This document shows, piece after piece, positions 1-64,000 of a DNA stretch of 64,000 bases. This DNA is from Clostridia bacterium (GTDB lineage Bacteria; Bacillota; Clostridia; Oscillospirales; UBA644). Position 1 is the first letter of the stretch. The number at the start of each line of letters is the position of its first letter. The notes under the pieces were generated by a model. It was not told the origin of the DNA, searched no databases, and worked only from the letters and a program-made list of their open reading frames with translations. Where the stretch lies: the NCBI GenBank assembly GCA_017623595.1, contig JAGAOU010000037.1, positions 7,493 to 71,492 of the forward strand, read 5' to 3'. The translations under genes were made by a program, and so were the position numbers.

Positions 1-752
1 TCTTCAATGGCTACAGCGGCGCCGTCTTCCGTGACAGATGCGGTGATGCGGTCGGCGTATTGCTTGATCTCATCCCGAGCTTGTCCCATCACAACGCCGA
101 TGCCTGCGGCGCAAAGCATGTCCAGATCATTTTCGCTGTCTCCGATAGCCACGCTGCGGCACATATCCAGCCCGTGATGCTTCATGATAATTTCCATCCC
201 CGTGGCCTTGGAGCATCCCTTGGGGCAACATTCGGTATAGTGCTCCGTAGGGTGATAAATAACGTGAAAATCCTGCTCCAGCGCAGGCAGAATGCAGGGA
301 TCAATGTCGTTGCAGATGCTCGCTTTTACTACGGTGTCCGTGGTCAGATATTCATGAAAATCCTCCACCGAATCGCTGAGAACCCATTCCTTCCAGGGTC
401 TCCAATAGGAGTTACGGTAACGAAAAATGCGCTTTTCTCCTTCAATGACAAATCCCGGATCCTCAGGCTTTGTCAGCTGCTTCATCCAGCGGATCAGCGC
501 CTCGGTGGGGTACTCTGCTTGATACAGGACCTTGCCATTTTGCAGTACAAGAGCTCCGCATCCGCAGACGTAGCCGTCCACGGGGAGGGTTCGAAGCGTG
601 TTATCGAAAAAGGAAGGCGCCCGTCCTGTGTTGATGTAAACGAAATGGCCCTTTTGGCGGGCGAGTTTCATGGCGGAGAGTACGCGGGGGCTTATGGTGT
701 TTTTGTATAAAATCGTATCGTCAATATCAAGGAAAAAAACGTAAGGGGTCAT
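1..752 (-). CDS. Cof-type HAD hydrolase (3' end beyond window)
   Basis: Read by hand on the minus strand: starts MTPYVFFLDIDDTILY (motif I) and contains VAIGDSENDLDML...VMG...ASVTEDGAA (motif IV). The ATG overlaps the upstream gene's TGA (ATGA, 749-752). Confidence 0.85.
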   Translation of the reverse strand, partial: MTPYVFFLDIDDTILYKNTISPRVLSAMKLARQKGHFVYINTGRAPSFFDNTLRTLPVDGYVCGCGALVLQNGKVLYQAEYPTEALIRWMKQLTKPEDPGFVIEGEKRIFRYRNSYWRPWKEWVLSDSVEDFHEYLTTDTVVKASICNDIDPCILPALEQDFHVIYHPTEHYTECCPKGCSKATGMEIIMKHHGLDMCRSVAIGDSENDLDMLCAAGIGVVMGQARDEIKQYADRITASVTEDGAAVAIE

Positions 753-1516
753 TTCAGAAATTCCTCCAGAAAGACCGCCACGCCGTCCTCCTCCACCGAT
801 GCCGTTACATAGGTTGCCCGCCGCTTTACCTCGTCGGAGGCATTCCCCATCGCCACCGAAATCGGTGCCGCATCCAGCATGGCAAAGTCATTGCTGCTGT
901 CCCCTATGGCGATGACTTTTTCGGGATCCAAATCCAGATATTCCACCGCCTTGTTCATGACATATGCCTTGTCATGTCCTTTGGAAACAATTTCCGTGCA
1001 GGTGGTGTCGTCCCGCTCGATGGGGTCCGCAAACTGTCGGACAAAGTCCAGATCCTCCTGCTCCAAATTGATCAGCACATTCATTTTTGTGATGGGCTCC
1101 AGCTCGCAGATGCGGAAGATATCGTTGATATCATTCAGGGGGATCATTCCCTGAGATTCGGTTACACCTTCCTTGTCGTAGGCCGCCCACATGGCGTTTT
1201 CGCCTTCCAGCAAAACGATAATATCCCGTCCGTAGAAATGAGCAACAATGGGCTGAAGCTCGTCGGCGGTCAAACGGTCTGCCATGAGGATTTTGCCCCT
1301 TACGTTGATGTAGGAGCATCCGCACAGATACCCGTCAAAACGGAATCCGCGGAAGGCATCAATGTCCAGAAAGGCAACGGTGCGCCCTGTGTTGAGAAAA
1401 ATTTTATGTCCCTTTTTTTGAGCGTTTTCCAATGCATCCACAACCCGTTGAGACATTTTTTTTGCGCCGGGCGCTTTCAATGTGCCGTCAAAATCAAGAA
1501 AAACCGAATAGGGCAT
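749..1516 (-). CDS. Cof-type HAD hydrolase (subfamily IIB)
   Basis: FLDFDGTL, NTGR, KGHDKA, AIGDSSNDFAML, VAMGNA motifs. Confidence 0.9.
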   Translation of the reverse strand: MPYSVFLDFDGTLKAPGAKKMSQRVVDALENAQKKGHKIFLNTGRTVAFLDIDAFRGFRFDGYLCGCSYINVRGKILMADRLTADELQPIVAHFYGRDIIVLLEGENAMWAAYDKEGVTESQGMIPLNDINDIFRICELEPITKMNVLINLEQEDLDFVRQFADPIERDDTTCTEIVSKGHDKAYVMNKAVEYLDLDPEKVIAIGDSSNDFAMLDAAPISVAMGNASDEVKRRATYVTASVEEDGVAVFLEEFLK

Positions 1517-1530
1517 GATTATGTTACCTC

Positions 1531-2892
1531 TTATATTTTATTCAAAACGTCTTTGATGGAATAGGCAGGAATAATCTCCTGAGGAAAACTACCCTTGGGT
1601 TTGTTCCGTGCAGGGATAATACATCGGGTGAATCCCAAGGACGCAGCTTCGTGGAGCCTTTTTTCAATGCCAGACACAGCCCGAAGTTCCCCCGCAAGAC
1701 CGATTTCGCCGATGAACATGGTCTTTTCGGGGAGGACAAAGTCTTTCACCGCCGACACCATAGCCACCGCTACCCCCAGATCCGCCGCAGGCTCGTCCAG
1801 ACGCAGACCTCCGATGACATTGACGTATACATCCGATGCTCCGAAAAACAGACCACACCGACGCTCCAGCACCGCCAAAATCAGATTCAATCGCTGATAA
1901 TCAAAGCCTACCGCCGTTCTTCTGGGAGAGGGGAAGGGCGTTTTTGAAACAAGGGTTTGCACCTCGGCAATGATGGGACGGGTACCCTCCATAACGCATA
2001 GGGTTGCAATACCGGATACGTTTTCGGGCTTGTCCAGAAGAAACATCTCCGAGGGGTTGATGATCTCCCGAAGTCCGCTTTCGGTCATTTCAAACACACC
2101 GATCTCATTGGTGGAACCAAAGCGGTTTTTGATGGCACGCAGAATACGGTGATCGGAGGAACGCTCTCCTTCAAAATAAAGCACTGCATCCACCATGTGC
2201 TCCATCACCTTCGGTCCCGCAATGGCTCCTTCCTTATTTACATGGCTGACCACAAAGGTAGGGATTTCGTTGGCCTTTGCAAGACGCATCAATTCCGACG
2301 TGCATTCCCGTACCTGAGGCACGGAGCCGGGGGCGGAGGTCATGTCCTGACGGTACATGGTCTGAATGGAATCTACCACCAGAAGATCGGGAGCAACCTC
2401 TTCGGTGCGCTCCACCACGGCGGCGATGTCGGTTTCGGGCAGAATAAACAGATTCTCGGGATATTCGCCCACCCGATCGGCCCGCAGCTTGATCTGACGG
2501 GGAGATTCTTCCCCTGAGACGTAAAGGATGCGAAGATCCTTCATTTTCATGCACATCTGCAGCAGGATGGTGGATTTACCGATGCCAGGCTCACCGCTGA
2601 CCAAAATCAGGGATCCCTTGACAATCCCGCCACCCAGTACACGATCCAGTTCGGAGATGCCCGTGGATTGACGAATTTCACTCTCGGCGGAGATCTCCCG
2701 AAGCCGCTTGGGCTGTGTCCTCTTCAACGGGTCGGCAACCATGGCGGGAAGGGGCTTTTCGGGCTGCACCACTTCTTCAAAGAAGGAATTCCACGCACCG
2801 CAGGCGGGACATTGTCCCGCCCATTTCGGATTTTCGTTTCCGCATTGAGAGCAAATGTATACGGTCTTTGTTTTAGAGGTTGTTTTTGCCAT
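1531..2892 (-). CDS. radA: DNA repair protein RadA/Sms
   Basis: C4 zinc finger (CSQCG...CPACG), Walker A GEPGIGKS, KNRFG motif, Lon-like C-terminus. Confidence 0.97.
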   Translation of the reverse strand: MAKTTSKTKTVYICSQCGNENPKWAGQCPACGAWNSFFEEVVQPEKPLPAMVADPLKRTQPKRLREISAESEIRQSTGISELDRVLGGGIVKGSLILVSGEPGIGKSTILLQMCMKMKDLRILYVSGEESPRQIKLRADRVGEYPENLFILPETDIAAVVERTEEVAPDLLVVDSIQTMYRQDMTSAPGSVPQVRECTSELMRLAKANEIPTFVVSHVNKEGAIAGPKVMEHMVDAVLYFEGERSSDHRILRAIKNRFGSTNEIGVFEMTESGLREIINPSEMFLLDKPENVSGIATLCVMEGTRPIIAEVQTLVSKTPFPSPRRTAVGFDYQRLNLILAVLERRCGLFFGASDVYVNVIGGLRLDEPAADLGVAVAMVSAVKDFVLPEKTMFIGEIGLAGELRAVSGIEKRLHEAASLGFTRCIIPARNKPKGSFPQEIIPAYSIKDVLNKI

Positions 2893-3235
2893 ATGCTTCT
2901 TCCTGTTCTCGTTTCAGTTTCAGATATTCCTTAAGAATTGCATGGGTTTCTTCCTCGGACAAAGGCTCCTTCGGACCGTATCCGTAGGGACAGGGCATCA
3001 GCACCGAGGAGGCGAAAAGACGGCAGATCAGGGGGCGGTCTTCATAGACCGTGCATCCCTTTCCGTTCTTCAGCTTTGGACAGAGGGGACCGTCAAAGGC
3101 AAATCCCCCGCACCGCGCTTCTTCCTCGGGGGCGAATTGCACCCAGTTGTCGCAACAGCGGGTGCAGCCCTCTTTGCAGGGGAAGGTGGGAATCCTTTCG
3201 TAGAACTCTTGGATGGGTGTCTTTTTCATCATCAC
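2873..3235 (-). CDS. YkgJ-family cysteine-cluster (Zn/Fe-S) protein
   Basis: CKEGCTRCC...CPKL...CTVYEDRPLICRLF pattern. Confidence 0.8.
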   Translation of the reverse strand: MMMKKTPIQEFYERIPTFPCKEGCTRCCDNWVQFAPEEEARCGGFAFDGPLCPKLKNGKGCTVYEDRPLICRLFASSVLMPCPYGYGPKEPLSEEETHAILKEYLKLKREQEEAYGKNNL

Positions 3236-3855
3236 AGATTGGCCAGCTTAATGCCGTTCATGTACATGTTGAACAGCGCAAAATTGTGCATCAGATCCCC
3301 GTTGTGAATATCATCGTGATAGGTCTGCACCGCATTTTCGATGACGATGATCCGATTGTTGTTATTGTTTTCGTTCCAGTAGGCCCGTTGAGCGAGGGCA
3401 AACTGCAGAACGCTGGTGTCGGTGCAGGCACCGACGATAATAATATTCTCGATTTCCTTGTGCTTTGCAAGCCATGCCAAATATTGCTTGCAGAAAAAAC
3501 CGTTGGTGGAGTTTTTCGGAATGATTTCGCCCACCTCGGCAAAGGATTCCAGTTCGCTGATCACTTCCTGCTCATACTTGTCTACACAATGGGCGGGATA
3601 GGTTTCAAATTCCTCCGATTGGGGGGTGTGGGTGTCGGTAAAGAAGAGCTTGGGACTGTCGAGATAGTATTCGTTGACTCGTACCAACTGGGGTATGATG
3701 GCATTCAGTCTGGAAGATGCCATTTTCCCCTTCTTGAAGTACCCGTTGACCGTGTCCATGTTGACGATCACCGTGGTCTCGGGGTCGGTAATATAGGTAC
3801 GGATCGATACAGTGACCTCCCGCACGGTTTTTTCGTATTGGGGTGTGAAAAACAT
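3232..3855 (-). CDS. Isochorismatase/nicotinamidase-family hydrolase with Cys->Ser at the nucleophile position
   Basis: DTVNGY, DTH, EFETYPAHC, KNSTNGF, GACTDTSV motifs. Confidence 0.8.
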   Translation of the reverse strand: MFFTPQYEKTVREVTVSIRTYITDPETTVIVNMDTVNGYFKKGKMASSRLNAIIPQLVRVNEYYLDSPKLFFTDTHTPQSEEFETYPAHCVDKYEQEVISELESFAEVGEIIPKNSTNGFFCKQYLAWLAKHKEIENIIIVGACTDTSVLQFALAQRAYWNENNNNNRIIVIENAVQTYHDDIHNGDLMHNFALFNMYMNGIKLANL

Positions 3856-3857
3856 GA

Positions 3858-4499
3858 TCAGTTTCCTTTCAATGCGGCGATGGCTCCGTTGCGGTCTGCG
3901 GCGCCGAAGACCGAAGACCCTGCCACCAGTATGTCCGCTCCCGCCGCAATGGCACGGGGTGCGTTTTCGGCGGTGATGCCTCCGTCCACTTCAATGTGAG
4001 TGTCCAGACCGAGGCGGGTGATTTCCTCCCGTAGGGCTTTGACCTTGTCGAAGCATTCTTCCTTGCACTTCTGTCCGCCGAAGCCGGGCTGTACCGTCAT
4101 GACCAGCACCATGTAAAGGTCCTTCAGGCGGGGCAAAACTTCTTCCGGCCCCGTGGCGGGATTGATGACCAGTCCGGGCTTTTTGCCGCAGGCCTTGATC
4201 TTGGCAATGCATTCATCGATGTCGCAATCGCTTTCCACGTGGAAGGTGATAATCTCTGCCCCCGCTTTAGCAAAGGCTTCAACATAATTCTGAGGATGGG
4301 TGATCATCAGATGGACGTCCATGGGAATGTCCGCAATGCGGCCGATGGCGGTTGTCAGAGGCAGGCCGAAGGCAATGTTGGGAACAAAAATCCCGTCCAT
4401 GACATCAACGTGGAGATAATCCGCGTCGGAAATGCTGTTCAACTCGTTTTTTAAGTCTGCCAGGTCGGCAGCCAGCAGGGAAGGTGCAATTTTTATCAT
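3858..4499 (-). CDS. rpe: Ribulose-phosphate 3-epimerase
   Basis: IAPSLL, HVDVMDG, DVHLM, MTVQPGFGGQ, EVDGGI; start moved to MIKIAP. Confidence 0.96.
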   Translation of the reverse strand: MIKIAPSLLAADLADLKNELNSISDADYLHVDVMDGIFVPNIAFGLPLTTAIGRIADIPMDVHLMITHPQNYVEAFAKAGAEIITFHVESDCDIDECIAKIKACGKKPGLVINPATGPEEVLPRLKDLYMVLVMTVQPGFGGQKCKEECFDKVKALREEITRLGLDTHIEVDGGITAENAPRAIAAGADILVAGSSVFGAADRNGAIAALKGN

Positions 4500-4569
4500 A
4501 CGTAACGGTTCCTTTCGTGTCATATATGTAAATAATACTATGATATTATTAAAAAACGGGAACGAAATC

Positions 4570-4598
4570 TTGACAAATTTTTGCACAAATGGTATAAT
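4570..4598 (+). promoter_or_regulatory. sigma-A promoter
   Basis: TTGACA-17 bp-TATAAT with extended -10 TG. Confidence 0.85.
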
Positions 4599-4630
4599 AG
4601 TAAAAAAGAGTATTCCCCGAGGTGTTTTTT

Positions 4631-5053
4631 ATGAAAAATCGTACCTGGATTTGTCTTCTCTGCGGCCTTGGTTCGTGGGGTCTGTTTCTTCTGTCGATGT
4701 TGACAATGAATCTTTCTTCCCGTTGGATTGCCTACGGGCTGGCGACGCTTTGGATTGCCTCCTCCCTTGCGGGAGTGGTTTTGGCTTCGGTCTTTCGATT
4801 CCGCGTGGGAATCCGCAAGGACGGATATCTGCGCTGGGGGATGATTGCCTCTGCGCTTATGTTGGCAATTCAGGTTTTTGTATTGCTTCTGTCCTATTTT
4901 CAGCAGAACTTCGAATGGGAGTCCTCCACCGTGGGAGGGGCTTCCTTCGGAGCATCGGTTGCTGTTATGATCGTTTCTGCCGTTGTTTATCGCTTTCTTG
5001 CCCGCAAGGGACAGGCTCGGATCGAGTCGCTTCCCCGTGAAGAAAAGGATTGA
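4631..5053 (+). CDS. Hypothetical membrane protein (~4 TM)
   Basis: Four hydrophobic segments; GAGG RBS; directly downstream of a consensus promoter. Confidence 0.65.
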   Translation: MKNRTWICLLCGLGSWGLFLLSMLTMNLSSRWIAYGLATLWIASSLAGVVLASVFRFRVGIRKDGYLRWGMIASALMLAIQVFVLLLSYFQQNFEWESSTVGGASFGASVAVMIVSAVVYRFLARKGQARIESLPREEKD

Positions 5054-5071
5054 TTACAGGAGGATTTGAAT

Positions 5072-5743
5072 ATGGCAAAAACCTTTGGTGTGATTCTTCC
5101 CGCCGCAGGATCGGGTGTCCGCTTCGGCGAGGATAAGCTTATGTTTGACCTTCTGGGTAAGCCCGTTTTGTGGCATACCCTTTGGGCTTTTCAACGTGCT
5201 TCCACCGTGAGCCGCATTGTCATCCCCACCCGACGGGAAAGTCTTTGCTTTGTTCGGGAACTGACGGAGGAATTTTCCAAGGTCACTGCAGTTGTTGAGG
5301 GGGGGAAAACCCGGGGCGAATCGGTAAAGAAGGGATTTGTTGCTTTGGGAGATGTGGATTATGTTTCGATTCATGACGGCGCCCGTCCGTTGATTCTTCC
5401 CGAAGAGATTGACCGTATCCACCGTAATGCTCTGAAGTACGGAGCGGTTTGTGCCGCCTTTCCCGTGCACGATACCATTCAGCAGGTGGATTCCGACGGT
5501 TTTGTTGTTGCCACCCCCGATCGGTCGGCTCTCATGGCCGCCGCCACCCCCCAGGTCTTTTCTGCGGATCTCTATCGCCGCGCCTGTGTTTTGACAGGGG
5601 ACTACACCGACGATGCGGGCATGGTCGCCGCCGCCGGCGGCAGAGTGAAAATGATTCCCTGTCAGTGTGAAAATTTCAAAATTACCACCAAGGAAGATGC
5701 CCTCCGCGCCCAACAGGTTCTCCTGCGTCGACAAGGAAATTGA
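5072..5743 (+). CDS. ispD: 2-C-methyl-D-erythritol 4-phosphate cytidylyltransferase
   Basis: PAAGSGVRFG, GGKTRGESV, IHDGARP, TPQVF, TDDA, NFKITT. Confidence 0.92.
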   Translation: MAKTFGVILPAAGSGVRFGEDKLMFDLLGKPVLWHTLWAFQRASTVSRIVIPTRRESLCFVRELTEEFSKVTAVVEGGKTRGESVKKGFVALGDVDYVSIHDGARPLILPEEIDRIHRNALKYGAVCAAFPVHDTIQQVDSDGFVVATPDRSALMAAATPQVFSADLYRRACVLTGDYTDDAGMVAAAGGRVKMIPCQCENFKITTKEDALRAQQVLLRRQGN

Positions 5744-5768
5744 AATGAATCTGCAAAACTGCAGATAG

Positions 5769-8780
<3,012 letters not shown>

Positions 8781-8785
8781 AATGC

Positions 8786-8831
8786 ATCTCGGCATGTGAG
8801 TTTGTTTTTTGCTCGCATGTCGAGATTTTTT
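8786..8831 (+). terminator. Rho-independent terminator
   Basis: ATCTCGGCATGTGAG / CTCGCATGTCGAGAT stem followed by a T run. Confidence 0.7.
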
Positions 8832-9000
8832 CGGATAAAACCTACTTTTTTGTGGGTCGGTTTTGGGATTTTTGGTTTATTTTCCGCCATAAGATTTCTA
8901 CTTTGGTGAAAAAAGCAGAAAAAGGCACCGATTTGGCATAAAAAAGACAAAAGTGTGTGATATAATTTCCGAGAATCCAAACAAGGAGGGCAGAGGCGGA

Positions 9001-10365
9001 ATGATGTTTTCACGGAAGGATCTGATCAAGATCACGGTGCCGCTGATGATTCAGCAGGTTTTGGCGGTTCTTGTCAGCATGGTAGACTCCATGATGGTTT
9101 CCTCGGTGGGGGAAGCTGCTATTTCGGGTGTTTCGCTGATCGGCTCTTTGGATATGGTGCTGATTATTCTCTTCTCTTCTATGGTCACCGGGGGTGCGGT
9201 GGTGGTTTCTCAGGCCCTCGGACAAGGGGATAAGGAGCTTGTGCGGGATTCCGCAAAGCAATTGATTTATGTGGCAACGGGAGTTGCTCTGGCTGTGTCG
9301 GTTGTGGTCCTAACCTTCCGCGGACCTCTGCTTCACCTTCTCTTCGGAGATGCGGAAGCCGCCGTGATGCAGAACGCCATGGATTATTTTTTATTCATGG
9401 CCATGTCCTTTCCCTTTCTTGCTGTTGAAAATGCGGGGGCGGCGTTGTTCCGTTCCATGGGGGACAGTATGACCTCCATGCTGATTTCTGTCGGAATGAA
9501 TCTGATGAACGTGGCAGGCAACGCCCTTTTGATCTACGGATGCGACATGGGGGCTTCGGGGGCTGCGATTTCCACCCTGTTTGCCCGTGTTGTCGGTGCT
9601 GTGGTTGCTCTTGTTCTTCTTCACAATAAGAAAAATCCCATCTATTTGGAAAGAATTTTGCACTATCGCCCTGATTTTCGGATCATTCGGCGGATTCTTC
9701 GGATCGGTATTCCCAGCGGCATCGAAAACAGTATGTTTCAGTTCGGAAAACTGATGACCCAGAGTTTGATTTCCTCCATGGGGACGGTCTCTATTGCCGC
9801 CAATGCGGTGGCGTTGAATCTGGTGAATTTTCAGTATATGCCGGGCAATGCCATCGGTCTTGCCATCGTGACGGTGGTGGGCCGTTGCATCGGTGCGGGA
9901 GAACGGGTGCAGGCGAAGAAATATGCCCGCGGCTTTCTGTTGACCACTTATTGCTGTCTTTGGGCGATCAACCTTGCCACGCTGTTGCTGGCCGATCCGC
10001 TGATTTCTCTCTATCAGCCCTCGGAGGAGACGGCAAGGCTGGTGAAATTCCTTCTTCTGTTTCATGCGGGTGTGACCGGCGTGATCTGGCCTATTGCCTT
10101 CACCACACCTCATGCCTTTCGTGCTGCAAGCGATGTGAAGTTCCCTTTGGTGGTGTCCATTGTTTCCATGTGGGTCTTCCGCGTGGCGTTCGGTTACGTT
10201 CTCTCTATGGAAACCATTGATCTGTTCGGATTTTCCTTTCCCGGCTTCGGATTGGGAATTTCGGGGGTCTGGATTGCCATGTTTTCTGACTGGATCTTTC
10301 GGGCGATTCTTTTCGGAATACGGTTTTTCAGCGGGAAATGGCTCACCAAATATAAGAAAGAATAA
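9001..10365 (+). CDS. MATE family efflux transporter
   Basis: PLMIQQ...VDSMMV, RSMGDS, GIPSGIE; ~12 TM with two-fold repeat. Confidence 0.9.
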   Translation: MMFSRKDLIKITVPLMIQQVLAVLVSMVDSMMVSSVGEAAISGVSLIGSLDMVLIILFSSMVTGGAVVVSQALGQGDKELVRDSAKQLIYVATGVALAVSVVVLTFRGPLLHLLFGDAEAAVMQNAMDYFLFMAMSFPFLAVENAGAALFRSMGDSMTSMLISVGMNLMNVAGNALLIYGCDMGASGAAISTLFARVVGAVVALVLLHNKKNPIYLERILHYRPDFRIIRRILRIGIPSGIENSMFQFGKLMTQSLISSMGTVSIAANAVALNLVNFQYMPGNAIGLAIVTVVGRCIGAGERVQAKKYARGFLLTTYCCLWAINLATLLLADPLISLYQPSEETARLVKFLLLFHAGVTGVIWPIAFTTPHAFRAASDVKFPLVVSIVSMWVFRVAFGYVLSMETIDLFGFSFPGFGLGISGVWIAMFSDWIFRAILFGIRFFSGKWLTKYKKE

Positions 10366-10380
10366 AAGAAGAAAAGTCAA

Positions 10381-10414
10381 CTGCCGACGGACGCAATCCG
10401 CCGGCAGATTTTTT
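10381..10414 (+). terminator. Rho-independent terminator
   Basis: CTGCCGACGGA-CGCAA-TCCGCCGGCAG followed by a T run, between convergent genes. Confidence 0.7.
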
Positions 10415-10449
10415 ATATAACAAGTGTATGCCTCGGATTTCGGGAAATC

Positions 10450-11433
10450 CTATGAGCCATGCGTTTCACAAGTCTTTCCCATTAGTCGAAGGCGGATTTC
10501 ACAATCCAGACGGCGCAGTTCTTCTTCCGCCTCTGCCCGTGTCCGTCGCCCCTCTTCCCGTAATTTCAGCATTTCGTCCAGTGTCTCAATAAGAATGGTA
10601 TTGGTCTGACGCAAGATACCCGGATCAATGGTTCTCCGCTCGGATTCCCTTGCCACGGCAAGGGTGGTGTCCTTCAGCTTTTGTGCGTTTTGCAGCAGAA
10701 GGGCATTGGTGATATCTGCTACTTTTTCCTGCAATGTAACGGCAGCACGGGAGTTTTCCATTCCGAGGGTCAACACCATCTGACTCTTCCACAGAGGAAT
10801 GGTGTTGACTACGGAGGATTGAATTTTCTCTGCAAGAACCGTGTTGTTGTTCTGTAGAAGCCGTATTTGGGGGCCCATCTGCAGAGAAACTGCCCGCGTC
10901 AGCTCCAGATCGTGGAGCTTTTTCTCAAAACGTTCGCATTGCTCCATCGCATCCCGTGCCGCCTGTACATCTGCGGGAGATCCTGTTTCCTCTGCTTCTT
11001 TCTGTTTTGGGAGTGCCGTTTGGTTTCGATACTGCTCCAACGCCGCCCGTCCATCCTCCAGATATTCCGTGAGGAGTTTGTATTGCTCCAGATTCATGGC
11101 ATAAAGAAGGTCCAGCATTTCAATGTCTTTCATCAGAAGATCTCGCTGTCCCTGCAAGGACAGTGCAATTCGATCTACCGCCGTGCAGGCCTTTTGATAT
11201 CGGATTTTCAATGCTTCTGTGGGCTTGTGAAACCAGCCTCGGGCCGATTTTTCCCCCGAGGTGTCCTTCAAATGTACGATCAGTTCGGAAATTTTTTCGC
11301 TGACCTCTCCCAGATCCTTCGCCTTCAGATTTTTTAGGGCAATTTCGGAGAATTCCGCCACGCGGGCCTGGGCCTCAGCTCCGTAATTGAGAATGGTATT
11401 TGCATCGCTGAAATCGGGCGGCATCTTAGGCAT
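10450..11433 (-). CDS. Toxic anion resistance protein (TelA/YaaN family)
   Basis: YGAEAQ, DLELTRAVSLQMGPQIRLLQNNN, TIPLWKSQM; coiled-coil. Confidence 0.9.
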   Translation of the reverse strand: MPKMPPDFSDANTILNYGAEAQARVAEFSEIALKNLKAKDLGEVSEKISELIVHLKDTSGEKSARGWFHKPTEALKIRYQKACTAVDRIALSLQGQRDLLMKDIEMLDLLYAMNLEQYKLLTEYLEDGRAALEQYRNQTALPKQKEAEETGSPADVQAARDAMEQCERFEKKLHDLELTRAVSLQMGPQIRLLQNNNTVLAEKIQSSVVNTIPLWKSQMVLTLGMENSRAAVTLQEKVADITNALLLQNAQKLKDTTLAVARESERRTIDPGILRQTNTILIETLDEMLKLREEGRRTRAEAEEELRRLDCEIRLRLMGKTCETHGS

Positions 11434-11995
11434 GATCTTCCCCTCCTCTGAGCTTTTTGGACAAAAGCGCTGTTTCCGCATGGATGTTCAGGGCGGTGGT
11501 GCGGTCGTTTCGGTCGCAGATTTTTCGAAAATTCTCCGCAATCTGCCCAAGAGAGGTCTCCATCTGCTCCATGGTGGCAAGAATGGAGGGATTTCCCGCG
11601 TTGCATTCTTCAAAGGTGGCGTAGGCGGAAAAATATTTGGAAAAGGTGGGCAGATAATAGTCTGTGATCTCCCGTCGGGCGGCAGTGCTCATGAATGGAA
11701 GGGTATTTTCGCATTGCTTCAGTTCTGTGAGAATTTCATGTCCCCGTCGGTATACGGTGCGGTTTTTGATTTTTTCCAGGGTTCTTCTTATCGCCCGCAG
11801 CTCCCGATGCCATTTTCCGGGGACGGTTGGTTCTTCTTTTGGGTATAAAAACAGTGCACAAAGTCCCGTCAGCCCCACCGCCAGCAGCCCCAATAACAGA
11901 ATTCTGAGCCAAGGAAGTCCCAGCAAAAGGGCTCCCAGGATTAAAACGGTGGGAAAAATCGGGACCGATCCTAAGGCGCGAAGTCGTTTTAACAT
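11426..11995 (-). CDS. XpaC-like membrane-anchored partner of TelA
   Basis: Two N-terminal TM segments, YYLPT motif; overlaps the telA start (usual pairing). Confidence 0.7.
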   Translation of the reverse strand: MLKRLRALGSVPIFPTVLILGALLLGLPWLRILLLGLLAVGLTGLCALFLYPKEEPTVPGKWHRELRAIRRTLEKIKNRTVYRRGHEILTELKQCENTLPFMSTAARREITDYYLPTFSKYFSAYATFEECNAGNPSILATMEQMETSLGQIAENFRKICDRNDRTTALNIHAETALLSKKLRGGEDHA

Positions 11996-12015
11996 GTTTT
12001 TTGCTCCCCTCTCCC

Positions 12016-12044
12016 TTGACAAACGGAAGATTTTGATGTATAAT
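12016..12044 (+). promoter_or_regulatory. sigma-A promoter for nrdR
   Basis: TTGACA-17 bp-TATAAT. Confidence 0.8.
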
Positions 12045-12103
12045 GTCAGTATAAATCATATGTTTCCCCCGTCTTATTATGACGGAGAAAAGGAGTATAT
12101 CTT

Positions 12104-12586
12104 ATGAAATGCCCCTACTGCGGATCTATGGAGAGCAAGGTTCTCGATTCCCGTCATGCCGACGACCGCATCAAGCGTCGTCGGGAGTGCGAAGGCTGCG
12201 GCAAGCGTTTTACCACTTATGAAGCGGTGGAACATTCCCCTCTGGTTGTGGTGAAGAAGGACAAATCCCGTGAAATTTTTGATCGGGAAAAGATTCTGTC
12301 CAGCATGCTGAAGGCCTGCGGCAAGCGTCCCATTGCCTACGCTGTTCTGGAGCAGGCTGCTGCCGATATTGAAAATACCCTGGTCAGCGATCTGGACAAG
12401 GAGGTTTCTACCTCCCGTATCGGTGAACTGGTTATGGATAAATTACGGGAGATTGATGACGTTGCCTATGTGCGCTACGCGTCGGTCTACCGTCAGTTCC
12501 AGGATACAGAGTCTTTTATGAGCGAGTTGAAAAACATCCTCAATAAGCGGGGGTATTCGGTTTCCGGAGGCGAGAAGAGCGAATGA
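12104..12586 (+). CDS. nrdR: Transcriptional repressor NrdR
   Basis: MKCPYCG...RRRECEGCGKRFTTYE, ATP cone, VAYVRYASVY. Confidence 0.97.
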   Translation: MKCPYCGSMESKVLDSRHADDRIKRRRECEGCGKRFTTYEAVEHSPLVVVKKDKSREIFDREKILSSMLKACGKRPIAYAVLEQAAADIENTLVSDLDKEVSTSRIGELVMDKLREIDDVAYVRYASVYRQFQDTESFMSELKNILNKRGYSVSGGEKSE

Positions 12587-12623
12587 TGGGGAAAGTTTGC
12601 GAAATAGTTTGCAATTTCTCATC

Positions 12624-12652
12624 TTGACATTCTTACGGTACTATGATATAAT
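12624..12652 (+). promoter_or_regulatory. sigma-A promoter of the pur operon
   Basis: TTGACA-17 bp-TATAAT with extended -10 TG. Confidence 0.85.
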
Positions 12653-12685
12653 ATATGCGGATGGTCGTCTTGACCGTTCGCTTTC

Positions 12686-12760
12686 GGTTCTTTGCGACTG
12701 ACGGAGAAGTGGATTTGACCACGTGAAACAAAGAGCCTGTATTGCCGACCGTCTGGGCAC
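12686..12760 (+). ncRNA. ZMP/ZTP (pfl) riboswitch aptamer
   Basis: P1 GGTTCTTTG/CAAAGAGCC, GACTGACGGA, P2 GTGG...CCAC, 3' GCCGACCGTCTGGGCA (CCGTC pairs with GACGG as pseudoknot); upstream of pur genes. Confidence 0.93.
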
Positions 12761-12790
12761 TCTTCCAACATAGGGAGCGTGCCCTTTTTT
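12755..12790 (+). terminator. Riboswitch expression-platform terminator
   Basis: GGGCAC...GTGCCC stem plus T run; 5' arm overlaps aptamer P3 (ON-switch architecture). Confidence 0.85.
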
Positions 12791-12824
12791 GTTTTCTGAA
12801 TTCTTGTTCGGAGGTAATTTTACG

Positions 12825-13319
12825 ATGAAAAAGATCGGTATCGTTATGGGGAGCGACAGCGACCTTCCCATTATCCGCAAGGCCACCGATATGTTGGACA
12901 AGTTCGGTGCCCCCTATGAAGTTCATGTCTGGTCTGCCCACCGCACTCCCGTGGAGGCGAGAGACTTTGCCCTCAATGCGCGGAGGAACGGCTTTGGAGC
13001 CATTATTGCTGTGGCAGGTATGGCTGCCCATCTTGCGGGTGCCCTTGCCGCAAATACAACCCTTCCCGTCATCGGGATTCCCGCCGAATCGGGTCCTCTG
13101 AGCGGGATGGACGCCCTTCTCTCCACCGTGCAGATGCCTACCGGTATCCCCGTTGCCACCGTTGCTGTGAACGGAGGCGGAAACGCCGCCCTTTTGGCCC
13201 TGCAGATTCTTGCCGTGTCCGATGAAGCTCTGGCGGAGAAGCTGGACGCAAAGCGGGCCGCCGATGCGGATGGGGTCCGTGCAAAGAATGCCGCTGTGGA
13301 AGCGGAATTCAATCACTGA
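12825..13319 (+). CDS. purE: N5-CAIR mutase (class I PurE)
   Basis: MGSDSD, SAHRTP, GMAAHLAG, QMPTGIPVATV. Confidence 0.96.
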   Translation: MKKIGIVMGSDSDLPIIRKATDMLDKFGAPYEVHVWSAHRTPVEARDFALNARRNGFGAIIAVAGMAAHLAGALAANTTLPVIGIPAESGPLSGMDALLSTVQMPTGIPVATVAVNGGGNAALLALQILAVSDEALAEKLDAKRAADADGVRAKNAAVEAEFNH

Positions 13320-13364
13320 GTTTTTATAATCCCTGTTTATATTCAAAGAAAGTAGGTAACAACC

Positions 13365-14054
13365 ATGGAAAACCTCAAACTCGTTTATACCGGAAAAACC
13401 AAGAATGTTTATGCTCTTGACAACGGCAACTATCTGCTGAAGTTTAAGGATGATTGCACCGGCAAGGACGGCAAGTTCGATCCCGGTGAGAATGCGGTCG
13501 GTCTGACCATCGAAGGTGTGGGCGATGTCAATCTGCGGATGAGCATTTATTTCTTCGAGAAGATCAACGCTGCCGGAATCAAGACCCACTATGTCAGTGC
13601 CAACCTGAATGATACCACCATGGAGGTTCTCCCCGCAAAAGCCTTTGGTAAGGGGTTGGAGGTTATCTGCCGTTATAAGGCAGTTGGTTCCTTCTACCGC
13701 CGCTACTCCGACTACATCGAAGAGGGTGCTGATCTGCCCGCTTATGTGGAAACCACCTTCAAGAACGATGCAAAGGGTGATCCTTTGGTTACAAAAGACG
13801 GTCTTGTTGATCTGGGTGTTATGACTGCTGAGCAGTATGATTCGCTGAAGGATATGACCCAGAAGATCACCAAAATCGTCGCCGATGATCTGAAGGAAAA
13901 GGGTCTGGATATGTACGATATTAAGTTTGAGTTCGGTTATGACGATAAGGGCGAGGTTATGCTCATTGACGAGATTGCTTCGGGGAACATGCGTGTTTAT
14001 AAAGACGGTGAATACGTGGATCCTCTGACCTTGAACACTCTGTTCTTTGCTTGA
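13365..14054 (+). CDS. purC: SAICAR synthetase
   Basis: YTGKTK, FKDD, LEVICR, DIKFEFG, IDEI. Confidence 0.92.
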
Positions 14055-14145
14055 TTTTAACAACTTTCTCTTCCCGCCCCGGAGACCCCTGTACTTCTCC
14101 GGAGCGGGCATCTGATTCTTAATCCTTTGGAGGAATATAGCATTT

Positions 14146-15570
14146 ATGGGAGGATTTTTTGGCGCGGCCTGCAAATACAATGTTATCGATGACGTTTTTT
14201 TCGGCACAGATTACCATTCCCACCTGGGAACCCGTCGGGGTGGTATGGCGGTGTACGATCCTGTGCGTGGGCTTCAGCGCGATATCCATAATATTGAAAA
14301 TTCGCCCTTCCGTACCAAGTTTGAAAAGGTTTTTGAGGAAATGACGGGCTGCTCCGCCATCGGCTGCATCAGTGATTACGATCCTCAGCCCTTGCTCATC
14401 CGTTCCAAGCTTGGAGTTTATGCCATCTGTGTGGTGGGGTTTGTCAACAATGCGGAAGAATTGATCGATCAGTATCTCACCTTCAGCGGCGGCCATTTTA
14501 ACGCCATGACGGCGGGAAATGTCAATGGCACGGAGTTGGTGGCGGCTCTGATCAATCAGAAAAATGATTTTGTGGAGGGGCTTCGCTTTGCGCAGTCCGA
14601 GATTCAAGGCACCGCAAATATTTTGATCCTAAAGGGAGACGGTACTATCCTTGCCGCCCGAGACCGCCTGGGACGTCTGCCTGTTTCCGTGGGAAAGCGG
14701 GAGGACGGTTACTGTGTTTCCACCGAATCCTTTGTTTGCGAGAAGGTGGGATACGAACGGATTCGGGAGCTTGGCCCCGGGGAGATCGTATCGATTACCC
14801 CCGATGGAGTGGAGCAGCTTGCCGCGGCAGGTAAGGAAATGCGCTTCTGCTCCTTTATGTGGAGCTATTACGGATTTCCCACCTCTACCTACGAAGGCGT
14901 CAACGTGGAGGTTATGCGCTATCGTAACGGTCAAATCATGGCTAAGAACGATGCTACTGCAGGAAATGCAGAAGGGGTTGATTATGTTGCCGGGGTTCCC
15001 GATTCCGGTGTTCCCCATGCCATTGGATATGCAAGTAAGAGCGACATTCCATATGCAAGACCTTTTATTAAATATACCCCTTCTTGGTCCCGCTCCTTTA
15101 CCCCTACCCGTCAGAGCGACCGTCAGAAGGTCGCTACCATGAAGCAGATTCCCGTTCATGAGTTGATTCGGGATAAATCCCTTTTGTTTGTGGACGATTC
15201 CATTGTTCGCGGAACCCAGTTGCAGGGTACAGTGGATTTCTTGTATAACCACGGCGCGAAGGAAGTGCATATGCGTTCCGCTTGTCCGCCCATCATGTAT
15301 CCCTGTAAGTTTCTTAACTTCTCCCGTTCCAACAGTGTTATGGAGTTGATTGCCCGCCGCACCATTGCGGAGCTGGAGGGGGAAGAAGGGGAGAAGCATA
15401 TCGAGGAATACTGTGATTCCTCCACCGAACGGGGCAAAAAGCTCCGCGAGACCATTTGTGAAAAGTTCCATTTCAAATCTTTGGAATTTCAGTCTCTGGA
15501 GGGGTTGATTGAAGCTATTGGGATTGATCCGTCCAAGCTCTGTACTTATTGCTGGAACGGCAAAGAATAA
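14146..15570 (+). CDS. purF: Amidophosphoribosyltransferase (variant lacking N-terminal Cys)
   Basis: GVPDSG, PRPP loop VDDSIVRGT, Fe-S Cys ligands (FCSF, YPC, CTYCW); N-terminus MGGFFG. Confidence 0.88.
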   Translation: MGGFFGAACKYNVIDDVFFGTDYHSHLGTRRGGMAVYDPVRGLQRDIHNIENSPFRTKFEKVFEEMTGCSAIGCISDYDPQPLLIRSKLGVYAICVVGFVNNAEELIDQYLTFSGGHFNAMTAGNVNGTELVAALINQKNDFVEGLRFAQSEIQGTANILILKGDGTILAARDRLGRLPVSVGKREDGYCVSTESFVCEKVGYERIRELGPGEIVSITPDGVEQLAAAGKEMRFCSFMWSYYGFPTSTYEGVNVEVMRYRNGQIMAKNDATAGNAEGVDYVAGVPDSGVPHAIGYASKSDIPYARPFIKYTPSWSRSFTPTRQSDRQKVATMKQIPVHELIRDKSLLFVDDSIVRGTQLQGTVDFLYNHGAKEVHMRSACPPIMYPCKFLNFSRSNSVMELIARRTIAELEGEEGEKHIEEYCDSSTERGKKLRETICEKFHFKSLEFQSLEGLIEAIGIDPSKLCTYCWNGKE

Positions 15571-15597
15571 TGTGATAATAGCGAGAGGAGATATCTT

Positions 15598-16644
15598 ATG
15601 AGTTTATCCAAGTCCGACAGTTACGCCGCCGCCGGTGTTGATATTACCGCCGGTTATAAGGCCGTGGAACTGATGAAAAAGCATATTGCACGCACCCGTA
15701 ATGAGGGATGTCTGGATGATGTGGGCGGCTTCGGCGGATGCTTCGGTTTGCCCATTGCCGGCATGGAGGAGCCCGTTCTTGTGTCGGGTACCGACGGCTG
15801 CGGAACCAAGGTAAAGCTTGCCATTCTCATGGACAAGCACGATACCATCGGTATCGATGCCGTTGCCATGTGTGTCAACGATATTATCTGCTGCGGTGCA
15901 AAGCCTCTGTTCTTCCTGGACTACATTGCCTGCGGTAAGAACATTCCCGAAAAGATTGCCGAGATCGTCAGCGGTGTTGCCGAGGGTTGCGTGCAGTCCG
16001 GTGCCGCTCTGATCGGCGGGGAAACGGCAGAGCATCCCGGTATGATGCCCGTGGAGGACTACGACCTTGCAGGTTTTGCCGTCGGTATCGTTGATAAGAA
16101 GAAAATTCTGGACAACACCCGCATGGCGGAAGGGGATATTGTGATTGCCCTGGCCTCTACGGGAATTCACTCCAACGGATTCTCCCTTTGCCGTAAGGTG
16201 TTTGATATTGATAACAACAACCCCGACCTCTATGTTCCCAAGGGAGAGCTGGGCGGAAAAACCACGGCGGAGGCTCTGTTGGTTCCCACCAGAATTTACG
16301 TCAAATCGGTGCTCGCTCTGCTGGAAAAGGTGGATGTGAAGGGGATTTCCCATATCACCGGCGGCGGCTTCTACGAAAATATTCCCAGAAGCATTCCCGA
16401 CGGCCTGGGCGCCAAGATTGACAAGAGTGCCGTTAAGGTGCTTCCCATTTTCGATCTCATCGCCAAGACGGGTAATATCCCCGAACGGGATATGTACAAC
16501 ACTTATAATATGGGTGTCGGCATGAGCATCGTTGTCCCCAAGAATGAGGTGGATACCGCCCTTGAAATCCTCAAGGCCAACGGGGAAGATGCTTACGTCA
16601 TCGGTGAAATCATCGCCTCCGACGAAAAGGTGGTCTTATGCTGA
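15598..16644 (+). CDS. purM: AIR synthetase
   Basis: YAAAGVDI, GTDGCGTK, GGETAEHP, HSNGFSL, HITGGG. Confidence 0.97.
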   Translation: MSLSKSDSYAAAGVDITAGYKAVELMKKHIARTRNEGCLDDVGGFGGCFGLPIAGMEEPVLVSGTDGCGTKVKLAILMDKHDTIGIDAVAMCVNDIICCGAKPLFFLDYIACGKNIPEKIAEIVSGVAEGCVQSGAALIGGETAEHPGMMPVEDYDLAGFAVGIVDKKKILDNTRMAEGDIVIALASTGIHSNGFSLCRKVFDIDNNNPDLYVPKGELGGKTTAEALLVPTRIYVKSVLALLEKVDVKGISHITGGGFYENIPRSIPDGLGAKIDKSAVKVLPIFDLIAKTGNIPERDMYNTYNMGVGMSIVVPKNEVDTALEILKANGEDAYVIGEIIASDEKVVLC

Positions 16645-17270
16645 GTCCCGTTCGGATTGCCGTCCTTGTTTCGGGCGGCGGAACCAATCTGCAAGCCCTG
16701 ATCGATGCGGAAAAAACCGGCATGTTCGGCGCAGGGAAGATTTCTCTTGTTCTCGCCTCCAAGCCCGGGGTTTATGCCCTTGAGCGTGCGACAAACAATG
16801 GGATTCCCGCCAAGGTTTTGCCCCGCAAGGCCTTTGAGTCCATCGCCGATTATTCCAAAGCCCTGGCGGATACGTTACAGGAAGAGAAGATCGATCTTGT
16901 GGTGCTGGCAGGCTTTTTGACCATCATCGACGAGCAGGTGTTTGAAGCCTTCCCTTACCGTATTCTCAACGTTCATCCTGCCCTGATTCCCTCCTTCTGC
17001 GGGAAGGGATACTATGGGCTTCATGTTCATGAGGCGGCTTTGGCGAAGGGCGTGAAGATTTCGGGCGCTACGGTGCATTTTGTTACCCCCGAATGTGACG
17101 CGGGCCCCATCGTTCTGCAAAAGGCGGTGGATGTCAGGCAGGACGATACCCCGGAGACCTTGCAACAGCGCATCATGGAAGAAGCGGAGTGGAAAATTCT
17201 TCCCGAAGCTGTGAAGCTTTTCTGTGAAGGAAAGCTCCGTGTTTCCGATAACAAAGTTTACATTGACTGA
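16638..17270 (+). CDS. purN: GAR transformylase
   Basis: SGGGTNLQA, LNVHPALIP, GATVHFV, DAGPI. Confidence 0.96.
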   Translation: MLSPVRIAVLVSGGGTNLQALIDAEKTGMFGAGKISLVLASKPGVYALERATNNGIPAKVLPRKAFESIADYSKALADTLQEEKIDLVVLAGFLTIIDEQVFEAFPYRILNVHPALIPSFCGKGYYGLHVHEAALAKGVKISGATVHFVTPECDAGPIVLQKAVDVRQDDTPETLQQRIMEEAEWKILPEAVKLFCEGKLRVSDNKVYID

Positions 17271-17291
17271 AGACCGAAAGGAGATCTTTTT

Positions 17292-18008
17292 ATGAAAATT
17301 TCCACCATTGCAAATGAACTGAATTCTTTGGCTTACCACGGCCGCGGTATTATCATCGGAAAGAGCGCTGACGGAAAAAAAGCGATCACCGCTTATTTCA
17401 TCATGGGGCGCAGTGAAAACAGCCGTAACCGTGTCTTTGTTGCGGAAGGGGACGCAATGCGCACCAAAGCCTTTGATGAATCCAAAATGATCGATCCCCA
17501 TCTGATCATTTATTATCCCGTCCGTGTTCTCGGAAATAAGACTATTGTTACCAACGGTGATCAGACCGACACTATTTACGATCTGATGGATAAGCAGATG
17601 ACCTTCGAACAGGCCCTTCGTACCCGTGAATTTGAAGATGATAAGCCTAACTTCACTCCCCGCATTTCGGGCATTATCCATCACGAAAAGGGCGAAATGA
17701 ACTTTGCCATGTTCATTCTGAAGTCCGCCGAGGGCGACGATTCCTCCTGTGAGCGCTTCACCTTCGCCTACAACAATCCCATTGCGGGAAAGGCGAAATT
17801 TATCCACACCTATAACGGTGACGGCAATCCCCTTCCTTCCTACGAAGGAGAGCCCAAGACTCTGGAACTGCCCGACACCGATATTGATTCTCTCACAGAT
17901 CTGATCTGGACCAATCTGAACGAAGATAACAAGGTATCCCTCTTTGTTCGTTACATTGATTTGGAAAACGGCGAGACCGAAACCCGCATCGTCAACAAAA
18001 ACGTTTAA
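17292..18008 (+). CDS. Standalone IMP cyclohydrolase (PurO-like Ntn fold)
   Basis: YHGRGI, YFIMGRSENSRNR, IVTNGDQTD, FEDDKPNFTPRISG; precedes a transformylase lacking the cyclohydrolase domain. Confidence 0.8.
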   Translation: MKISTIANELNSLAYHGRGIIIGKSADGKKAITAYFIMGRSENSRNRVFVAEGDAMRTKAFDESKMIDPHLIIYYPVRVLGNKTIVTNGDQTDTIYDLMDKQMTFEQALRTREFEDDKPNFTPRISGIIHHEKGEMNFAMFILKSAEGDDSSCERFTFAYNNPIAGKAKFIHTYNGDGNPLPSYEGEPKTLELPDTDIDSLTDLIWTNLNEDNKVSLFVRYIDLENGETETRIVNKNV

Positions 18009-18022
18009 TTAAGGAAAGGGAA

Positions 18023-19213
18023 ATGAAAATGAAAGAATTTGAACTGAAGTACGGTTGTAACCCCAATCAGAAGCCCGCAAAAATTTTTATGCATGACGGA
18101 TCCGATCTTCCCATCGAAATCCTTTCCGGCCGTCCCGGATTCATTAACTTCCTGGACGCCTTTAATTCCTGGCAGCTGGTCAAAGAACTGAAGGAAGCCC
18201 TCGGCCTTCCCGCCGCTGCATCCTTCAAGCATGTTTCTCCCACCTCTGCCGCCGTGGGTACCCCCCTTCCCGAAAAACTGAAGAAGGCTTGCTTTGTGGA
18301 TGACATCGAAGGCCTGGATGAGAATCCTTTGGCCTGCGCCTATGCCCGTGCCCGCGGTACCGACCGTATGTGCTCCTACGGTGACTGGGTTGCCCTTTCC
18401 GATGTTTGTGACAAAATGACCGCCGAGTTGATCTTCCGTGAAGTTTCCGACGGCGTTATCGCTCCCGGGTATACCGAGGAAGCCCTCGAAATCCTCAAGG
18501 GCAAACGTAAGGGGAACTACAATGTGGTCAAGATCGATCCCAACTATGTCCCCGATGCCATCGAGCATAAGCAGGTTTACGGTATTACCTTTGAGCAGGG
18601 CCGCAACGCTGTTGCCATCGATGCAAAGATGCTGGAAAACGTGGTCACCGAGAAGAAGGATCTTCCCGAATCCGCAAAGAGAGACCTGGTTGTTGCTCTG
18701 ATTACTCTGAAATACACGCAGTCCAACTCGGTTTGCTACGCCGTGGACGGCCAGGCCATCGGTGTGGGTGCCGGACAGCAGTCCCGTATTCATTGTACCC
18801 GTCTTGCCGGCGGAAAGGCAGACACCTGGCATCTGCGTCAGGCCGACAAGGTCCTTAACCTGCCCTTCAAGCCCGAGTTGTCCCGTCCCGAACGTGACAA
18901 CGTCATCGACGGCTACATCAACAAAAACGAAGAGGATGTTTGCGCTGAAGGCGTTTGGCAGAAATACTTCACCGTCCGTCCCGAGCCCTTTACCTCCGAG
19001 GAAATGAAGGCATATCTTGCCACCATCCGCGGTGTTGCTCTGGGCTCTGATGCTTTCTTCCCCTTTGATGACAATATTCAGCGCGCTTACGCCAGCGGTG
19101 CAGATTATATCGCAGAACCCGGCGGCTCCATCCGTGATGACATTGTTATCTCCCGTTGCAATGAACTGGGCATTTCCATGGCATTTACGGGTCTCCGTTT
19201 GTTCCACCACTAA
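18023..19213 (+). CDS. purH: AICAR transformylase (transformylase domain only)
   Basis: LKYGCNPNQ, SFKHVSP, QSNSV, GQQSRIHC, SDAFFPF, RLFHH; no N-terminal MGS-like domain. Confidence 0.9.
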   Translation: MKMKEFELKYGCNPNQKPAKIFMHDGSDLPIEILSGRPGFINFLDAFNSWQLVKELKEALGLPAAASFKHVSPTSAAVGTPLPEKLKKACFVDDIEGLDENPLACAYARARGTDRMCSYGDWVALSDVCDKMTAELIFREVSDGVIAPGYTEEALEILKGKRKGNYNVVKIDPNYVPDAIEHKQVYGITFEQGRNAVAIDAKMLENVVTEKKDLPESAKRDLVVALITLKYTQSNSVCYAVDGQAIGVGAGQQSRIHCTRLAGGKADTWHLRQADKVLNLPFKPELSRPERDNVIDGYINKNEEDVCAEGVWQKYFTVRPEPFTSEEMKAYLATIRGVALGSDAFFPFDDNIQRAYASGADYIAEPGGSIRDDIVISRCNELGISMAFTGLRLFHH

Positions 19214-19234
19214 TAAAAGAGGAGGTACGATACT

Positions 19235-20335
19235 ATGAAGAAGATTTTTGCATTGTTGCTTTGTCTTTCTATGGTTTTTGCTCTCGTTGCCTGCGGCGGC
19301 GGAGAAGAAACGCTCACGGACGGTTCGGATGCATCGGTTGACGCTTCCACCGAAACCTCCACTGACACGTCTTCCAATACGTCCACCAATACAAACGGTT
19401 CTTGGGGCGATCTTCCCGAGGATACCGTTCCCAACCTGGTAATCGCTAACGATCAGATCAAGGAACGTGCCGTTATCTATGATCTGGATGCCTACGAAGA
19501 AGGCGATACTCTGGATGATCTTGAGGTTTGGTCGGTTCCTACCGGTCATGCGGCAGGTGTTAAGTACCGCGAAGACACGGTTTTCGGTGACGTTGTTATT
19601 GTTGCCGGATCTCAGACGTCCGCTATTTACAAATATCCCTCTAAGGAAGTTGTTTGGAGTACTTCCAACCCCGGAAATAATCCCCACTCCATCGAAATTC
19701 TTCCCTCCGGTAATATCGTTATTGCCAACTCCACGGGCAACTGCCTCAGAGTTTTTTCCGCTTCTGCGATTTTGGACGGGAATAAGGGTGTTGCTCAGAA
19801 ATTTACTGATTACACGTTGAAGGGTGCTCACGGTGTTTTGTGGGATCCCGAATATGAAGTTCTGTGGGCGCTGGGCGGTTACGAACTGGCGGCTTATGCC
19901 ATCTCCGGCACCGGAACAGGTGAAAAATTGTCCAAAGTGGGCGGTATGGGGTGCGATATTTCCAAACTGGGCTACGGTCATGACCTCCAGCCCGACTATA
20001 CCGACACACGTTATCTCTACTTCACTGCGGGGAATGCCTACCGCTTTGATAAAGAAGAGAACAAGGCAGGCAGTTTCCCCCAGGCCAGCACGATGCAGCA
20101 AAAGGAAATCAAAGGATTTTCCAACAATCCCAATGGGAATGTGTTTACCACAGGTCCTCTCGGCGGTGCCGGAAAGTTCTTTGCCAACAGCTCCAAGGAA
20201 TCCTGGCTGACCGATACGATTTATTTCTTCACCAAGAAGGTTGTCAAGGACCGAGTTGTTGTTACGAAAAACGAATTTGTTTCGGAATCCAGCGCCTTCT
20301 ATAAGGTTCGTGCGTTCTACGGACAGTATCAATAA
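19235..20335 (+). CDS. Beta-propeller lipoprotein, DUF6528-like (paralog 1)
   Basis: MKK plus hydrophobic stretch plus LVAC lipobox; S/T/D linker; NDQ, NPHSIEILP, HGVLWD, GHDL, FYKVR motifs. Confidence 0.75.
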   Translation: MKKIFALLLCLSMVFALVACGGGEETLTDGSDASVDASTETSTDTSSNTSTNTNGSWGDLPEDTVPNLVIANDQIKERAVIYDLDAYEEGDTLDDLEVWSVPTGHAAGVKYREDTVFGDVVIVAGSQTSAIYKYPSKEVVWSTSNPGNNPHSIEILPSGNIVIANSTGNCLRVFSASAILDGNKGVAQKFTDYTLKGAHGVLWDPEYEVLWALGGYELAAYAISGTGTGEKLSKVGGMGCDISKLGYGHDLQPDYTDTRYLYFTAGNAYRFDKEENKAGSFPQASTMQQKEIKGFSNNPNGNVFTTGPLGGAGKFFANSSKESWLTDTIYFFTKKVVKDRVVVTKNEFVSESSAFYKVRAFYGQYQ

Positions 20336-20402
20336 TCTTGACAGGATTTTTTCTTCTCGGCAACGTTTGTTGTGAGTATCACAAAATAAGGGGTATAACA
20401 TC

Positions 20403-21491
20403 ATGAAAAAGATTTTTGCATTAGTGCTTTGTCTCTCAGTGCTTTTTTCTCTTGTTGCCTGCGGAGGTGGGGAAGTTCCCTCTGATGGGTCGGACGCATC
20501 GGTTGATGCGTCCTCCGAATCCTCTACCGACACCTCCACCGATACCTCCGGTTGGACCGGTCTTCCCGAAGACACGGTTGATAACTGGGTTATTGCCAAC
20601 GATCAGATCAAGGATCGCGTTGTTGTGTATGATCTGGATGCATACGAAGAAGGTGATGTTCTGGAGGATTTGGAGGTTTGGTCTGTTTCGACCCAGGGCC
20701 AGGCCGCAGGGGTAAAGTATCGTGAGGATACCGTGTTCGGCGATGTTGTTATCGTTGCGGGCAGTCATTCCGCCATTTATGAATATCCCTCCGGAAAAGA
20801 GCTTTGGTCCACAAACAATCCCGGAAACAATACACATTCCATTGAGATCCTTCCCTCCGGGAATATCGTTCTTGCCAATTCCACAGGCAACAGCCTGCGC
20901 ATGTTCCAAGCCAGCGCTATCCTGAGCGGCGACAGCAAGAAGTCTCAAAGCTTTAAGGACTATGAATTGGCCGGTGCGCACGGGGTTCTGTGGGATCCCG
21001 AATACGATGTTCTGTGGGCCCTGGGTAACGGCGAAATCGCCGCCTATGCCCTTGCCAACAGTAGCGCGGGAGAGGTCCTTTCCAAGGTTTCCGGAATGGG
21101 GACCACCTTCTCGGGTCTGAAGGGGAGTGGCCATGATTTGCAGCCTGACTATAGTGATACCCGTTATCTCTATTTCACCGCAGGAAATGTTTACATGTTC
21201 GATAAGGAAGAAAATAAGGTTCGGACCAGTTTCCCCTATTCTTCTACTTTCCAGCTTCCCGAAATCAAGGGCTTTTCCAACAACCCCAACAAGAAGTTTT
21301 TCAGTACGGGACTTCTGGGAGGAGAAGGAAAGTTCTTCGAAGGCCATTGGAAGGAAAGTTGGCTGACCGATACCATTATTTTTTACTTCAGAATCGAAAA
21401 GCGTGGCCAGGTTGCCATGCGCAAGGTTGAAATTGTTGCGGAAGAAAGTGCTTTTTATAAGGTTCGTGCTTTTTACGGACAATATCAATAA
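20403..21491 (+). CDS. Beta-propeller lipoprotein, DUF6528-like (paralog 2)
   Basis: LVAC lipobox; S/T/D linker; same motifs; C-terminus SAFYKVRAFYGQYQ identical to paralog 1. Confidence 0.75.
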   Translation: MKKIFALVLCLSVLFSLVACGGGEVPSDGSDASVDASSESSTDTSTDTSGWTGLPEDTVDNWVIANDQIKDRVVVYDLDAYEEGDVLEDLEVWSVSTQGQAAGVKYREDTVFGDVVIVAGSHSAIYEYPSGKELWSTNNPGNNTHSIEILPSGNIVLANSTGNSLRMFQASAILSGDSKKSQSFKDYELAGAHGVLWDPEYDVLWALGNGEIAAYALANSSAGEVLSKVSGMGTTFSGLKGSGHDLQPDYSDTRYLYFTAGNVYMFDKEENKVRTSFPYSSTFQLPEIKGFSNNPNKKFFSTGLLGGEGKFFEGHWKESWLTDTIIFYFRIEKRGQVAMRKVEIVAEESAFYKVRAFYGQYQ

Positions 21492-21529
21492 CCTTGATAT
21501 GATTTTCGGTTCCTCGGGGGCATTTACTT

Positions 21530-22444
21530 ATGGGTGGATGGAATCATCCGGTGCTTGGAAACGATCAATGGAACGAATCCATTGTTTTGTATGATTTGGA
21601 CTGCATAGATTCCCTCGGTTCTTTGGAGCAGGGGGAAATTCAACGCTGGTCTACCGATCACATATCCGGGATGACCTATCGTGAAGATACCGTTTTCGGC
21701 GATGTATTTCTCACCGTTGGAAGGACCGCTTCCCTTGTTACTTTCCCGGAAGGGAAGGTCTTGTGGTCTACCGATTCTCCCGGACGGAATTCTCATGCGG
21801 CAGAATTGTTGCCGGGAGGTAATCTCATTGTGGCCAATTCCTCGGGGGATGATTTCCGACTGTTCTTTACGTCAGCGCTTTTGACTTCAGATCGGGATTC
21901 TGCCGCAACCTATGTTTCCTATCCGTTCTTCCACACCCACGGGGTCCTGTGGGATCCCGTGTACCAATGCCTTTGGGTGTTGGGTGCCGGGGAGCTTGCA
22001 GCCTATCGCGCGGTCGGGGAAGGGGTGTCCCAACGTTTGGAGCCCATTCCCGGAAAACGGTGGTCGATTTCCGAATACGGGAACGGCGGTCATGATTTGA
22101 ATCCCGATCCTACCGACAGCCGCTATTTGTTTTGTACACCCCTTCACGGCGTGCTTCGCTTCGACAAACAGACGGGAACCTTTTCCCGCCCATATCCTGC
22201 ACAAGCTGCCATTGCAACCCGCCATTGTAAATCCTTTTCCTGTTTTCCTGACGGAACGTTTGTTTATACCTCCCCTGCGCTTCGGGATGATCCGAAATGG
22301 AACGACTGGTGGAAGCAGAACTGGTGTACAGACAGAATTGTTTGGTTGCGGGTTTCCCCCGATGGAACTTTTGAGGAACGGGAAATCTTTAGCGATCAAG
22401 GTGCGTTTTATAAATGTAAGGTCTTTTACGGACAGTACCTTTGA
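21530..22444 (+). CDS. DUF6528-like beta-propeller, no signal peptide (paralog 3)
   Basis: GNDQ, NSHAAELLP, HGVLWD, GHDL, FYKCK. Confidence 0.72.
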   Translation: MGGWNHPVLGNDQWNESIVLYDLDCIDSLGSLEQGEIQRWSTDHISGMTYREDTVFGDVFLTVGRTASLVTFPEGKVLWSTDSPGRNSHAAELLPGGNLIVANSSGDDFRLFFTSALLTSDRDSAATYVSYPFFHTHGVLWDPVYQCLWVLGAGELAAYRAVGEGVSQRLEPIPGKRWSISEYGNGGHDLNPDPTDSRYLFCTPLHGVLRFDKQTGTFSRPYPAQAAIATRHCKSFSCFPDGTFVYTSPALRDDPKWNDWWKQNWCTDRIVWLRVSPDGTFEEREIFSDQGAFYKCKVFYGQYL

Positions 22445-22467
22445 ATTGATTACGGAGATGTTTTGTT

Positions 22468-23385
22468 ATGGAAAACAAATCCTTTCTTGTTATCGGAAAT
22501 GATCAGATGGCGGAGCAGATGACCGTCTACGATTTGGGGAAAATTCCCGAAGACGGTTCTCTGGAGGACGGGGCCGTCTGGTCCTTCCCTTCGGGACATT
22601 CCGCAGGGGTTAAATACCGTGAGAATACCGTGTTTGGCGACGTGATGCTTTTTGGCGGAAGCAGGAGTTATATGGTCTCCTATCCTTCGGGTGAAGTTCT
22701 CTGGTTTACGGATTGTTCAGGCAACAATACCCATTCGGTGGAGATTCTTCCCGGTGGGAATCTTGTGTTTGCCAATTCTACGGGGAATGACATCCGTCTT
22801 TTCTATACCTCTGCACTGCTGGCGGGAGATAAAGAAACTGCCGCCACCTATACCTCCTATCCCTTCGGATGTACCCATGGGGTCTTGTATGATCCTGTGT
22901 ATGAATGCCTTTGGGTGATCGGTGAGTGGGATCTTGCCGCTTATCGCATTGTAGGTCAGGGAACAGAGCAGACGTTGGAACCTATCGAGGGAAAATCCTA
23001 TTCTCTCAAGCCCTTCGGCAATGCGGGACACGACCTGTCTCCCGATCTTTTGGACAGTCGCTATCTCTATTGCACCCCTGCCTCGGGTGTTCTTCGTTTT
23101 GACAAAGAAACGGGTGCCTTTGATACCTCTTTTGCCGACGGAACGCCTCTGCAGTCTTATTCCTTTAAGTCCTTTACCCAATTTCCCGACGGGACGTATG
23201 TTTACACTGCTCCCTATTGTAACGGTCGCCGCCGCATGCTTGAGGATTGGTGGAAGGGTAGTTGGTGCACCGATTTTATTGGTGTTCTGCGACACTTGCC
23301 TGACGGCTCCCGACAAGAAACCCGCTATTTTGCTGATGTTGCCGCATTTTATAAGTGTCGTGCCCTTTGCGGAAGATACTTGTAA
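22468..23385 (+). CDS. DUF6528-like beta-propeller, no signal peptide (paralog 4)
   Basis: GNDQ, NTHSVEILP, HGVLYD, GHDL, FYKCR; GGAG RBS. Confidence 0.75.
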   Translation: MENKSFLVIGNDQMAEQMTVYDLGKIPEDGSLEDGAVWSFPSGHSAGVKYRENTVFGDVMLFGGSRSYMVSYPSGEVLWFTDCSGNNTHSVEILPGGNLVFANSTGNDIRLFYTSALLAGDKETAATYTSYPFGCTHGVLYDPVYECLWVIGEWDLAAYRIVGQGTEQTLEPIEGKSYSLKPFGNAGHDLSPDLLDSRYLYCTPASGVLRFDKETGAFDTSFADGTPLQSYSFKSFTQFPDGTYVYTAPYCNGRRRMLEDWWKGSWCTDFIGVLRHLPDGSRQETRYFADVAAFYKCRALCGRYL

Positions 23386-23412
23386 GTGTTTTGCAAAAAA
23401 GGAGGTTTTGTT

Positions 23413-24330
23413 GTGGACCTGAATGTGTCTTCTGTTCCGAAGCTGATTCTTGCAACGGATCAGTTTCAGGAGAGGGCTGTTGTTTATGATCTGGCGCGCT
23501 ACGAAGAAGGGAAGACCTTGGATGATCTTGAGGTTTGGTCTCTTCCCATTGGTCATGCCGCCGGATTAAAGTTTCGGGAAAACACTGTATTCGGTGATGT
23601 GATTATCGTGGGGGGCAGCCACAGCGCTATTTACGAATACCCCTCAGGACGCAAAATATGGGGAACCGATAACAGCGGGAACAACACCCATTCGGTAGAG
23701 CTTCTGCCCTCCGGAAATATCGTTTTTACCAATACCCACGGACACTGTCTCCGCCTATTCCTTACCTCCGCTCTGTTGGAGGGAAACGAGGCGAAAGCAC
23801 AGGAATATCTTGAATATCCGAAAAACTGGGCTTACAGTGCAGTCTGGGATCCTGAACGGAAGGTTCTTTGGGCAGGCGGAAGCCGTCTTGAGGCCTACGC
23901 GGTGGAGGGAGAAGGAACGAATCAAACGCTCCGTCTTTTGGAAGATAGGGGTTATACTTACCCTGCCCATGATATGATGCCCGATTACACCGATTCCCGC
24001 TACCTATATATGGCAGGGAACGAGGTCGTTCGCTATGATAAGCAAACCAATACAATTTCCGATCAATTCTCCTTCTGTGATGTTCTGCAGGGGGGTTCTC
24101 TGAAATGTTTCTTCAATGTCCCCTGCGGCGATTTCTACTGTAACGGAACCCTCGGAGGGAAAGGAAGGTTTTACGAAGGATTCCGGAAGGAATCCTGGCT
24201 GACCGATACAATCGTTTGTTTTTTTCGAAAGATCGATGAAAACGGAACGGTCTGCCTTGTGCGGCGAGAGTTGACCTCCTCCAAAAGTGCATTCTATAAG
24301 GTCCGTCCTCTTTACGGGAAATATCTGTAA
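23413..24330 (+). CDS. DUF6528-like beta-propeller, no signal peptide (paralog 5)
   Basis: GTG start after GGAGG; TDQ, NTHSVELLP, YSAVWD, AHDM, FYKVR. Confidence 0.72.
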   Translation: MDLNVSSVPKLILATDQFQERAVVYDLARYEEGKTLDDLEVWSLPIGHAAGLKFRENTVFGDVIIVGGSHSAIYEYPSGRKIWGTDNSGNNTHSVELLPSGNIVFTNTHGHCLRLFLTSALLEGNEAKAQEYLEYPKNWAYSAVWDPERKVLWAGGSRLEAYAVEGEGTNQTLRLLEDRGYTYPAHDMMPDYTDSRYLYMAGNEVVRYDKQTNTISDQFSFCDVLQGGSLKCFFNVPCGDFYCNGTLGGKGRFYEGFRKESWLTDTIVCFFRKIDENGTVCLVRRELTSSKSAFYKVRPLYGKYL

Positions 24331-24398
24331 GGAGTTCTTGATCCTGTTGTATTATTTACGCGCCGTTCCTTTGTGGGGCGGCAGAACGGAGTTTTAGT

Positions 24399-25664
24399 AT
24401 GAAATTACTTGTGGTCGGTGGTGGCGGACGAGAGCATGCCATCATCAAAAAACTTCGGGAAAATCCCGAAGTGACCGAAATCTTTGCCCTTCCCGGCAAC
24501 GGTGGCATTGCGCGGGATGCTACCTGCGTGGATATCGGTGCGAAGGATATCGACGCTATTGTGAAGTTTGCTGTGGAAAACAAGATTGATTATGCCGTGG
24601 TCGCCCCCGACGATCCTTTGGTCCTCGGGTGTGTGGATGCCTTGAATGAAAAGGGGATTCCCTGCTTCGGTCCCAAGGCCAATGCGGCCATCATTGAAGG
24701 CAGTAAGGTCTTTTCCAAGGATCTGATGAAGAAATACGGCATTCCTACCGCCGCCTATGAGGTCTTTACCGAAATGAATGGGGCGCTGGAATACCTGAAA
24801 ACCGCCCCCATTCCCACCGTCATCAAGGCCGACGGGCTTGCCCTCGGCAAGGGTGTGGTCATCGCCATGACCCGTGAGGAGGCTACCGATGCGGTGCGCT
24901 CCATGATGGAGGATAAAATTTTTGGGGAAAGCGGAAGCCGCGTTGTTATTGAGGAATTTTTGACCGGCCCTGAGGTTTCGGTGCTTTCCTTTACCGACGG
25001 GAAAACCGTGGTTCCCATGGTTTCCTCCATGGATCACAAACGAGCATTGGACAATGACGAAGGGTTGAACACCGGCGGTATGGGTACCATTGCCCCCAAC
25101 CCCTATTACACCGCTGAAATTGCCGATGTGTGTATGAAGACCATCTTCAAGCCCACCATCGATGCCATGAATGCCGAGGGTAGAACCTTCAAGGGTTGCC
25201 TCTATTTCGGTCTCATGCTCACCCCCAAGGGCCCCAAGGTGATTGAGTACAACTGCCGTTTCGGCGATCCCGAGACTCAGGTGGTGCTTCCTCTGCTGGA
25301 AAGCGATCTTCTCACCGTAATGAAGGCCACAACCGACGGAACCCTGACCGAGGACATGGTCAAGTTCCGTGACGGATCCTGTGCCTGTGTGGTAATGGCC
25401 TCTGCGGGATATCCCCAAAAATATCAAACGGGGTATGAAATCACCCTTCCCGAAACCGTCGCCGACCGAGTTTATGTGGCGGGTGCAAAGCTTGTCGATG
25501 ACAAGCTGCTCACCTCCGGCGGCCGAGTTCTCGGCGTGACCGGAACAGGGGAGACCCTGCCTGAGGCGCTCAACGCTGCGTATCAAGCTGTCAATGAAAT
25601 TTCTTTCGAAAATGCTTTTTGCCGCAAGGACATCGGTGCCCGTGCATTGAAGGCATTGAATTGA
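24399..25664 (+). CDS. purD: Phosphoribosylamine-glycine ligase
   Basis: GGGGREHA, KADGLALGKGV, NTGGMG, EYNCRFGDPE. Confidence 0.97.
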   Translation: MKLLVVGGGGREHAIIKKLRENPEVTEIFALPGNGGIARDATCVDIGAKDIDAIVKFAVENKIDYAVVAPDDPLVLGCVDALNEKGIPCFGPKANAAIIEGSKVFSKDLMKKYGIPTAAYEVFTEMNGALEYLKTAPIPTVIKADGLALGKGVVIAMTREEATDAVRSMMEDKIFGESGSRVVIEEFLTGPEVSVLSFTDGKTVVPMVSSMDHKRALDNDEGLNTGGMGTIAPNPYYTAEIADVCMKTIFKPTIDAMNAEGRTFKGCLYFGLMLTPKGPKVIEYNCRFGDPETQVVLPLLESDLLTVMKATTDGTLTEDMVKFRDGSCACVVMASAGYPQKYQTGYEITLPETVADRVYVAGAKLVDDKLLTSGGRVLGVTGTGETLPEALNAAYQAVNEISFENAFCRKDIGARALKALN

Positions 25665-25673
25665 GGAGTTATT

Positions 25674-28600
25674 ATGGTATATCGTGTTTATGTTGAAAAA
25701 CGGGGCGAACTTGCCCATGAGGCCAACGGACTTCTGGAGGATGTCCGCGGTTTTCTCGGCATCGCTTCTTTGGAAAAGGTTCGTATTCTGAACCGCTACG
25801 ATGTGGAAGGCATCGGGGAAGAGCTCTTTGAAAAAGCGGTCAACACCGTCTTTTCCGAACCTCAGGTGGATGTTGCCACCGCCGATTACGATGCGGCAGG
25901 GGGCACGGTGTTTGCAGTGGAATATCTGCCCGGTCAGTTCGACCAGCGTGCCGATTCCGCCGCCCAGTGTATCCAGATTATGAGTCAAGGGGAACGTCCC
26001 CTTGTCCGCACGGCGAAGATCTATATTTTGGAAGGAGATCTTTCCGAAGAAGAAATCGCCGCCATCCGCCATCACGTCATTAACCCTGTGGAATGCCGTG
26101 AAGCGAGTCTGGAAAAGCCCGATACGCTGGCCCTTTCGGTGAATATCCCCGAATCGGTTGCCACCGTGGATGGATTTTTGGAACTGGATCGGGACGGACT
26201 GGATGCCCTGGTTAAGTCCCTTGGTCTTGCCATGGATCTGGACGACATCACCTTCTGTCAGAATTATTTCAAAACCGAAGGCCGTAACCCCACCATCACT
26301 GAAATCCGCATGATCGATACCTACTGGTCCGATCACTGCCGCCATACCACATTCCTTACCACTATCGACAATGTGAAGTTCGAGGATGCTCTTTTACAGA
26401 GCGCCTACGATGAATATATCGCCACCCGTAAGGAATTGGGACGCACCAAGCCCATCAATCTGATGGATATCGGTACCTTGGCGGGCAAATACCTGCACAA
26501 GAACGGTTATCTGGACAAACTGTACGAATCGGAAGAGATTAACGCTTGTACGGTTCGCATGACTGTGACCGTGGATGGGGAAGAGCAGCCCTGGCTTTTG
26601 CTCTTTAAGAACGAAACTCACAACCACCCCACCGAGATCGAGCCCTTCGGCGGCGCTGCCACCTGTATCGGTGGTGCTATCCGCGATCCTCTGGCCAGCC
26701 GCGCTTACGTTTATGCCGCTATGCGCGTGACGGGGGCCGCCGATCCTTTGAAGCCTGTGGAGGAAACCATGACGGGTAAGCTTCCTCAGCGCAAGATTGT
26801 CACCACTGCCGCCGCCGGTTATTCTTCCTACGGTAACCAGATCGGTCTTTGCACCGGCATGGTGGACGAGCTCTACCATCCCGGCTATGCGGCCAAGCGC
26901 ATGGAAATCGGTGCAGTTGTCGGTGCGGTGCATGAAGATCACTCCAAGCCCGATTTCCCCGCTCCCGGCGATAAGGTTATCCTTCTGGGCGGTCGTACGG
27001 GTCGCGACGGTTGCGGCGGTGCCACCGGTTCCTCCAAGAGCCACACCGTTGCTTCTCTGGAAAGCTGCGGCGCAGAGGTTCAGAAGGGGAATGCTCCCGA
27101 GGAACGCAAGCTTCAGCGTATGTTCCGCAACGGGGAAGCCGCCGTTATGATCAAGCGCTGCAATGACTTCGGCGCAGGCGGTGTTTCTGTTGCCATCGGT
27201 GAATTGGCCGACGGCCTGGAAATCGATCTGAATAAAGTACCAAAGAAATACGAAGGTTTGGACGGCACCGAACTGGCCATTTCCGAATCCCAGGAACGTA
27301 TGGCTGTTGTGGTTGCCGAAGAAAATGTGGCTCGTTTCCTGGAAATCGCCGAGAGCGAAAACCTGGAAGCCACCGTTGTTGCCACCGTCAAGGAAGATCC
27401 CCGTCTTAAGATGTATTGGAACGGGCAGACCATCTGTGACGTCAGCCGCGAATTTTTGAATTCCAACGGTGCGGAAAAACATATCGATATTGACGTTGCC
27501 GCTCCCGTGTCCTTCAAGCCCGCCATCAACGGCTCCTTTACCGAAAATCTGTACAACGTAGCCACCGATCTGAACACCTGCTCCAAGCGCGGTCTGTCCG
27601 AGCGCTTCGACGCCACCATCGGCGCGGGCACGGTGCTTATGCCCTTCGGCGGTAAGCATCAGCAGACTCCCATTCAGGCCATGGTTCATAAGATCAGCCT
27701 GGAAAAGGGGCACACCGACGATTGCTCGGTCATGTCTTGGGGCTACAATCCCTACATCACCGAAAAGTCTCCCTATCATGGCGCTTATCTTGCCGTGGTG
27801 GAATCCGCTGCCAAGCTGGTTGCCACCGGCGCTTCTTACGAGGATGTTTACCTCACCTTCCAGGAATATTTCCTGCGCGTGGGCAAGGATTCCAAGCGTT
27901 GGGGACAGCCTATGGCCGCCCTGTTGGGTGCTTTCAAGGCGCAGAAGGATCTGAAGATCGCCGCCATTGGCGGTAAGGACTCCATGTCGGGTACCTTCGA
28001 AGATCTGGATGTTCCTCCCACCCTCGTTTCTTTTGCAATCACCACTGAAAAGGTGCAGAACATCATTTCCAATGAATTCAAGAAAGCGGGCAGCAAGGTG
28101 GTTTGCCTTTCTCCCGAATATGATGAAAACGGTCTTCCCAACACCGAATCCCTCCTGTCCCTCTTCCGTCGCGTGACCGAGCTTATGCGGGCGGGCAAGG
28201 TCTTGTCTTGCTACACTCCCGGCATGGGTGGTATCGGTGCCGCAGTCATGAAGATGGCATTCGGCAACGGCTTTGGCTTTGATTTCGCCGACACGGTATG
28301 CCCCAAGTGCCTGTTCGGTTATGAATACGGCTCCTTCGTCATGGAGGTGACCGAAGATGTGGAAGGTGCCCGTCTGATCGGTACCGTTACCGACAAGGGC
28401 GTGATCACCCGGAAGGATGAATCTGTTTCCCTCGCCGACCTGCAGAAGGCTTACGAGGACAAACTGGAATCGGTTTACGCCTGCAACATTCCCGACGCAA
28501 AGATCCCCGTTGAAACAGTTTCCTCTCCCGCATCTGTCCGTGTGGCTCCCGCCGTCAAGGTGGCTAAGCCCAAGGTGCTGATTCCCGTGTTCCCCGGAAC

Positions 28601-29366
28601 CAACTGTGAATATGACTCTGCCCGCGCCGTTTCCGATGCAGGGGCCGAACCCGAGATCTTTGTGGTCAAGAACCGTTCCTCCGAAGCAATCGCCAAGAGT
28701 GTGGAGGAATTTGCCTGCAAGATCAAGGATTCTCAGGTGATCTTCATTCCCGGCGGGTTCTCCGGCGGGGACGAGCCCGATGGATCGGGTAAGTTCATCA
28801 CCGCCTTCTTCCGCAACGCCGCCATTAAGGAAGAGGTTACCAAACTGTTGGAAGATCGGGACGGTCTGATGCTGGGTATCTGCAACGGATTCCAGGCCTT
28901 GGTCAAGCTGGGCCTCGTTCCCTACGGCAAGATCATTGATACCGATGAAGCTTGCCCCACCTTGACCTACAACGTCATCGGTCGTCACCAGTCCCGTATC
29001 GTCCGCACCCGTGTTGCCTCCAACAAGTCTCCCTGGCTTGCCAATACCAACGTGGGTGATGTGTACAACGTTGCCATTTCTCACGGGGAAGGTCGCTTCT
29101 TTGCAAGCGAATCTCTGGCACGGGAACTGATCAACAACGGTCAGGTTGCCACCCAGTATGTGGACCTTGCGGGCAATGCCACCGCCGATGTCCGCTTCAA
29201 TCCCAACGGTTCCATTTTCGCCATCGAGGGTATCACCTCGCCCGACGGCCGTGTATTGGGTAAGATGGGCCATTCCGAACGTATCGGCAACGGTCTGTAC
29301 CGCAACGTCCCCGGCGAATACGACATGAAGCTCTTCAAATCCGCAGTAGAATATTTTAAGAAATAA
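25674..29366 (+). CDS. purL: FGAM synthase (large fused form)
   Basis: WSDHCRH, ETHNHPT, DFGAGG; C-terminal glutaminase PGTNCE, LGICNGFQ, MGHSER. Confidence 0.96.
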   Translation: MVYRVYVEKRGELAHEANGLLEDVRGFLGIASLEKVRILNRYDVEGIGEELFEKAVNTVFSEPQVDVATADYDAAGGTVFAVEYLPGQFDQRADSAAQCIQIMSQGERPLVRTAKIYILEGDLSEEEIAAIRHHVINPVECREASLEKPDTLALSVNIPESVATVDGFLELDRDGLDALVKSLGLAMDLDDITFCQNYFKTEGRNPTITEIRMIDTYWSDHCRHTTFLTTIDNVKFEDALLQSAYDEYIATRKELGRTKPINLMDIGTLAGKYLHKNGYLDKLYESEEINACTVRMTVTVDGEEQPWLLLFKNETHNHPTEIEPFGGAATCIGGAIRDPLASRAYVYAAMRVTGAADPLKPVEETMTGKLPQRKIVTTAAAGYSSYGNQIGLCTGMVDELYHPGYAAKRMEIGAVVGAVHEDHSKPDFPAPGDKVILLGGRTGRDGCGGATGSSKSHTVASLESCGAEVQKGNAPEERKLQRMFRNGEAAVMIKRCNDFGAGGVSVAIGELADGLEIDLNKVPKKYEGLDGTELAISESQERMAVVVAEENVARFLEIAESENLEATVVATVKEDPRLKMYWNGQTICDVSREFLNSNGAEKHIDIDVAAPVSFKPAINGSFTENLYNVATDLNTCSKRGLSERFDATIGAGTVLMPFGGKHQQTPIQAMVHKISLEKGHTDDCSVMSWGYNPYITEKSPYHGAYLAVVESAAKLVATGASYEDVYLTFQEYFLRVGKDSKRWGQPMAALLGAFKAQKDLKIAAIGGKDSMSGTFEDLDVPPTLVSFAITTEKVQNIISNEFKKAGSKVVCLSPEYDENGLPNTESLLSLFRRVTELMRAGKVLSCYTPGMGGIGAAVMKMAFGNGFGFDFADTVCPKCLFGYEYGSFVMEVTEDVEGARLIGTVTDKGVITRKDESVSLADLQKAYEDKLESVYACNIPDAKIPVETVSSPASVRVAPAVKVAKPKVLIPVFPGTNCEYDSARAVSDAGAEPEIFVVKNRSSEAIAKSVEEFACKIKDSQVIFIPGGFSGGDEPDGSGKFITAFFRNAAIKEEVTKLLEDRDGLMLGICNGFQALVKLGLVPYGKIIDTDEACPTLTYNVIGRHQSRIVRTRVASNKSPWLANTNVGDVYNVAISHGEGRFFASESLARELINNGQVATQYVDLAGNATADVRFNPNGSIFAIEGITSPDGRVLGKMGHSERIGNGLYRNVPGEYDMKLFKSAVEYFKK

Positions 29367-29384
29367 GAAAAGGAGAACATTCCA

Positions 29385-31061
29385 ATGGCTTATCTTTCCG
29401 ACATTGAAATCGCACAGCAGTGCAAAATGCTCCCCATCACCGAAATCGCAAAAACCGCAGGTATTGACGACAAATATCTGGAACAATACGGCAAATACAA
29501 GGCAAAGGTTGATCTTTCCCTGATGAAGGAAAGCGACAAAAAGAACGGCAAACTGATCCTTGTTACCGCTATGACGCCCACCCCCGCCGGGGAAGGGAAG
29601 ACCACCACCACCATCGGTCTGGCCGACGGCCTTCGCAAGATCGGCAAAAACGTCATGGTTGCTCTCCGTGAACCCTCCCTCGGTCCCGTTTTCGGGGTCA
29701 AGGGCGGTGCCGCCGGCGGCGGTTACGCACAGGTCGTCCCCATGGAGGATATCAACCTTCACTTCACCGGTGACTTCCATGCCATCGGTGCTGCCAACAA
29801 CCTGTTGGCCGCCATGCTGGACAACCATATCCATCAGGGCAATACCCTCGGCATCGATCCTCGCAAGATCACATGGAAGCGTTGCGTGGATATGAATGAC
29901 CGCCAGCTTCGTTTTGTTGTGGACGGTCTGGGCGGCAAGGTCAACGGCGTTCCCCGTGAAGACGGCTTCGACATCACCGTTGCCTCCGAAATCATGGCAG
30001 TTCTCTGCCTTTCCGGTTCTATCACCGAACTGAAGGAACGCCTCTCCCGTATTATCGTTGGTTATACCTATGATGATAAACCCGTCACCTGCGCCGACAT
30101 CAAGGCTCAGGGTGCTATGGCCGCCCTTCTGAAGGACGCCCTCAAGCCCAACCTGGTTCAGACGCTGGAAGGCACTCCCGCATTGGTTCACGGCGGTCCC
30201 TTCGCCAACATCGCCCACGGTTGTAACTCCGTTACCGCCACCAAGCTGGCTATGAAGCTGGGCGATTATGCGGTTACCGAAGCAGGCTTCGGCGCCGATC
30301 TCGGTGCTGAAAAGTTCTTGGACATCAAGTGCCGCACCGCCGGTTTGACTCCCGACGCTGTGGTTGTGGTTGCCACCGTCCGCGCTCTGAAGATGCATGG
30401 CGGACTTGCCAAGACCGAATTGAACACCGAGGATCTGGTTGCCCTCGAAAAGGGTATTCCCAACCTTCTGCGTCATGTTTCCAACATTAAGAATGTTTAC
30501 AAACTGCCCTGCGTGGTTGCTGTCAACCGCTTCCCCACCGATACCGATGCGGAAATCGACTTCATCGTTGCCAAGTGCCGTGAGCTGGGCGTCAACACCG
30601 TTCTGTCCACCGTTTGGGCCAACGGCGGCGAAGGCGGCAAGGAGCTTGCCAAGGAAGTGGTTCGTCTCTGCGAAGAAGAACAGGGTGATTTCACCTTCTC
30701 CTATGAGCTGGACGGCACCATCGAAGATCGCATCGACGCAGTGGTCCGCAAGGTCTACGGCGGTGACGGTATTTCCGTTCTCCCCGCAGCCAAGGCTCAG
30801 ATCGCCCGTCTGACCGAGCTGGGCTTCGGCAATCTGCCCATCTGTGTGGCTAAGACCCAGTATTCCTTCTCCGATGATCCCATGAAGTTGGGCGCTCCCG
30901 AGGGCTTCACCGTTACTGTCCGTAACGTGAAGGTTTCCGCAGGTGCCGGCTTTATCGTGGTTCTCACCGGTGATATTATGACCATGCCCGGTCTTCCCAA
31001 GGTTCCCGCCGCTGAACGCATCGACGTGGACGAAGACGGTAAGATCTCCGGCCTCTTTTAA
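29385..31061 (+). CDS. fhs: Formate-tetrahydrofolate ligase
   Basis: [35 protein letters not shown]. Confidence 0.97.
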
Positions 31062-31066
31062 TCGCC

Positions 31067-31660
31067 ATGAAACTGATTATTGCATCCAACAATGCCCATA
31101 AGATCCGCGAGATCAAGCAGATTTTAGGCTCCCGTTTTGAAGAGATTCTCTCTCTGCGGGAGGCGAAGATTGATCATGAAACCGTGGAGGATGGCACCAC
31201 CTTTTTGGAAAATGCTCGCAAAAAGGCCACCGAGATCGCCGAGATCTCGGGGTGCTGTGCCCTTGCGGACGACAGCGGCATCTGTGCCCATGCCCTCAAC
31301 AACGAGCCGGGAGTCTACTCCGCCCGTTATGCGGGGGGACACGGGGACGATGAGGCCAATAACCAACTGCTGATCAAAAATCTGCGGGACAAGGACGATC
31401 GCACCGCCCATTACGCCTGTGCCATTGTCCTCGCCTATCCCGACGGATCCATCCTCAGCGCGGAAGGGGAGATGCACGGGGAAGTGATCGACAACCCCCG
31501 CGGAGAAAACGGCTTCGGCTATGATCCCATTTTCTTCCTTCCCGAGTATGGCATGACCTCTGCGGAAATCTCCCCCGAGGAGAAAAACCGCATCAGCCAC
31601 CGCGCTAAGGCCCTCAACGCCCTCGTGGAAAAGCTCGACCGCGACGAAAGGGACAACTAA
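31067..31660 (+). CDS. rdgB: Non-canonical purine NTP pyrophosphatase (RdgB/HAM1)
   Basis: SNNAHK, ADDSG, PGVYSARY, GFGYDPIF, KNRISHR. Confidence 0.95.
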   Translation: MKLIIASNNAHKIREIKQILGSRFEEILSLREAKIDHETVEDGTTFLENARKKATEIAEISGCCALADDSGICAHALNNEPGVYSARYAGGHGDDEANNQLLIKNLRDKDDRTAHYACAIVLAYPDGSILSAEGEMHGEVIDNPRGENGFGYDPIFFLPEYGMTSAEISPEEKNRISHRAKALNALVEKLDRDERDN

Positions 31661-31670
31661 CAGAATACAA

Positions 31671-31702
31671 GAAAGGCGATCCTCTTTGAGGATCGCCTTT
31701 TC
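31671..31702. terminator. Bidirectional terminator ending the pur operon
   Basis: GAAAGGCGATCCTC-TTT-GAGGATCGCCTTTTC. Confidence 0.85.
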
Positions 31703-31813
31703 ATGGTTTTTGTCGGCCGCCGCAAGTGCTTGCGGCGGAATTTCGGGGTTCACTTTTCATCGTAAGAAAACCCCTTCCCCGGTCGCCAATATCTCATCTG
31801 CACTTACGCTGAT

Positions 31814-33064
31814 TTATCTTTCATCGATCTCAAGGCGGTAGATTTCCATCTGACCCGGTGCGAGCCAGGTGCCGGAAATGATATTTCCGTCTTCCGTGAT
31901 GCGGTAATTGGCGTCCCAATGGTCTGTGGCAACATCATGCTCGACACCGCCGAAGCAGATGCGCCAAATGCGCTTGACCGACGTGTTGAGGACAAGATGG
32001 AACATTCCGCTTTCCTTTTGATCGTTGTTGAGGATCGCTACGTATTCGTTGTCCTTTTCATCGGTAAAGCGGCTGATTACGCCGTGGAGTCCGTGGTCCG
32101 AGGTGAAATGCTTGACGTATGTGTGAACGCCGTCCTCCCAGCTCTCCCAGCCGCCGTAAGCCCTGCCGAGATGCCAGCTTGCGCGGTGCGTCAGACGCAT
32201 CATCAGCGCGCCGTAGGTTTTGTGGAAAAGACGAAGCTGACGGGAGAGCCAGGTCCAGGTTTCCGTCTTTTCACCAAGCTCGTTGACGGGCGCGTTGCGG
32301 TAGTTGATATGCGAGCGCATCATTCGGTAGTAGAACCAGATGATGCCCTTCGCTCCGTGGATGACGGAGGTGTAAAGCTGCCAGCGGATGTCGTCCTCGT
32401 TCGGACAGCGATAACGGAAATGACCAACCGAAAGGACGATGCTCCAGAAGGGTACGTTCATGACAGCCGCCGCTTCCGAAAAGACGCGCAGACTGTTGTA
32501 ATAAGCGTCGACGCCCTCGCCGTTTCCGAAGGGGTTCATTTGCGTGTAGTTATCAAAGGAGATCAACGGAACGCCGAGGGAAGGAATCACTTCGTGCGTC
32601 CACTCGGTAAAGCTTTCGCATCCCCAAAGAGGCAGGTGAACGTGCCAACCGGGAAAATGATTGAGATAGGGGGTCAGGTGCGGGGCAAGCTCAAGCTGAA
32701 TGGCGGCGGCTGCTTTAATGTCAGCGAAGCTGTCGTGACGGGGCTCGTCACCGAGGTGGAAGCCGAAAACCGCAGGATGGCTGCCAAAATCAGCAACCGC
32801 TTCGGCCACCTTTGCGCGGTATCCCTCAGGATCGCTTGCGGCACCGTGCCAGGTTGTGCGGCTGTCGGAGAGGATGAGTCGGATGCCGTGGGCGTGGCAT
32901 TCGTCGAGAAGTGCGAGGAGTTTTTTCTTGCGTTCGGGGTCGGGTGCGTAATGCGGAGCGACGGTCAAGGTCATTCCGCAAGCCGCCCAATCCGCAACAT
33001 CGGACAGCGGAACGTCATCAATGGCTTGGGTACCCCAGAATCCCATGGGGAAAATTTCGTGCAT
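31814..33064 (-). CDS. Uncharacterised glycoside-hydrolase-like TIM-barrel protein
   Basis: HPAVFGFHLGDEP, ISFDNY, GAKGIIWFYY; AAGGAG RBS before MHEIFP. Confidence 0.65.
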   Translation of the reverse strand: MHEIFPMGFWGTQAIDDVPLSDVADWAACGMTLTVAPHYAPDPERKKKLLALLDECHAHGIRLILSDSRTTWHGAASDPEGYRAKVAEAVADFGSHPAVFGFHLGDEPRHDSFADIKAAAAIQLELAPHLTPYLNHFPGWHVHLPLWGCESFTEWTHEVIPSLGVPLISFDNYTQMNPFGNGEGVDAYYNSLRVFSEAAAVMNVPFWSIVLSVGHFRYRCPNEDDIRWQLYTSVIHGAKGIIWFYYRMMRSHINYRNAPVNELGEKTETWTWLSRQLRLFHKTYGALMMRLTHRASWHLGRAYGGWESWEDGVHTYVKHFTSDHGLHGVISRFTDEKDNEYVAILNNDQKESGMFHLVLNTSVKRIWRICFGGVEHDVATDHWDANYRITEDGNIISGTWLAPGQMEIYRLEIDER

Positions 33065-33134
33065 AATTTTGCTCCTTTCTGTCGGGCTTCTCCCGAGTTC
33101 ACTTGAATTTCCGATAGAGGAATGATTTGCCTCC

Positions 33135-33163
33135 ATTCTATCATATTTTTTAGGATTTGTCAA
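33135..33163 (-). promoter_or_regulatory. sigma-A promoter for the GH-like gene
   Basis: Minus strand TTGACA-17 bp-TAGAAT with extended -10 TG. Confidence 0.75.
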
Positions 33164-33340
33164 TATCTGCCATTGAAAAATATCTCAAACACCGTAGCTT
33201 TATTTCCCGCCGTGGATCGGGAATACTGTGCCGACCTTGTCCTCCCGTCGGGGTCGTCAAGGTGTTTGTTTTTTTTCTGTCATAGGTAGGATCAACGTTT
33301 ATTCATCATCGTTTCGTAGTTCATGCTTTTTTTGTGACAA

Positions 33341-33419
33341 ACAATTGAACACTTGCTCAAATGTATTGACAAATCTTGTCGAGGTGTGTATAATAACAAT
33401 TGAACAATCATTCAAATGA
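33341..33419 (+). promoter_or_regulatory. Promoter flanked by two ArsR/SmtB-type operators
   Basis: TTGACA (33366)-17 bp-TATAAT (33389); imperfect palindromes ACAATTGAACacttGCTCAAATGT (33341-33364) and ACAATTGAACaatcATTCAAATGA (33396-33419). Confidence 0.85.
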
Positions 33420-33431
33420 AAGGAGACTTTT

Positions 33432-33803
33432 ATGTCGGAACACATTCACGATTGCCATGAGGAAACCTGCGAATATATGCACGTTCACCCCGAGTTGATT
33501 GAAAAGGTGAAGGAGAATATGCCGCCCGAGGAGACCTTGTATGATCTGGCGGAGCTTTACAAAGTCTTCGGGGATTCCACCCGTATCAAGATCCTTTATG
33601 TTCTGTTTGAGGCGGAGGTCTGTGTGTGTGACCTGGCCCAATGCCTGAATATGACCACCTCAGCCATCTCCCATCAGCTGCGGGTGTTGAAGCAGTCCCG
33701 CCTGGTCAAATGCCGTCGGGAAGGGAAGACCGTCTTTTATTCTCTGGCCGATGACCATGTCCGTACCATTATTGATCAAGGTATGAACCATATTGAAGAA
33801 TAA
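33432..33803 (+). CDS. ArsR/SmtB (CadC/ZiaR-like) metal-responsive repressor
   Basis: His/Cys-rich N-terminus, FGDSTRIKIL, CVCDLA, SAISHQLR, alpha5 site DDHV...HIEE. Confidence 0.92.
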   Translation: MSEHIHDCHEETCEYMHVHPELIEKVKENMPPEETLYDLAELYKVFGDSTRIKILYVLFEAEVCVCDLAQCLNMTTSAISHQLRVLKQSRLVKCRREGKTVFYSLADDHVRTIIDQGMNHIEE

Positions 33804-33824
33804 TTTACATGGGAGTAATGTATT

Positions 33825-34043
33825 ATGAAAAAGACCTTTCGCATCGAAAATCTCTGTTGCGCCAACTGTGCCCGCAAAATCGAAGAGGGAATCAAAAAAA
33901 TTCCCGGCGTCATTGACGCAAAAATTGTCTTTATGACCATGAAACTGAATCTTGAGGTGGAGGACGGCATGCTGGAATCGGTGCTCATCGAGGCGAAGAA
34001 AATCGCCAAGAAGGTTGAGCCCGATTGCGAGATTCCGGCATGA
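33825..34043 (+). CDS. Standalone HMA-domain protein
   Basis: ENLCCANCARKIE; 72 aa; ATGA-coupled to the ATPase. Confidence 0.85.
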   Translation: MKKTFRIENLCCANCARKIEEGIKKIPGVIDAKIVFMTMKLNLEVEDGMLESVLIEAKKIAKKVEPDCEIPA

Positions 34044-35872
34044 CCCGCCGTCAAAAACGGGATCTGATCCGCATCCTTGCGGCAGGCGCATTCTTTGCCG
34101 TCGCCTTCTTCCTGCCCCTGTCGGGATGGTGGCGGGCGATTCCCTTTGCGATTCCCTATCTCATCGTCGGGTTTCCCGTGCTGAAATCCGCTTTTTTGTC
34201 TTTGATTCACGGACAATGGATGAACGAGACCTTTCTTATGACCGTGGCTTCCTTGGGCGCTTTTGTGCTGGGCGAATTTGCGGAAGGCGTGGCGGTGATG
34301 CTTTTCTCCGCCGTGGGGGAACTTTTTGAGAGTTATGCCGTGGGCAAAAGCCGCAATTCCGTGGCGGAGCTGATGACCCTATGTCCCGATGAAGCCACCG
34401 TTTTGCGGAATGGAGCGTGGATTACGGTGTCTCCCGATGAAATTGCCGTGGGAGAGACCATCCGTGTACTTCCGGGGGAAAAAATCCCCTTGGATGGCGT
34501 TGTTATGGAGGGGGCTTCCTCTCTCGATACCCGTTCTCTGACGGGAGAATCCCTGCCGCGGGATATTGCCGTGGGAGATCCTGCCATCAGCGGTTGTGTG
34601 AATCTCTCCGGGGTTCTGATGCTTCGGGTGGAAAAGGAATTCGGGGAGAGCACGGCCTCCAAAATCCTTGCCTTGGTGGAGGATGCCACCGCAAATCGGG
34701 CAAAAACCGAGACCTTTGTGGCCTCCTTCGCCCGTTGGTATACTCCTCTTGTGCTGATCCTTGCCCTGTTTGTGGGGATTGTGCCGCCTTTGGTGCTGGG
34801 TGGTTGGTCGGAATGGATCTATCGTGCGCTGGAATTTTTGGTGGTTTCTTGCCCCTGTGCGGTGGTGATTTCGGTTCCTCTGACCTATTTCGGGGGAATC
34901 GGCGGCGCCTCCCGCAAAGGGATTCTGATTAAGGGCTCCGACCGTCTGGAGGCTCTTGCCCATGCGGATACGGTGGTTTTCGATAAAACGGGAACCTTGA
35001 CCCGTGGTGTGTTCGAGGTGACCGATGTTCGGGGAGAAGACCCGGAGCATGTGTTGGAAATCGCCGCACTCTGCGAGCAGTTTTCCAATCATCCCATCGC
35101 CCGATCTCTGCGGGAGGGGTGGAAGGGAGAACTGTCCGAAGAACGTGTTTCCGCCTTTGAGGAGACGGCAGGCTTCGGTGTCAGTGCTGTAGTGGACGGA
35201 CAACGGTATTCTGTGGGAAATGATCGCTGGATGCGGATGCAAGGCTTTGTTCCCATGGATACGGAAACCGTGGGGACACATATTTTTGTTGCCGATGCCC
35301 ACCGCTGCTTTGGTGTGGTCACCATTGCCGACCGTTTGAAGGAAAATGCCGTGGAGGCCCTGCGCTCCCTGCGTGTCTTGGGAGTGCGCCGTACGGTGAT
35401 GCTGACGGGGGATTCACACCGTGCCGCCGCAGGAGTGGCAGAAGAATGTGGTGTGGATTCCTATAAAGCCGACCTTCTCCCCGCAGATAAGGTTCTTGCG
35501 CTGAAGGAGGTTTCCGACGGGGCAAAGGGGACGGTTGTGTTTGTGGGCGACGGTATGAACGATGCTCCCGTCCTGGCTTCGGCGGATGTGGGGGTTGCCA
35601 TGGGGGCTATGGGCTCCGATGCTGCCATTGAAGCCGCCGATGTGGTTTTGATGCATGACGACCTTTCCGCTCTTCCCGTTGCGGTGGGGGTTGCTCGGAA
35701 AACACGGAGCATTGTTCTTCAGAATCTGGTCTTCTCCATCGGGATCAAAATCCTTGTTATGATCCTCTGCGCCACCGGTGTGGCCAACATGTGGTACGCC
35801 GTTTTTGCCGATGTGGGGGTTTCTGTACTGGCAATTCTTAATGCCATGCGCGCATTATCGAAAAAAAGTTGA
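34040..35872 (+). CDS. Heavy-metal P1B-type ATPase (Zn/Cd, CadA/ZntA-like)
   Basis: TGES, CPC, DKTGT, HP, GDGMNDAP; TM7 Lys and TM8 Asp (FADVG) typical of P1B-2. Confidence 0.92.
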   Translation: MTRRQKRDLIRILAAGAFFAVAFFLPLSGWWRAIPFAIPYLIVGFPVLKSAFLSLIHGQWMNETFLMTVASLGAFVLGEFAEGVAVMLFSAVGELFESYAVGKSRNSVAELMTLCPDEATVLRNGAWITVSPDEIAVGETIRVLPGEKIPLDGVVMEGASSLDTRSLTGESLPRDIAVGDPAISGCVNLSGVLMLRVEKEFGESTASKILALVEDATANRAKTETFVASFARWYTPLVLILALFVGIVPPLVLGGWSEWIYRALEFLVVSCPCAVVISVPLTYFGGIGGASRKGILIKGSDRLEALAHADTVVFDKTGTLTRGVFEVTDVRGEDPEHVLEIAALCEQFSNHPIARSLREGWKGELSEERVSAFEETAGFGVSAVVDGQRYSVGNDRWMRMQGFVPMDTETVGTHIFVADAHRCFGVVTIADRLKENAVEALRSLRVLGVRRTVMLTGDSHRAAAGVAEECGVDSYKADLLPADKVLALKEVSDGAKGTVVFVGDGMNDAPVLASADVGVAMGAMGSDAAIEAADVVLMHDDLSALPVAVGVARKTRSIVLQNLVFSIGIKILVMILCATGVANMWYAVFADVGVSVLAILNAMRALSKKS

Positions 35873-35890
35873 TATTTTTGCCTTTCCCCG

Positions 35891-35919
35891 TTGACAAACG
35901 GGGAATTGTGCGGTATAAT
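35891..35919 (+). promoter_or_regulatory. sigma-A promoter for galT
   Basis: TTGACA-17 bp-TATAAT. Confidence 0.85.
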
Positions 35920-35952
35920 AGAGACGTAAGTTTATAAAGGGGAGTAAAACCA

Positions 35953-37452
35953 ATGATACAGACCAACCTCAAACAATTGGTGGAGTATGCAAAGGCCTAT
36001 TGCATGCTTCCGAAAGCAGATGAATACTACACCTTCAACCGTCTCCTGCTTCTTTTGAATCTGGACGATTGCGGTGCCGACGAACCTATTCCTTCCGTGG
36101 AAGGTATGACCGGTCCCGATGCGGTTCTGGAGCCGATTCTTGCCTATGCCGTGGAAAAGGGCATCATTGACGAAGGACAGACCGAGGCCTTCTCCTCCCG
36201 TTTGATGGACACCGTTTCCCTGCGACCCTCTCAGGTGCAGGCCGTCTTCGAGGAGAAAAAGGCTTCCCTCGGATTGAAGGCCGCCACAGACTGGTTCCAT
36301 GATTATTGCGAAAAGACCGATTACGTCAAGCGCTCCGCCATCGAAAAGAACCTGCGCTGGGATGCAAAGGGCGAAAAGGCCGACCTGGTCATCACCGTCA
36401 ACCTTTCCAAGCCCGAGGTGGACAATAAAAAATCCGCCGCCATGCTTCATAAAAAGCCCTCAGGCTACCCCTCCTGCGTGATCTGCCGTCAGAACGAAGG
36501 CTTTACGGGACACGGCACCGTTCGCGATACCCTGCGCACCATCGATGTAACGCTGGACGGAACCCCCTTCTTCTGGCAGTTCTCTCCCTATGCATACTAT
36601 TATCAGCATGCCATCATCATCAATACCGAACATACTCCCATGATTGTTAATACCACCGCCCTGCGCCGTCTGATGGATTTTGTGGATCAGTATCCTCATT
36701 ATTTCATCGGCAGCAACGCGGCTCTGCCCCGCATCGGCGGCTCTCTGTTGGTTCATGATCACTATCAGGGCGGTCTGGAGCAGATGCCCATGCACCGTGC
36801 CGACTATCGTACCGTCCTCTCTGCCCCCGATGCGAAGGTGAAGGTGGGCATTCTCGAATGGTATAACAGCGTTGTCCGCTTTGAGTCCGACGATCGTGAG
36901 GCCATTCTCGCCACCGCCGCCCGCATGATCGAGGCTTGGAAGGATTATAACAATGCCGCGCTGGGGATTCTTTCCGAATCCGCAGGGGAGAAGCATAACT
37001 CCTGTTCTCCCGTGGTTCGCCGCACCGAAACGGGCTATATCATTGATCTGATTCTGAGAAATAACCGCACCGACGAGACCTATCCCGACGGCATTTTCCA
37101 CGCCCATCCCGAATACCACAACATCAAGAAGGAAAGCATCGGTTTGATCGAGGCCATGGGGCTTTATATTCTCCCCGCCCGCCTCAACCGCCAGCTTTTC
37201 AAGGAAGCCGCCGCCTATCTTTGCGGCAAGCCCTATGACGGAGATGCTTTGGCCGAGGATATGCAGGTCCACCGTGAGATGATCGAGCTGCTTCTTTCCC
37301 GCCATGGTAATTCCCTGACCCCCGAAGAGGCCGAAGCCGCCGTCCGCAGCCGTATCAACGAGGTCTGCGATGCTATTCTGAAAAACACCGCCGTCTTCGA
37401 CGAAAATACCGGCAGTGAAGTCTTCCGCGCCTTCGTTGTCTCTTGCCTGTAA
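35953..37452 (+). CDS. galT: Galactose-1-phosphate uridylyltransferase (type II)
   Basis: ITVNLSKPE, QFSPYAYY, GSNAALPRIGGS..HDHYQGG, HNIKKESIGLIEAMG. Confidence 0.9.
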   Translation: MIQTNLKQLVEYAKAYCMLPKADEYYTFNRLLLLLNLDDCGADEPIPSVEGMTGPDAVLEPILAYAVEKGIIDEGQTEAFSSRLMDTVSLRPSQVQAVFEEKKASLGLKAATDWFHDYCEKTDYVKRSAIEKNLRWDAKGEKADLVITVNLSKPEVDNKKSAAMLHKKPSGYPSCVICRQNEGFTGHGTVRDTLRTIDVTLDGTPFFWQFSPYAYYYQHAIIINTEHTPMIVNTTALRRLMDFVDQYPHYFIGSNAALPRIGGSLLVHDHYQGGLEQMPMHRADYRTVLSAPDAKVKVGILEWYNSVVRFESDDREAILATAARMIEAWKDYNNAALGILSESAGEKHNSCSPVVRRTETGYIIDLILRNNRTDETYPDGIFHAHPEYHNIKKESIGLIEAMGLYILPARLNRQLFKEAAAYLCGKPYDGDALAEDMQVHREMIELLLSRHGNSLTPEEAEAAVRSRINEVCDAILKNTAVFDENTGSEVFRAFVVSCL

Positions 37453-37471
37453 CATTTAAATTTACATTTAC

Positions 37472-37508
37472 CTCGTCCCTCGGATCCTTCCGAGGGACGA
37501 GCTTTTTT
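37472..37508 (+). terminator. Rho-independent terminator
   Basis: CTCGTCCCTCGGA-TCCT-TCCGAGGGACGAG followed by a T run. Confidence 0.85.
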
Positions 37509-37559
37509 AAAGTTGTTTTTCGGGTATTTTTTTGTTTTCGTCGGTTTGCATTTTAGGGG

Positions 37560-37588
37560 TTGCTTTTTTTGTAAAAATATGGTATACT
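37560..37588 (+). promoter_or_regulatory. sigma-A promoter
   Basis: TTGCTT-17 bp-TATACT with extended -10 TG. Confidence 0.65.
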
Positions 37589-37620
37589 AATAAGGTACGA
37601 AAAATGGAAGGGGTGTTTGT

Positions 37621-38253
37621 ATGCGTTCCGAACGCAGACCCATGACCTGCCGCCATTGCGGAAAAGAATTTACCGCCCGTGTGATTTTGCAGGTGGATTA
37701 CGGCCGTCCCGAGGATCGGGAAGCCAATCTGACCGACGGAAGTCTGTTTGCCTACCGTTGTCCTCATTGCGGGGAGGAGATGCATTTTAATCATTATCTT
37801 CTCTGGGTGGACGAAGGACATACCGTGGCGGTGTGCAATATCACCTGTGAGGAAGAGAAGAAGGCTGTGGACGAGGCCCTTTCTGCCCTTGTTGCTTTTG
37901 GGAAGGATTCCCGAATCCGTCGCCGATTTGTTTCTTCCCCCGCCCGTCTGTGCGAAAAGGCGCAGATCTTTTCTCAGGGGCTGGACGATCGGACGGTGGA
38001 GGTCATTAAGCTTTATATGGCCGAGGAGGTGCGGCGGGCCCATCCTCAAAAAACGGTCACCGATGCGTTGTTTTTCCCCGATAACGAAGATTTTGGAATT
38101 TTGTTCCTCTGTCCCGACGGCAATTTGTCTGTCAAGGTGACACGGGAACAGTTTGATGCGGTTTGTTCCCGATTTGCCTTTTCCGAACCCTCCCCCGAGG
38201 TGGTTGACGGAGCCTGGGCCATTGCTTATCTGACGGGTGGCAAATCATGCTGA
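37621..38253 (+). CDS. CpXC-domain (zinc-ribbon) protein
   Basis: CRHCG...GSLFAYRCPHCG; EK...GLDDR..E motif. Confidence 0.75.
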   Translation: MRSERRPMTCRHCGKEFTARVILQVDYGRPEDREANLTDGSLFAYRCPHCGEEMHFNHYLLWVDEGHTVAVCNITCEEEKKAVDEALSALVAFGKDSRIRRRFVSSPARLCEKAQIFSQGLDDRTVEVIKLYMAEEVRRAHPQKTVTDALFFPDNEDFGILFLCPDGNLSVKVTREQFDAVCSRFAFSEPSPEVVDGAWAIAYLTGGKSC

Positions 38254-38801
38254 ATCTGCGAGAAACCGAAAAAGCATTCCTTGCGACCCATGTTTTTGAG
38301 GGATGTGTTGCGGTGGATTTCACCATGGGAAACGGAAACGATACCCTTTGGCTTTCCCACAGAGCGGGTCAAAAGGGCAGGGTATATGCCTTTGATATTC
38401 AGCCCGAAGCGGTGGCTCGCACGGCGGAACGGATGAAGCTGGAGGCGCCTTTTGAAAACTATCGGCTGATCTGTGCTTCCCATCATACCGCATCGGATTA
38501 CGTTTCCGAGCCCATTGATGTGGGTATTTTTAATCTGGGTTTTCTGCCCGGAGGAGATAAGGGAATCACCACTCTGCGGCAGACCACTCTGCCCGCCGTT
38601 CGCTGGGCGCTGTCTTCGCTGGCATCCAAGGGAGCGCTTTTGATCGCCGTTTATCCCGGACATGAGGAAGGGCGCCTGGAAGGGGAGATGCTGCAGGAGG
38701 AACTGTCCGCATTGCCCCCGAAGCAATACAGTGTCAGCTGCCTTCGCATTGTCAATGCTCCCGATTGCCCTTTCTTCTATCTCATTGAGAAAAACAAATA
38801 A
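38247..38801 (+). CDS. SAM-dependent methyltransferase (YtqB/MnmM-like)
   Basis: VDFTMGNGNDT, FDIQ, FNLGFLPGGD, YPGHEEG. Confidence 0.82.
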   Translation: MLNLRETEKAFLATHVFEGCVAVDFTMGNGNDTLWLSHRAGQKGRVYAFDIQPEAVARTAERMKLEAPFENYRLICASHHTASDYVSEPIDVGIFNLGFLPGGDKGITTLRQTTLPAVRWALSSLASKGALLIAVYPGHEEGRLEGEMLQEELSALPPKQYSVSCLRIVNAPDCPFFYLIEKNK

Positions 38802-38805
38802 TCCC

Positions 38806-38839
38806 AAAAAAAAAGCGCTTGCCGGGCAAGCGCTTTTTT
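38806..38839. terminator. Bidirectional terminator
   Basis: A run-GCGCTTGCC...GGCAAGCGC-T run between convergent genes. Confidence 0.8.
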
Positions 38840-39605
38840 AGGTTTTTCGGTATTCACCGGGTGTTTTTCCTGTGATTTGTCGGAACTGGCGGGAAAAGTG
38901 GGTCTCGTTTTCATATCCACAGGCGACGGCGATCTGTCGGGCAGTCAGGTCTGTCAGCATCAGCAAGGATTTTGCCCGTTCGATCCTGGAAGAGATCACA
39001 TCTGTCATGCAGGGTATGTTGAATATTTCCCGATAGATTTTTTGAAAATATGAGGGGGAAAAATTGACTCGTTGAGCCATCATTTTGACGCTCCATGGAA
39101 GATCCGGTTCGTCGTAAATTTCGTTTCGTAAATGATTTATTTTGTCAAGTGTCCGGCTTTCGTAGCGGATCCGAGATGTGGCTTCTGTCAGTTTTATCAG
39201 AAAATACCGCAGAAGGGCATCGATGGCTTCCCGAGAATACGTAGACCTGTTTTTAGTCTCGTAGACGATTTTCTGCTGGACACTCATGAAATCCGAAACA
39301 TCGGGCAGAGATATGGGTGTGTTGTAGATCGGATCCAGCCCTGCCAAAAAGGCTTCGTCCGCTTCAGATTCCGTGTTGAAATGAATATAATCGTTGATAT
39401 AAATCTCTTCTGCTCCGCGAAAAAATTGGGGCGAATTTTTTTTGTACAGAAAAACGGTGTTTTTTGGTACGGGAATCTCCTTGCCGTCTAAAGTAAAAAT
39501 GGCAGGGGTCTTGGTGTACAAGAACAGATAATCCTTCGACCCCTCGGGGCGTCGAATGCGGAAATTCCGATGTCGGAAATTTATGCCGCAATGATTGACG
39601 AACAT
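38838..39605 (-). CDS. AraC-family transcriptional regulator
   Basis: C-terminal double HTH (IAVACGYENETHFSRQFR...TPGEYR); divergent from GH51. Confidence 0.92.
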   Translation of the reverse strand: MFVNHCGINFRHRNFRIRRPEGSKDYLFLYTKTPAIFTLDGKEIPVPKNTVFLYKKNSPQFFRGAEEIYINDYIHFNTESEADEAFLAGLDPIYNTPISLPDVSDFMSVQQKIVYETKNRSTYSREAIDALLRYFLIKLTEATSRIRYESRTLDKINHLRNEIYDEPDLPWSVKMMAQRVNFSPSYFQKIYREIFNIPCMTDVISSRIERAKSLLMLTDLTARQIAVACGYENETHFSRQFRQITGKTPGEYRKT

Positions 39606-39653
39606 AAAACACCTCCAAAGTATGATATGTCAAACTTTAAGTATAATATATCA

Positions 39654-39682
39654 TAGACAACCTGCAAAATCAAGTGTATAAT
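39654..39682 (+). promoter_or_regulatory. Promoter for the GH51 gene
   Basis: TAGACA-17 bp-TATAAT. Confidence 0.7.
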
Positions 39683-39721
39683 AAGACAAAAAGTGAAAAA
39701 TTCAGAAAGGGTTCAAAAAGT

Positions 39722-41209
39722 ATGAAATGTTATGTCAATCCGCACCGTATTTACGGAACAGTTAACCCCATGGTCTACGGTCATTTTATTGAGCATTTTC
39801 ACCGTCAGATTTACGGTGGGGTTTATGATCCTGCGTCTCCCTTTGCGGATGAAGACGGTCTTCGAACCGATGTTTTGGATGCAATGCGTAATATTAAGGT
39901 GCCTGTTCTTCGCTGGCCGGGAGGTTGTTTTGTTTCTTCCTATCACTGGAAAAAAGCAGTCGGGAAAAATCGCATGCCTTTTTATGATAAGGCTTGGCGG
40001 ATGGAGGATCCCAACACCTTCGGCACAGATGAATACATCAAATTCTGCCGTAAGATCGATTGTGCTCCCTATATCTGCACCAACGCAGGGACGGGAACTG
40101 CGGAAGAAATGAGCGATTGGGTGGAATACTGTAACCTGAAGGAGCAGGGAGAATATGCAAAGCAGCGCATTGAAAACGGATTTCCCGAACCTCATGCCGT
40201 AAAATATTGGAGCATCGGCAATGAAAACTACGGTGCATGGGAGCTTGGTGCGAAGGATGCCGAGGAATGGAGTCGACTGGTTCTGGAATCTGCCAAGATG
40301 ATGAAGCATGTGGATCCTACTATTGAGCTTTCCGCTGCGGCTTTGACCGATCCCAACTGGAATTTGAAGCTGCTGCAAAAGGCGGGCAATTTTTTGGATT
40401 GGATCTCCATTCACGTTTATTATGATGCTTTGCAAAATTCCTGGGAATATGCGCCGTCTGATTATGAAACGATGATGGGGCGTACCGGAAAGGTTCGGAA
40501 TTCCATCGTAAAGGTTCGTGGCACTTTGATGATGCTCGGCTTGGAGAAGAGAATTAAAATTGCCTATGACGAATGGAATCCGCGGGGTTGGCATCATCCC
40601 GGAATTCACCAGAATCTGGGTGCAGGTCTGGAAAATGACGAATTCCTGAAAGCCCGCGATAAAAACGATATTAATTCCACCTATACCATGGCGGATGCGG
40701 TGTTTACCGCTTGCTTCCTGAATGAATGTATCCGAAATTGTGATATGGTTAAAATGGCGAATTTTGCGCCCCTGCTCAATACATGCGGCCCGATCTTTAC
40801 TTATGACGGTGGCATTGTGAAGCGGAGCACCTATTACGTTTTTGAGTTGATGACCCATCACATGGGAGATATTTCCGTGGATTTTTGGACGGACAAGTGC
40901 TCCGAAGAAACCATGGGTGGTCAGCAGGTTAAAATGGTCGATCTTGCCGCCGCGGTACGTTCCTGCGACGGGGCTTTGACCCTTTCGGCGGTCAACAAGT
41001 CCGATGCGGTCACCCAAGAGATCGAAATTCCCCTTCCCGAGGGATATTCCTCCTCAACGGTTTATACCGTGAACGGTCCGTCCAAGGATTCTTACAACGA
41101 TATCGGCAGGGAAGAGGTTCGTATCACCGAGGGGGAAGCAATTCTCTCCGGAGGGACCGTTTCCGTGAAGCTTTCGCCTCATTCCGTCAATCTGATTATT
41201 CTTCGCTGA
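39722..41209 (+). CDS. GH51 alpha-L-arabinofuranosidase
   Basis: YGHFIEH, RWPGG, FGTDE, WSIGNE (acid/base), AYDEWN (nucleophile). Confidence 0.92.
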   Translation: MKCYVNPHRIYGTVNPMVYGHFIEHFHRQIYGGVYDPASPFADEDGLRTDVLDAMRNIKVPVLRWPGGCFVSSYHWKKAVGKNRMPFYDKAWRMEDPNTFGTDEYIKFCRKIDCAPYICTNAGTGTAEEMSDWVEYCNLKEQGEYAKQRIENGFPEPHAVKYWSIGNENYGAWELGAKDAEEWSRLVLESAKMMKHVDPTIELSAAALTDPNWNLKLLQKAGNFLDWISIHVYYDALQNSWEYAPSDYETMMGRTGKVRNSIVKVRGTLMMLGLEKRIKIAYDEWNPRGWHHPGIHQNLGAGLENDEFLKARDKNDINSTYTMADAVFTACFLNECIRNCDMVKMANFAPLLNTCGPIFTYDGGIVKRSTYYVFELMTHHMGDISVDFWTDKCSEETMGGQQVKMVDLAAAVRSCDGALTLSAVNKSDAVTQEIEIPLPEGYSSSTVYTVNGPSKDSYNDIGREEVRITEGEAILSGGTVSVKLSPHSVNLIILR

Positions 41210-41222
41210 TTTTTAGAACGTT

Positions 41223-41258
41223 AGACCGGCTGAATTTTTTCGGCCGGTCTTTTGTTTT
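41223..41258 (+). terminator. Rho-independent terminator
   Basis: AGACCGGCTGAA...TTCGGCCGGTCT followed by a T-rich tail. Confidence 0.75.
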
Positions 41259-41263
41259 GGGAC

Positions 41264-41292
41264 TTGATTTTTCCATCGATTTATGGTATAAT
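41264..41292 (+). promoter_or_regulatory. sigma-A promoter
   Basis: TTGATT-17 bp-TATAAT with extended -10 TG. Confidence 0.7.
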
Positions 41293-41333
41293 GATTGGCA
41301 AGATGTGAAGTGTATATCGGGAGGATTGATTTA

Positions 41334-41936
41334 ATGATAAAAAGTCTGCTTTTTGATTGTTCCGACACGTTGTTGCACCTTCATTCAAAGGTGGATCTTG
41401 CAGTGGAATTGGGGGATCATGAGCGTGCGGAGCGGATTCATAATGCGTTTTTCGGCGATGCTCTTTGGAAAAAATATGACAACGGGCTTCTTTCCGATGC
41501 GGAAATGAAGGACGCACTTCTTCCTCGGTTTGCCGAGGCGGATCGGGAAATTGCAGAGATGTATTTTGATACGTTTGCAGATCACTATACGCCGATTGAG
41601 GGGATGTACGATCTTCTTGCGGAACTGAAGCGGAAGGGCTACAGTCTTTATATTGTGTCGGATTTTCCGCCGCGATTCGCCCGACTTTGGGAAAAATACG
41701 AAATTTTTCGGCTTTTCGACGGACGAGCGGTTTCTTGTGAAGCGCATGGATCGAAACAGGATCTTCGCCTGTTCTCTTATCTGTTGGAGACTTACGGATT
41801 GCGCGCCTCCGAGTGTTTTTTTGTTGATGATCGGGAGGATTTGGTTTCCAATGCGGCGTTATGCGGAATCGCCGGACATGCTTTTGTCGATGCGGCGGAT
41901 CTGCGGGATTGTCTGAGAAGGCAATCGATTCTGTGA
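41334..41936 (+). CDS. HAD-family phosphatase (subfamily IA)
   Basis: LFDCSDTL, IVSD, K, FFVDD..N. Confidence 0.8.
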   Translation: MIKSLLFDCSDTLLHLHSKVDLAVELGDHERAERIHNAFFGDALWKKYDNGLLSDAEMKDALLPRFAEADREIAEMYFDTFADHYTPIEGMYDLLAELKRKGYSLYIVSDFPPRFARLWEKYEIFRLFDGRAVSCEAHGSKQDLRLFSYLLETYGLRASECFFVDDREDLVSNAALCGIAGHAFVDAADLRDCLRRQSIL

Positions 41937-41953
41937 GGAAGGGTGGAGCTGTT

Positions 41954-43108
41954 TTGACCGAGAAATTATACGATATCGACGCATATCTGTCGGTGTTTAC
42001 CGCCAAGGTTTTGTCGTGTGCTCCCTCTGCGGAGGGCTATGATGTGATTTTGGACCGCACCGCCTTTTTCCCCGAGGGGGGTGGGCAGTACGGAGATACG
42101 GGAACCTTGAATGAGGTTTCGGTGCTGGATACGCAGATTCGCGAAGATGTGATTTATCATCGCACCGATGCCCCCTTGACGGTGGGATCAACGGTGACGG
42201 GACGGCTGAATTTCGAGGAGCGCTTCCGTCGGATGCAGAATCATTCGGGAGAGCATATCGTTTCCGGCATCGTTCATGGAATGCTGGGGTATGAAAATGT
42301 GGGCTTCCATCTCGGGGATTCGTTTATGACCATGGATTACAGTGGTGTGCTGTCTCCTGCGGATCTTTCGGCTGTGGAAAAGGCTGCCAACCGCGCCGTA
42401 TGGGATAACCGTGAAATCCTTTGCCGTTATCCCGCAAGAGAGGAATTGGCATCCATCAACTATCGGAGCAAAAAGGAACTGATGGGAGATGTGCGCATTG
42501 TCACCGTGGAAGGTATTGATGTCTGTGCCTGTTGTGCGCCCCATGTGAAGCGGACGGGGGAGATCGGCGCCATTGTCATCACCGATGCCATCCGTTGGAA
42601 GGGCGGCACCCGCCTGACCGTCCGTTGCGGAAGCGATGCGCTGAAGGAATACGAAACCCTCCGTGCCGACGAGCGGGCCTTGTCTGCGTTGTTTTCCGCA
42701 CCTCGAGGGGAAAATTCTTCTGCGGCGGAAAAACTGCAGAAGGACATGGCCGATCTTCGCCGTGCCTATTCTGTGGCGCTGAAGGAGAATGGGTTGATGC
42801 GCCTGTCGATGCTCCCCGACGGAGCGGGAAATCTTGTGTTCCTTCTGCCCGACGCAGACGGAGATGTGATGCGCACCGCCGCAAATGAAGGAATCAAGAA
42901 ATGCACCGGTGTTTTTGTCTGTCTTGCGGGAGACGGGGTGCAGGGATATAAATACGTTATTTCGGCCCGAGGAAACCTGCGGGCCAAGGCGAAAGAAATC
43001 AATGCTGCCCTCGGGGGCAGAGGCGGCGGAAGTGAAACCATGATTCAAGGGTCCTTTGCCGCATCGGAAGAAGAAATACGCGATTATTTTAAGGAGTTTA
43101 CGATATGA
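41954..43108 (+). CDS. Alanyl-tRNA editing protein AlaX with C-terminal DHHA1
   Basis: FFPEGGGQ..D, HSGEH, CCAPH, GGRGGG; probable TTG start after GGAG. Confidence 0.88.
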   Translation: MTEKLYDIDAYLSVFTAKVLSCAPSAEGYDVILDRTAFFPEGGGQYGDTGTLNEVSVLDTQIREDVIYHRTDAPLTVGSTVTGRLNFEERFRRMQNHSGEHIVSGIVHGMLGYENVGFHLGDSFMTMDYSGVLSPADLSAVEKAANRAVWDNREILCRYPAREELASINYRSKKELMGDVRIVTVEGIDVCACCAPHVKRTGEIGAIVITDAIRWKGGTRLTVRCGSDALKEYETLRADERALSALFSAPRGENSSAAEKLQKDMADLRRAYSVALKENGLMRLSMLPDGAGNLVFLLPDADGDVMRTAANEGIKKCTGVFVCLAGDGVQGYKYVISARGNLRAKAKEINAALGGRGGGSETMIQGSFAASEEEIRDYFKEFTI

Positions 43109-44706
43109 TCAATGTCAACGATTTGAGCTTTAATTTCGGCGGTCAGCTTCTGTTTAAGAATGTGGACCTGCAGTTTACCCCCGGCAATTGTTACGGAGTG
43201 ATCGGCGCCAACGGAGCGGGAAAATCCACCTTTTTGCGCATTCTCTGCGGGGAACTGGAGCCCTCCTCCGGGTCGGTTTCCATTGCCCCCGATACCCGCA
43301 TGTCGGTGTTGAAGCAGGATCACTTTGCTTACGATGCCTATACCGTTCTGGATACGGTGATTATGGGGAACCCAAAGCTGTATGAGGTGATGAAGGAAAA
43401 GGACGCTCTTTACATGAAGGAGGATTTTTCCGACGAAGATGGGGTCCGTGCTTCGGAATTGGAGGGTATTTTTGCCGAAATGAACGGGTGGGAATCGGAA
43501 TCCGATGCGTCCCGTCTCATACAGGGGTTGGGCTTGAGCGAGGATATTCTGTATTCTCAGATGTCCGATCTGAATGAAAATGAAAAAATCAAGGTGCTTT
43601 TGGCCCAGGCTCTCTTCGGCAATCCGGATATTATCCTGCTGGATGAGCCCACCAACGGTTTGGATATTGACGCTGTGATGTGGTTGGAGGATTTTCTCAG
43701 CGATTATTTCGGTACCGTTTTGGTGGTTTCTCATGACCGTCACTTTTTGAATGATGTCTGCACCAATATTGTGGATATCGACTTTACGGGCATCAAAATG
43801 TACGTTGGTAACTATGAATTCTGGTATGAATCTTCTCAGTTGGTTCAACGTCTGATCAAGCAGCAGAACAAGAAAAATGAGGAAAAGATCCGCGAGCTGC
43901 AGGAATTTATTTCCCGCTTCTCCGCCAACAAATCCAAATCCCGTCAGGCAACCTCCCGCCGCAAGCTGCTGGATAAGCTGACCGTGGAGGAAATTCCCGC
44001 TTCCTCCCGTCGATATCCCTTCATCGGGTTTGAAGCCGATCGGGAAGCGGGGAAGGATATTCTGGAGGTTTCCGGGCTTTCCAAGTCCCTGAATGAAACG
44101 CCTTTGTTTTCCAACCTTTCCTTTACCCTCGGCCGCAACGAAAAGGTTGCGGTTTTGGGTAACGAGCTGGCTGTAACCGCTCTGTTCCGCATTCTGATGG
44201 AAGAGGAATCTGCCGATGGGGGCGAATTTAAGTGGGGACAATCCATCACCACCTCCTACTTCCCCCATGATAATACCAAGTATTTTGAAGATTGCAACGA
44301 TAGCATCATCGATTGGATGCGTCAGTATTCCAAGGATCAGACCGAAAGCTATCTGCGTGGCTTTTTAGGGCGCATGCTCTTCTCGGGGGATGCGGTTTAC
44401 AAGCCCGTCCACGTCCTTTCGGGTGGCGAAAAGGTTCGTTGCATGTTCTCCCGTATGATGATGTTCGGCAGCAATTTCCTTATTCTCGATCAGCCTACCG
44501 ACCATTTGGACTTGGAGTCCATCACCGCCGTCAATGACGGGCTGAAGGCCTTCAAGGGAGGGATGCTGTTCACCACCCATGACTACGAAATGATCAACAC
44601 CGTAGCCGACCGTATTCTTGAGATTCGTTCCGACGGTGTGTTGGATTACAAGGGTAATTACGAAGAATTCATTCAATGGAAAAAGGACAAGGGCTTTGTC
44701 GAATAA
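43105..44706 (+). CDS. ABC-F family ATPase (YbiT/YkpA-like)
   Basis: Two NBDs and no TM segments; GANGAGKS, LLDEPTN, VSHDR, linker ANKSKSRQATSR. Confidence 0.9.
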   Translation: MINVNDLSFNFGGQLLFKNVDLQFTPGNCYGVIGANGAGKSTFLRILCGELEPSSGSVSIAPDTRMSVLKQDHFAYDAYTVLDTVIMGNPKLYEVMKEKDALYMKEDFSDEDGVRASELEGIFAEMNGWESESDASRLIQGLGLSEDILYSQMSDLNENEKIKVLLAQALFGNPDIILLDEPTNGLDIDAVMWLEDFLSDYFGTVLVVSHDRHFLNDVCTNIVDIDFTGIKMYVGNYEFWYESSQLVQRLIKQQNKKNEEKIRELQEFISRFSANKSKSRQATSRRKLLDKLTVEEIPASSRRYPFIGFEADREAGKDILEVSGLSKSLNETPLFSNLSFTLGRNEKVAVLGNELAVTALFRILMEEESADGGEFKWGQSITTSYFPHDNTKYFEDCNDSIIDWMRQYSKDQTESYLRGFLGRMLFSGDAVYKPVHVLSGGEKVRCMFSRMMMFGSNFLILDQPTDHLDLESITAVNDGLKAFKGGMLFTTHDYEMINTVADRILEIRSDGVLDYKGNYEEFIQWKKDKGFVE

Positions 44707-44718
44707 GGAGATGATGTT

Positions 44719-45546
44719 ATGAAAACCGCAGTCAATCTTTCCTGTGTTGCAGGAGTTTCTTCACTTGACTTGATTCCTTTGGTCAAGCGCGCCGGCTTTG
44801 ATGGTTGCTTCAGCGGGGTTTCCGCCGATGTGACCGACGTGATGACCGTGGCCTCCCGTCTTCGGGAGGAGGGACTGATCTATCAGTCGGTGCATGCACC
44901 TTTTACCAAGATGCATCAAATGTGGGAGAGCGGTGAGGACGGAGAGAACGCTTTAGCCGAGCTGATTGCTTGCGCGGAAAATGCCGCCCGTGTCCGGGTT
45001 CCTATCATGGTGACCCACGTGTTTATCGGCTTTAGAGAAGAGCATCCCAATTCCCTTGGGGTGGAGCGCTTCGGAAAATTGGTCAAGCGTGCCGAGGAAC
45101 TTGGTATCAAAATCGCCTTTGAGAACACGGAGGGAGAGTCCTATTTGCAGGCGGTTCGGGACGGTTTGTTTTCCTCGCCTGCTGCCGGATTTTGTATTGA
45201 TACGGGGCATGAAATGTGCTATAATCGCAGTGCTGATATGATCTCCAAATACGGAGCTGAGGGAAAACTGTTCTGCACTCATCTCAACGATAATATGGGC
45301 ATTACGGGACCTGAAATCTTTTGGCTTGACGATGCCCATCTGCTTCCCTTTGACGGTATCGCCGATTGGGATGGCATCGCAAAGCGCATGAAGGCGGTGG
45401 GGTATGACGGATTCCTGACCTTGGAGTTGACCACCCAAAGCAAGCCCAACCGTACCACCCATGACCGTTATGCATCCCTTTCTCCTTTGGAATTTTTGAC
45501 CCTTGCTCACGATAAGGCTCTGCAATTTGCGGAAAAACTGAGTTAA
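44719..45546 (+). CDS. Sugar phosphate isomerase/epimerase (AP-endonuclease-2 TIM barrel)
   Basis: SVHAPF, AFEN, IDTGH, HLNDN, HLLPFDG, TLE. Confidence 0.82.
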   Translation: MKTAVNLSCVAGVSSLDLIPLVKRAGFDGCFSGVSADVTDVMTVASRLREEGLIYQSVHAPFTKMHQMWESGEDGENALAELIACAENAARVRVPIMVTHVFIGFREEHPNSLGVERFGKLVKRAEELGIKIAFENTEGESYLQAVRDGLFSSPAAGFCIDTGHEMCYNRSADMISKYGAEGKLFCTHLNDNMGITGPEIFWLDDAHLLPFDGIADWDGIAKRMKAVGYDGFLTLELTTQSKPNRTTHDRYASLSPLEFLTLAHDKALQFAEKLS

Positions 45547-45583
45547 AAAAAACGCCTCGGACCTGTGCAGTCCGAGGCGTTTT
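45545..45583. terminator. Bidirectional terminator
   Basis: AAAACGCCTCGGAC...GTCCGAGGCGTTTT between convergent genes. Confidence 0.85.
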
Positions 45584-45592
45584 GTGTTCGGG

Positions 45593-46264
45593 TTATGCTT
45601 CCGCGAAGTCGATAATGGGGGAGACGTCGGTAAGGGAGTGGGGATGATGCCCGCATTCGGGCTTGACAAAAGAGGTGATTTCAATGCCTCGCTCTTTGCA
45701 GAATTCGAGCATCCGTCCCGCATTTTGGGGAAAAGGAACAACTTCGTCCGCACCTCCCGCCACCAGAAGGAGAGGAATTTTCAGAGCAAAAAATTCCTCC
45801 ATGTTGTCGATAGGGTGCCCCTTAAACCATTCCAGCGTTTCTTCGGTCAGCCCGAATTCTTCATAGAGCAGTTCTCTGTCCCGACTTTTCTTGGGGGGCC
45901 AGGTGCGCATGTCCAGCACCGGGGCATCCAGATAGACTTTGTCGACAGCTTCCGGATAGGTTATGGCGAAATTGAAGGCATACAAGCCGCCGCGGCTGAA
46001 GCCGAAAAGAATGCAGGTTTCCGAAAGATTGAATTCTTTTATTACATAACGATAGAAATTATGCATCTTTCGTATTGCATCGAAACTGCCGAATTTGTCG
46101 CTGACCGAATAGTAGACACGGGTATACCCCATATCGCACAGTTTCCGTTCCGCTTCGTCGAAGGCGTGGAGAAATTCCGTTTTCCAGATCCATTTCCCGT
46201 TGGGGTTGTCGGGACGGATGACGGTGGCATTGTGGCCGTTAAATTGAAAATTCAGGGTCTCCAT
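45593..46264 (-). CDS. Alpha/beta-hydrolase (esterase)
   Basis: GFSRGG nucleophile elbow, GGADEVV, GHHPH. Confidence 0.82.
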   Translation of the reverse strand: METLNFQFNGHNATVIRPDNPNGKWIWKTEFLHAFDEAERKLCDMGYTRVYYSVSDKFGSFDAIRKMHNFYRYVIKEFNLSETCILFGFSRGGLYAFNFAITYPEAVDKVYLDAPVLDMRTWPPKKSRDRELLYEEFGLTEETLEWFKGHPIDNMEEFFALKIPLLLVAGGADEVVPFPQNAGRMLEFCKERGIEITSFVKPECGHHPHSLTDVSPIIDFAEA

Positions 46265-46279
46265 GACGGCTTTCTCCTT

Positions 46280-48613
46280 TTATTCGAAGCGGAATGTGGC
46301 CTGTTCTCCGGCGCGCATGGTACGGGAGAGGACAGATTTGCTCAAGGTGTATTCCCCGTCGGACTGCGGAACAGCGCCGTCGGGCAGTTTCCATCTAAGT
46401 TCGCCGTCGTTTCCTGCCGTGACGGTCACTTCGGTCAGTTGTCCTTCGGACCACGCAAAGTCAAAGGTGAAGTTTCCTCTTGCCTTCAGTCCTTTTACAG
46501 AGCCCTCTTTCCATTCTGCGGGCAGAGCGGGAATCAGCTCTGTGATGCGGTGACCGGGGGTGCCCAGATGGCTTTGAATCAGCATTTCGTTGATACCTGC
46601 CGTGGCGCCCAGATTTCCGTCGATCTGGAAAATGTGGGGCGGATGCAGGTCAAAGAGATTGGCCTCCGTATTGGTAGCAAACAGCTGATACAGATGATGC
46701 AGCGCCTGATCGCCCTCCTTGAATCGGGCGTAGAAATTGACGGTCCATGCGCGAGACCATCCCGTATGGCCTCCTCCGTGGCTGAGTCTGCGGGCAATTG
46801 TTTTTTTTGCCGCTTCGTAGATTGCGGGATCGGTTTCGTTGATCTGATCGGCGGGATAGAGACCGAAGAGATGGGAGATGTGACGGTGGCCCGGCTCCAC
46901 TTCCTCGTAATCCTTGATCCATTCGCAGATGGTGCCGTACCGTTGGCTGATTCGCAAGGGGGGCAGTCGGTCCAGCACGCTTTGGAGTTTTTTGCCGAAA
47001 GAAGGATCCTTGCCCAGAAATGTGCAAGCGTATTTTACACGGGTGAACAGGGCGTAAATGATCTCAAAATCAAAGGTTGCCCCCTTGGTCAAGGTTTGCT
47101 TTTTTCGTGTGCCGTCGGGGTGATTGTACCAGAACCAGTTTTCGGGAGAGTTGGAAGGAGATGTCACCAGAGACCCATCCTCTTCTTCGGTCAGATATCC
47201 GCAGACGAAGCGGCAGGAACCTTCCAGAATGGGCCAGATTTCGTTTAGATATTCCACATCGTCGGTATATTCATAATGCTCCCATAAGGACAAGCACATC
47301 CACGGACCTGCCATGGGGAAAAATCCGCAACCGACGTGGTCGTGGATCCCTGTCCTGCCGAAAATGTCGGTGGTGTGATTGATGGCCCAGCCCTCGGAGA
47401 AGAACAGTTCCTTTGCGGTGCTTTCACCGAATTTTGAAAGCATTTTTACAAAATGTGTGAGAGATGACACGGTGTCGGAGCTGTTCCCGGCCTCCGCAGG
47501 CCAGTAATTCATCTGTACGTTGATATTGGTGTGGTAATCTGCGCCCCATGCAGGACGGAAGCCGTGACTCCAGATTCCTTGCAGATTGGCGGGAAGGGTG
47601 GAGTTTTTCCCTGAGGATTCGGTGAGAAGATATCGTCCGAAATTATAATAAAGAACACAAAGATCCGGATCTGTTCCGCCTTTTTTGATCGCCCGAAGAC
47701 GGTCGGTAACGGAAACTTCGGATTGATTGGGAGCGTTCAACTTCAGTTCTACGGCGGAGTAGCTTGCGGCATGATCCTTCAGATGGGATTTTTTGATTTC
47801 TTCGTAGGTATGGTTGGAAATCCCGTCGATGCAGGCGTTCAGCTTCCCCCGCACATCGATGGTTTCGTCCACGTCGTAGAGCTTTACGTTGTAATTGGTT
47901 GCAAACGCTGCGTATACGGTAAGTACTGTGGCTCCTTCCACGGAAAGAGAGTCATGGTTTGCTTTCTTGTTTCCGTCGGATTCAATCTTCAGTTGCGCAC
48001 CGAAGGTAAGCCCTTCGCCGCCTTTTCCGTAGTCGTTTTCGTCAAACCAAGTGACACGACCGTTGAGGTGCAGCGTGTCTTCTGAGGTTGCGGCGGTGTA
48101 TGCGTCCTGCTCCCGCTTTATGGTCACGTTGCAGGAGAAGGGGGCATCGGCGGTGATGCGGTAGATAAAAAGATCGTATTTTTCACTGACAAAGCTTTCG
48201 CTATGATAGGAAGTGTTCCCTTTTTTCCATGCAAAAGAGGCGACGGCATCCTTCAGCTCCAGTTCCTTTCGATATTCGGTATATCCGGTTTTGTCGGGAA
48301 AATCCAGAAAAATTTCACCGAAGCTTTCATAAAACCGAACCCGTGCCGGGTGGGACAAAAAGGTTTGTTTGCTCAGATCTGAGGCTTCCTGAAGTTGCTC
48401 ATCGGAGATGTGCTTTCGGATTTGCGCCAAGGCTTCCGGGGTGGCATGATTCTGTTCTTTGATCTGCCGACCGCTCCAAAGGGATTCCTCGTTGATTTCG
48501 ATTACTTCCCGCGCCGGGTTTCCGTAGACCATGGCTCCGATTCTTCCGTTGCCCAAGGGAAGGGCGTGCATCCAATCGTTGACAAATTGGTTGTAAAACA
48601 ATTTTGTGGACAT
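46280..48613 (-). CDS. GH95 alpha-L-fucosidase-like glycosidase
   Basis: ALPLGNGRIG, NEESLW, YHTNINVQMNYW, HRHISHL, FQIDGN. Confidence 0.92.
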   Translation of the reverse strand: MSTKLFYNQFVNDWMHALPLGNGRIGAMVYGNPAREVIEINEESLWSGRQIKEQNHATPEALAQIRKHISDEQLQEASDLSKQTFLSHPARVRFYESFGEIFLDFPDKTGYTEYRKELELKDAVASFAWKKGNTSYHSESFVSEKYDLFIYRITADAPFSCNVTIKREQDAYTAATSEDTLHLNGRVTWFDENDYGKGGEGLTFGAQLKIESDGNKKANHDSLSVEGATVLTVYAAFATNYNVKLYDVDETIDVRGKLNACIDGISNHTYEEIKKSHLKDHAASYSAVELKLNAPNQSEVSVTDRLRAIKKGGTDPDLCVLYYNFGRYLLTESSGKNSTLPANLQGIWSHGFRPAWGADYHTNINVQMNYWPAEAGNSSDTVSSLTHFVKMLSKFGESTAKELFFSEGWAINHTTDIFGRTGIHDHVGCGFFPMAGPWMCLSLWEHYEYTDDVEYLNEIWPILEGSCRFVCGYLTEEEDGSLVTSPSNSPENWFWYNHPDGTRKKQTLTKGATFDFEIIYALFTRVKYACTFLGKDPSFGKKLQSVLDRLPPLRISQRYGTICEWIKDYEEVEPGHRHISHLFGLYPADQINETDPAIYEAAKKTIARRLSHGGGHTGWSRAWTVNFYARFKEGDQALHHLYQLFATNTEANLFDLHPPHIFQIDGNLGATAGINEMLIQSHLGTPGHRITELIPALPAEWKEGSVKGLKARGNFTFDFAWSEGQLTEVTVTAGNDGELRWKLPDGAVPQSDGEYTLSKSVLSRTMRAGEQATFRFE

Positions 48614-48643
48614 TTGATCTGCCTCCTTGGTTAAGTTGTTTCT

Positions 48644-48672
48644 ATTATACACGATTTTTGTTGTTACGTCAA
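48644..48672 (-). promoter_or_regulatory. Promoter for GH95 and the esterase
   Basis: Minus strand TTGACG-17 bp-TATAAT. Confidence 0.75.
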
Positions 48673-48801
48673 TGGTTATTTTCCGGTTTTTGTATAACGA
48701 TTTACGGATTTTTGCCCGCAGTCTGTCGGGGATCTGTTGGGCGGTGTTTCTTTGAATTTTCGATTTTGTCTAAAATCATAAATATCATGTCTTTTTTTGT
48801 A

Positions 48802-48830
48802 TTGTTTTACTGTTTCAAATGGATTATAAT
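48802..48830 (+). promoter_or_regulatory. Promoter for GH109
   Basis: TTGTTT-17 bp-TATAAT. Confidence 0.6.
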
Positions 48831-48870
48831 AAGGGTGTAAAATCAATCCTGCAGACAGGGAGGACTTGAA

Positions 48871-50127
48871 ATGAAAGAAAAAATCAGAGTCGGTTATGTT
48901 GGTCTCGGACGACGCGGCTGCGGCGTTCTGAAGGCGAATTTTGCGCTGATGCCCGATGTGGATCTCGTTTATATGTGCGATCTGATCCCCGAGCGGGCAC
49001 AAAAGGGATGTGCAATTGTCCAAGAGCTGGGTGGCTATTCTCCCAAGGCGATTTCGGATTATCATGAAATTCTTGCCGATGATTCCATCGACGCTCTTAT
49101 TATCATGACCTGCTGGTCGGGGCGCCCTCAGATTGCCATGGATGCCATGAAGGCGGGCAAATATGCCGCTATTGAGGTGGGATGCGCCGATTCGTTGCAG
49201 GAATGCTTTGATTTGGTTCGTGTTTCCGAGGAAACGGGCAAGCCCTGTATGATGCTGGAAAACTGCTGCTATGCCCGCCGTGAAATGATGGTTCTGAATA
49301 TGGTCAAACAGGGTCTGTTTGGTGAGATTGTTCACTGCGCAGGCGGTTATATGCATTATCTGCCCGAGGAGGACCTTTACCGTCACATCCTGCGGGAGGA
49401 GGGGCATCCCCATTACCGTATCGACCACTACATCCGTCAGAATCGGGAAAACTATCCCACCCATGAATTCGGTCCCCTTTCCAAAATTCTCGGTATCAAT
49501 CGGGGGAACCGCATCCTGACCCTTTCTTCCTTTGCTTCCAAGGCGCGGGCTTTGAAGCAATATTGCAAGGATCATATGGAAGATCCCGCCTTGGCGGAGA
49601 TTGACTACAAGCAGGGGGATATTGTCACTACTGTTATGACCTGCGCCAATGGGGAGACCGTGGTTCTTACCCTGGACACCACCGCACCCCGTCCCTATTA
49701 CAGCCGCAATTTCACCGTCCGCGGGACGCTGGGAATGTCCTTTGAGGACACCAAGGTGGTCTATCTGGACGGAATGGAGCATCGGGTACGGGACAACGAA
49801 GAGCAGTTCTTCGAAAAGTACGACCATCCTCTTTACAAAGAATATACCGCCATGCAGAGCCGCGGCGGTCATGGGGGCATCGACTGGCTGGTTTGCCGTG
49901 CCTTCGTGGAAGCTGTGAAAAACGGAACGCAGACGCCCATCGACGTTTACGACACCGCTGCTTGGCTGGCCATCGGGCCTCTTTCCGAGGCTTCCATTCA
50001 GCAGGGTGGCGCACCTCAGCAGTTCCCCGATTTCACCAACGGCAGATGGAACGACCGTGAACCCCTTGTCAAGGGCAAGTATTGTCTGGATGAGGTTGTC
50101 GAAGACAAAAGCGTTCCCATCTATTAA
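48871..50127 (+). CDS. GH109 NAD+-dependent N-acetylgalactosaminidase-like (Gfo/Idh/MocA fold)
   Basis: GLGRRG, AIEV, LENCCY, YPTH, GGHGG, IDVYD, FPDFT. Confidence 0.85.
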   Translation: MKEKIRVGYVGLGRRGCGVLKANFALMPDVDLVYMCDLIPERAQKGCAIVQELGGYSPKAISDYHEILADDSIDALIIMTCWSGRPQIAMDAMKAGKYAAIEVGCADSLQECFDLVRVSEETGKPCMMLENCCYARREMMVLNMVKQGLFGEIVHCAGGYMHYLPEEDLYRHILREEGHPHYRIDHYIRQNRENYPTHEFGPLSKILGINRGNRILTLSSFASKARALKQYCKDHMEDPALAEIDYKQGDIVTTVMTCANGETVVLTLDTTAPRPYYSRNFTVRGTLGMSFEDTKVVYLDGMEHRVRDNEEQFFEKYDHPLYKEYTAMQSRGGHGGIDWLVCRAFVEAVKNGTQTPIDVYDTAAWLAIGPLSEASIQQGGAPQQFPDFTNGRWNDREPLVKGKYCLDEVVEDKSVPIY

Positions 50128-50142
50128 AAGCATAAATGATAT

Positions 50143-50172
50143 GAGAGCACCTGCCGCGGCAGGTGCTCTCTT
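50143..50172. terminator. Terminator between convergent genes
   Basis: GAGAGCACCTGC-CGCG-GCAGGTGCTCTC. Confidence 0.75.
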
Positions 50173-50177
50173 CGCAA

Positions 50178-52964
50178 TTATTCTTTGTCTTCCATGGTCA
50201 AGGCAATGCTGATGGAAACGCCGTTGGCGGGCATGTTCTGTGCAGCCTCAATCAGACATCTCAATTCGTATTTCTTTCCGCAGTCGGTGGGCAGCGGAAG
50301 GGTGACAGAGGCCTTGTGTTTGGGGGTTTCTTTGTGAATCAGAGTCCCGTTCAGATAAAATTCCACTGTTTGTGCGATGACGCTTGCAAACTTCAGAATC
50401 GGTGTTTTCCCCGCAGGAATACTGTCGGGTAGTTCGATGGGAATACGAAATTCTCTCCAACCCTTCAGAAATTGTCTGGGGCAATAAGCGTTGTTGTACG
50501 CGGAACTGACCGACATTGGAGCAAAGGAGTTCATATCGTTGTCGTTGTAAATTTTTACGGGATCGGGCTTTTCTTCGCTGTCGCTGATTGAACTCAAAAT
50601 TCCCGTTATCTCCAAGTTCGGTTTGGAGAAGATATATTCCGGGATGGATTGCTCTATGATATTGAAGGTGAGCTGCGCTTCCTCCAAGCCTTCGCTGCGG
50701 GCGATGAGCTTCAGGTTTTTGGCCTTAATGTTTGCAGTAACAAGGACCTGACAAAGACCGCAATAAAGTTTTCGATAGGGGAGATGGTCGGGCTCATGAC
50801 TGTTGGGATCTCCGTTGCCGACCCCTGCCACAAAGCCATCTCCTTCGATGAAGAAATCTATCTTATTGGATGCGGTGGGGAGTTCTACCTCGGCCTCGTC
50901 AACGACCGAAACCCGAACAGGTACGGTGTCCTGACCGCAGTCTCCGATATGAAAACGGTCGGGAATAAGCTTGATTTTAACGGCTTTTCCTGCGGTTTTA
51001 TTCTCCGCTTTCGCCACAACCCTTCCTCCACGGTAACCTACCGCGGAAAGGGTTCCTGCCTCAAAGAGAACCTGCCATTCATTCTGCTCGCAGGGATCGT
51101 TTTTTCGTTTACCCAAGGATCTTCCGTTGAGGAACAGCTCCACCTCGTCGCAATTGGAGACAGTCATAACTCGCACGGTTTTTCCTTCTTCCCAATTCCA
51201 GTGGGGGAGGATATAGATCATCGGTTCGTCAAGGAACACAGCCTGATTGAAATAATAGGAATCCTTAGGAAAGCCGCAGGTATCCATGATTCCGAACTGG
51301 GAGGAGCAGGAGGGCCAGCTGAAGGGGGTGGGTTCGCCTCGATAGTCAAATCCTGTCCAGATAAAGATCCCGGAAAAATAGTCCAGCTCCCGAACCATTT
51401 TCCAGGTTTCCCGCACAGTCTGTCCCCAAGGAACCACTTCTTCATCGTATCCGTTCAGAATGTGCGCAACCTCCCGATCGCTTTCGTAGCATCCTCGTGT
51501 GGTGACGGCACTGTTGTTTTCTGTTCCGAGAATCGGTTTTTTGGGAGCAAGGGCGTGGTCGTCGGGAATGTGCTTGATGTAGTAGTTTTTGCCGAAAACA
51601 TCCATGTAGTCTCCTGCGCCGCCCGGATGATAGGAATCGTTGATTGCTCCGATGACGGGTCGGGTTTTGTCCAGTTTTCGCACAGCGCTTCGCAGGCGAC
51701 GGAAAATGGCTGCCCCTTCGGTAGTGTTCTGCAGAGGCTCTTCGTTGAACAATGACCAGAGTATGACCGAGGGATGGTTACGGTCCCGCCGGATCATATT
51801 TTCCACGTTGCGCATAATGTCTCGGCGGGTTTCTAAAAAGCGATTCTCGTCCATGACCAGAAGACCGTATTCATCGCAAGCATCCAAAATTTCTTTGGCA
51901 GGAAGATTATGAGAGGAACGATATGCGTTGCATCCCATTTCCTTCAGACGGCGCACCCGATAGTACTGAATGGAATCGGGGACGGCCACGCCCACGCCTG
52001 CGTGATCCTGATGGTTGCAGGTTCCTTTAATTTTCAAGGAGCGCCCGTTGAGGAAAAATCCTTTATCCACATCAAAGCGGAAGGTTCGAAAACCGATTCG
52101 GGTGGAATCTTCGTCTGTTTTTTCGCCGTCTTTGCGAACTTCTACCTTCAATGTATACAGATTCGGTGCATCCACGTCCCACAGAGCGGGATTTGTCACA
52201 GGCAGAGCAATTTTTGCCACGGTCTTTTGGTCTGCGGGACAAAGAATCTCGCTTGCAATTCCTTCTGCAAGAACGGTGTCATCCCTTGTGACGGCTGCGT
52301 GAACCGAAACGGTTTGATCCTCATAGGAAGAGTTTTCCAGCTCTGTTTCCAGTTCCACTGTCCAAGCATTGGTTGCTTCATCGGTCAGTATCGGATTTGC
52401 CCAAAGTCCGCCGTGGGCAATATGAACCGATTCCTTAATAAACAAACGAACATGGCGGTAGATTCCTGCCCCTTCGTACCACCAGCCTGCAAAGGAATCT
52501 CCCTTGGTGTAAACCGCAAGTGTATTTACTCGATCGTAATATAGGCGGTCGGTTACATCAATGATGATTTCCGAATAGGGGTCAAAATTCCGCTCCATGA
52601 TTGATCCGTTCAGATAAATCACAGAATCTGTGGAGATTCCGTCGAAGACCAGAAGGGCGTGCTTGCCCTTCCATGCCGGGTCCACAGAGAAGGTTTTGCG
52701 GTACCATGCATTGCATTTGACCTTGTATCCGTGGTTCATAATCGCATCGGGAGAAAACTCGGATTCACGAAGGTAGTCATGGGGAAGGTTGACGGTCTGC
52801 CATTGGCTGTCGTCATAGGTTTGTTTCCGTGCGGGACCGATTTCCGCCCCCGCCTTCACCCGCATGTATACGGAGGAGTGGTCGGTGCCTGTAAAAATGT
52901 CTACATCTCCACGATGAAATTTCCAATCGGGATCCATGTTAAAGATTTTTCGTGTGAAGCTCAT
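50178..52964 (-). CDS. GH2 beta-galactosidase-like glycosidase
   Basis: WWYEGAGIYR, GTCNHQDH, RSSHN, WSLFNEE, WTGFDYRGEP. Confidence 0.9.
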   Translation of the reverse strand: MSFTRKIFNMDPDWKFHRGDVDIFTGTDHSSVYMRVKAGAEIGPARKQTYDDSQWQTVNLPHDYLRESEFSPDAIMNHGYKVKCNAWYRKTFSVDPAWKGKHALLVFDGISTDSVIYLNGSIMERNFDPYSEIIIDVTDRLYYDRVNTLAVYTKGDSFAGWWYEGAGIYRHVRLFIKESVHIAHGGLWANPILTDEATNAWTVELETELENSSYEDQTVSVHAAVTRDDTVLAEGIASEILCPADQKTVAKIALPVTNPALWDVDAPNLYTLKVEVRKDGEKTDEDSTRIGFRTFRFDVDKGFFLNGRSLKIKGTCNHQDHAGVGVAVPDSIQYYRVRRLKEMGCNAYRSSHNLPAKEILDACDEYGLLVMDENRFLETRRDIMRNVENMIRRDRNHPSVILWSLFNEEPLQNTTEGAAIFRRLRSAVRKLDKTRPVIGAINDSYHPGGAGDYMDVFGKNYYIKHIPDDHALAPKKPILGTENNSAVTTRGCYESDREVAHILNGYDEEVVPWGQTVRETWKMVRELDYFSGIFIWTGFDYRGEPTPFSWPSCSSQFGIMDTCGFPKDSYYFNQAVFLDEPMIYILPHWNWEEGKTVRVMTVSNCDEVELFLNGRSLGKRKNDPCEQNEWQVLFEAGTLSAVGYRGGRVVAKAENKTAGKAVKIKLIPDRFHIGDCGQDTVPVRVSVVDEAEVELPTASNKIDFFIEGDGFVAGVGNGDPNSHEPDHLPYRKLYCGLCQVLVTANIKAKNLKLIARSEGLEEAQLTFNIIEQSIPEYIFSKPNLEITGILSSISDSEEKPDPVKIYNDNDMNSFAPMSVSSAYNNAYCPRQFLKGWREFRIPIELPDSIPAGKTPILKFASVIAQTVEFYLNGTLIHKETPKHKASVTLPLPTDCGKKYELRCLIEAAQNMPANGVSISIALTMEDKE

Positions 52965-52980
52965 GGGGAATCTCCTTTGC

Positions 52981-54057
52981 TTAGTTTTGTTTCAGCATTT
53001 CTGTCAGATAGGGTTCCATGGCCGCTGCCATACGGAAGAATCCAAAGTCGTTGGGGTGGCATCCGTCTACGGTGCATCCGTCCCATCCCTTGCCTGCAAG
53101 TAATTGATCTCCCGCCAAAAGCCATACCTTTTCGTCGCCCTCTGCCTTGGCAGTCTCATAACTTTCCCGAATGACTTCCTGACGGGAACGGTAGGGGTCG
53201 GGATGAAGAAGGATATCGGGAGCGGAAACGAAGAGAATGGGTAGGCTCGGATTGGCCGCCCGCACCGCCCGATAAAGAGGCAGATGAGTGTTTTTCAGAT
53301 GTTGCAGATCCGGCGCATTGTGATCATAGTCGCAGACGAAGGCCGACGCATTCTTGCAGAGGTTTGCAAGGTGTTCCACCATGGCAGGCTCCGCCCTTCC
53401 CGCTCCGGAAAAGCCCAAATTGATATGATCCGCATCCAGCCAACGGGACAGAAATCCCTGATAGGCATTCCCCGGTCGGGATGCACATCCTCCTTGGGTA
53501 ATGGAAGATCCGTAATACACGATGGGTTTTTCGATGGCGTAGGGAGTGGGCTCTTCGATAACAGCATCCTTTTTCAGGGCAATATACAGTTCGCAAACGC
53601 CGTCGTAGAGAGGAAAATTGATGGTGTATTCCGCCATTGCTCCGTCGGTGCCTCGAAGAGAGGAGTACCCCTCTTTCATCCCCATGGGAGGCATGAATGT
53701 TGCGTAATAGACTTCTTCGCCATCCTCGTTCTTCCGATAAAGATCAAAGCCCGATTGTCCCGCCAGGGTTATATGAGGCATGAGGGTGCGGTTTTTCTGT
53801 ACCGCGCGGATGGCGATGCAGGGGGAGTTTGTTCTGAAGCGAATTCTCCCGCCCGCCGTGCAACGGTTCAGCTCTCCAACCCCGCGGGAAACTGCGTCAG
53901 CGATTTCTTGTGGCATGCGGACATAGCATTTCTGCTCCTCGTCATAGAACACCCCGTAAAGGGCGAAGGGGGCTTGCTTAGCATCCAGCCAGATCAAATC
54001 GGGTTCGTTGATTGTGGTTTCCACTTTCAGATTCTTGTCGATTTCGTCCAGTCTCAT
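52981..54057 (-). CDS. SGNH esterase with N-terminal GxDLY domain (paralog C)
   Basis: SGFDLY, YGSSITQG, NLGFSG, DYDHN, DGCHPND. Confidence 0.85.
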   Translation of the reverse strand: MRLDEIDKNLKVETTINEPDLIWLDAKQAPFALYGVFYDEEQKCYVRMPQEIADAVSRGVGELNRCTAGGRIRFRTNSPCIAIRAVQKNRTLMPHITLAGQSGFDLYRKNEDGEEVYYATFMPPMGMKEGYSSLRGTDGAMAEYTINFPLYDGVCELYIALKKDAVIEEPTPYAIEKPIVYYGSSITQGGCASRPGNAYQGFLSRWLDADHINLGFSGAGRAEPAMVEHLANLCKNASAFVCDYDHNAPDLQHLKNTHLPLYRAVRAANPSLPILFVSAPDILLHPDPYRSRQEVIRESYETAKAEGDEKVWLLAGDQLLAGKGWDGCTVDGCHPNDFGFFRMAAAMEPYLTEMLKQN

Positions 54058-54058
54058 T

Positions 54059-55153
54059 TTATTTCATCTCCAGCATTTCTTTCAGATAGGGTTCGATGGC
54101 CATGGCCATGCGGTAGAATCCCAGGTCGTTGGGATGGCAGGCGTCTACGGTGCAGGTGTCCCAATGCTCTCCCCGATAGATCATGTTACCGGGTAGAAAC
54201 CACACTTTTTCGTCTCCTTCCGCTTTTGCGGTCAAGTAGGTCTTGCGGATAATCTCCAGACGGGGAAGCATCCGCTGAGGATGGTGAACGATTTCCGGTT
54301 CCGAAAGAAATAGGATGGGCAACCGGGGATTTGCCATGCGAATGGTTCGATAGAGGGGCAGATGGGTTTTTTCCAGATATTCTTCCGTGACTGCGTTCCA
54401 GTCATAGTTGCAGACGAATGCAGATGCGTTTTTGCAGAGTTCGGCAAGATATGCCGCCATTTCCGGCTCTGCCTTGCCCTGTCCGGAAAAGCCCAGATTG
54501 ATGTGGTCGATGTTCAATCGGCGGGAGAGCATTCCCTGATAGGAATTTCCCGGTCGTCCGGCGCATCCCCCCTGGGTAATGGAAGATCCGTAATAGACCA
54601 CCGGTTTTTCGATGGCATAGGGAGAGGGGGCCTCCAGAACGGCATCCTTTTTCAGGGCGATATACAACTCATGCAGATTATCGTACAATGGGAAATTGAT
54701 AGTATATTCTGCCATGCTTCCGTCGGTTTTCAGAGGAGAAGAATAGCCCTCTGTCATGTTCATAGGAGGACGGAAGGCATTGACAAAGATTTCGGTTCCG
54801 CCCTCGGCTTTCCGATAAAGATCCAGTCCCGATTGTCCCAATCGGGACATATGGGAAGAGGGCTCTCTGTTTTTCTGCACCGCTCGGATTCCGATAAAGG
54901 AAGAATTTGTCTTAAATCGAATCCGTCCTCCCGCTGTGCAATGGTTCAAATCGGCAACGCCGCGGGAGACGCGGTCTGCTACCGACTGCGGCATCCGAAC
55001 GAAGCAGCCCTGCTCTTCATCGTAAAGCACGCCGTGAATGGAAAAGGGGGCCTGACGGACGCTCCGCCAAAGGATGTCAGGTTCGGTGATGTCGGTTTCG
55101 ATTTTCAGATTCTTGTCGATTTCTTCGAGTCTCATAGGACGATGCTCCCTCAT
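54059..55153 (-). CDS. SGNH esterase with N-terminal GxDLY domain (paralog B)
   Basis: SGLDLY, YGSSITQG, NYDWN, DACHPND; alternative start at 55135. Confidence 0.85.
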   Translation of the reverse strand: MREHRPMRLEEIDKNLKIETDITEPDILWRSVRQAPFSIHGVLYDEEQGCFVRMPQSVADRVSRGVADLNHCTAGGRIRFKTNSSFIGIRAVQKNREPSSHMSRLGQSGLDLYRKAEGGTEIFVNAFRPPMNMTEGYSSPLKTDGSMAEYTINFPLYDNLHELYIALKKDAVLEAPSPYAIEKPVVYYGSSITQGGCAGRPGNSYQGMLSRRLNIDHINLGFSGQGKAEPEMAAYLAELCKNASAFVCNYDWNAVTEEYLEKTHLPLYRTIRMANPRLPILFLSEPEIVHHPQRMLPRLEIIRKTYLTAKAEGDEKVWFLPGNMIYRGEHWDTCTVDACHPNDLGFYRMAMAIEPYLKEMLEMK

Positions 55154-56211
55154 TTGTTCATCATTTCTTCCAGAATGGGACGAATGGTTTTGGCCATACG
55201 GTAGAATCCGAGATCATTAGGATGGGTACTGTCTACGGTACATTCCAAATGATCTTCTGTGCCGAAAAGGGTTGCTCCGTCGATATACCAAAGATTTGTG
55301 TCTCCCTCCTGCTTTGCCTGCTCAAAGTTACGGCGGATCAATTCTCTGCGAGCGAAAAAGTCACCTTTATGTAACATTACGTCAGGTGCGGAGATGAAGA
55401 GAATCGGCAGATCCGGATGGGCGGCGCGGACACGACGGTAGAAGGGGAGATGTTTTTCCTTCAATTCTTCCGTGTTTCTGACGTTGTGGTCAAAGTCGTA
55501 TACAAAGGCCTTCATGGGGAATGCTTCAAAGTATTCGGCCATGGCGGGTTCAGCTTTGCAGGCCCCCGAAAACCCCAGATTGATGTAATCAAAATTCAGC
55601 CACCGCGACAGGTATGCCTGATACGCGATACCGGGGCGGGATGCGGATGCCCCTTGGGTAATGGAGGAGCCGTAGAATACTACGGGCAGATCGTTGGGAT
55701 AAGGAGCCGCTTGGGAAAGTTCGCACCCGGCTTCTAATCCGATCAGCAGACTTTTTACGCCGCAGTAAAGGGGAAAATTGATAGTGTATTCTGCAAGCTT
55801 TCCGTCGGTTTTTACTGCTTTTTCATAGCGGTCGCAGGTTGGTGTAGTGGGAATAAAGGTATGAACAAAGTTGTCCCCTTCTTCGTCGGTTCTGTAGAGA
55901 TCAAAGCCCGAAACTCCTGCTGCAGCCATGCTTGGACGGTTGGGAATTCGATGTAGTCTTGCAGCAACGGCGATAGTGGAGGAATTCGTGCGAAAACGAA
56001 TCCTTCCTCCTGCCGTGGAGTAATTCAGGTTACTTACCGCGGGAGAAGTGCTCTTTGCCACGGCTTTCGGTATCCGCAAAAAGCAGTTTTCTGCTTCCTC
56101 AAAAAAGATACCGTGCAGTGAAAAGGGGGCATTTTTTACGTCCAACCAAACCAAATTCGGTTCCTTGAGGTCCGAATTGAGAATTTGAATACTTTGACCC
56201 TGAAGTTTCAT
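55150..56211 (-). CDS. SGNH esterase with N-terminal GxDLY domain (paralog A)
   Basis: SGFDLY, YGSSITQG, DFDHN, DSTHPND. Confidence 0.85.
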   Translation of the reverse strand: MKLQGQSIQILNSDLKEPNLVWLDVKNAPFSLHGIFFEEAENCFLRIPKAVAKSTSPAVSNLNYSTAGGRIRFRTNSSTIAVAARLHRIPNRPSMAAAGVSGFDLYRTDEEGDNFVHTFIPTTPTCDRYEKAVKTDGKLAEYTINFPLYCGVKSLLIGLEAGCELSQAAPYPNDLPVVFYGSSITQGASASRPGIAYQAYLSRWLNFDYINLGFSGACKAEPAMAEYFEAFPMKAFVYDFDHNVRNTEELKEKHLPFYRRVRAAHPDLPILFISAPDVMLHKGDFFARRELIRRNFEQAKQEGDTNLWYIDGATLFGTEDHLECTVDSTHPNDLGFYRMAKTIRPILEEMMNK

Positions 56212-56239
56212 GGTGATCCTCCCGAAAAGCGTTTTTTTT

Positions 56240-56338
56240 ATTATACCGCAACCCTGCTCTTATTGCAAGAGAATCGGGGGAATTGTCAAGGTTTTTTGCG
56301 AAATGCCTCTTGCAATCGGCGGAAGAAACTGTTATAAT
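56240..56338. promoter_or_regulatory. Divergent sigma-A promoter pair
   Basis: Minus: TTGCAA-17-TATAAT (56268-56240); plus: TTGCAA-17-TATAAT (56310-56338). Confidence 0.75.
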
Positions 56339-56367
56339 AAAAGCAGTAAACTTTTGAGGTGATATTT

Positions 56368-57807
56368 ATGAAGCGCGCAAGCGGTGTTTTGATGCACGTC
56401 TCGTCTCTTTGGGGTGAATATTCCGAGGGCTCCTTTGGGCAGGCTGCAAAGGAATGGATCGACTTTCTGGCCGATTGCGGTTTTTCTTATTGGCAGACCC
56501 TTCCCTTTTGTCTGCCCGATGAATACAATTCCCCCTACTGCTCTCTGTCCACCTTTTCGGTCAATCCCTATTTTATTGATCTTCCGTCTCTGATGGAAGA
56601 AGGGCTTCTGACCGAGGAGGAACTTTCTCAGGCGAAGCAGAAAACTCCTTACAGTTGCGAATTTTCCCGTCTTTCGCAGGAGCGCCTTTCTCTGTTGCGC
56701 AAGGCAGCGAGCCGTTTTCGTGATTGGGAGGCTTTGGACGTCTTTTTTGAGACCCATGCCCGCACGGCAGATTTTTGCCGCTTTATGGCGTGCCGTGCTG
56801 CCAACGCAGACCGCCCCTGGACCGAATGGACCGAGACGGGAGAAGATCCTGAGGTGCTTAAGCTTTGGCGGTTTACCCAATATATCTTTTTCCGTCAATG
56901 GAAAAGAATCAAGGAATACGCCAACCAAAAGGGTATTTCGATCATTGGGGATATTCCCATTTATGTGGCTCTCAATTCTTCCGATGTGTGGGCGGCACCC
57001 GAGCAGTTTTTGCTGGACAAAGAGAATAAGCCCACAGGGGTAGCGGGCGTCCCTCCCGACTATTTTGCCGAGGACGGTCAGCTCTGGGGCAATCCCCTGT
57101 ACGATTGGAAGGCCATGAAGGCCGACGGTTTTTCCTGGTGGCGGGAACGAATCCGCTTTATGGGCGAGTTGTTTGACGGGGTTCGCATTGACCATTTCCG
57201 CGGTCTGGAATCCTATTATTCCATTCCCGCAGGGGAGACCACCGCCCGCAACGGCAAATGGGTCAAAGGGCCGGGGATGGCGCTGATCCGTGCATTGAAA
57301 GAAGAATGTCCCGACCGCCTTCTGATTGCCGAAGATTTGGGTGATATCACACCCGCCGTGGAAAAACTGGTCAGACAGAGCGGTTTCCCGGGGATGAGGG
57401 TTTTGCAGTTCGGTTTCCTTGGAGATCCGGGCTCTGCGCATCTGCCCCATAATTACGATAATCACTGCATTGCCTACACGGGCACCCACGATAACAATAC
57501 CCTTCTCGGTTATATTTGGGAACTGGACGAGGAGACTCGCCGCAAGGTGCTTTCCTACTGTGGCTATTACGGGGAAGATTGGGACAACGGCTATGATGAA
57601 ATTCTGCGCACCATGTTCCAATCCCATGCGGGCCTTTTGATTCTGCCCGTGCAGGATCTTCTTCTTTACGGTAGCGACACCCGTCTCAACAAGCCGGGCA
57701 CCAGTGATGACAACTGGTCCTACCGCATCACAAAAGAGCAACTGAATTGTGTGAATCGCAATAAATTTTTAACATGGAACCGTCTTTACGGACGGACGGA
57801 GGTTTAA
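56368..57807 (+). CDS. malQ: 4-alpha-glucanotransferase (GH77)
   Basis: RASGVLMH, GDIPIYV, GVPPDYF..GQLWGNP, RIDHFRG, AEDLG, YTGTHDN. Confidence 0.95.
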   Translation: MKRASGVLMHVSSLWGEYSEGSFGQAAKEWIDFLADCGFSYWQTLPFCLPDEYNSPYCSLSTFSVNPYFIDLPSLMEEGLLTEEELSQAKQKTPYSCEFSRLSQERLSLLRKAASRFRDWEALDVFFETHARTADFCRFMACRAANADRPWTEWTETGEDPEVLKLWRFTQYIFFRQWKRIKEYANQKGISIIGDIPIYVALNSSDVWAAPEQFLLDKENKPTGVAGVPPDYFAEDGQLWGNPLYDWKAMKADGFSWWRERIRFMGELFDGVRIDHFRGLESYYSIPAGETTARNGKWVKGPGMALIRALKEECPDRLLIAEDLGDITPAVEKLVRQSGFPGMRVLQFGFLGDPGSAHLPHNYDNHCIAYTGTHDNNTLLGYIWELDEETRRKVLSYCGYYGEDWDNGYDEILRTMFQSHAGLLILPVQDLLLYGSDTRLNKPGTSDDNWSYRITKEQLNCVNRNKFLTWNRLYGRTEV

Positions 57808-57809
57808 TT

Positions 57810-58586
57810 ATGAGCAAAAAAGTGATTCTTGTTTCCATCGACGGCATGCGTCCCGACGGAGTTCTGCAGTGCGGGAATCCCTATGTGGAGACCCTGAAAA
57901 AGGAATGGGCTTACACCTTTTCTGCCCGCACCTGTATTCCTTCCGTGACCCTTCCTTGCCATGTGTCTCTTTTCCACAGTGTTCCCCCCGAACGCCACGG
58001 CACCACCACCAACACCTATATGCCTCAGGTGCGCCCCATTGACGGTCTGTTTGAGGTTCTCAAGCAGAACAAAAAGGTCAACTGCATGTTCTACGGCTGG
58101 GAGCAGCTGCGGGATGTGTCCCGTCCCGCTTCTTTGAAGCATGCTGTGTATCTGAATGCCCTGCATCATGACGACTCCGACCGCAAGCTTACCGATTACG
58201 CCCTTGATTACATTAAGGCCGAGAATCCCGATTTCGTTTTCCTCTACATGGTGGAAACCGATGAAAAGGGTGGTCATGCTTATGGCTGGATGAGCGAAGA
58301 ATACCTGCATCACATTTCCGTTGCCCTGGATTGCGTGAAGAAGGTGGCGGAAGCCTGCCCCGACTATGATATTATCGTCACCGCCGACCACGGTGGCCAT
58401 GACCGTACCCACGGCACCGAGCTTGCGGAGGATATGACTATTCCTCAGTTCTATCACTGCGAAGGCATCGCTCCCGGCACCGACCTGGGTGAGATCTCCC
58501 TTCTGGATACCGCACCCACCATTGCCGCCCTCTTCGGTGTGGAAACGCCCGTCGAATGGGAAGGGAAGAGCCTTCTGAACCGCTGA
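57810..58586 (+). CDS. Alkaline-phosphatase-superfamily (NPP-like) hydrolase 1
   Basis: SIDGMRPD, PSVTLPCH (Thr nucleophile), DEKGGH, TADHGGH. Confidence 0.85.
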   Translation: MSKKVILVSIDGMRPDGVLQCGNPYVETLKKEWAYTFSARTCIPSVTLPCHVSLFHSVPPERHGTTTNTYMPQVRPIDGLFEVLKQNKKVNCMFYGWEQLRDVSRPASLKHAVYLNALHHDDSDRKLTDYALDYIKAENPDFVFLYMVETDEKGGHAYGWMSEEYLHHISVALDCVKKVAEACPDYDIIVTADHGGHDRTHGTELAEDMTIPQFYHCEGIAPGTDLGEISLLDTAPTIAALFGVETPVEWEGKSLLNR

Positions 58587-58603
58587 GAGACGGGATATAA
58601 GCT

Positions 58604-59377
58604 ATGAAAAAGGTGATTCTCATCTCCATTGACGGCATGCGCCCCGATGCCTTTCTTCAATGCGGTAATCCCTATATAAGCACCATGATATCAGAGTGGG
58701 CGTACACCCTATCCGGCCGCACCGTAGTTCCTTCTGTGACCCTGCCTTGCCATCTTTCCATGTTTTACAGTGTCCCGCCCTCCCGTCACGGCATTACCAC
58801 CAATGATTTTATGCCCTTTGTGTGTCCCTTGAACGGAATCTTTGATCAGCTGAAGCAGGCAGGCAAGACCTGTGCCTCCTTCTATGCCTGGGATGAGATG
58901 CGGGATCTGGGACGTCCCGGAAGTGTGAAAATTTTGGGGTATCGAAACGCCTGGTTGGATGAAAATTCCGACGAAGTGATTACGGATATGGCCTTGGAAT
59001 GTATGAAGAAAGATGCGCCCGATTTTGTTTTTCTTTATCTCGGTGATACCGATGAAAAGGGCGGACACGGCTTCGGCTGGATGAGCGAGGAGTATCTGAA
59101 GTATGTTTCCGTTGCCCTCGATTGCGTGAAGAAGGTGGCTGAAACCTGCCCCGAATATGAGATTATCGTCACCGCCGACCATGGCGGCCATGACCGTACT
59201 CACGGCACGGAATCGGAGGAGGATATGATCATTCCTCAGTTTTATCTCTGTGAGGGGTTGAGCGGGGGAGAGGTCCTTTCCGATGTGAGTATTCTGGACA
59301 TTCCTCCCACCGTGGCCGAGCTTCTCGGCGTGGCTGCTGTGGAGGAATGGGAAGGAAAAAGCGTATTAAAGAAATGA
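58604..59377 (+). CDS. Alkaline-phosphatase-superfamily (NPP-like) hydrolase 2
   Basis: Same motifs; tandem paralog. Confidence 0.85.
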   Translation: MKKVILISIDGMRPDAFLQCGNPYISTMISEWAYTLSGRTVVPSVTLPCHLSMFYSVPPSRHGITTNDFMPFVCPLNGIFDQLKQAGKTCASFYAWDEMRDLGRPGSVKILGYRNAWLDENSDEVITDMALECMKKDAPDFVFLYLGDTDEKGGHGFGWMSEEYLKYVSVALDCVKKVAETCPEYEIIVTADHGGHDRTHGTESEEDMIIPQFYLCEGLSGGEVLSDVSILDIPPTVAELLGVAAVEEWEGKSVLKK

Positions 59378-59387
59378 GGAAACCGCA

Positions 59388-60998
59388 ATGAAGGTTTGTA
59401 TTATTCAGCCCCCTTATTCCGGGAATTATGCCGACTCCCGGGCCTGCTTTCAAAAACAGTTGGAACTGATGGATCAATGCGATCCATCCATGGACGTGAT
59501 TGTTCTGCCCGAATCCTGCGATATTCCCTCTCTCGCCCGCACCAAGGAAGAGAGCGAGGCCTCCTCCGATCGGTACAACAAAACCATGGTGGACGCTGCA
59601 ATAAAATTGGCGAAACGTTGCTCTGCCACGGTGTTTTTTAATGCCAGATCCTATGGAGAAACAGGGACAAGAAACACCACTTATACCATCAACAGACAAG
59701 GGGAAATCGTCGGAAAATACTACAAGGAGCATCTTACCCCCGGTGAGGTTTCCAAGATGAAGCTGGACAGCGGATACACCTTTGAACCCACCGAGCCGAT
59801 CATCGTGGAGGTGGACGGGGTTCGTTATGCTTTTCTTGTTTGCTACGATTTTTATTTCTATGAAATGTTCCCTCAAATCGCCCGTTACCGTCCCGACGTC
59901 ATCATTGGCTGCTCCCATCAGCGCAGTGACAGTCATGATGCCTTGGAGATCATGGGGCGGTTTCTCTGCTACAACACCAATGCCTGGTTGTTCCGCTCCT
60001 CTGTTTCCATGGACGAGAATTCCGATATCGGCGGCGGCAGCATGATCGTTGCTCCCGACGGGCAGGTGGTCTTCAACATGAAGAGCCGTGTTGGGTTGGA
60101 GTGTGCCGAGGTGGATGTAACCAAAAAATTCTATAAGCCCGCAGGCTATGGCAATCCGCCTTCCGCCCATTGGGAATATATCGAAAAAGGTCGCAGACCT
60201 TGGAAATACCGCCCCGCAGGCGCCGCCATCGTACCTACCGACGACTGGATGGGCTATCCTCGGGTTTGTGCTCATCGGGGATTCAACACCGTGGCCCCCG
60301 AAAACAGCTTACCCGCCTTCGGTGCTGCCATCGCCATGGGTGCGGAGGAGATCGAATTCGATCTTTGGGTTACGGCTGACGGTGAGATAGTTTCTTGCCA
60401 TGACTCCACCCTCGATCGGGTTTCCACCGGGACGGGGAAGGTCTATGATTATACCTACGAAGAGCTTCTCGCCTTTGATTTCGGAATTAAGCGCGGGGAG
60501 GAATTCAAGGGTATTAAGGTGCTCCGCTTTGAGGAAATATTGCGGAAATTTGCGGGACATGCCGTTATGAATATTCACCTGAAGACCCGCAAGGGGCAGA
60601 CCGAATATGATCCTGCGGCTCTGAAGAAGATTGTGACTCTGATTGACCGTTACGATTGTCGCAAGCATGTTTATTTCATGTGCGGTGTGGACGGGGTGCT
60701 TGCCCAGCTGCAACGGGATTATCCCGATATCTGCCGTTGCTGCGGCGCGGGAGATGGACGTTGGGAAATTGTTGACAGAGCCCTTCGATACGGATGCAAA
60801 AAGGTGCAGCTGTTCAAGCCCTATTTCAATCAGGAAATGATTGACAGAGCTCATGCCAACGGAATTATCTGTAACGTGTTTTGGTCCGATAATCCCGAAG
60901 AGACCGAAACCTTCCTCTCCATGGGAATCGACACCATTCTGACCAACGATTACAACCGCATTGCTCAGGTTGTTCGCACATACAAAACCGTAAAATAA
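59388..60998 (+). CDS. Fusion of a nitrilase-family C-N hydrolase and a glycerophosphodiester phosphodiesterase
   Basis: N-half LPES/YYKEHL/LVCYD (Glu-Lys-Cys triad); C-half AHRG, APENS, EFD, CHD, ILTND. Confidence 0.85.
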   Translation: MKVCIIQPPYSGNYADSRACFQKQLELMDQCDPSMDVIVLPESCDIPSLARTKEESEASSDRYNKTMVDAAIKLAKRCSATVFFNARSYGETGTRNTTYTINRQGEIVGKYYKEHLTPGEVSKMKLDSGYTFEPTEPIIVEVDGVRYAFLVCYDFYFYEMFPQIARYRPDVIIGCSHQRSDSHDALEIMGRFLCYNTNAWLFRSSVSMDENSDIGGGSMIVAPDGQVVFNMKSRVGLECAEVDVTKKFYKPAGYGNPPSAHWEYIEKGRRPWKYRPAGAAIVPTDDWMGYPRVCAHRGFNTVAPENSLPAFGAAIAMGAEEIEFDLWVTADGEIVSCHDSTLDRVSTGTGKVYDYTYEELLAFDFGIKRGEEFKGIKVLRFEEILRKFAGHAVMNIHLKTRKGQTEYDPAALKKIVTLIDRYDCRKHVYFMCGVDGVLAQLQRDYPDICRCCGAGDGRWEIVDRALRYGCKKVQLFKPYFNQEMIDRAHANGIICNVFWSDNPEETETFLSMGIDTILTNDYNRIAQVVRTYKTVK

Positions 60999-61012
60999 AA
61001 GGAGTGTTTGTT

Positions 61013-61939
61013 ATGAAACGTCAACAAGCTTTTATCGGAACCGAGCCCCTGCTGAAGGGTGGACTCCATTGCCATACCACCCGCTCCGACGGGAGGGGAG
61101 ATCCTGCAGATGTAATCCGCCTTCATTATGAGAACGGATACGATTTTTTGGCTATCACCGATCATCGCACTTACAATTACATCAATTATGCTCCCGAAGT
61201 TCCCATCACCATCCTTCCCGGCATGGAATTTGACAACACTTTTGAGAAGGATCACGGCTTCCGTTGCTTCCATACTGTCTGCATCGGTCCCTCTAAAGAG
61301 GACGGCAACGGCTATGAGCAGGATGTGAAGCTGACATCGGGCACCGCAAAGAATCAGGAAGAATATCAGGCCTATTTGGACGAAATCCATGCCAATAAAA
61401 ATCTGACTGTCTATTGCCATCCCGAATGGTCCTCCACCCCCGCCCGCTATTTTGAGAAGCTGGAGGGCAATTTTGCCATGGAAATCTGGAACAGCGGGTG
61501 TGCGATTCTGAACGATATGGACACGGATGCCGCTTATTGGGACGAGCTTCTGGGACAGGGCAAAAGGATTTACGGCGTTGCTACCGACGACGGTCACGGA
61601 ATGGCAGAGCATTGCAACGGCTGGGTCAGAGTAAAGGCGGAGAACAATATCAATGCCATTTTGAAGGCGCTGGAAGAGGGAAAGTTCTATTCCTCCTGCG
61701 GACCTGAAATCTACGATTTCTACGTGGAAGACGGAAAGGCTGTGGTGAAGTGCTCCGAGGCCTGCAAGATCCGTTTTCACAGTGATATGCACCCCACCAG
61801 AATCTACCGCGGGGGAGATGCTCCCATCACCGAAGCCGTTTGCGATCTGCAGGGAAGACACCCCTACAAGTACATCCGCGCTGTGGTCATCGACAAGGAC
61901 GGAAAATACGCTTGGACCAATCCCATTTTCCTCGATTAA
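61013..61939 (+). CDS. PHP-domain metallohydrolase (CehA/McbA-like)
   Basis: LHCHTTRSDG, AITDH, PGME, CHP, EIWN, TDDGH, WTNPIF. Confidence 0.85.
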   Translation: MKRQQAFIGTEPLLKGGLHCHTTRSDGRGDPADVIRLHYENGYDFLAITDHRTYNYINYAPEVPITILPGMEFDNTFEKDHGFRCFHTVCIGPSKEDGNGYEQDVKLTSGTAKNQEEYQAYLDEIHANKNLTVYCHPEWSSTPARYFEKLEGNFAMEIWNSGCAILNDMDTDAAYWDELLGQGKRIYGVATDDGHGMAEHCNGWVRVKAENNINAILKALEEGKFYSSCGPEIYDFYVEDGKAVVKCSEACKIRFHSDMHPTRIYRGGDAPITEAVCDLQGRHPYKYIRAVVIDKDGKYAWTNPIFLD

Positions 61940-61955
61940 ACCGCATAAAATACAA

Positions 61956-61997
61956 AACAGAGAGGACAAGCTCCGACGGCTTGTCCTCTCTGTTCTT
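61956..61997. terminator. Bidirectional terminator
   Basis: AACAGAGAGGACAAGC...GCTTGTCCTCTCTGTT. Confidence 0.85.
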
Positions 61998-62010
61998 AGT
62001 GTTTATTTGA

Positions 62011-63456
62011 TTATTTTCTCCATGCGGAAGGGGAAAAGAAGATGATCAGGGGGAAGATTTCCAATCTTCCCAGCAGCATGCCTCCGCTGAGCACCAGCTT
62101 GGAAAGGGGCGAGAATGCGGCAAAATTTGACGCAGGTCCAACGCCGCCGAGTCCGGGCCCCACGTTGTTGAAGCAGGTGAAGGATGCGGTGAAGGTGGTT
62201 TCAAAGTCGAAGCCGCTTTCTGCAGAGAGCACAAGGAAGATGGCGCCGAAGCACACCAAATAGATCGAAAGATAGGACAACACGCCCCGGATGGTCTGTT
62301 CTTCCAGGGAATGTCCCTCAAAGCGGAGGGATTTTACCGAGCGGGGGTGAAGCATGTGCTGAACCTCCCGACGGATTTGTTTGAACAGGATGACCACACG
62401 GGACACCTTGAATCCTCCTGCGGTGGAGCCCGCGCAACCTCCGACAAACATCAAAAGGATCAGAATCCCCTTTGCGAAGGAGGGCCAGAGATTGAAGTCG
62501 GCGGTGGCATACCCTGTTGTTGTGATGATGGAGGAGACCTGAAATGCGGAGAGGCGCACAGTTTCCTCCAAGGTTGGGTATTGGGAACGAATACTGACTG
62601 CAACGCCGAGAATGGCGGCGGCAACAATGATGCCGTATGCCCATAACTCACGGCTCTTGAAGGCGGTTTTTGCTCTGCGGATCAGTATCAGATAATACAG
62701 ATTGAAGTTAATGCCGAAGATCAGCATAAACACCGTAATCACCCATTGCAGATAGGGGGAATAAGAGGTGATGCTGTCGGCTTTGACTCCAAATCCTCCC
62801 GTGCCTGCCGTCCCGAAGGCGTGCAGAACACTGTCGAACAGAGGCATTCCTCCCGCCAGCAGAAACACGATTTGCACAAAGGTCAGGACAATATAGATCA
62901 GATACAGGATTTTTGCCGTATCCTTGATGCGTGGCACCAACTTCCCGATGACGGGACCCGGCATTTCCGCCCGCATGATGTGAATGGAACGCTCCGAAAC
63001 ATTGGGCAGAATCGCCATCGCAAAAACAAGAACTCCCATGCCTCCGATCCAATGGGTAAAACTGCGCCAGAACAAAAGTCCGTGGCTCATGCTTTCCACG
63101 TTGGTCAGAATGGAGGCCCCCGTGGTGGTAAATCCGCTTACCGTTTCAAAAAGGGCATCAATGTAGTTTGGAATCTCTCCGCTGAGAACAAAAGGGAGGG
63201 CTCCGATCAAAGAAAGGAGAATCCAGGAGGCCGATACGATGAAAAAGCCTTCTTTTGCGTAGATGACATCTGTTTTCGGTTTCGATGCAGTCATCATCAG
63301 TCCGCCCAGTCCAAGGGCTACCGCCATGGCGATCAGCAACCCGATCAGACCCGACGGTTCGTTGTAAATCAGTGCCACCGACGCCGGTAACAGGAGAAAC
63401 AGCCCCTCCGCCAGTACCATCTTGCCGACGGTGTTCAGTATCATTCTTCGGTTCAT
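62011..63456 (-). CDS. trkH: Trk potassium uptake membrane protein
   Basis: FETVSGFTTTG, GTGGF, TTTGY, GSTAGG, NVGPG, GRLE pore loops. Confidence 0.95.
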   Translation of the reverse strand: MNRRMILNTVGKMVLAEGLFLLLPASVALIYNEPSGLIGLLIAMAVALGLGGLMMTASKPKTDVIYAKEGFFIVSASWILLSLIGALPFVLSGEIPNYIDALFETVSGFTTTGASILTNVESMSHGLLFWRSFTHWIGGMGVLVFAMAILPNVSERSIHIMRAEMPGPVIGKLVPRIKDTAKILYLIYIVLTFVQIVFLLAGGMPLFDSVLHAFGTAGTGGFGVKADSITSYSPYLQWVITVFMLIFGINFNLYYLILIRRAKTAFKSRELWAYGIIVAAAILGVAVSIRSQYPTLEETVRLSAFQVSSIITTTGYATADFNLWPSFAKGILILLMFVGGCAGSTAGGFKVSRVVILFKQIRREVQHMLHPRSVKSLRFEGHSLEEQTIRGVLSYLSIYLVCFGAIFLVLSAESGFDFETTFTASFTCFNNVGPGLGGVGPASNFAAFSPLSKLVLSGGMLLGRLEIFPLIIFFSPSAWRK

Positions 63457-63463
63457 CGGTTTA

Positions 63464-64000
63464 TCACTCCAAAATGTCCGCCAGATTGTTAATGCGGTGT
63501 CCTGCGGCCAGGATCAAAACCTTATCTTCGGGGAGAATAGCATCGTTTCCCGAGGGGATAATGCTCTTCCGTCCGCGGGTGATTCCCCCGATCAGGATGT
63601 TTGATTTGAGTTTCAGATCCCGAAGGGGGATGTTGCATACGGCCGCATCTCCGTGGACGGTGAATTCCAGCGCCTCTACCTTTCCGTCTACCAATTTGTA
63701 CAGTGTTTCCACGCTGCTGTCCATGGAGTTTTCCAAGGCGCGGGCATAACGCACCAAGATGTTGGCTACGGTCTTGCGGGGGGAGACCATGGAATCCAGT
63801 CCCAGCTGCTCCGCCATGTGGGAAAATTCATCCCGATTGATTTTGGAAATGACCTTGGGTACCTGATGGGAGGCGGCAAAATAAGAAAGAAGAATATTCT
63901 GCTCCACCATGCCCGTCAAGGCCACAAAAGCATCCATGTTGGACAGTCCTTCTTCCAGCAGTAACTCCTGCTTTGCTCCGTCGCCGTGAATGACTACCGC
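63464..64000 (-). CDS. trkA: Trk potassium uptake RCK subunit (5' end beyond window)
   Basis: FVALTG..EQNIL, VSPR, VEALEF, C-terminal RCK-C; adjacent to trkH. Confidence 0.88.
   Translation of the reverse strand, partial: AVVIHGDGAKQELLLEEGLSNMDAFVALTGMVEQNILLSYFAASHQVPKVISKINRDEFSHMAEQLGLDSMVSPRKTVANILVRYARALENSMDSSVETLYKLVDGKVEALEFTVHGDAAVCNIPLRDLKLKSNILIGGITRGRKSIIPSGNDAILPEDKVLILAAGHRINNLADILE

What the first reader, a model, noticed from the sequence alone, without database searches (positions are those of the whole stretch)
19235..24330. Five-gene array of uncharacterised beta-propeller paralogs embedded in a ZTP-riboswitch purine operon
Seen: five tandem co-oriented paralogs (~5.1 kb) sit between purH and purD with short spacers and no clear terminator. 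All share the blocks (N/T)DQ, G(V/L/M)x(Y/F)RE(D/N)TVFGD, NxH(S/A)xE(I/L)LPxGN, HD(L/M)xPD, KxF, W(L/C)TD and FYK(V/C)(R/K). Known: purH and purD are usually neighbours in Firmicute pur operons, and these motifs resemble DUF6528, for which I know no function. Inference: the spaced His/His/His/Lys/Lys-Arg set suggests one propeller face that binds an anion, phosphate or metal. If co-transcribed, the array would be induced by ZMP/ZTP (purine/folate stress) and could be an undescribed nucleotide- or folate-related scavenging or hydrolysis system. A neutral insertion using a strong operon is the alternative.
Basis: partly seen in the sequence, partly recalled or inferred. Interest (0 to 1): 0.82.

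Follow-up and report, generated by a model that had tools for sequence, protein, structure and literature searches.

The report
Propeller lipoprotein genes inside purine operon
Five related genes of an uncharacterised propeller-protein family really do sit inside a riboswitch-controlled purine operon of a gut bacterium, but they look like a dispensable, lineage-specific insert of a much larger surface-protein family rather than part of purine metabolism.

Summary
Five co-oriented DUF6528 (PF20138) paralogs occupy 19235-24330 between purH and purD. The 19-kb operon starts with a consensus promoter and a ZTP riboswitch with its own terminator, and its only other strong terminator lies at 31671.

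The purine-specific reading is weakly supported:
- The genome (a 2.4-Mb gut Clostridia MAG) holds 24 DUF6528 genes; 19 lie elsewhere, 11 of them in one array.
- 18 of the 24 are lipoproteins, including D1 and D2 here.
- Among 11 genomes of the genus, the purH|purD junction carries an array in 5, nothing in 4, and an unrelated 23S-rRNA-IVP gene in 2.
- All 10 out-genus relatives that show both genes have purH next to purD.
- 73 of 79 family loci from other species have no pur gene within 10 kb.

The insert is nevertheless old and under purifying selection, and its orthologous clades are shared by several species.

An AlphaFold model (pLDDT 94) shows a six-bladed propeller with no close solved relative. 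The invariant His/His/His/Arg/Lys/Tyr residues sit at the starts of the first strand of successive blades, so one face is likely. Fusions elsewhere (Metallophos, AP_endonuc_2, dockerin, lectin) suggest an extracytoplasmic enzyme or binding module. Function remains unknown.

The parts
12624..12652 (+). Consensus sigma-70 promoter (TTGACA-17-TATAAT, extended TG) of the pur operon
   Evidence: 12 of 12 matches
12684..12765 (+). ZMP/ZTP riboswitch aptamer
   Evidence: RF01750, 62.1 bits (gathering score 39)
12755..12795 (+). Expression-platform terminator hairpin that shares the aptamer's 3' strand, followed by U6GU4
   Evidence: -19.8 kcal/mol, z -4.1, 0 of 200 shuffles fold as well
12825..19213 (+). 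purE (likely ATG at 12825 after a GGAGG), purC, purF, purM, purN, PurO-like IMP cyclohydrolase, AICARFT-only purH
19235..20335 (+). D1, DUF6528 lipoprotein (lipobox LVAC at residues 17-20, Ser/Thr/Asp-rich linker, propeller)
20403..21491 (+). D2, DUF6528 lipoprotein, 72% identical to D1; the duplication unit includes the RBS and the spacer
21530..22444 (+). D3, DUF6528 without a signal peptide; the longest possible ORF already starts at the propeller
22468..23385 (+). D4, DUF6528 without a signal peptide; modelled as a six-bladed propeller
23386..24330 (+). D5, derived from the lipoprotein clade but lacking its signal peptide; GTG start abuts the D4 stop; Tyr replaces the near-invariant His137 (D4 numbering); long branch
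24399..31660 (+). purD, large purL, fhs (formate-THF ligase), RdgB/HAM1 XTP/dITP diphosphatase
31671..31701 (+). Strong intrinsic terminator at the end of the operon
   Evidence: 14-bp stem, -29.3 kcal/mol, z -8.0

Best explanation
The array is a lineage-specific cassette from a large, fast-evolving and mostly lipoprotein family of six-bladed propellers (DUF6528). It entered the purH|purD junction of an ancestor of this gut Clostridia genus and was amplified there by tandem duplication. One branch lost its signal peptide.

The array has no promoter or terminator of its own that stands out. It is therefore most likely transcribed by read-through from the ZTP-riboswitch promoter (inferred, not shown). 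The operon works without it, because congeners have lost it or never had it.

The proteins themselves are probably extracytoplasmic enzymes or ligand-binding modules, plus cytoplasmic derivatives. They would use one polar pocket at the mouth of the propeller channel, lined by three His, Arg, Lys and Tyr. The likely ligand is an anionic, phosphorylated or glycan-linked substrate. They are not steps of purine or folate metabolism.
For: Family size and location:
- The genome has 24 copies, 11 of them in one array on contig C57; the 14 control genomes have none.
- 18 of the 24 carry a lipobox (plus one judged by eye).

Distribution among relatives:
- All 11 other genomes of the genus have the family, with 2-27 matches each. 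Only 4 of the 34 genomes in the family's 9 other genera do.
- Junction states in the genus are array in 5 (own genome included), contiguous in 4 and a 23S_rRNA_IVP gene in 2. All 10 out-genus loci that show both genes are contiguous.
- These states are intermixed on a purD tree; an array genome and a contiguous genome are sisters at 99*.
- Five congeners without the array have no D1- or D4-like gene anywhere (best identity 27-37%).

Age and selection:
- The pur-embedded copies form orthologous clades shared by species: a no-signal-peptide clade (5 of 5 rows pur-embedded, support 100*) and a lipoprotein clade (6 of 7 rows, 95*).
- Of 25 listed strain differences, 19 are synonymous and 6 are not.
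- dN is 0.21-0.37, against 0.05-0.07 for purD and purH in the same genome pairs.

Transcription signals:
- Promoter-like sites are at chance level: 16 found against 14.7 expected.
- The spacers hold no terminator.

Structure and family context:
- The model has pLDDT 94.2 and is a six-bladed propeller. Invariant residues lie at the first-strand starts of five blades.
- Fusions occur to Metallophos (6 of 6 proteins over 900 aa in the loci; 7 of 59 long representatives), AP_endonuc_2, dockerin, SLH and ricin-type lectin.
- Most distant members carry Sec signal peptides.
Against: - The same position is kept in at least 5 species, and also in a more distant MAG (L026). All 4 array-bearing relatives that were scanned have the ZTP riboswitch.
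- The no-signal-peptide clade was found only inside pur operons (5 of 5 rows). This is what a purine-linked role would predict, although descent by tandem duplication explains it equally well.
- Phosphoesterase fusions and neighbours (Metallophos, a CbiR-like TIM barrel below its cutoff, GDPD, EEP) are compatible with nucleotide substrates.
- Co-transcription is not shown. RNA-library contigs cover parts of D2-D5, but none bridges a junction, and DNA carry-over cannot be excluded.
- The one-face placement of the residues was not checked on coordinates.
Confidence: 0.6

Rival explanations
1. The array is a ZTP-induced purine or phosphate scavenging module. The lipoproteins D1 and D2 would release or bind extracellular nucleotides or nucleic-acid fragments, and the cytoplasmic D3 and D4 would process an internal phosphorylated intermediate. 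Selection would keep them in the ZTP regulon.
For: - The position is kept in at least 5 species plus L026, and the riboswitch is present in 4 of 4 relatives scanned.
- The no-signal-peptide clade occurs only in pur operons.
- The genes are under purifying selection.
- The invariant His/Arg/Lys/Tyr set suits an anionic ligand.
- Metallophos fusions and a CbiR-like (below cutoff) TIM-barrel fusion link the family to phosphoesters.
Against: - 6 of 11 congeners lack the array at the junction, and 5 of those that were tested lack the clade altogether.
- 19 of 24 own copies and 73 of 79 family loci are unrelated to pur genes.
- Tallies of 233 neighbouring ORFs show no purine or folate family among the top 25.
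- The proteins evolve 4-5 times faster than purD and purH.
Confidence: 0.2
2. The arrays provide surface diversity. Fast-evolving tandem lipoprotein paralogs would vary the cell surface, for example against phages or host factors, and the pocket would have a binding rather than a catalytic role.
For: - The genome has 24 copies in tandem arrays of up to 11, and copy number across the genus ranges from 2 to 27.
- dN is high relative to the housekeeping neighbours.
- 18 of 24 copies are lipoproteins.
Against: - An invariant polar residue set is kept family-wide, in Actinomycetota and Paenibacillus as well. That is more typical of an active site.
- Three of the five copies here have no export signal.
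- No switching elements were seen. Only coding-sequence repeats and two weak inverted repeats were found.
Confidence: 0.1
3. The array is decaying neutral cargo with no function.
For: - D5 has lost its signal peptide and one near-invariant His, sits on a long branch, and falls just under the Pfam cutoff.
- The array is absent from close relatives.
Against: - All five frames are intact.
- 68 columns are invariant across the five.
- 19 of 25 listed strain differences are synonymous.
- Synonymous sites are saturated between D1 and D2 while the proteins remain 72% identical.
- Orthologs are retained across species.
Confidence: 0.07

Closest known systems
Pfam DUF6528 (PF20138), an uncharacterised propeller family
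   Same: D1-D4 score above the gathering cutoff. The same invariant Arg, His, Glu, His, Asp, His-Asp, Lys and Tyr-Lys-x-Arg residues are kept in distant members. Atlas neighbours are DUF6528 clusters, mostly Actinomycetota.
   Different: These are expanded to 24 copies per 2.4-Mb genome, mostly as lipoproteins with Ser/Thr/Asp linkers, and five are embedded in a pur operon. No member has a described function: full-text searches for DUF6528 and PF20138 found 0 papers, NCBIfam has no model that matches, and no solved structure is related by sequence.
ZTP-riboswitch-controlled pur and one-carbon operons of Clostridia
   Same: The elements are a promoter, a ZTP aptamer, a terminator platform, then purE-C-F-M-N-O-H ... 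purD-L-fhs. That ZTP riboswitches control purine and folate genes is recalled knowledge.
   Different: A 5.1-kb block of non-purine genes interrupts purH-purD. Relatives outside the genus have the two genes adjacent.
Six-bladed propeller hydrolases and binding domains (lactonase/SMP30-like, NHL, YWTD)
   Same: All-beta six-blade toroid. The best Foldseek hits are 6-phosphogluconolactonase 6nau (TM 0.58), nidogen YWTD 1npe (0.62/0.70) and the TRIM71 NHL domain.
   Different: Sequence identity is only 8-15% and TM about 0.5-0.6, which is generic propeller similarity. No Pfam hit to these families reached threshold; NHL scored 17.5 bits against a cutoff of 20.
23S rRNA intervening-sequence protein (PF05635) gene in congeners
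   Same: It occupies exactly the same purH|purD junction in two genomes of the genus.
   Different: It is an unrelated 115-aa four-helix-bundle protein. It shows that the junction tolerates foreign inserts.

Membership tests
DUF6528 (PF20138) | Pfam HMM score at or above the gathering cutoff (23.5 bits) | tested here: met
   D1 41.2, D2 41.2, D3 32.1 and D4 28.0 bits pass. D5 scores 23.0, just under the cutoff, but scores 413 bits against the family HMM built from alignment A2.
DUF6528 (PF20138) | Family-wide invariant residues (Arg51, His89, Glu92, His137, Asp142, His188-Asp189, Lys234, Tyr295-Lys296, Arg298; D4 numbering) | tested here: met
   Present in D1-D4. D5 has Tyr in place of His137.
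ZMP/ZTP riboswitch (RF01750) | Covariance-model score at or above the gathering score, plus an expression platform | tested here: met
   62.1 bits against 39. A terminator overlaps the aptamer's 3' strand.
Bacterial lipoprotein | N-terminal signal peptide ending in a lipobox with Cys | tested here: met
   D1 and D2 have MKKIFAL...LVAC. D3, D4 and D5 have none, and their longest ORFs leave no room for one. No dedicated predictor was run.
Operon membership (co-transcription with pur genes) | One transcript spanning the purH-D1 and D5-purD junctions | tested here: inconclusive
   The spacers hold no terminator and no promoter above chance. RNA-library contigs cover parts of D2-D5, but none bridges a junction.
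NHL repeat / SMP30-lactonase-type six-bladed propellers | Significant sequence-profile match or close structural match | tested here: not met
   NHL scored 17.5 bits, below its cutoff of 20, in D1 only. No SGL or lactonase hit appeared even at E up to 10. Foldseek TM was about 0.5-0.6 at 8-15% identity.
Arylsulfate sulfotransferase-type His-centred propellers (a recalled lead) | Pfam match to the arylsulfotransferase families | tested here: not met
   No such family was listed at E up to 10, and none appeared among the top 50 Foldseek rows. The resemblance (several His plus Arg in the channel) is recalled, not tested on structure.
Purine or folate pathway enzyme | Recurrent gene neighbourhood with pur or fol genes across lineages | tested here: not met
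   6 of 79 loci, all from one lineage, have pur genes within 10 kb. No pur or fol family is in the top 25 of either neighbour tally.

The most novel reading that the evidence does not exclude
DUF6528 is a new family of six-bladed, His-centred propeller enzymes acting on phosphodiester- or phosphate-bearing substrates. In this Clostridia genus, a lipoprotein plus cytoplasmic pair has been recruited into the ZTP regulon as a scavenging module that switches on under purine or folate stress.
Probability: 0.12. Interest if true: 0.75.

Novelty: new member of a known kind. Interest (0 to 1): 0.4.

Why it matters
An invariant, enzyme-like propeller family has no described member, yet it occupies about 1% of a small gut-bacterial genome. 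It recurs fused to phosphoesterase, TIM-barrel, lectin, dockerin and cell-wall-anchor modules, which makes it a reasonable target for function discovery in gut Clostridia, Actinomycetota and Paenibacillus.

The pur-operon copies are the easiest entry point, because their expression can probably be switched through a known ligand (ZMP/ZTP). For riboswitch biology the case is also a caution: sitting downstream of a riboswitch does not by itself place a gene in the ligand's pathway.

Tried and rejected
- **Structure search.** Foldseek against the PDB gave only generic propellers. The PDB sequence-profile search gave one spurious WD40 hit and one viral hit.
- **Pocket test.** The "one pocket" test therefore rests on DSSP strand positions only.
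- **Fused forms.** A word-index search for longer fused forms found none, which is weak evidence. Fused forms were instead found among the loci and in the representative search.
- **Literature.** Full-text searches for DUF6528/PF20138 found 0 papers. Two broader searches returned only unrelated papers, seen as listings only. Supplementary files were not consulted.
- **NCBIfam.** No model matched D1-D5 or two distant members.
- **Other arrays.** An Rfam scan of the other arrays found no riboswitch, only a tRNA.
- **RNA evidence.** Two metatranscriptome runs of one study hold contigs over parts of D2-D5 at depth 2-9. None bridges purH-D1 or D5-purD, and DNA carry-over cannot be excluded, so co-transcription and expression level stay open. 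Depth in the pur-gene bins is inflated by other organisms at the 90% likeness threshold and was not used.
- **Gene calling.** A first gene-calling pass by ORF length picked antisense shadow ORFs. It was replaced by a composition score with DUF6528 ORFs placed first.
- **Neighbour tallies.** They cover 233 ORFs from 63 of 79 loci. Six pur-operon loci and 10 redundant Kribbella loci were left out, as were ORFs over 1300 aa.
- **Trees and dN/dS.** The trees are quick IQ-TREE runs (LG+G4, SH-aLRT only). dS is saturated, so dN/dS values of about 0.15 are rough.
- **Not run.** Complex prediction and the second structure job were not used, because no binding claim is made.


Full report
**What is there**

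The + strand carries one long gene string:
- a 12-of-12 consensus promoter with an extended TG (12624-12652);
- a ZMP/ZTP aptamer (12684-12765; RF01750, 62.1 bits against a gathering score of 39);
- purE, purC, purF, purM, purN, a PurO-like IMP cyclohydrolase (PF07826) and an AICARFT-only purH (18023-19213);
- five DUF6528 genes (19235-24330);
- purD, a large purL, fhs and an RdgB/HAM1 diphosphatase (31067-31660);
- the only strong terminator after the leader (31671-31701; -29.3 kcal/mol, z -8.0).

Directly after the aptamer, a hairpin reuses the aptamer's 3' strand and is followed by U6GU4 (-19.8 kcal/mol; 0 of 200 shuffles fold as well). The switch therefore acts on transcription. The real purE start is probably the ATG at 12825, behind a GGAGG, and not the TTG at 12789 inside the U-tract.

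**The five genes**

They are 366, 362, 304, 305 and 314 aa long. They are 72, 39, 45 and 52 % identical to the first and share 68 invariant columns.

Pfam DUF6528 scores are 41.2, 41.2, 32.1, 28.0 and 23.0 bits against a cutoff of 23.5. D5 is marginal by Pfam but unambiguous against a family HMM built here (413 bits).

D1 and D2 begin with a lipoprotein signal (MKKIFAL...LVAC) and a Ser/Thr/Asp-rich linker. D3, D4 and D5 have no signal peptide, and their longest possible ORFs start at or just before the propeller. D5 starts with a GTG that abuts the D4 stop. It has Tyr where the family has a near-invariant His (His137 in D4 numbering).

At the DNA level the units are 60-87% alike. The D1/D2 duplication includes the ribosome-binding site and the first bases of the spacer.

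Spacers are 21, 67, 38, 23, 0 and 68 nt. None folds into a terminator with a U-tract. The D5-purD spacer has two hairpins without one. Promoter-like sites across the operon are at chance level: 16 found against 14.7 +/- 4.1 expected.

DNA contigs from two studies span both junctions, so the arrangement is real.

**The wider picture in this genome**

The window lies in a 2.43-Mb, 126-contig, 86%-complete MAG. It holds 24 DUF6528 genes: 11 in tandem on contig C57, 3 on C8, 2 on C69, one each on C13, C72 and C75, and the 5 here. The 14 control genomes have none. Eighteen of the 24 carry a lipobox (plus one judged by eye).

The other copies have varied neighbours:
- a polar amino-acid ABC transporter, downstream of the C57 array;
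- an AraC regulator plus a 1294-aa GH2 enzyme (C8);
- an AraC regulator plus GH20 and a Gfo/Idh/MocA oxidoreductase (C69).

None of these is a purine gene.

**Relatives**

In the GTDB family (46 genomes including this one), all 11 other genomes of the genus have the family, with 2-27 matches each. Only 4 of the 34 genomes in the 9 other genera do.

The surroundings of purD were examined in the 30 best loci:
- Within the genus, the purH|purD junction holds DUF6528 genes in 5 genomes (own genome included; 1 to 5 copies).
- It holds nothing (a gap of about 17 nt) in 4 genomes.
- It holds a 115-aa 23S_rRNA_IVP gene (PF05635, E 4e-29) in 2 genomes.
- One further genus genome was too fragmented to score.
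- All 10 out-genus loci that show both genes have purH and purD 13-162 nt apart.
- 9 more distant loci have no purH near purD.

On a purD tree the three states are intermixed. An array genome and a contiguous genome are sisters at 99*. Five congeners without the array have no D1- or D4-like gene anywhere, the best match being 27-37% identical. De novo purine synthesis therefore does not need these genes.

**The insert is nevertheless old and maintained**

A scan of species-representative genomes found 482 relatives. Of the 79 loci kept, 6 have pur genes within 10 kb. All 6 come from this lineage, with 4, 2, 1 and 1 copies between purH and purD, plus two contig-end fragments of one MAG. All 4 of these relatives that were scanned have the ZTP aptamer upstream of purE.

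In a tree of 83 family members, the pur-embedded copies fall into two clades:
- a no-signal-peptide clade, in which 5 of 5 rows are pur-embedded (100*);
- a lipoprotein clade, with 6 pur-embedded rows and one non-pur Faecousia gene (95*).

D5 belongs to the lipoprotein clade and sits on a long branch.

Synonymous sites are saturated even between D1 and D2. dN between orthologs is 0.21-0.37, against 0.05-0.07 for purD and purH in the same genome pairs. Of the 25 strain differences listed inside the array, 19 are synonymous (this is a listed subset, with 262 more not shown).

The most economical history is one early insertion, duplication in place with loss of the signal peptide in one branch, and repeated loss. 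Exchange by recombination through the conserved flanks is an alternative to repeated loss. This history is an inference.

**What the proteins are**

The AlphaFold model of D4, built with 39 sequences, has mean pLDDT 94.2 and pTM 0.92. It shows 27 strands that group into six four-stranded blades.

Foldseek finds only generic propellers (TM about 0.5-0.6, 8-15% identity). No solved structure is related by sequence. NCBIfam has no matching model, and no paper in the searched library mentions the family.

The residues that stay invariant in the close set and in 59 distant long members are Arg51, His89, Glu92, His137, Asp142, His188-Asp189, Lys234, Tyr295-Lys296 and Arg298. Asn87/His89, His137, His188/Asp189, Lys234 and Tyr295/Lys296 each lie at the start of the first strand of a blade, and Asp12/Gln13 lies after a second strand.

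If those first strands are the inner strands, as in other propellers, all these residues ring one mouth of the central channel. This is topology-based inference. I could not read the coordinates.

**Family context elsewhere**

The family is small: 1169 clusters at 50% identity among 1.84 billion proteins. Members occur in gut Clostridia, Actinomycetota (Kribbella, Nonomuraea, Streptomyces), Paenibacillus and, by Atlas similarity, some fungi. Most distant members carry Sec signal peptides.

Fusions:
- All 6 proteins over 900 aa in the loci have a Metallophos phosphoesterase domain N-terminal of DUF6528, some with ricin-type lectin. They share one architecture and may represent a single fusion event.
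- Two Paenibacillus proteins fuse DUF6528 to an AP_endonuc_2 TIM barrel, in opposite orders. Its best NCBIfam match is the cobamide-remodelling phosphodiesterase CbiR, at 44 bits against a cutoff of 105.
- Among 59 long representatives, Metallophos occurs in 7, AP_endonuc_2 in 2, ricin-type lectin in 2, dockerin in 2, SLH in 1 and choline-binding repeats in 1.

Among 233 neighbouring ORFs at 63 loci, the commonest families are ABC permeases (12), AP_endonuc_2 (8), AraC (7), response regulators (6), SBP_bac_3 (5) and ABC ATPases (5). No purine or folate family reaches the top 25 of either batch.

Taken together, this is the profile of an extracytoplasmic catalytic or binding module, working on a polymeric or anionic (phospho- or glyco-) substrate and feeding uptake systems. 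The chemistry remains unknown.

**Verdict**

The array is very probably read through from the ZTP-controlled promoter. Its presence there is best explained by history, at a junction that also accepts another foreign gene, and not by a role in purine or folate metabolism.

A scavenging role under purine stress is not excluded, and I put it at about 0.2. The conserved position, the pur-only cytoplasmic clade and the phosphoesterase links keep it alive. The family itself is the more interesting object: invariant pocket residues, no characterised member, and 24 copies in a small genome.

Noticed in passing
L099:1097-1444 and L101 (same junction, reverse strand): Two genomes of the genus carry a 115-aa 23S_rRNA_IVP (PF05635, E 4e-29) four-helix-bundle gene exactly between purH and purD. 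It is flanked by short GA-rich / TC-rich mutually complementary stretches. The junction is therefore a recurrent landing site.
   Followed up: partly
L001:2396-2487 (G000 contig C57, about 18313-18404): A tRNA-Ser(GGA) gene sits inside the 11-copy DUF6528 array on contig C57, between two copies and on the same strand.
   Followed up: partly
window 17292-19213: IMP cyclohydrolase and AICAR formyltransferase are separate genes. One is a PurO-like PF07826 protein (238 aa), which scores only 46-56 bits against the archaeal PurO models (cutoffs 150-158). The other is a 396-aa AICARFT-only PurH (NF005492, 660 bits).
   Followed up: no
window 18005-20599 (-), 24405-26345 (-), 26394-30476 (-): Very long antisense ORFs (864, 646 and 1360 aa) shadow the pur genes and the array. 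They score lower than the sense genes on amino-acid composition and look like stop-poor antisense frames, not genes.
   Followed up: partly
L016:11276-13732 (G000 contig C75 19275-21731, - strand): An 818-aa protein without a signal peptide has DUF6528 at residues 545-739. Its roughly 540-aa N-terminal part has no Pfam or NCBIfam match.
   Followed up: no
L071, L083, L094, L096 (full length), L082, L090 (cut by the contig end): Secreted proteins of 1535-1589 aa in Lachnospiraceae/Oscillospiraceae-type MAGs combine ricin-type lectin, Metallophos phosphoesterase and a C-terminal DUF6528 propeller.
   Followed up: partly
window 12016-12586: A second perfect 12-of-12 sigma-70 promoter (12016-12044) precedes nrdR (12104-12586), immediately upstream of the pur operon promoter.
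   Followed up: no
window 31067-31660: The operon ends with an RdgB/HAM1 XTP/dITP diphosphatase (NF011397, 235.9 bits against a cutoff of 234). ORFs of similar length (197 and 195 aa) follow fhs in L018 and L019; their identity was not checked.
   Followed up: partly
G000 contig C57 7578-10574 and loci L025, L029, L034: In G000 the large DUF6528 array is followed by a polar amino-acid ABC transporter (SBP_bac_3, permease, ATPase). In three related MAGs it is followed by ORFs of matching lengths, which may be a second conserved embedding of the family in a nutrient-related gene string; the identity of those ORFs was inferred from lengths and the overall Pfam tally, not checked one by one.
   Followed up: partly
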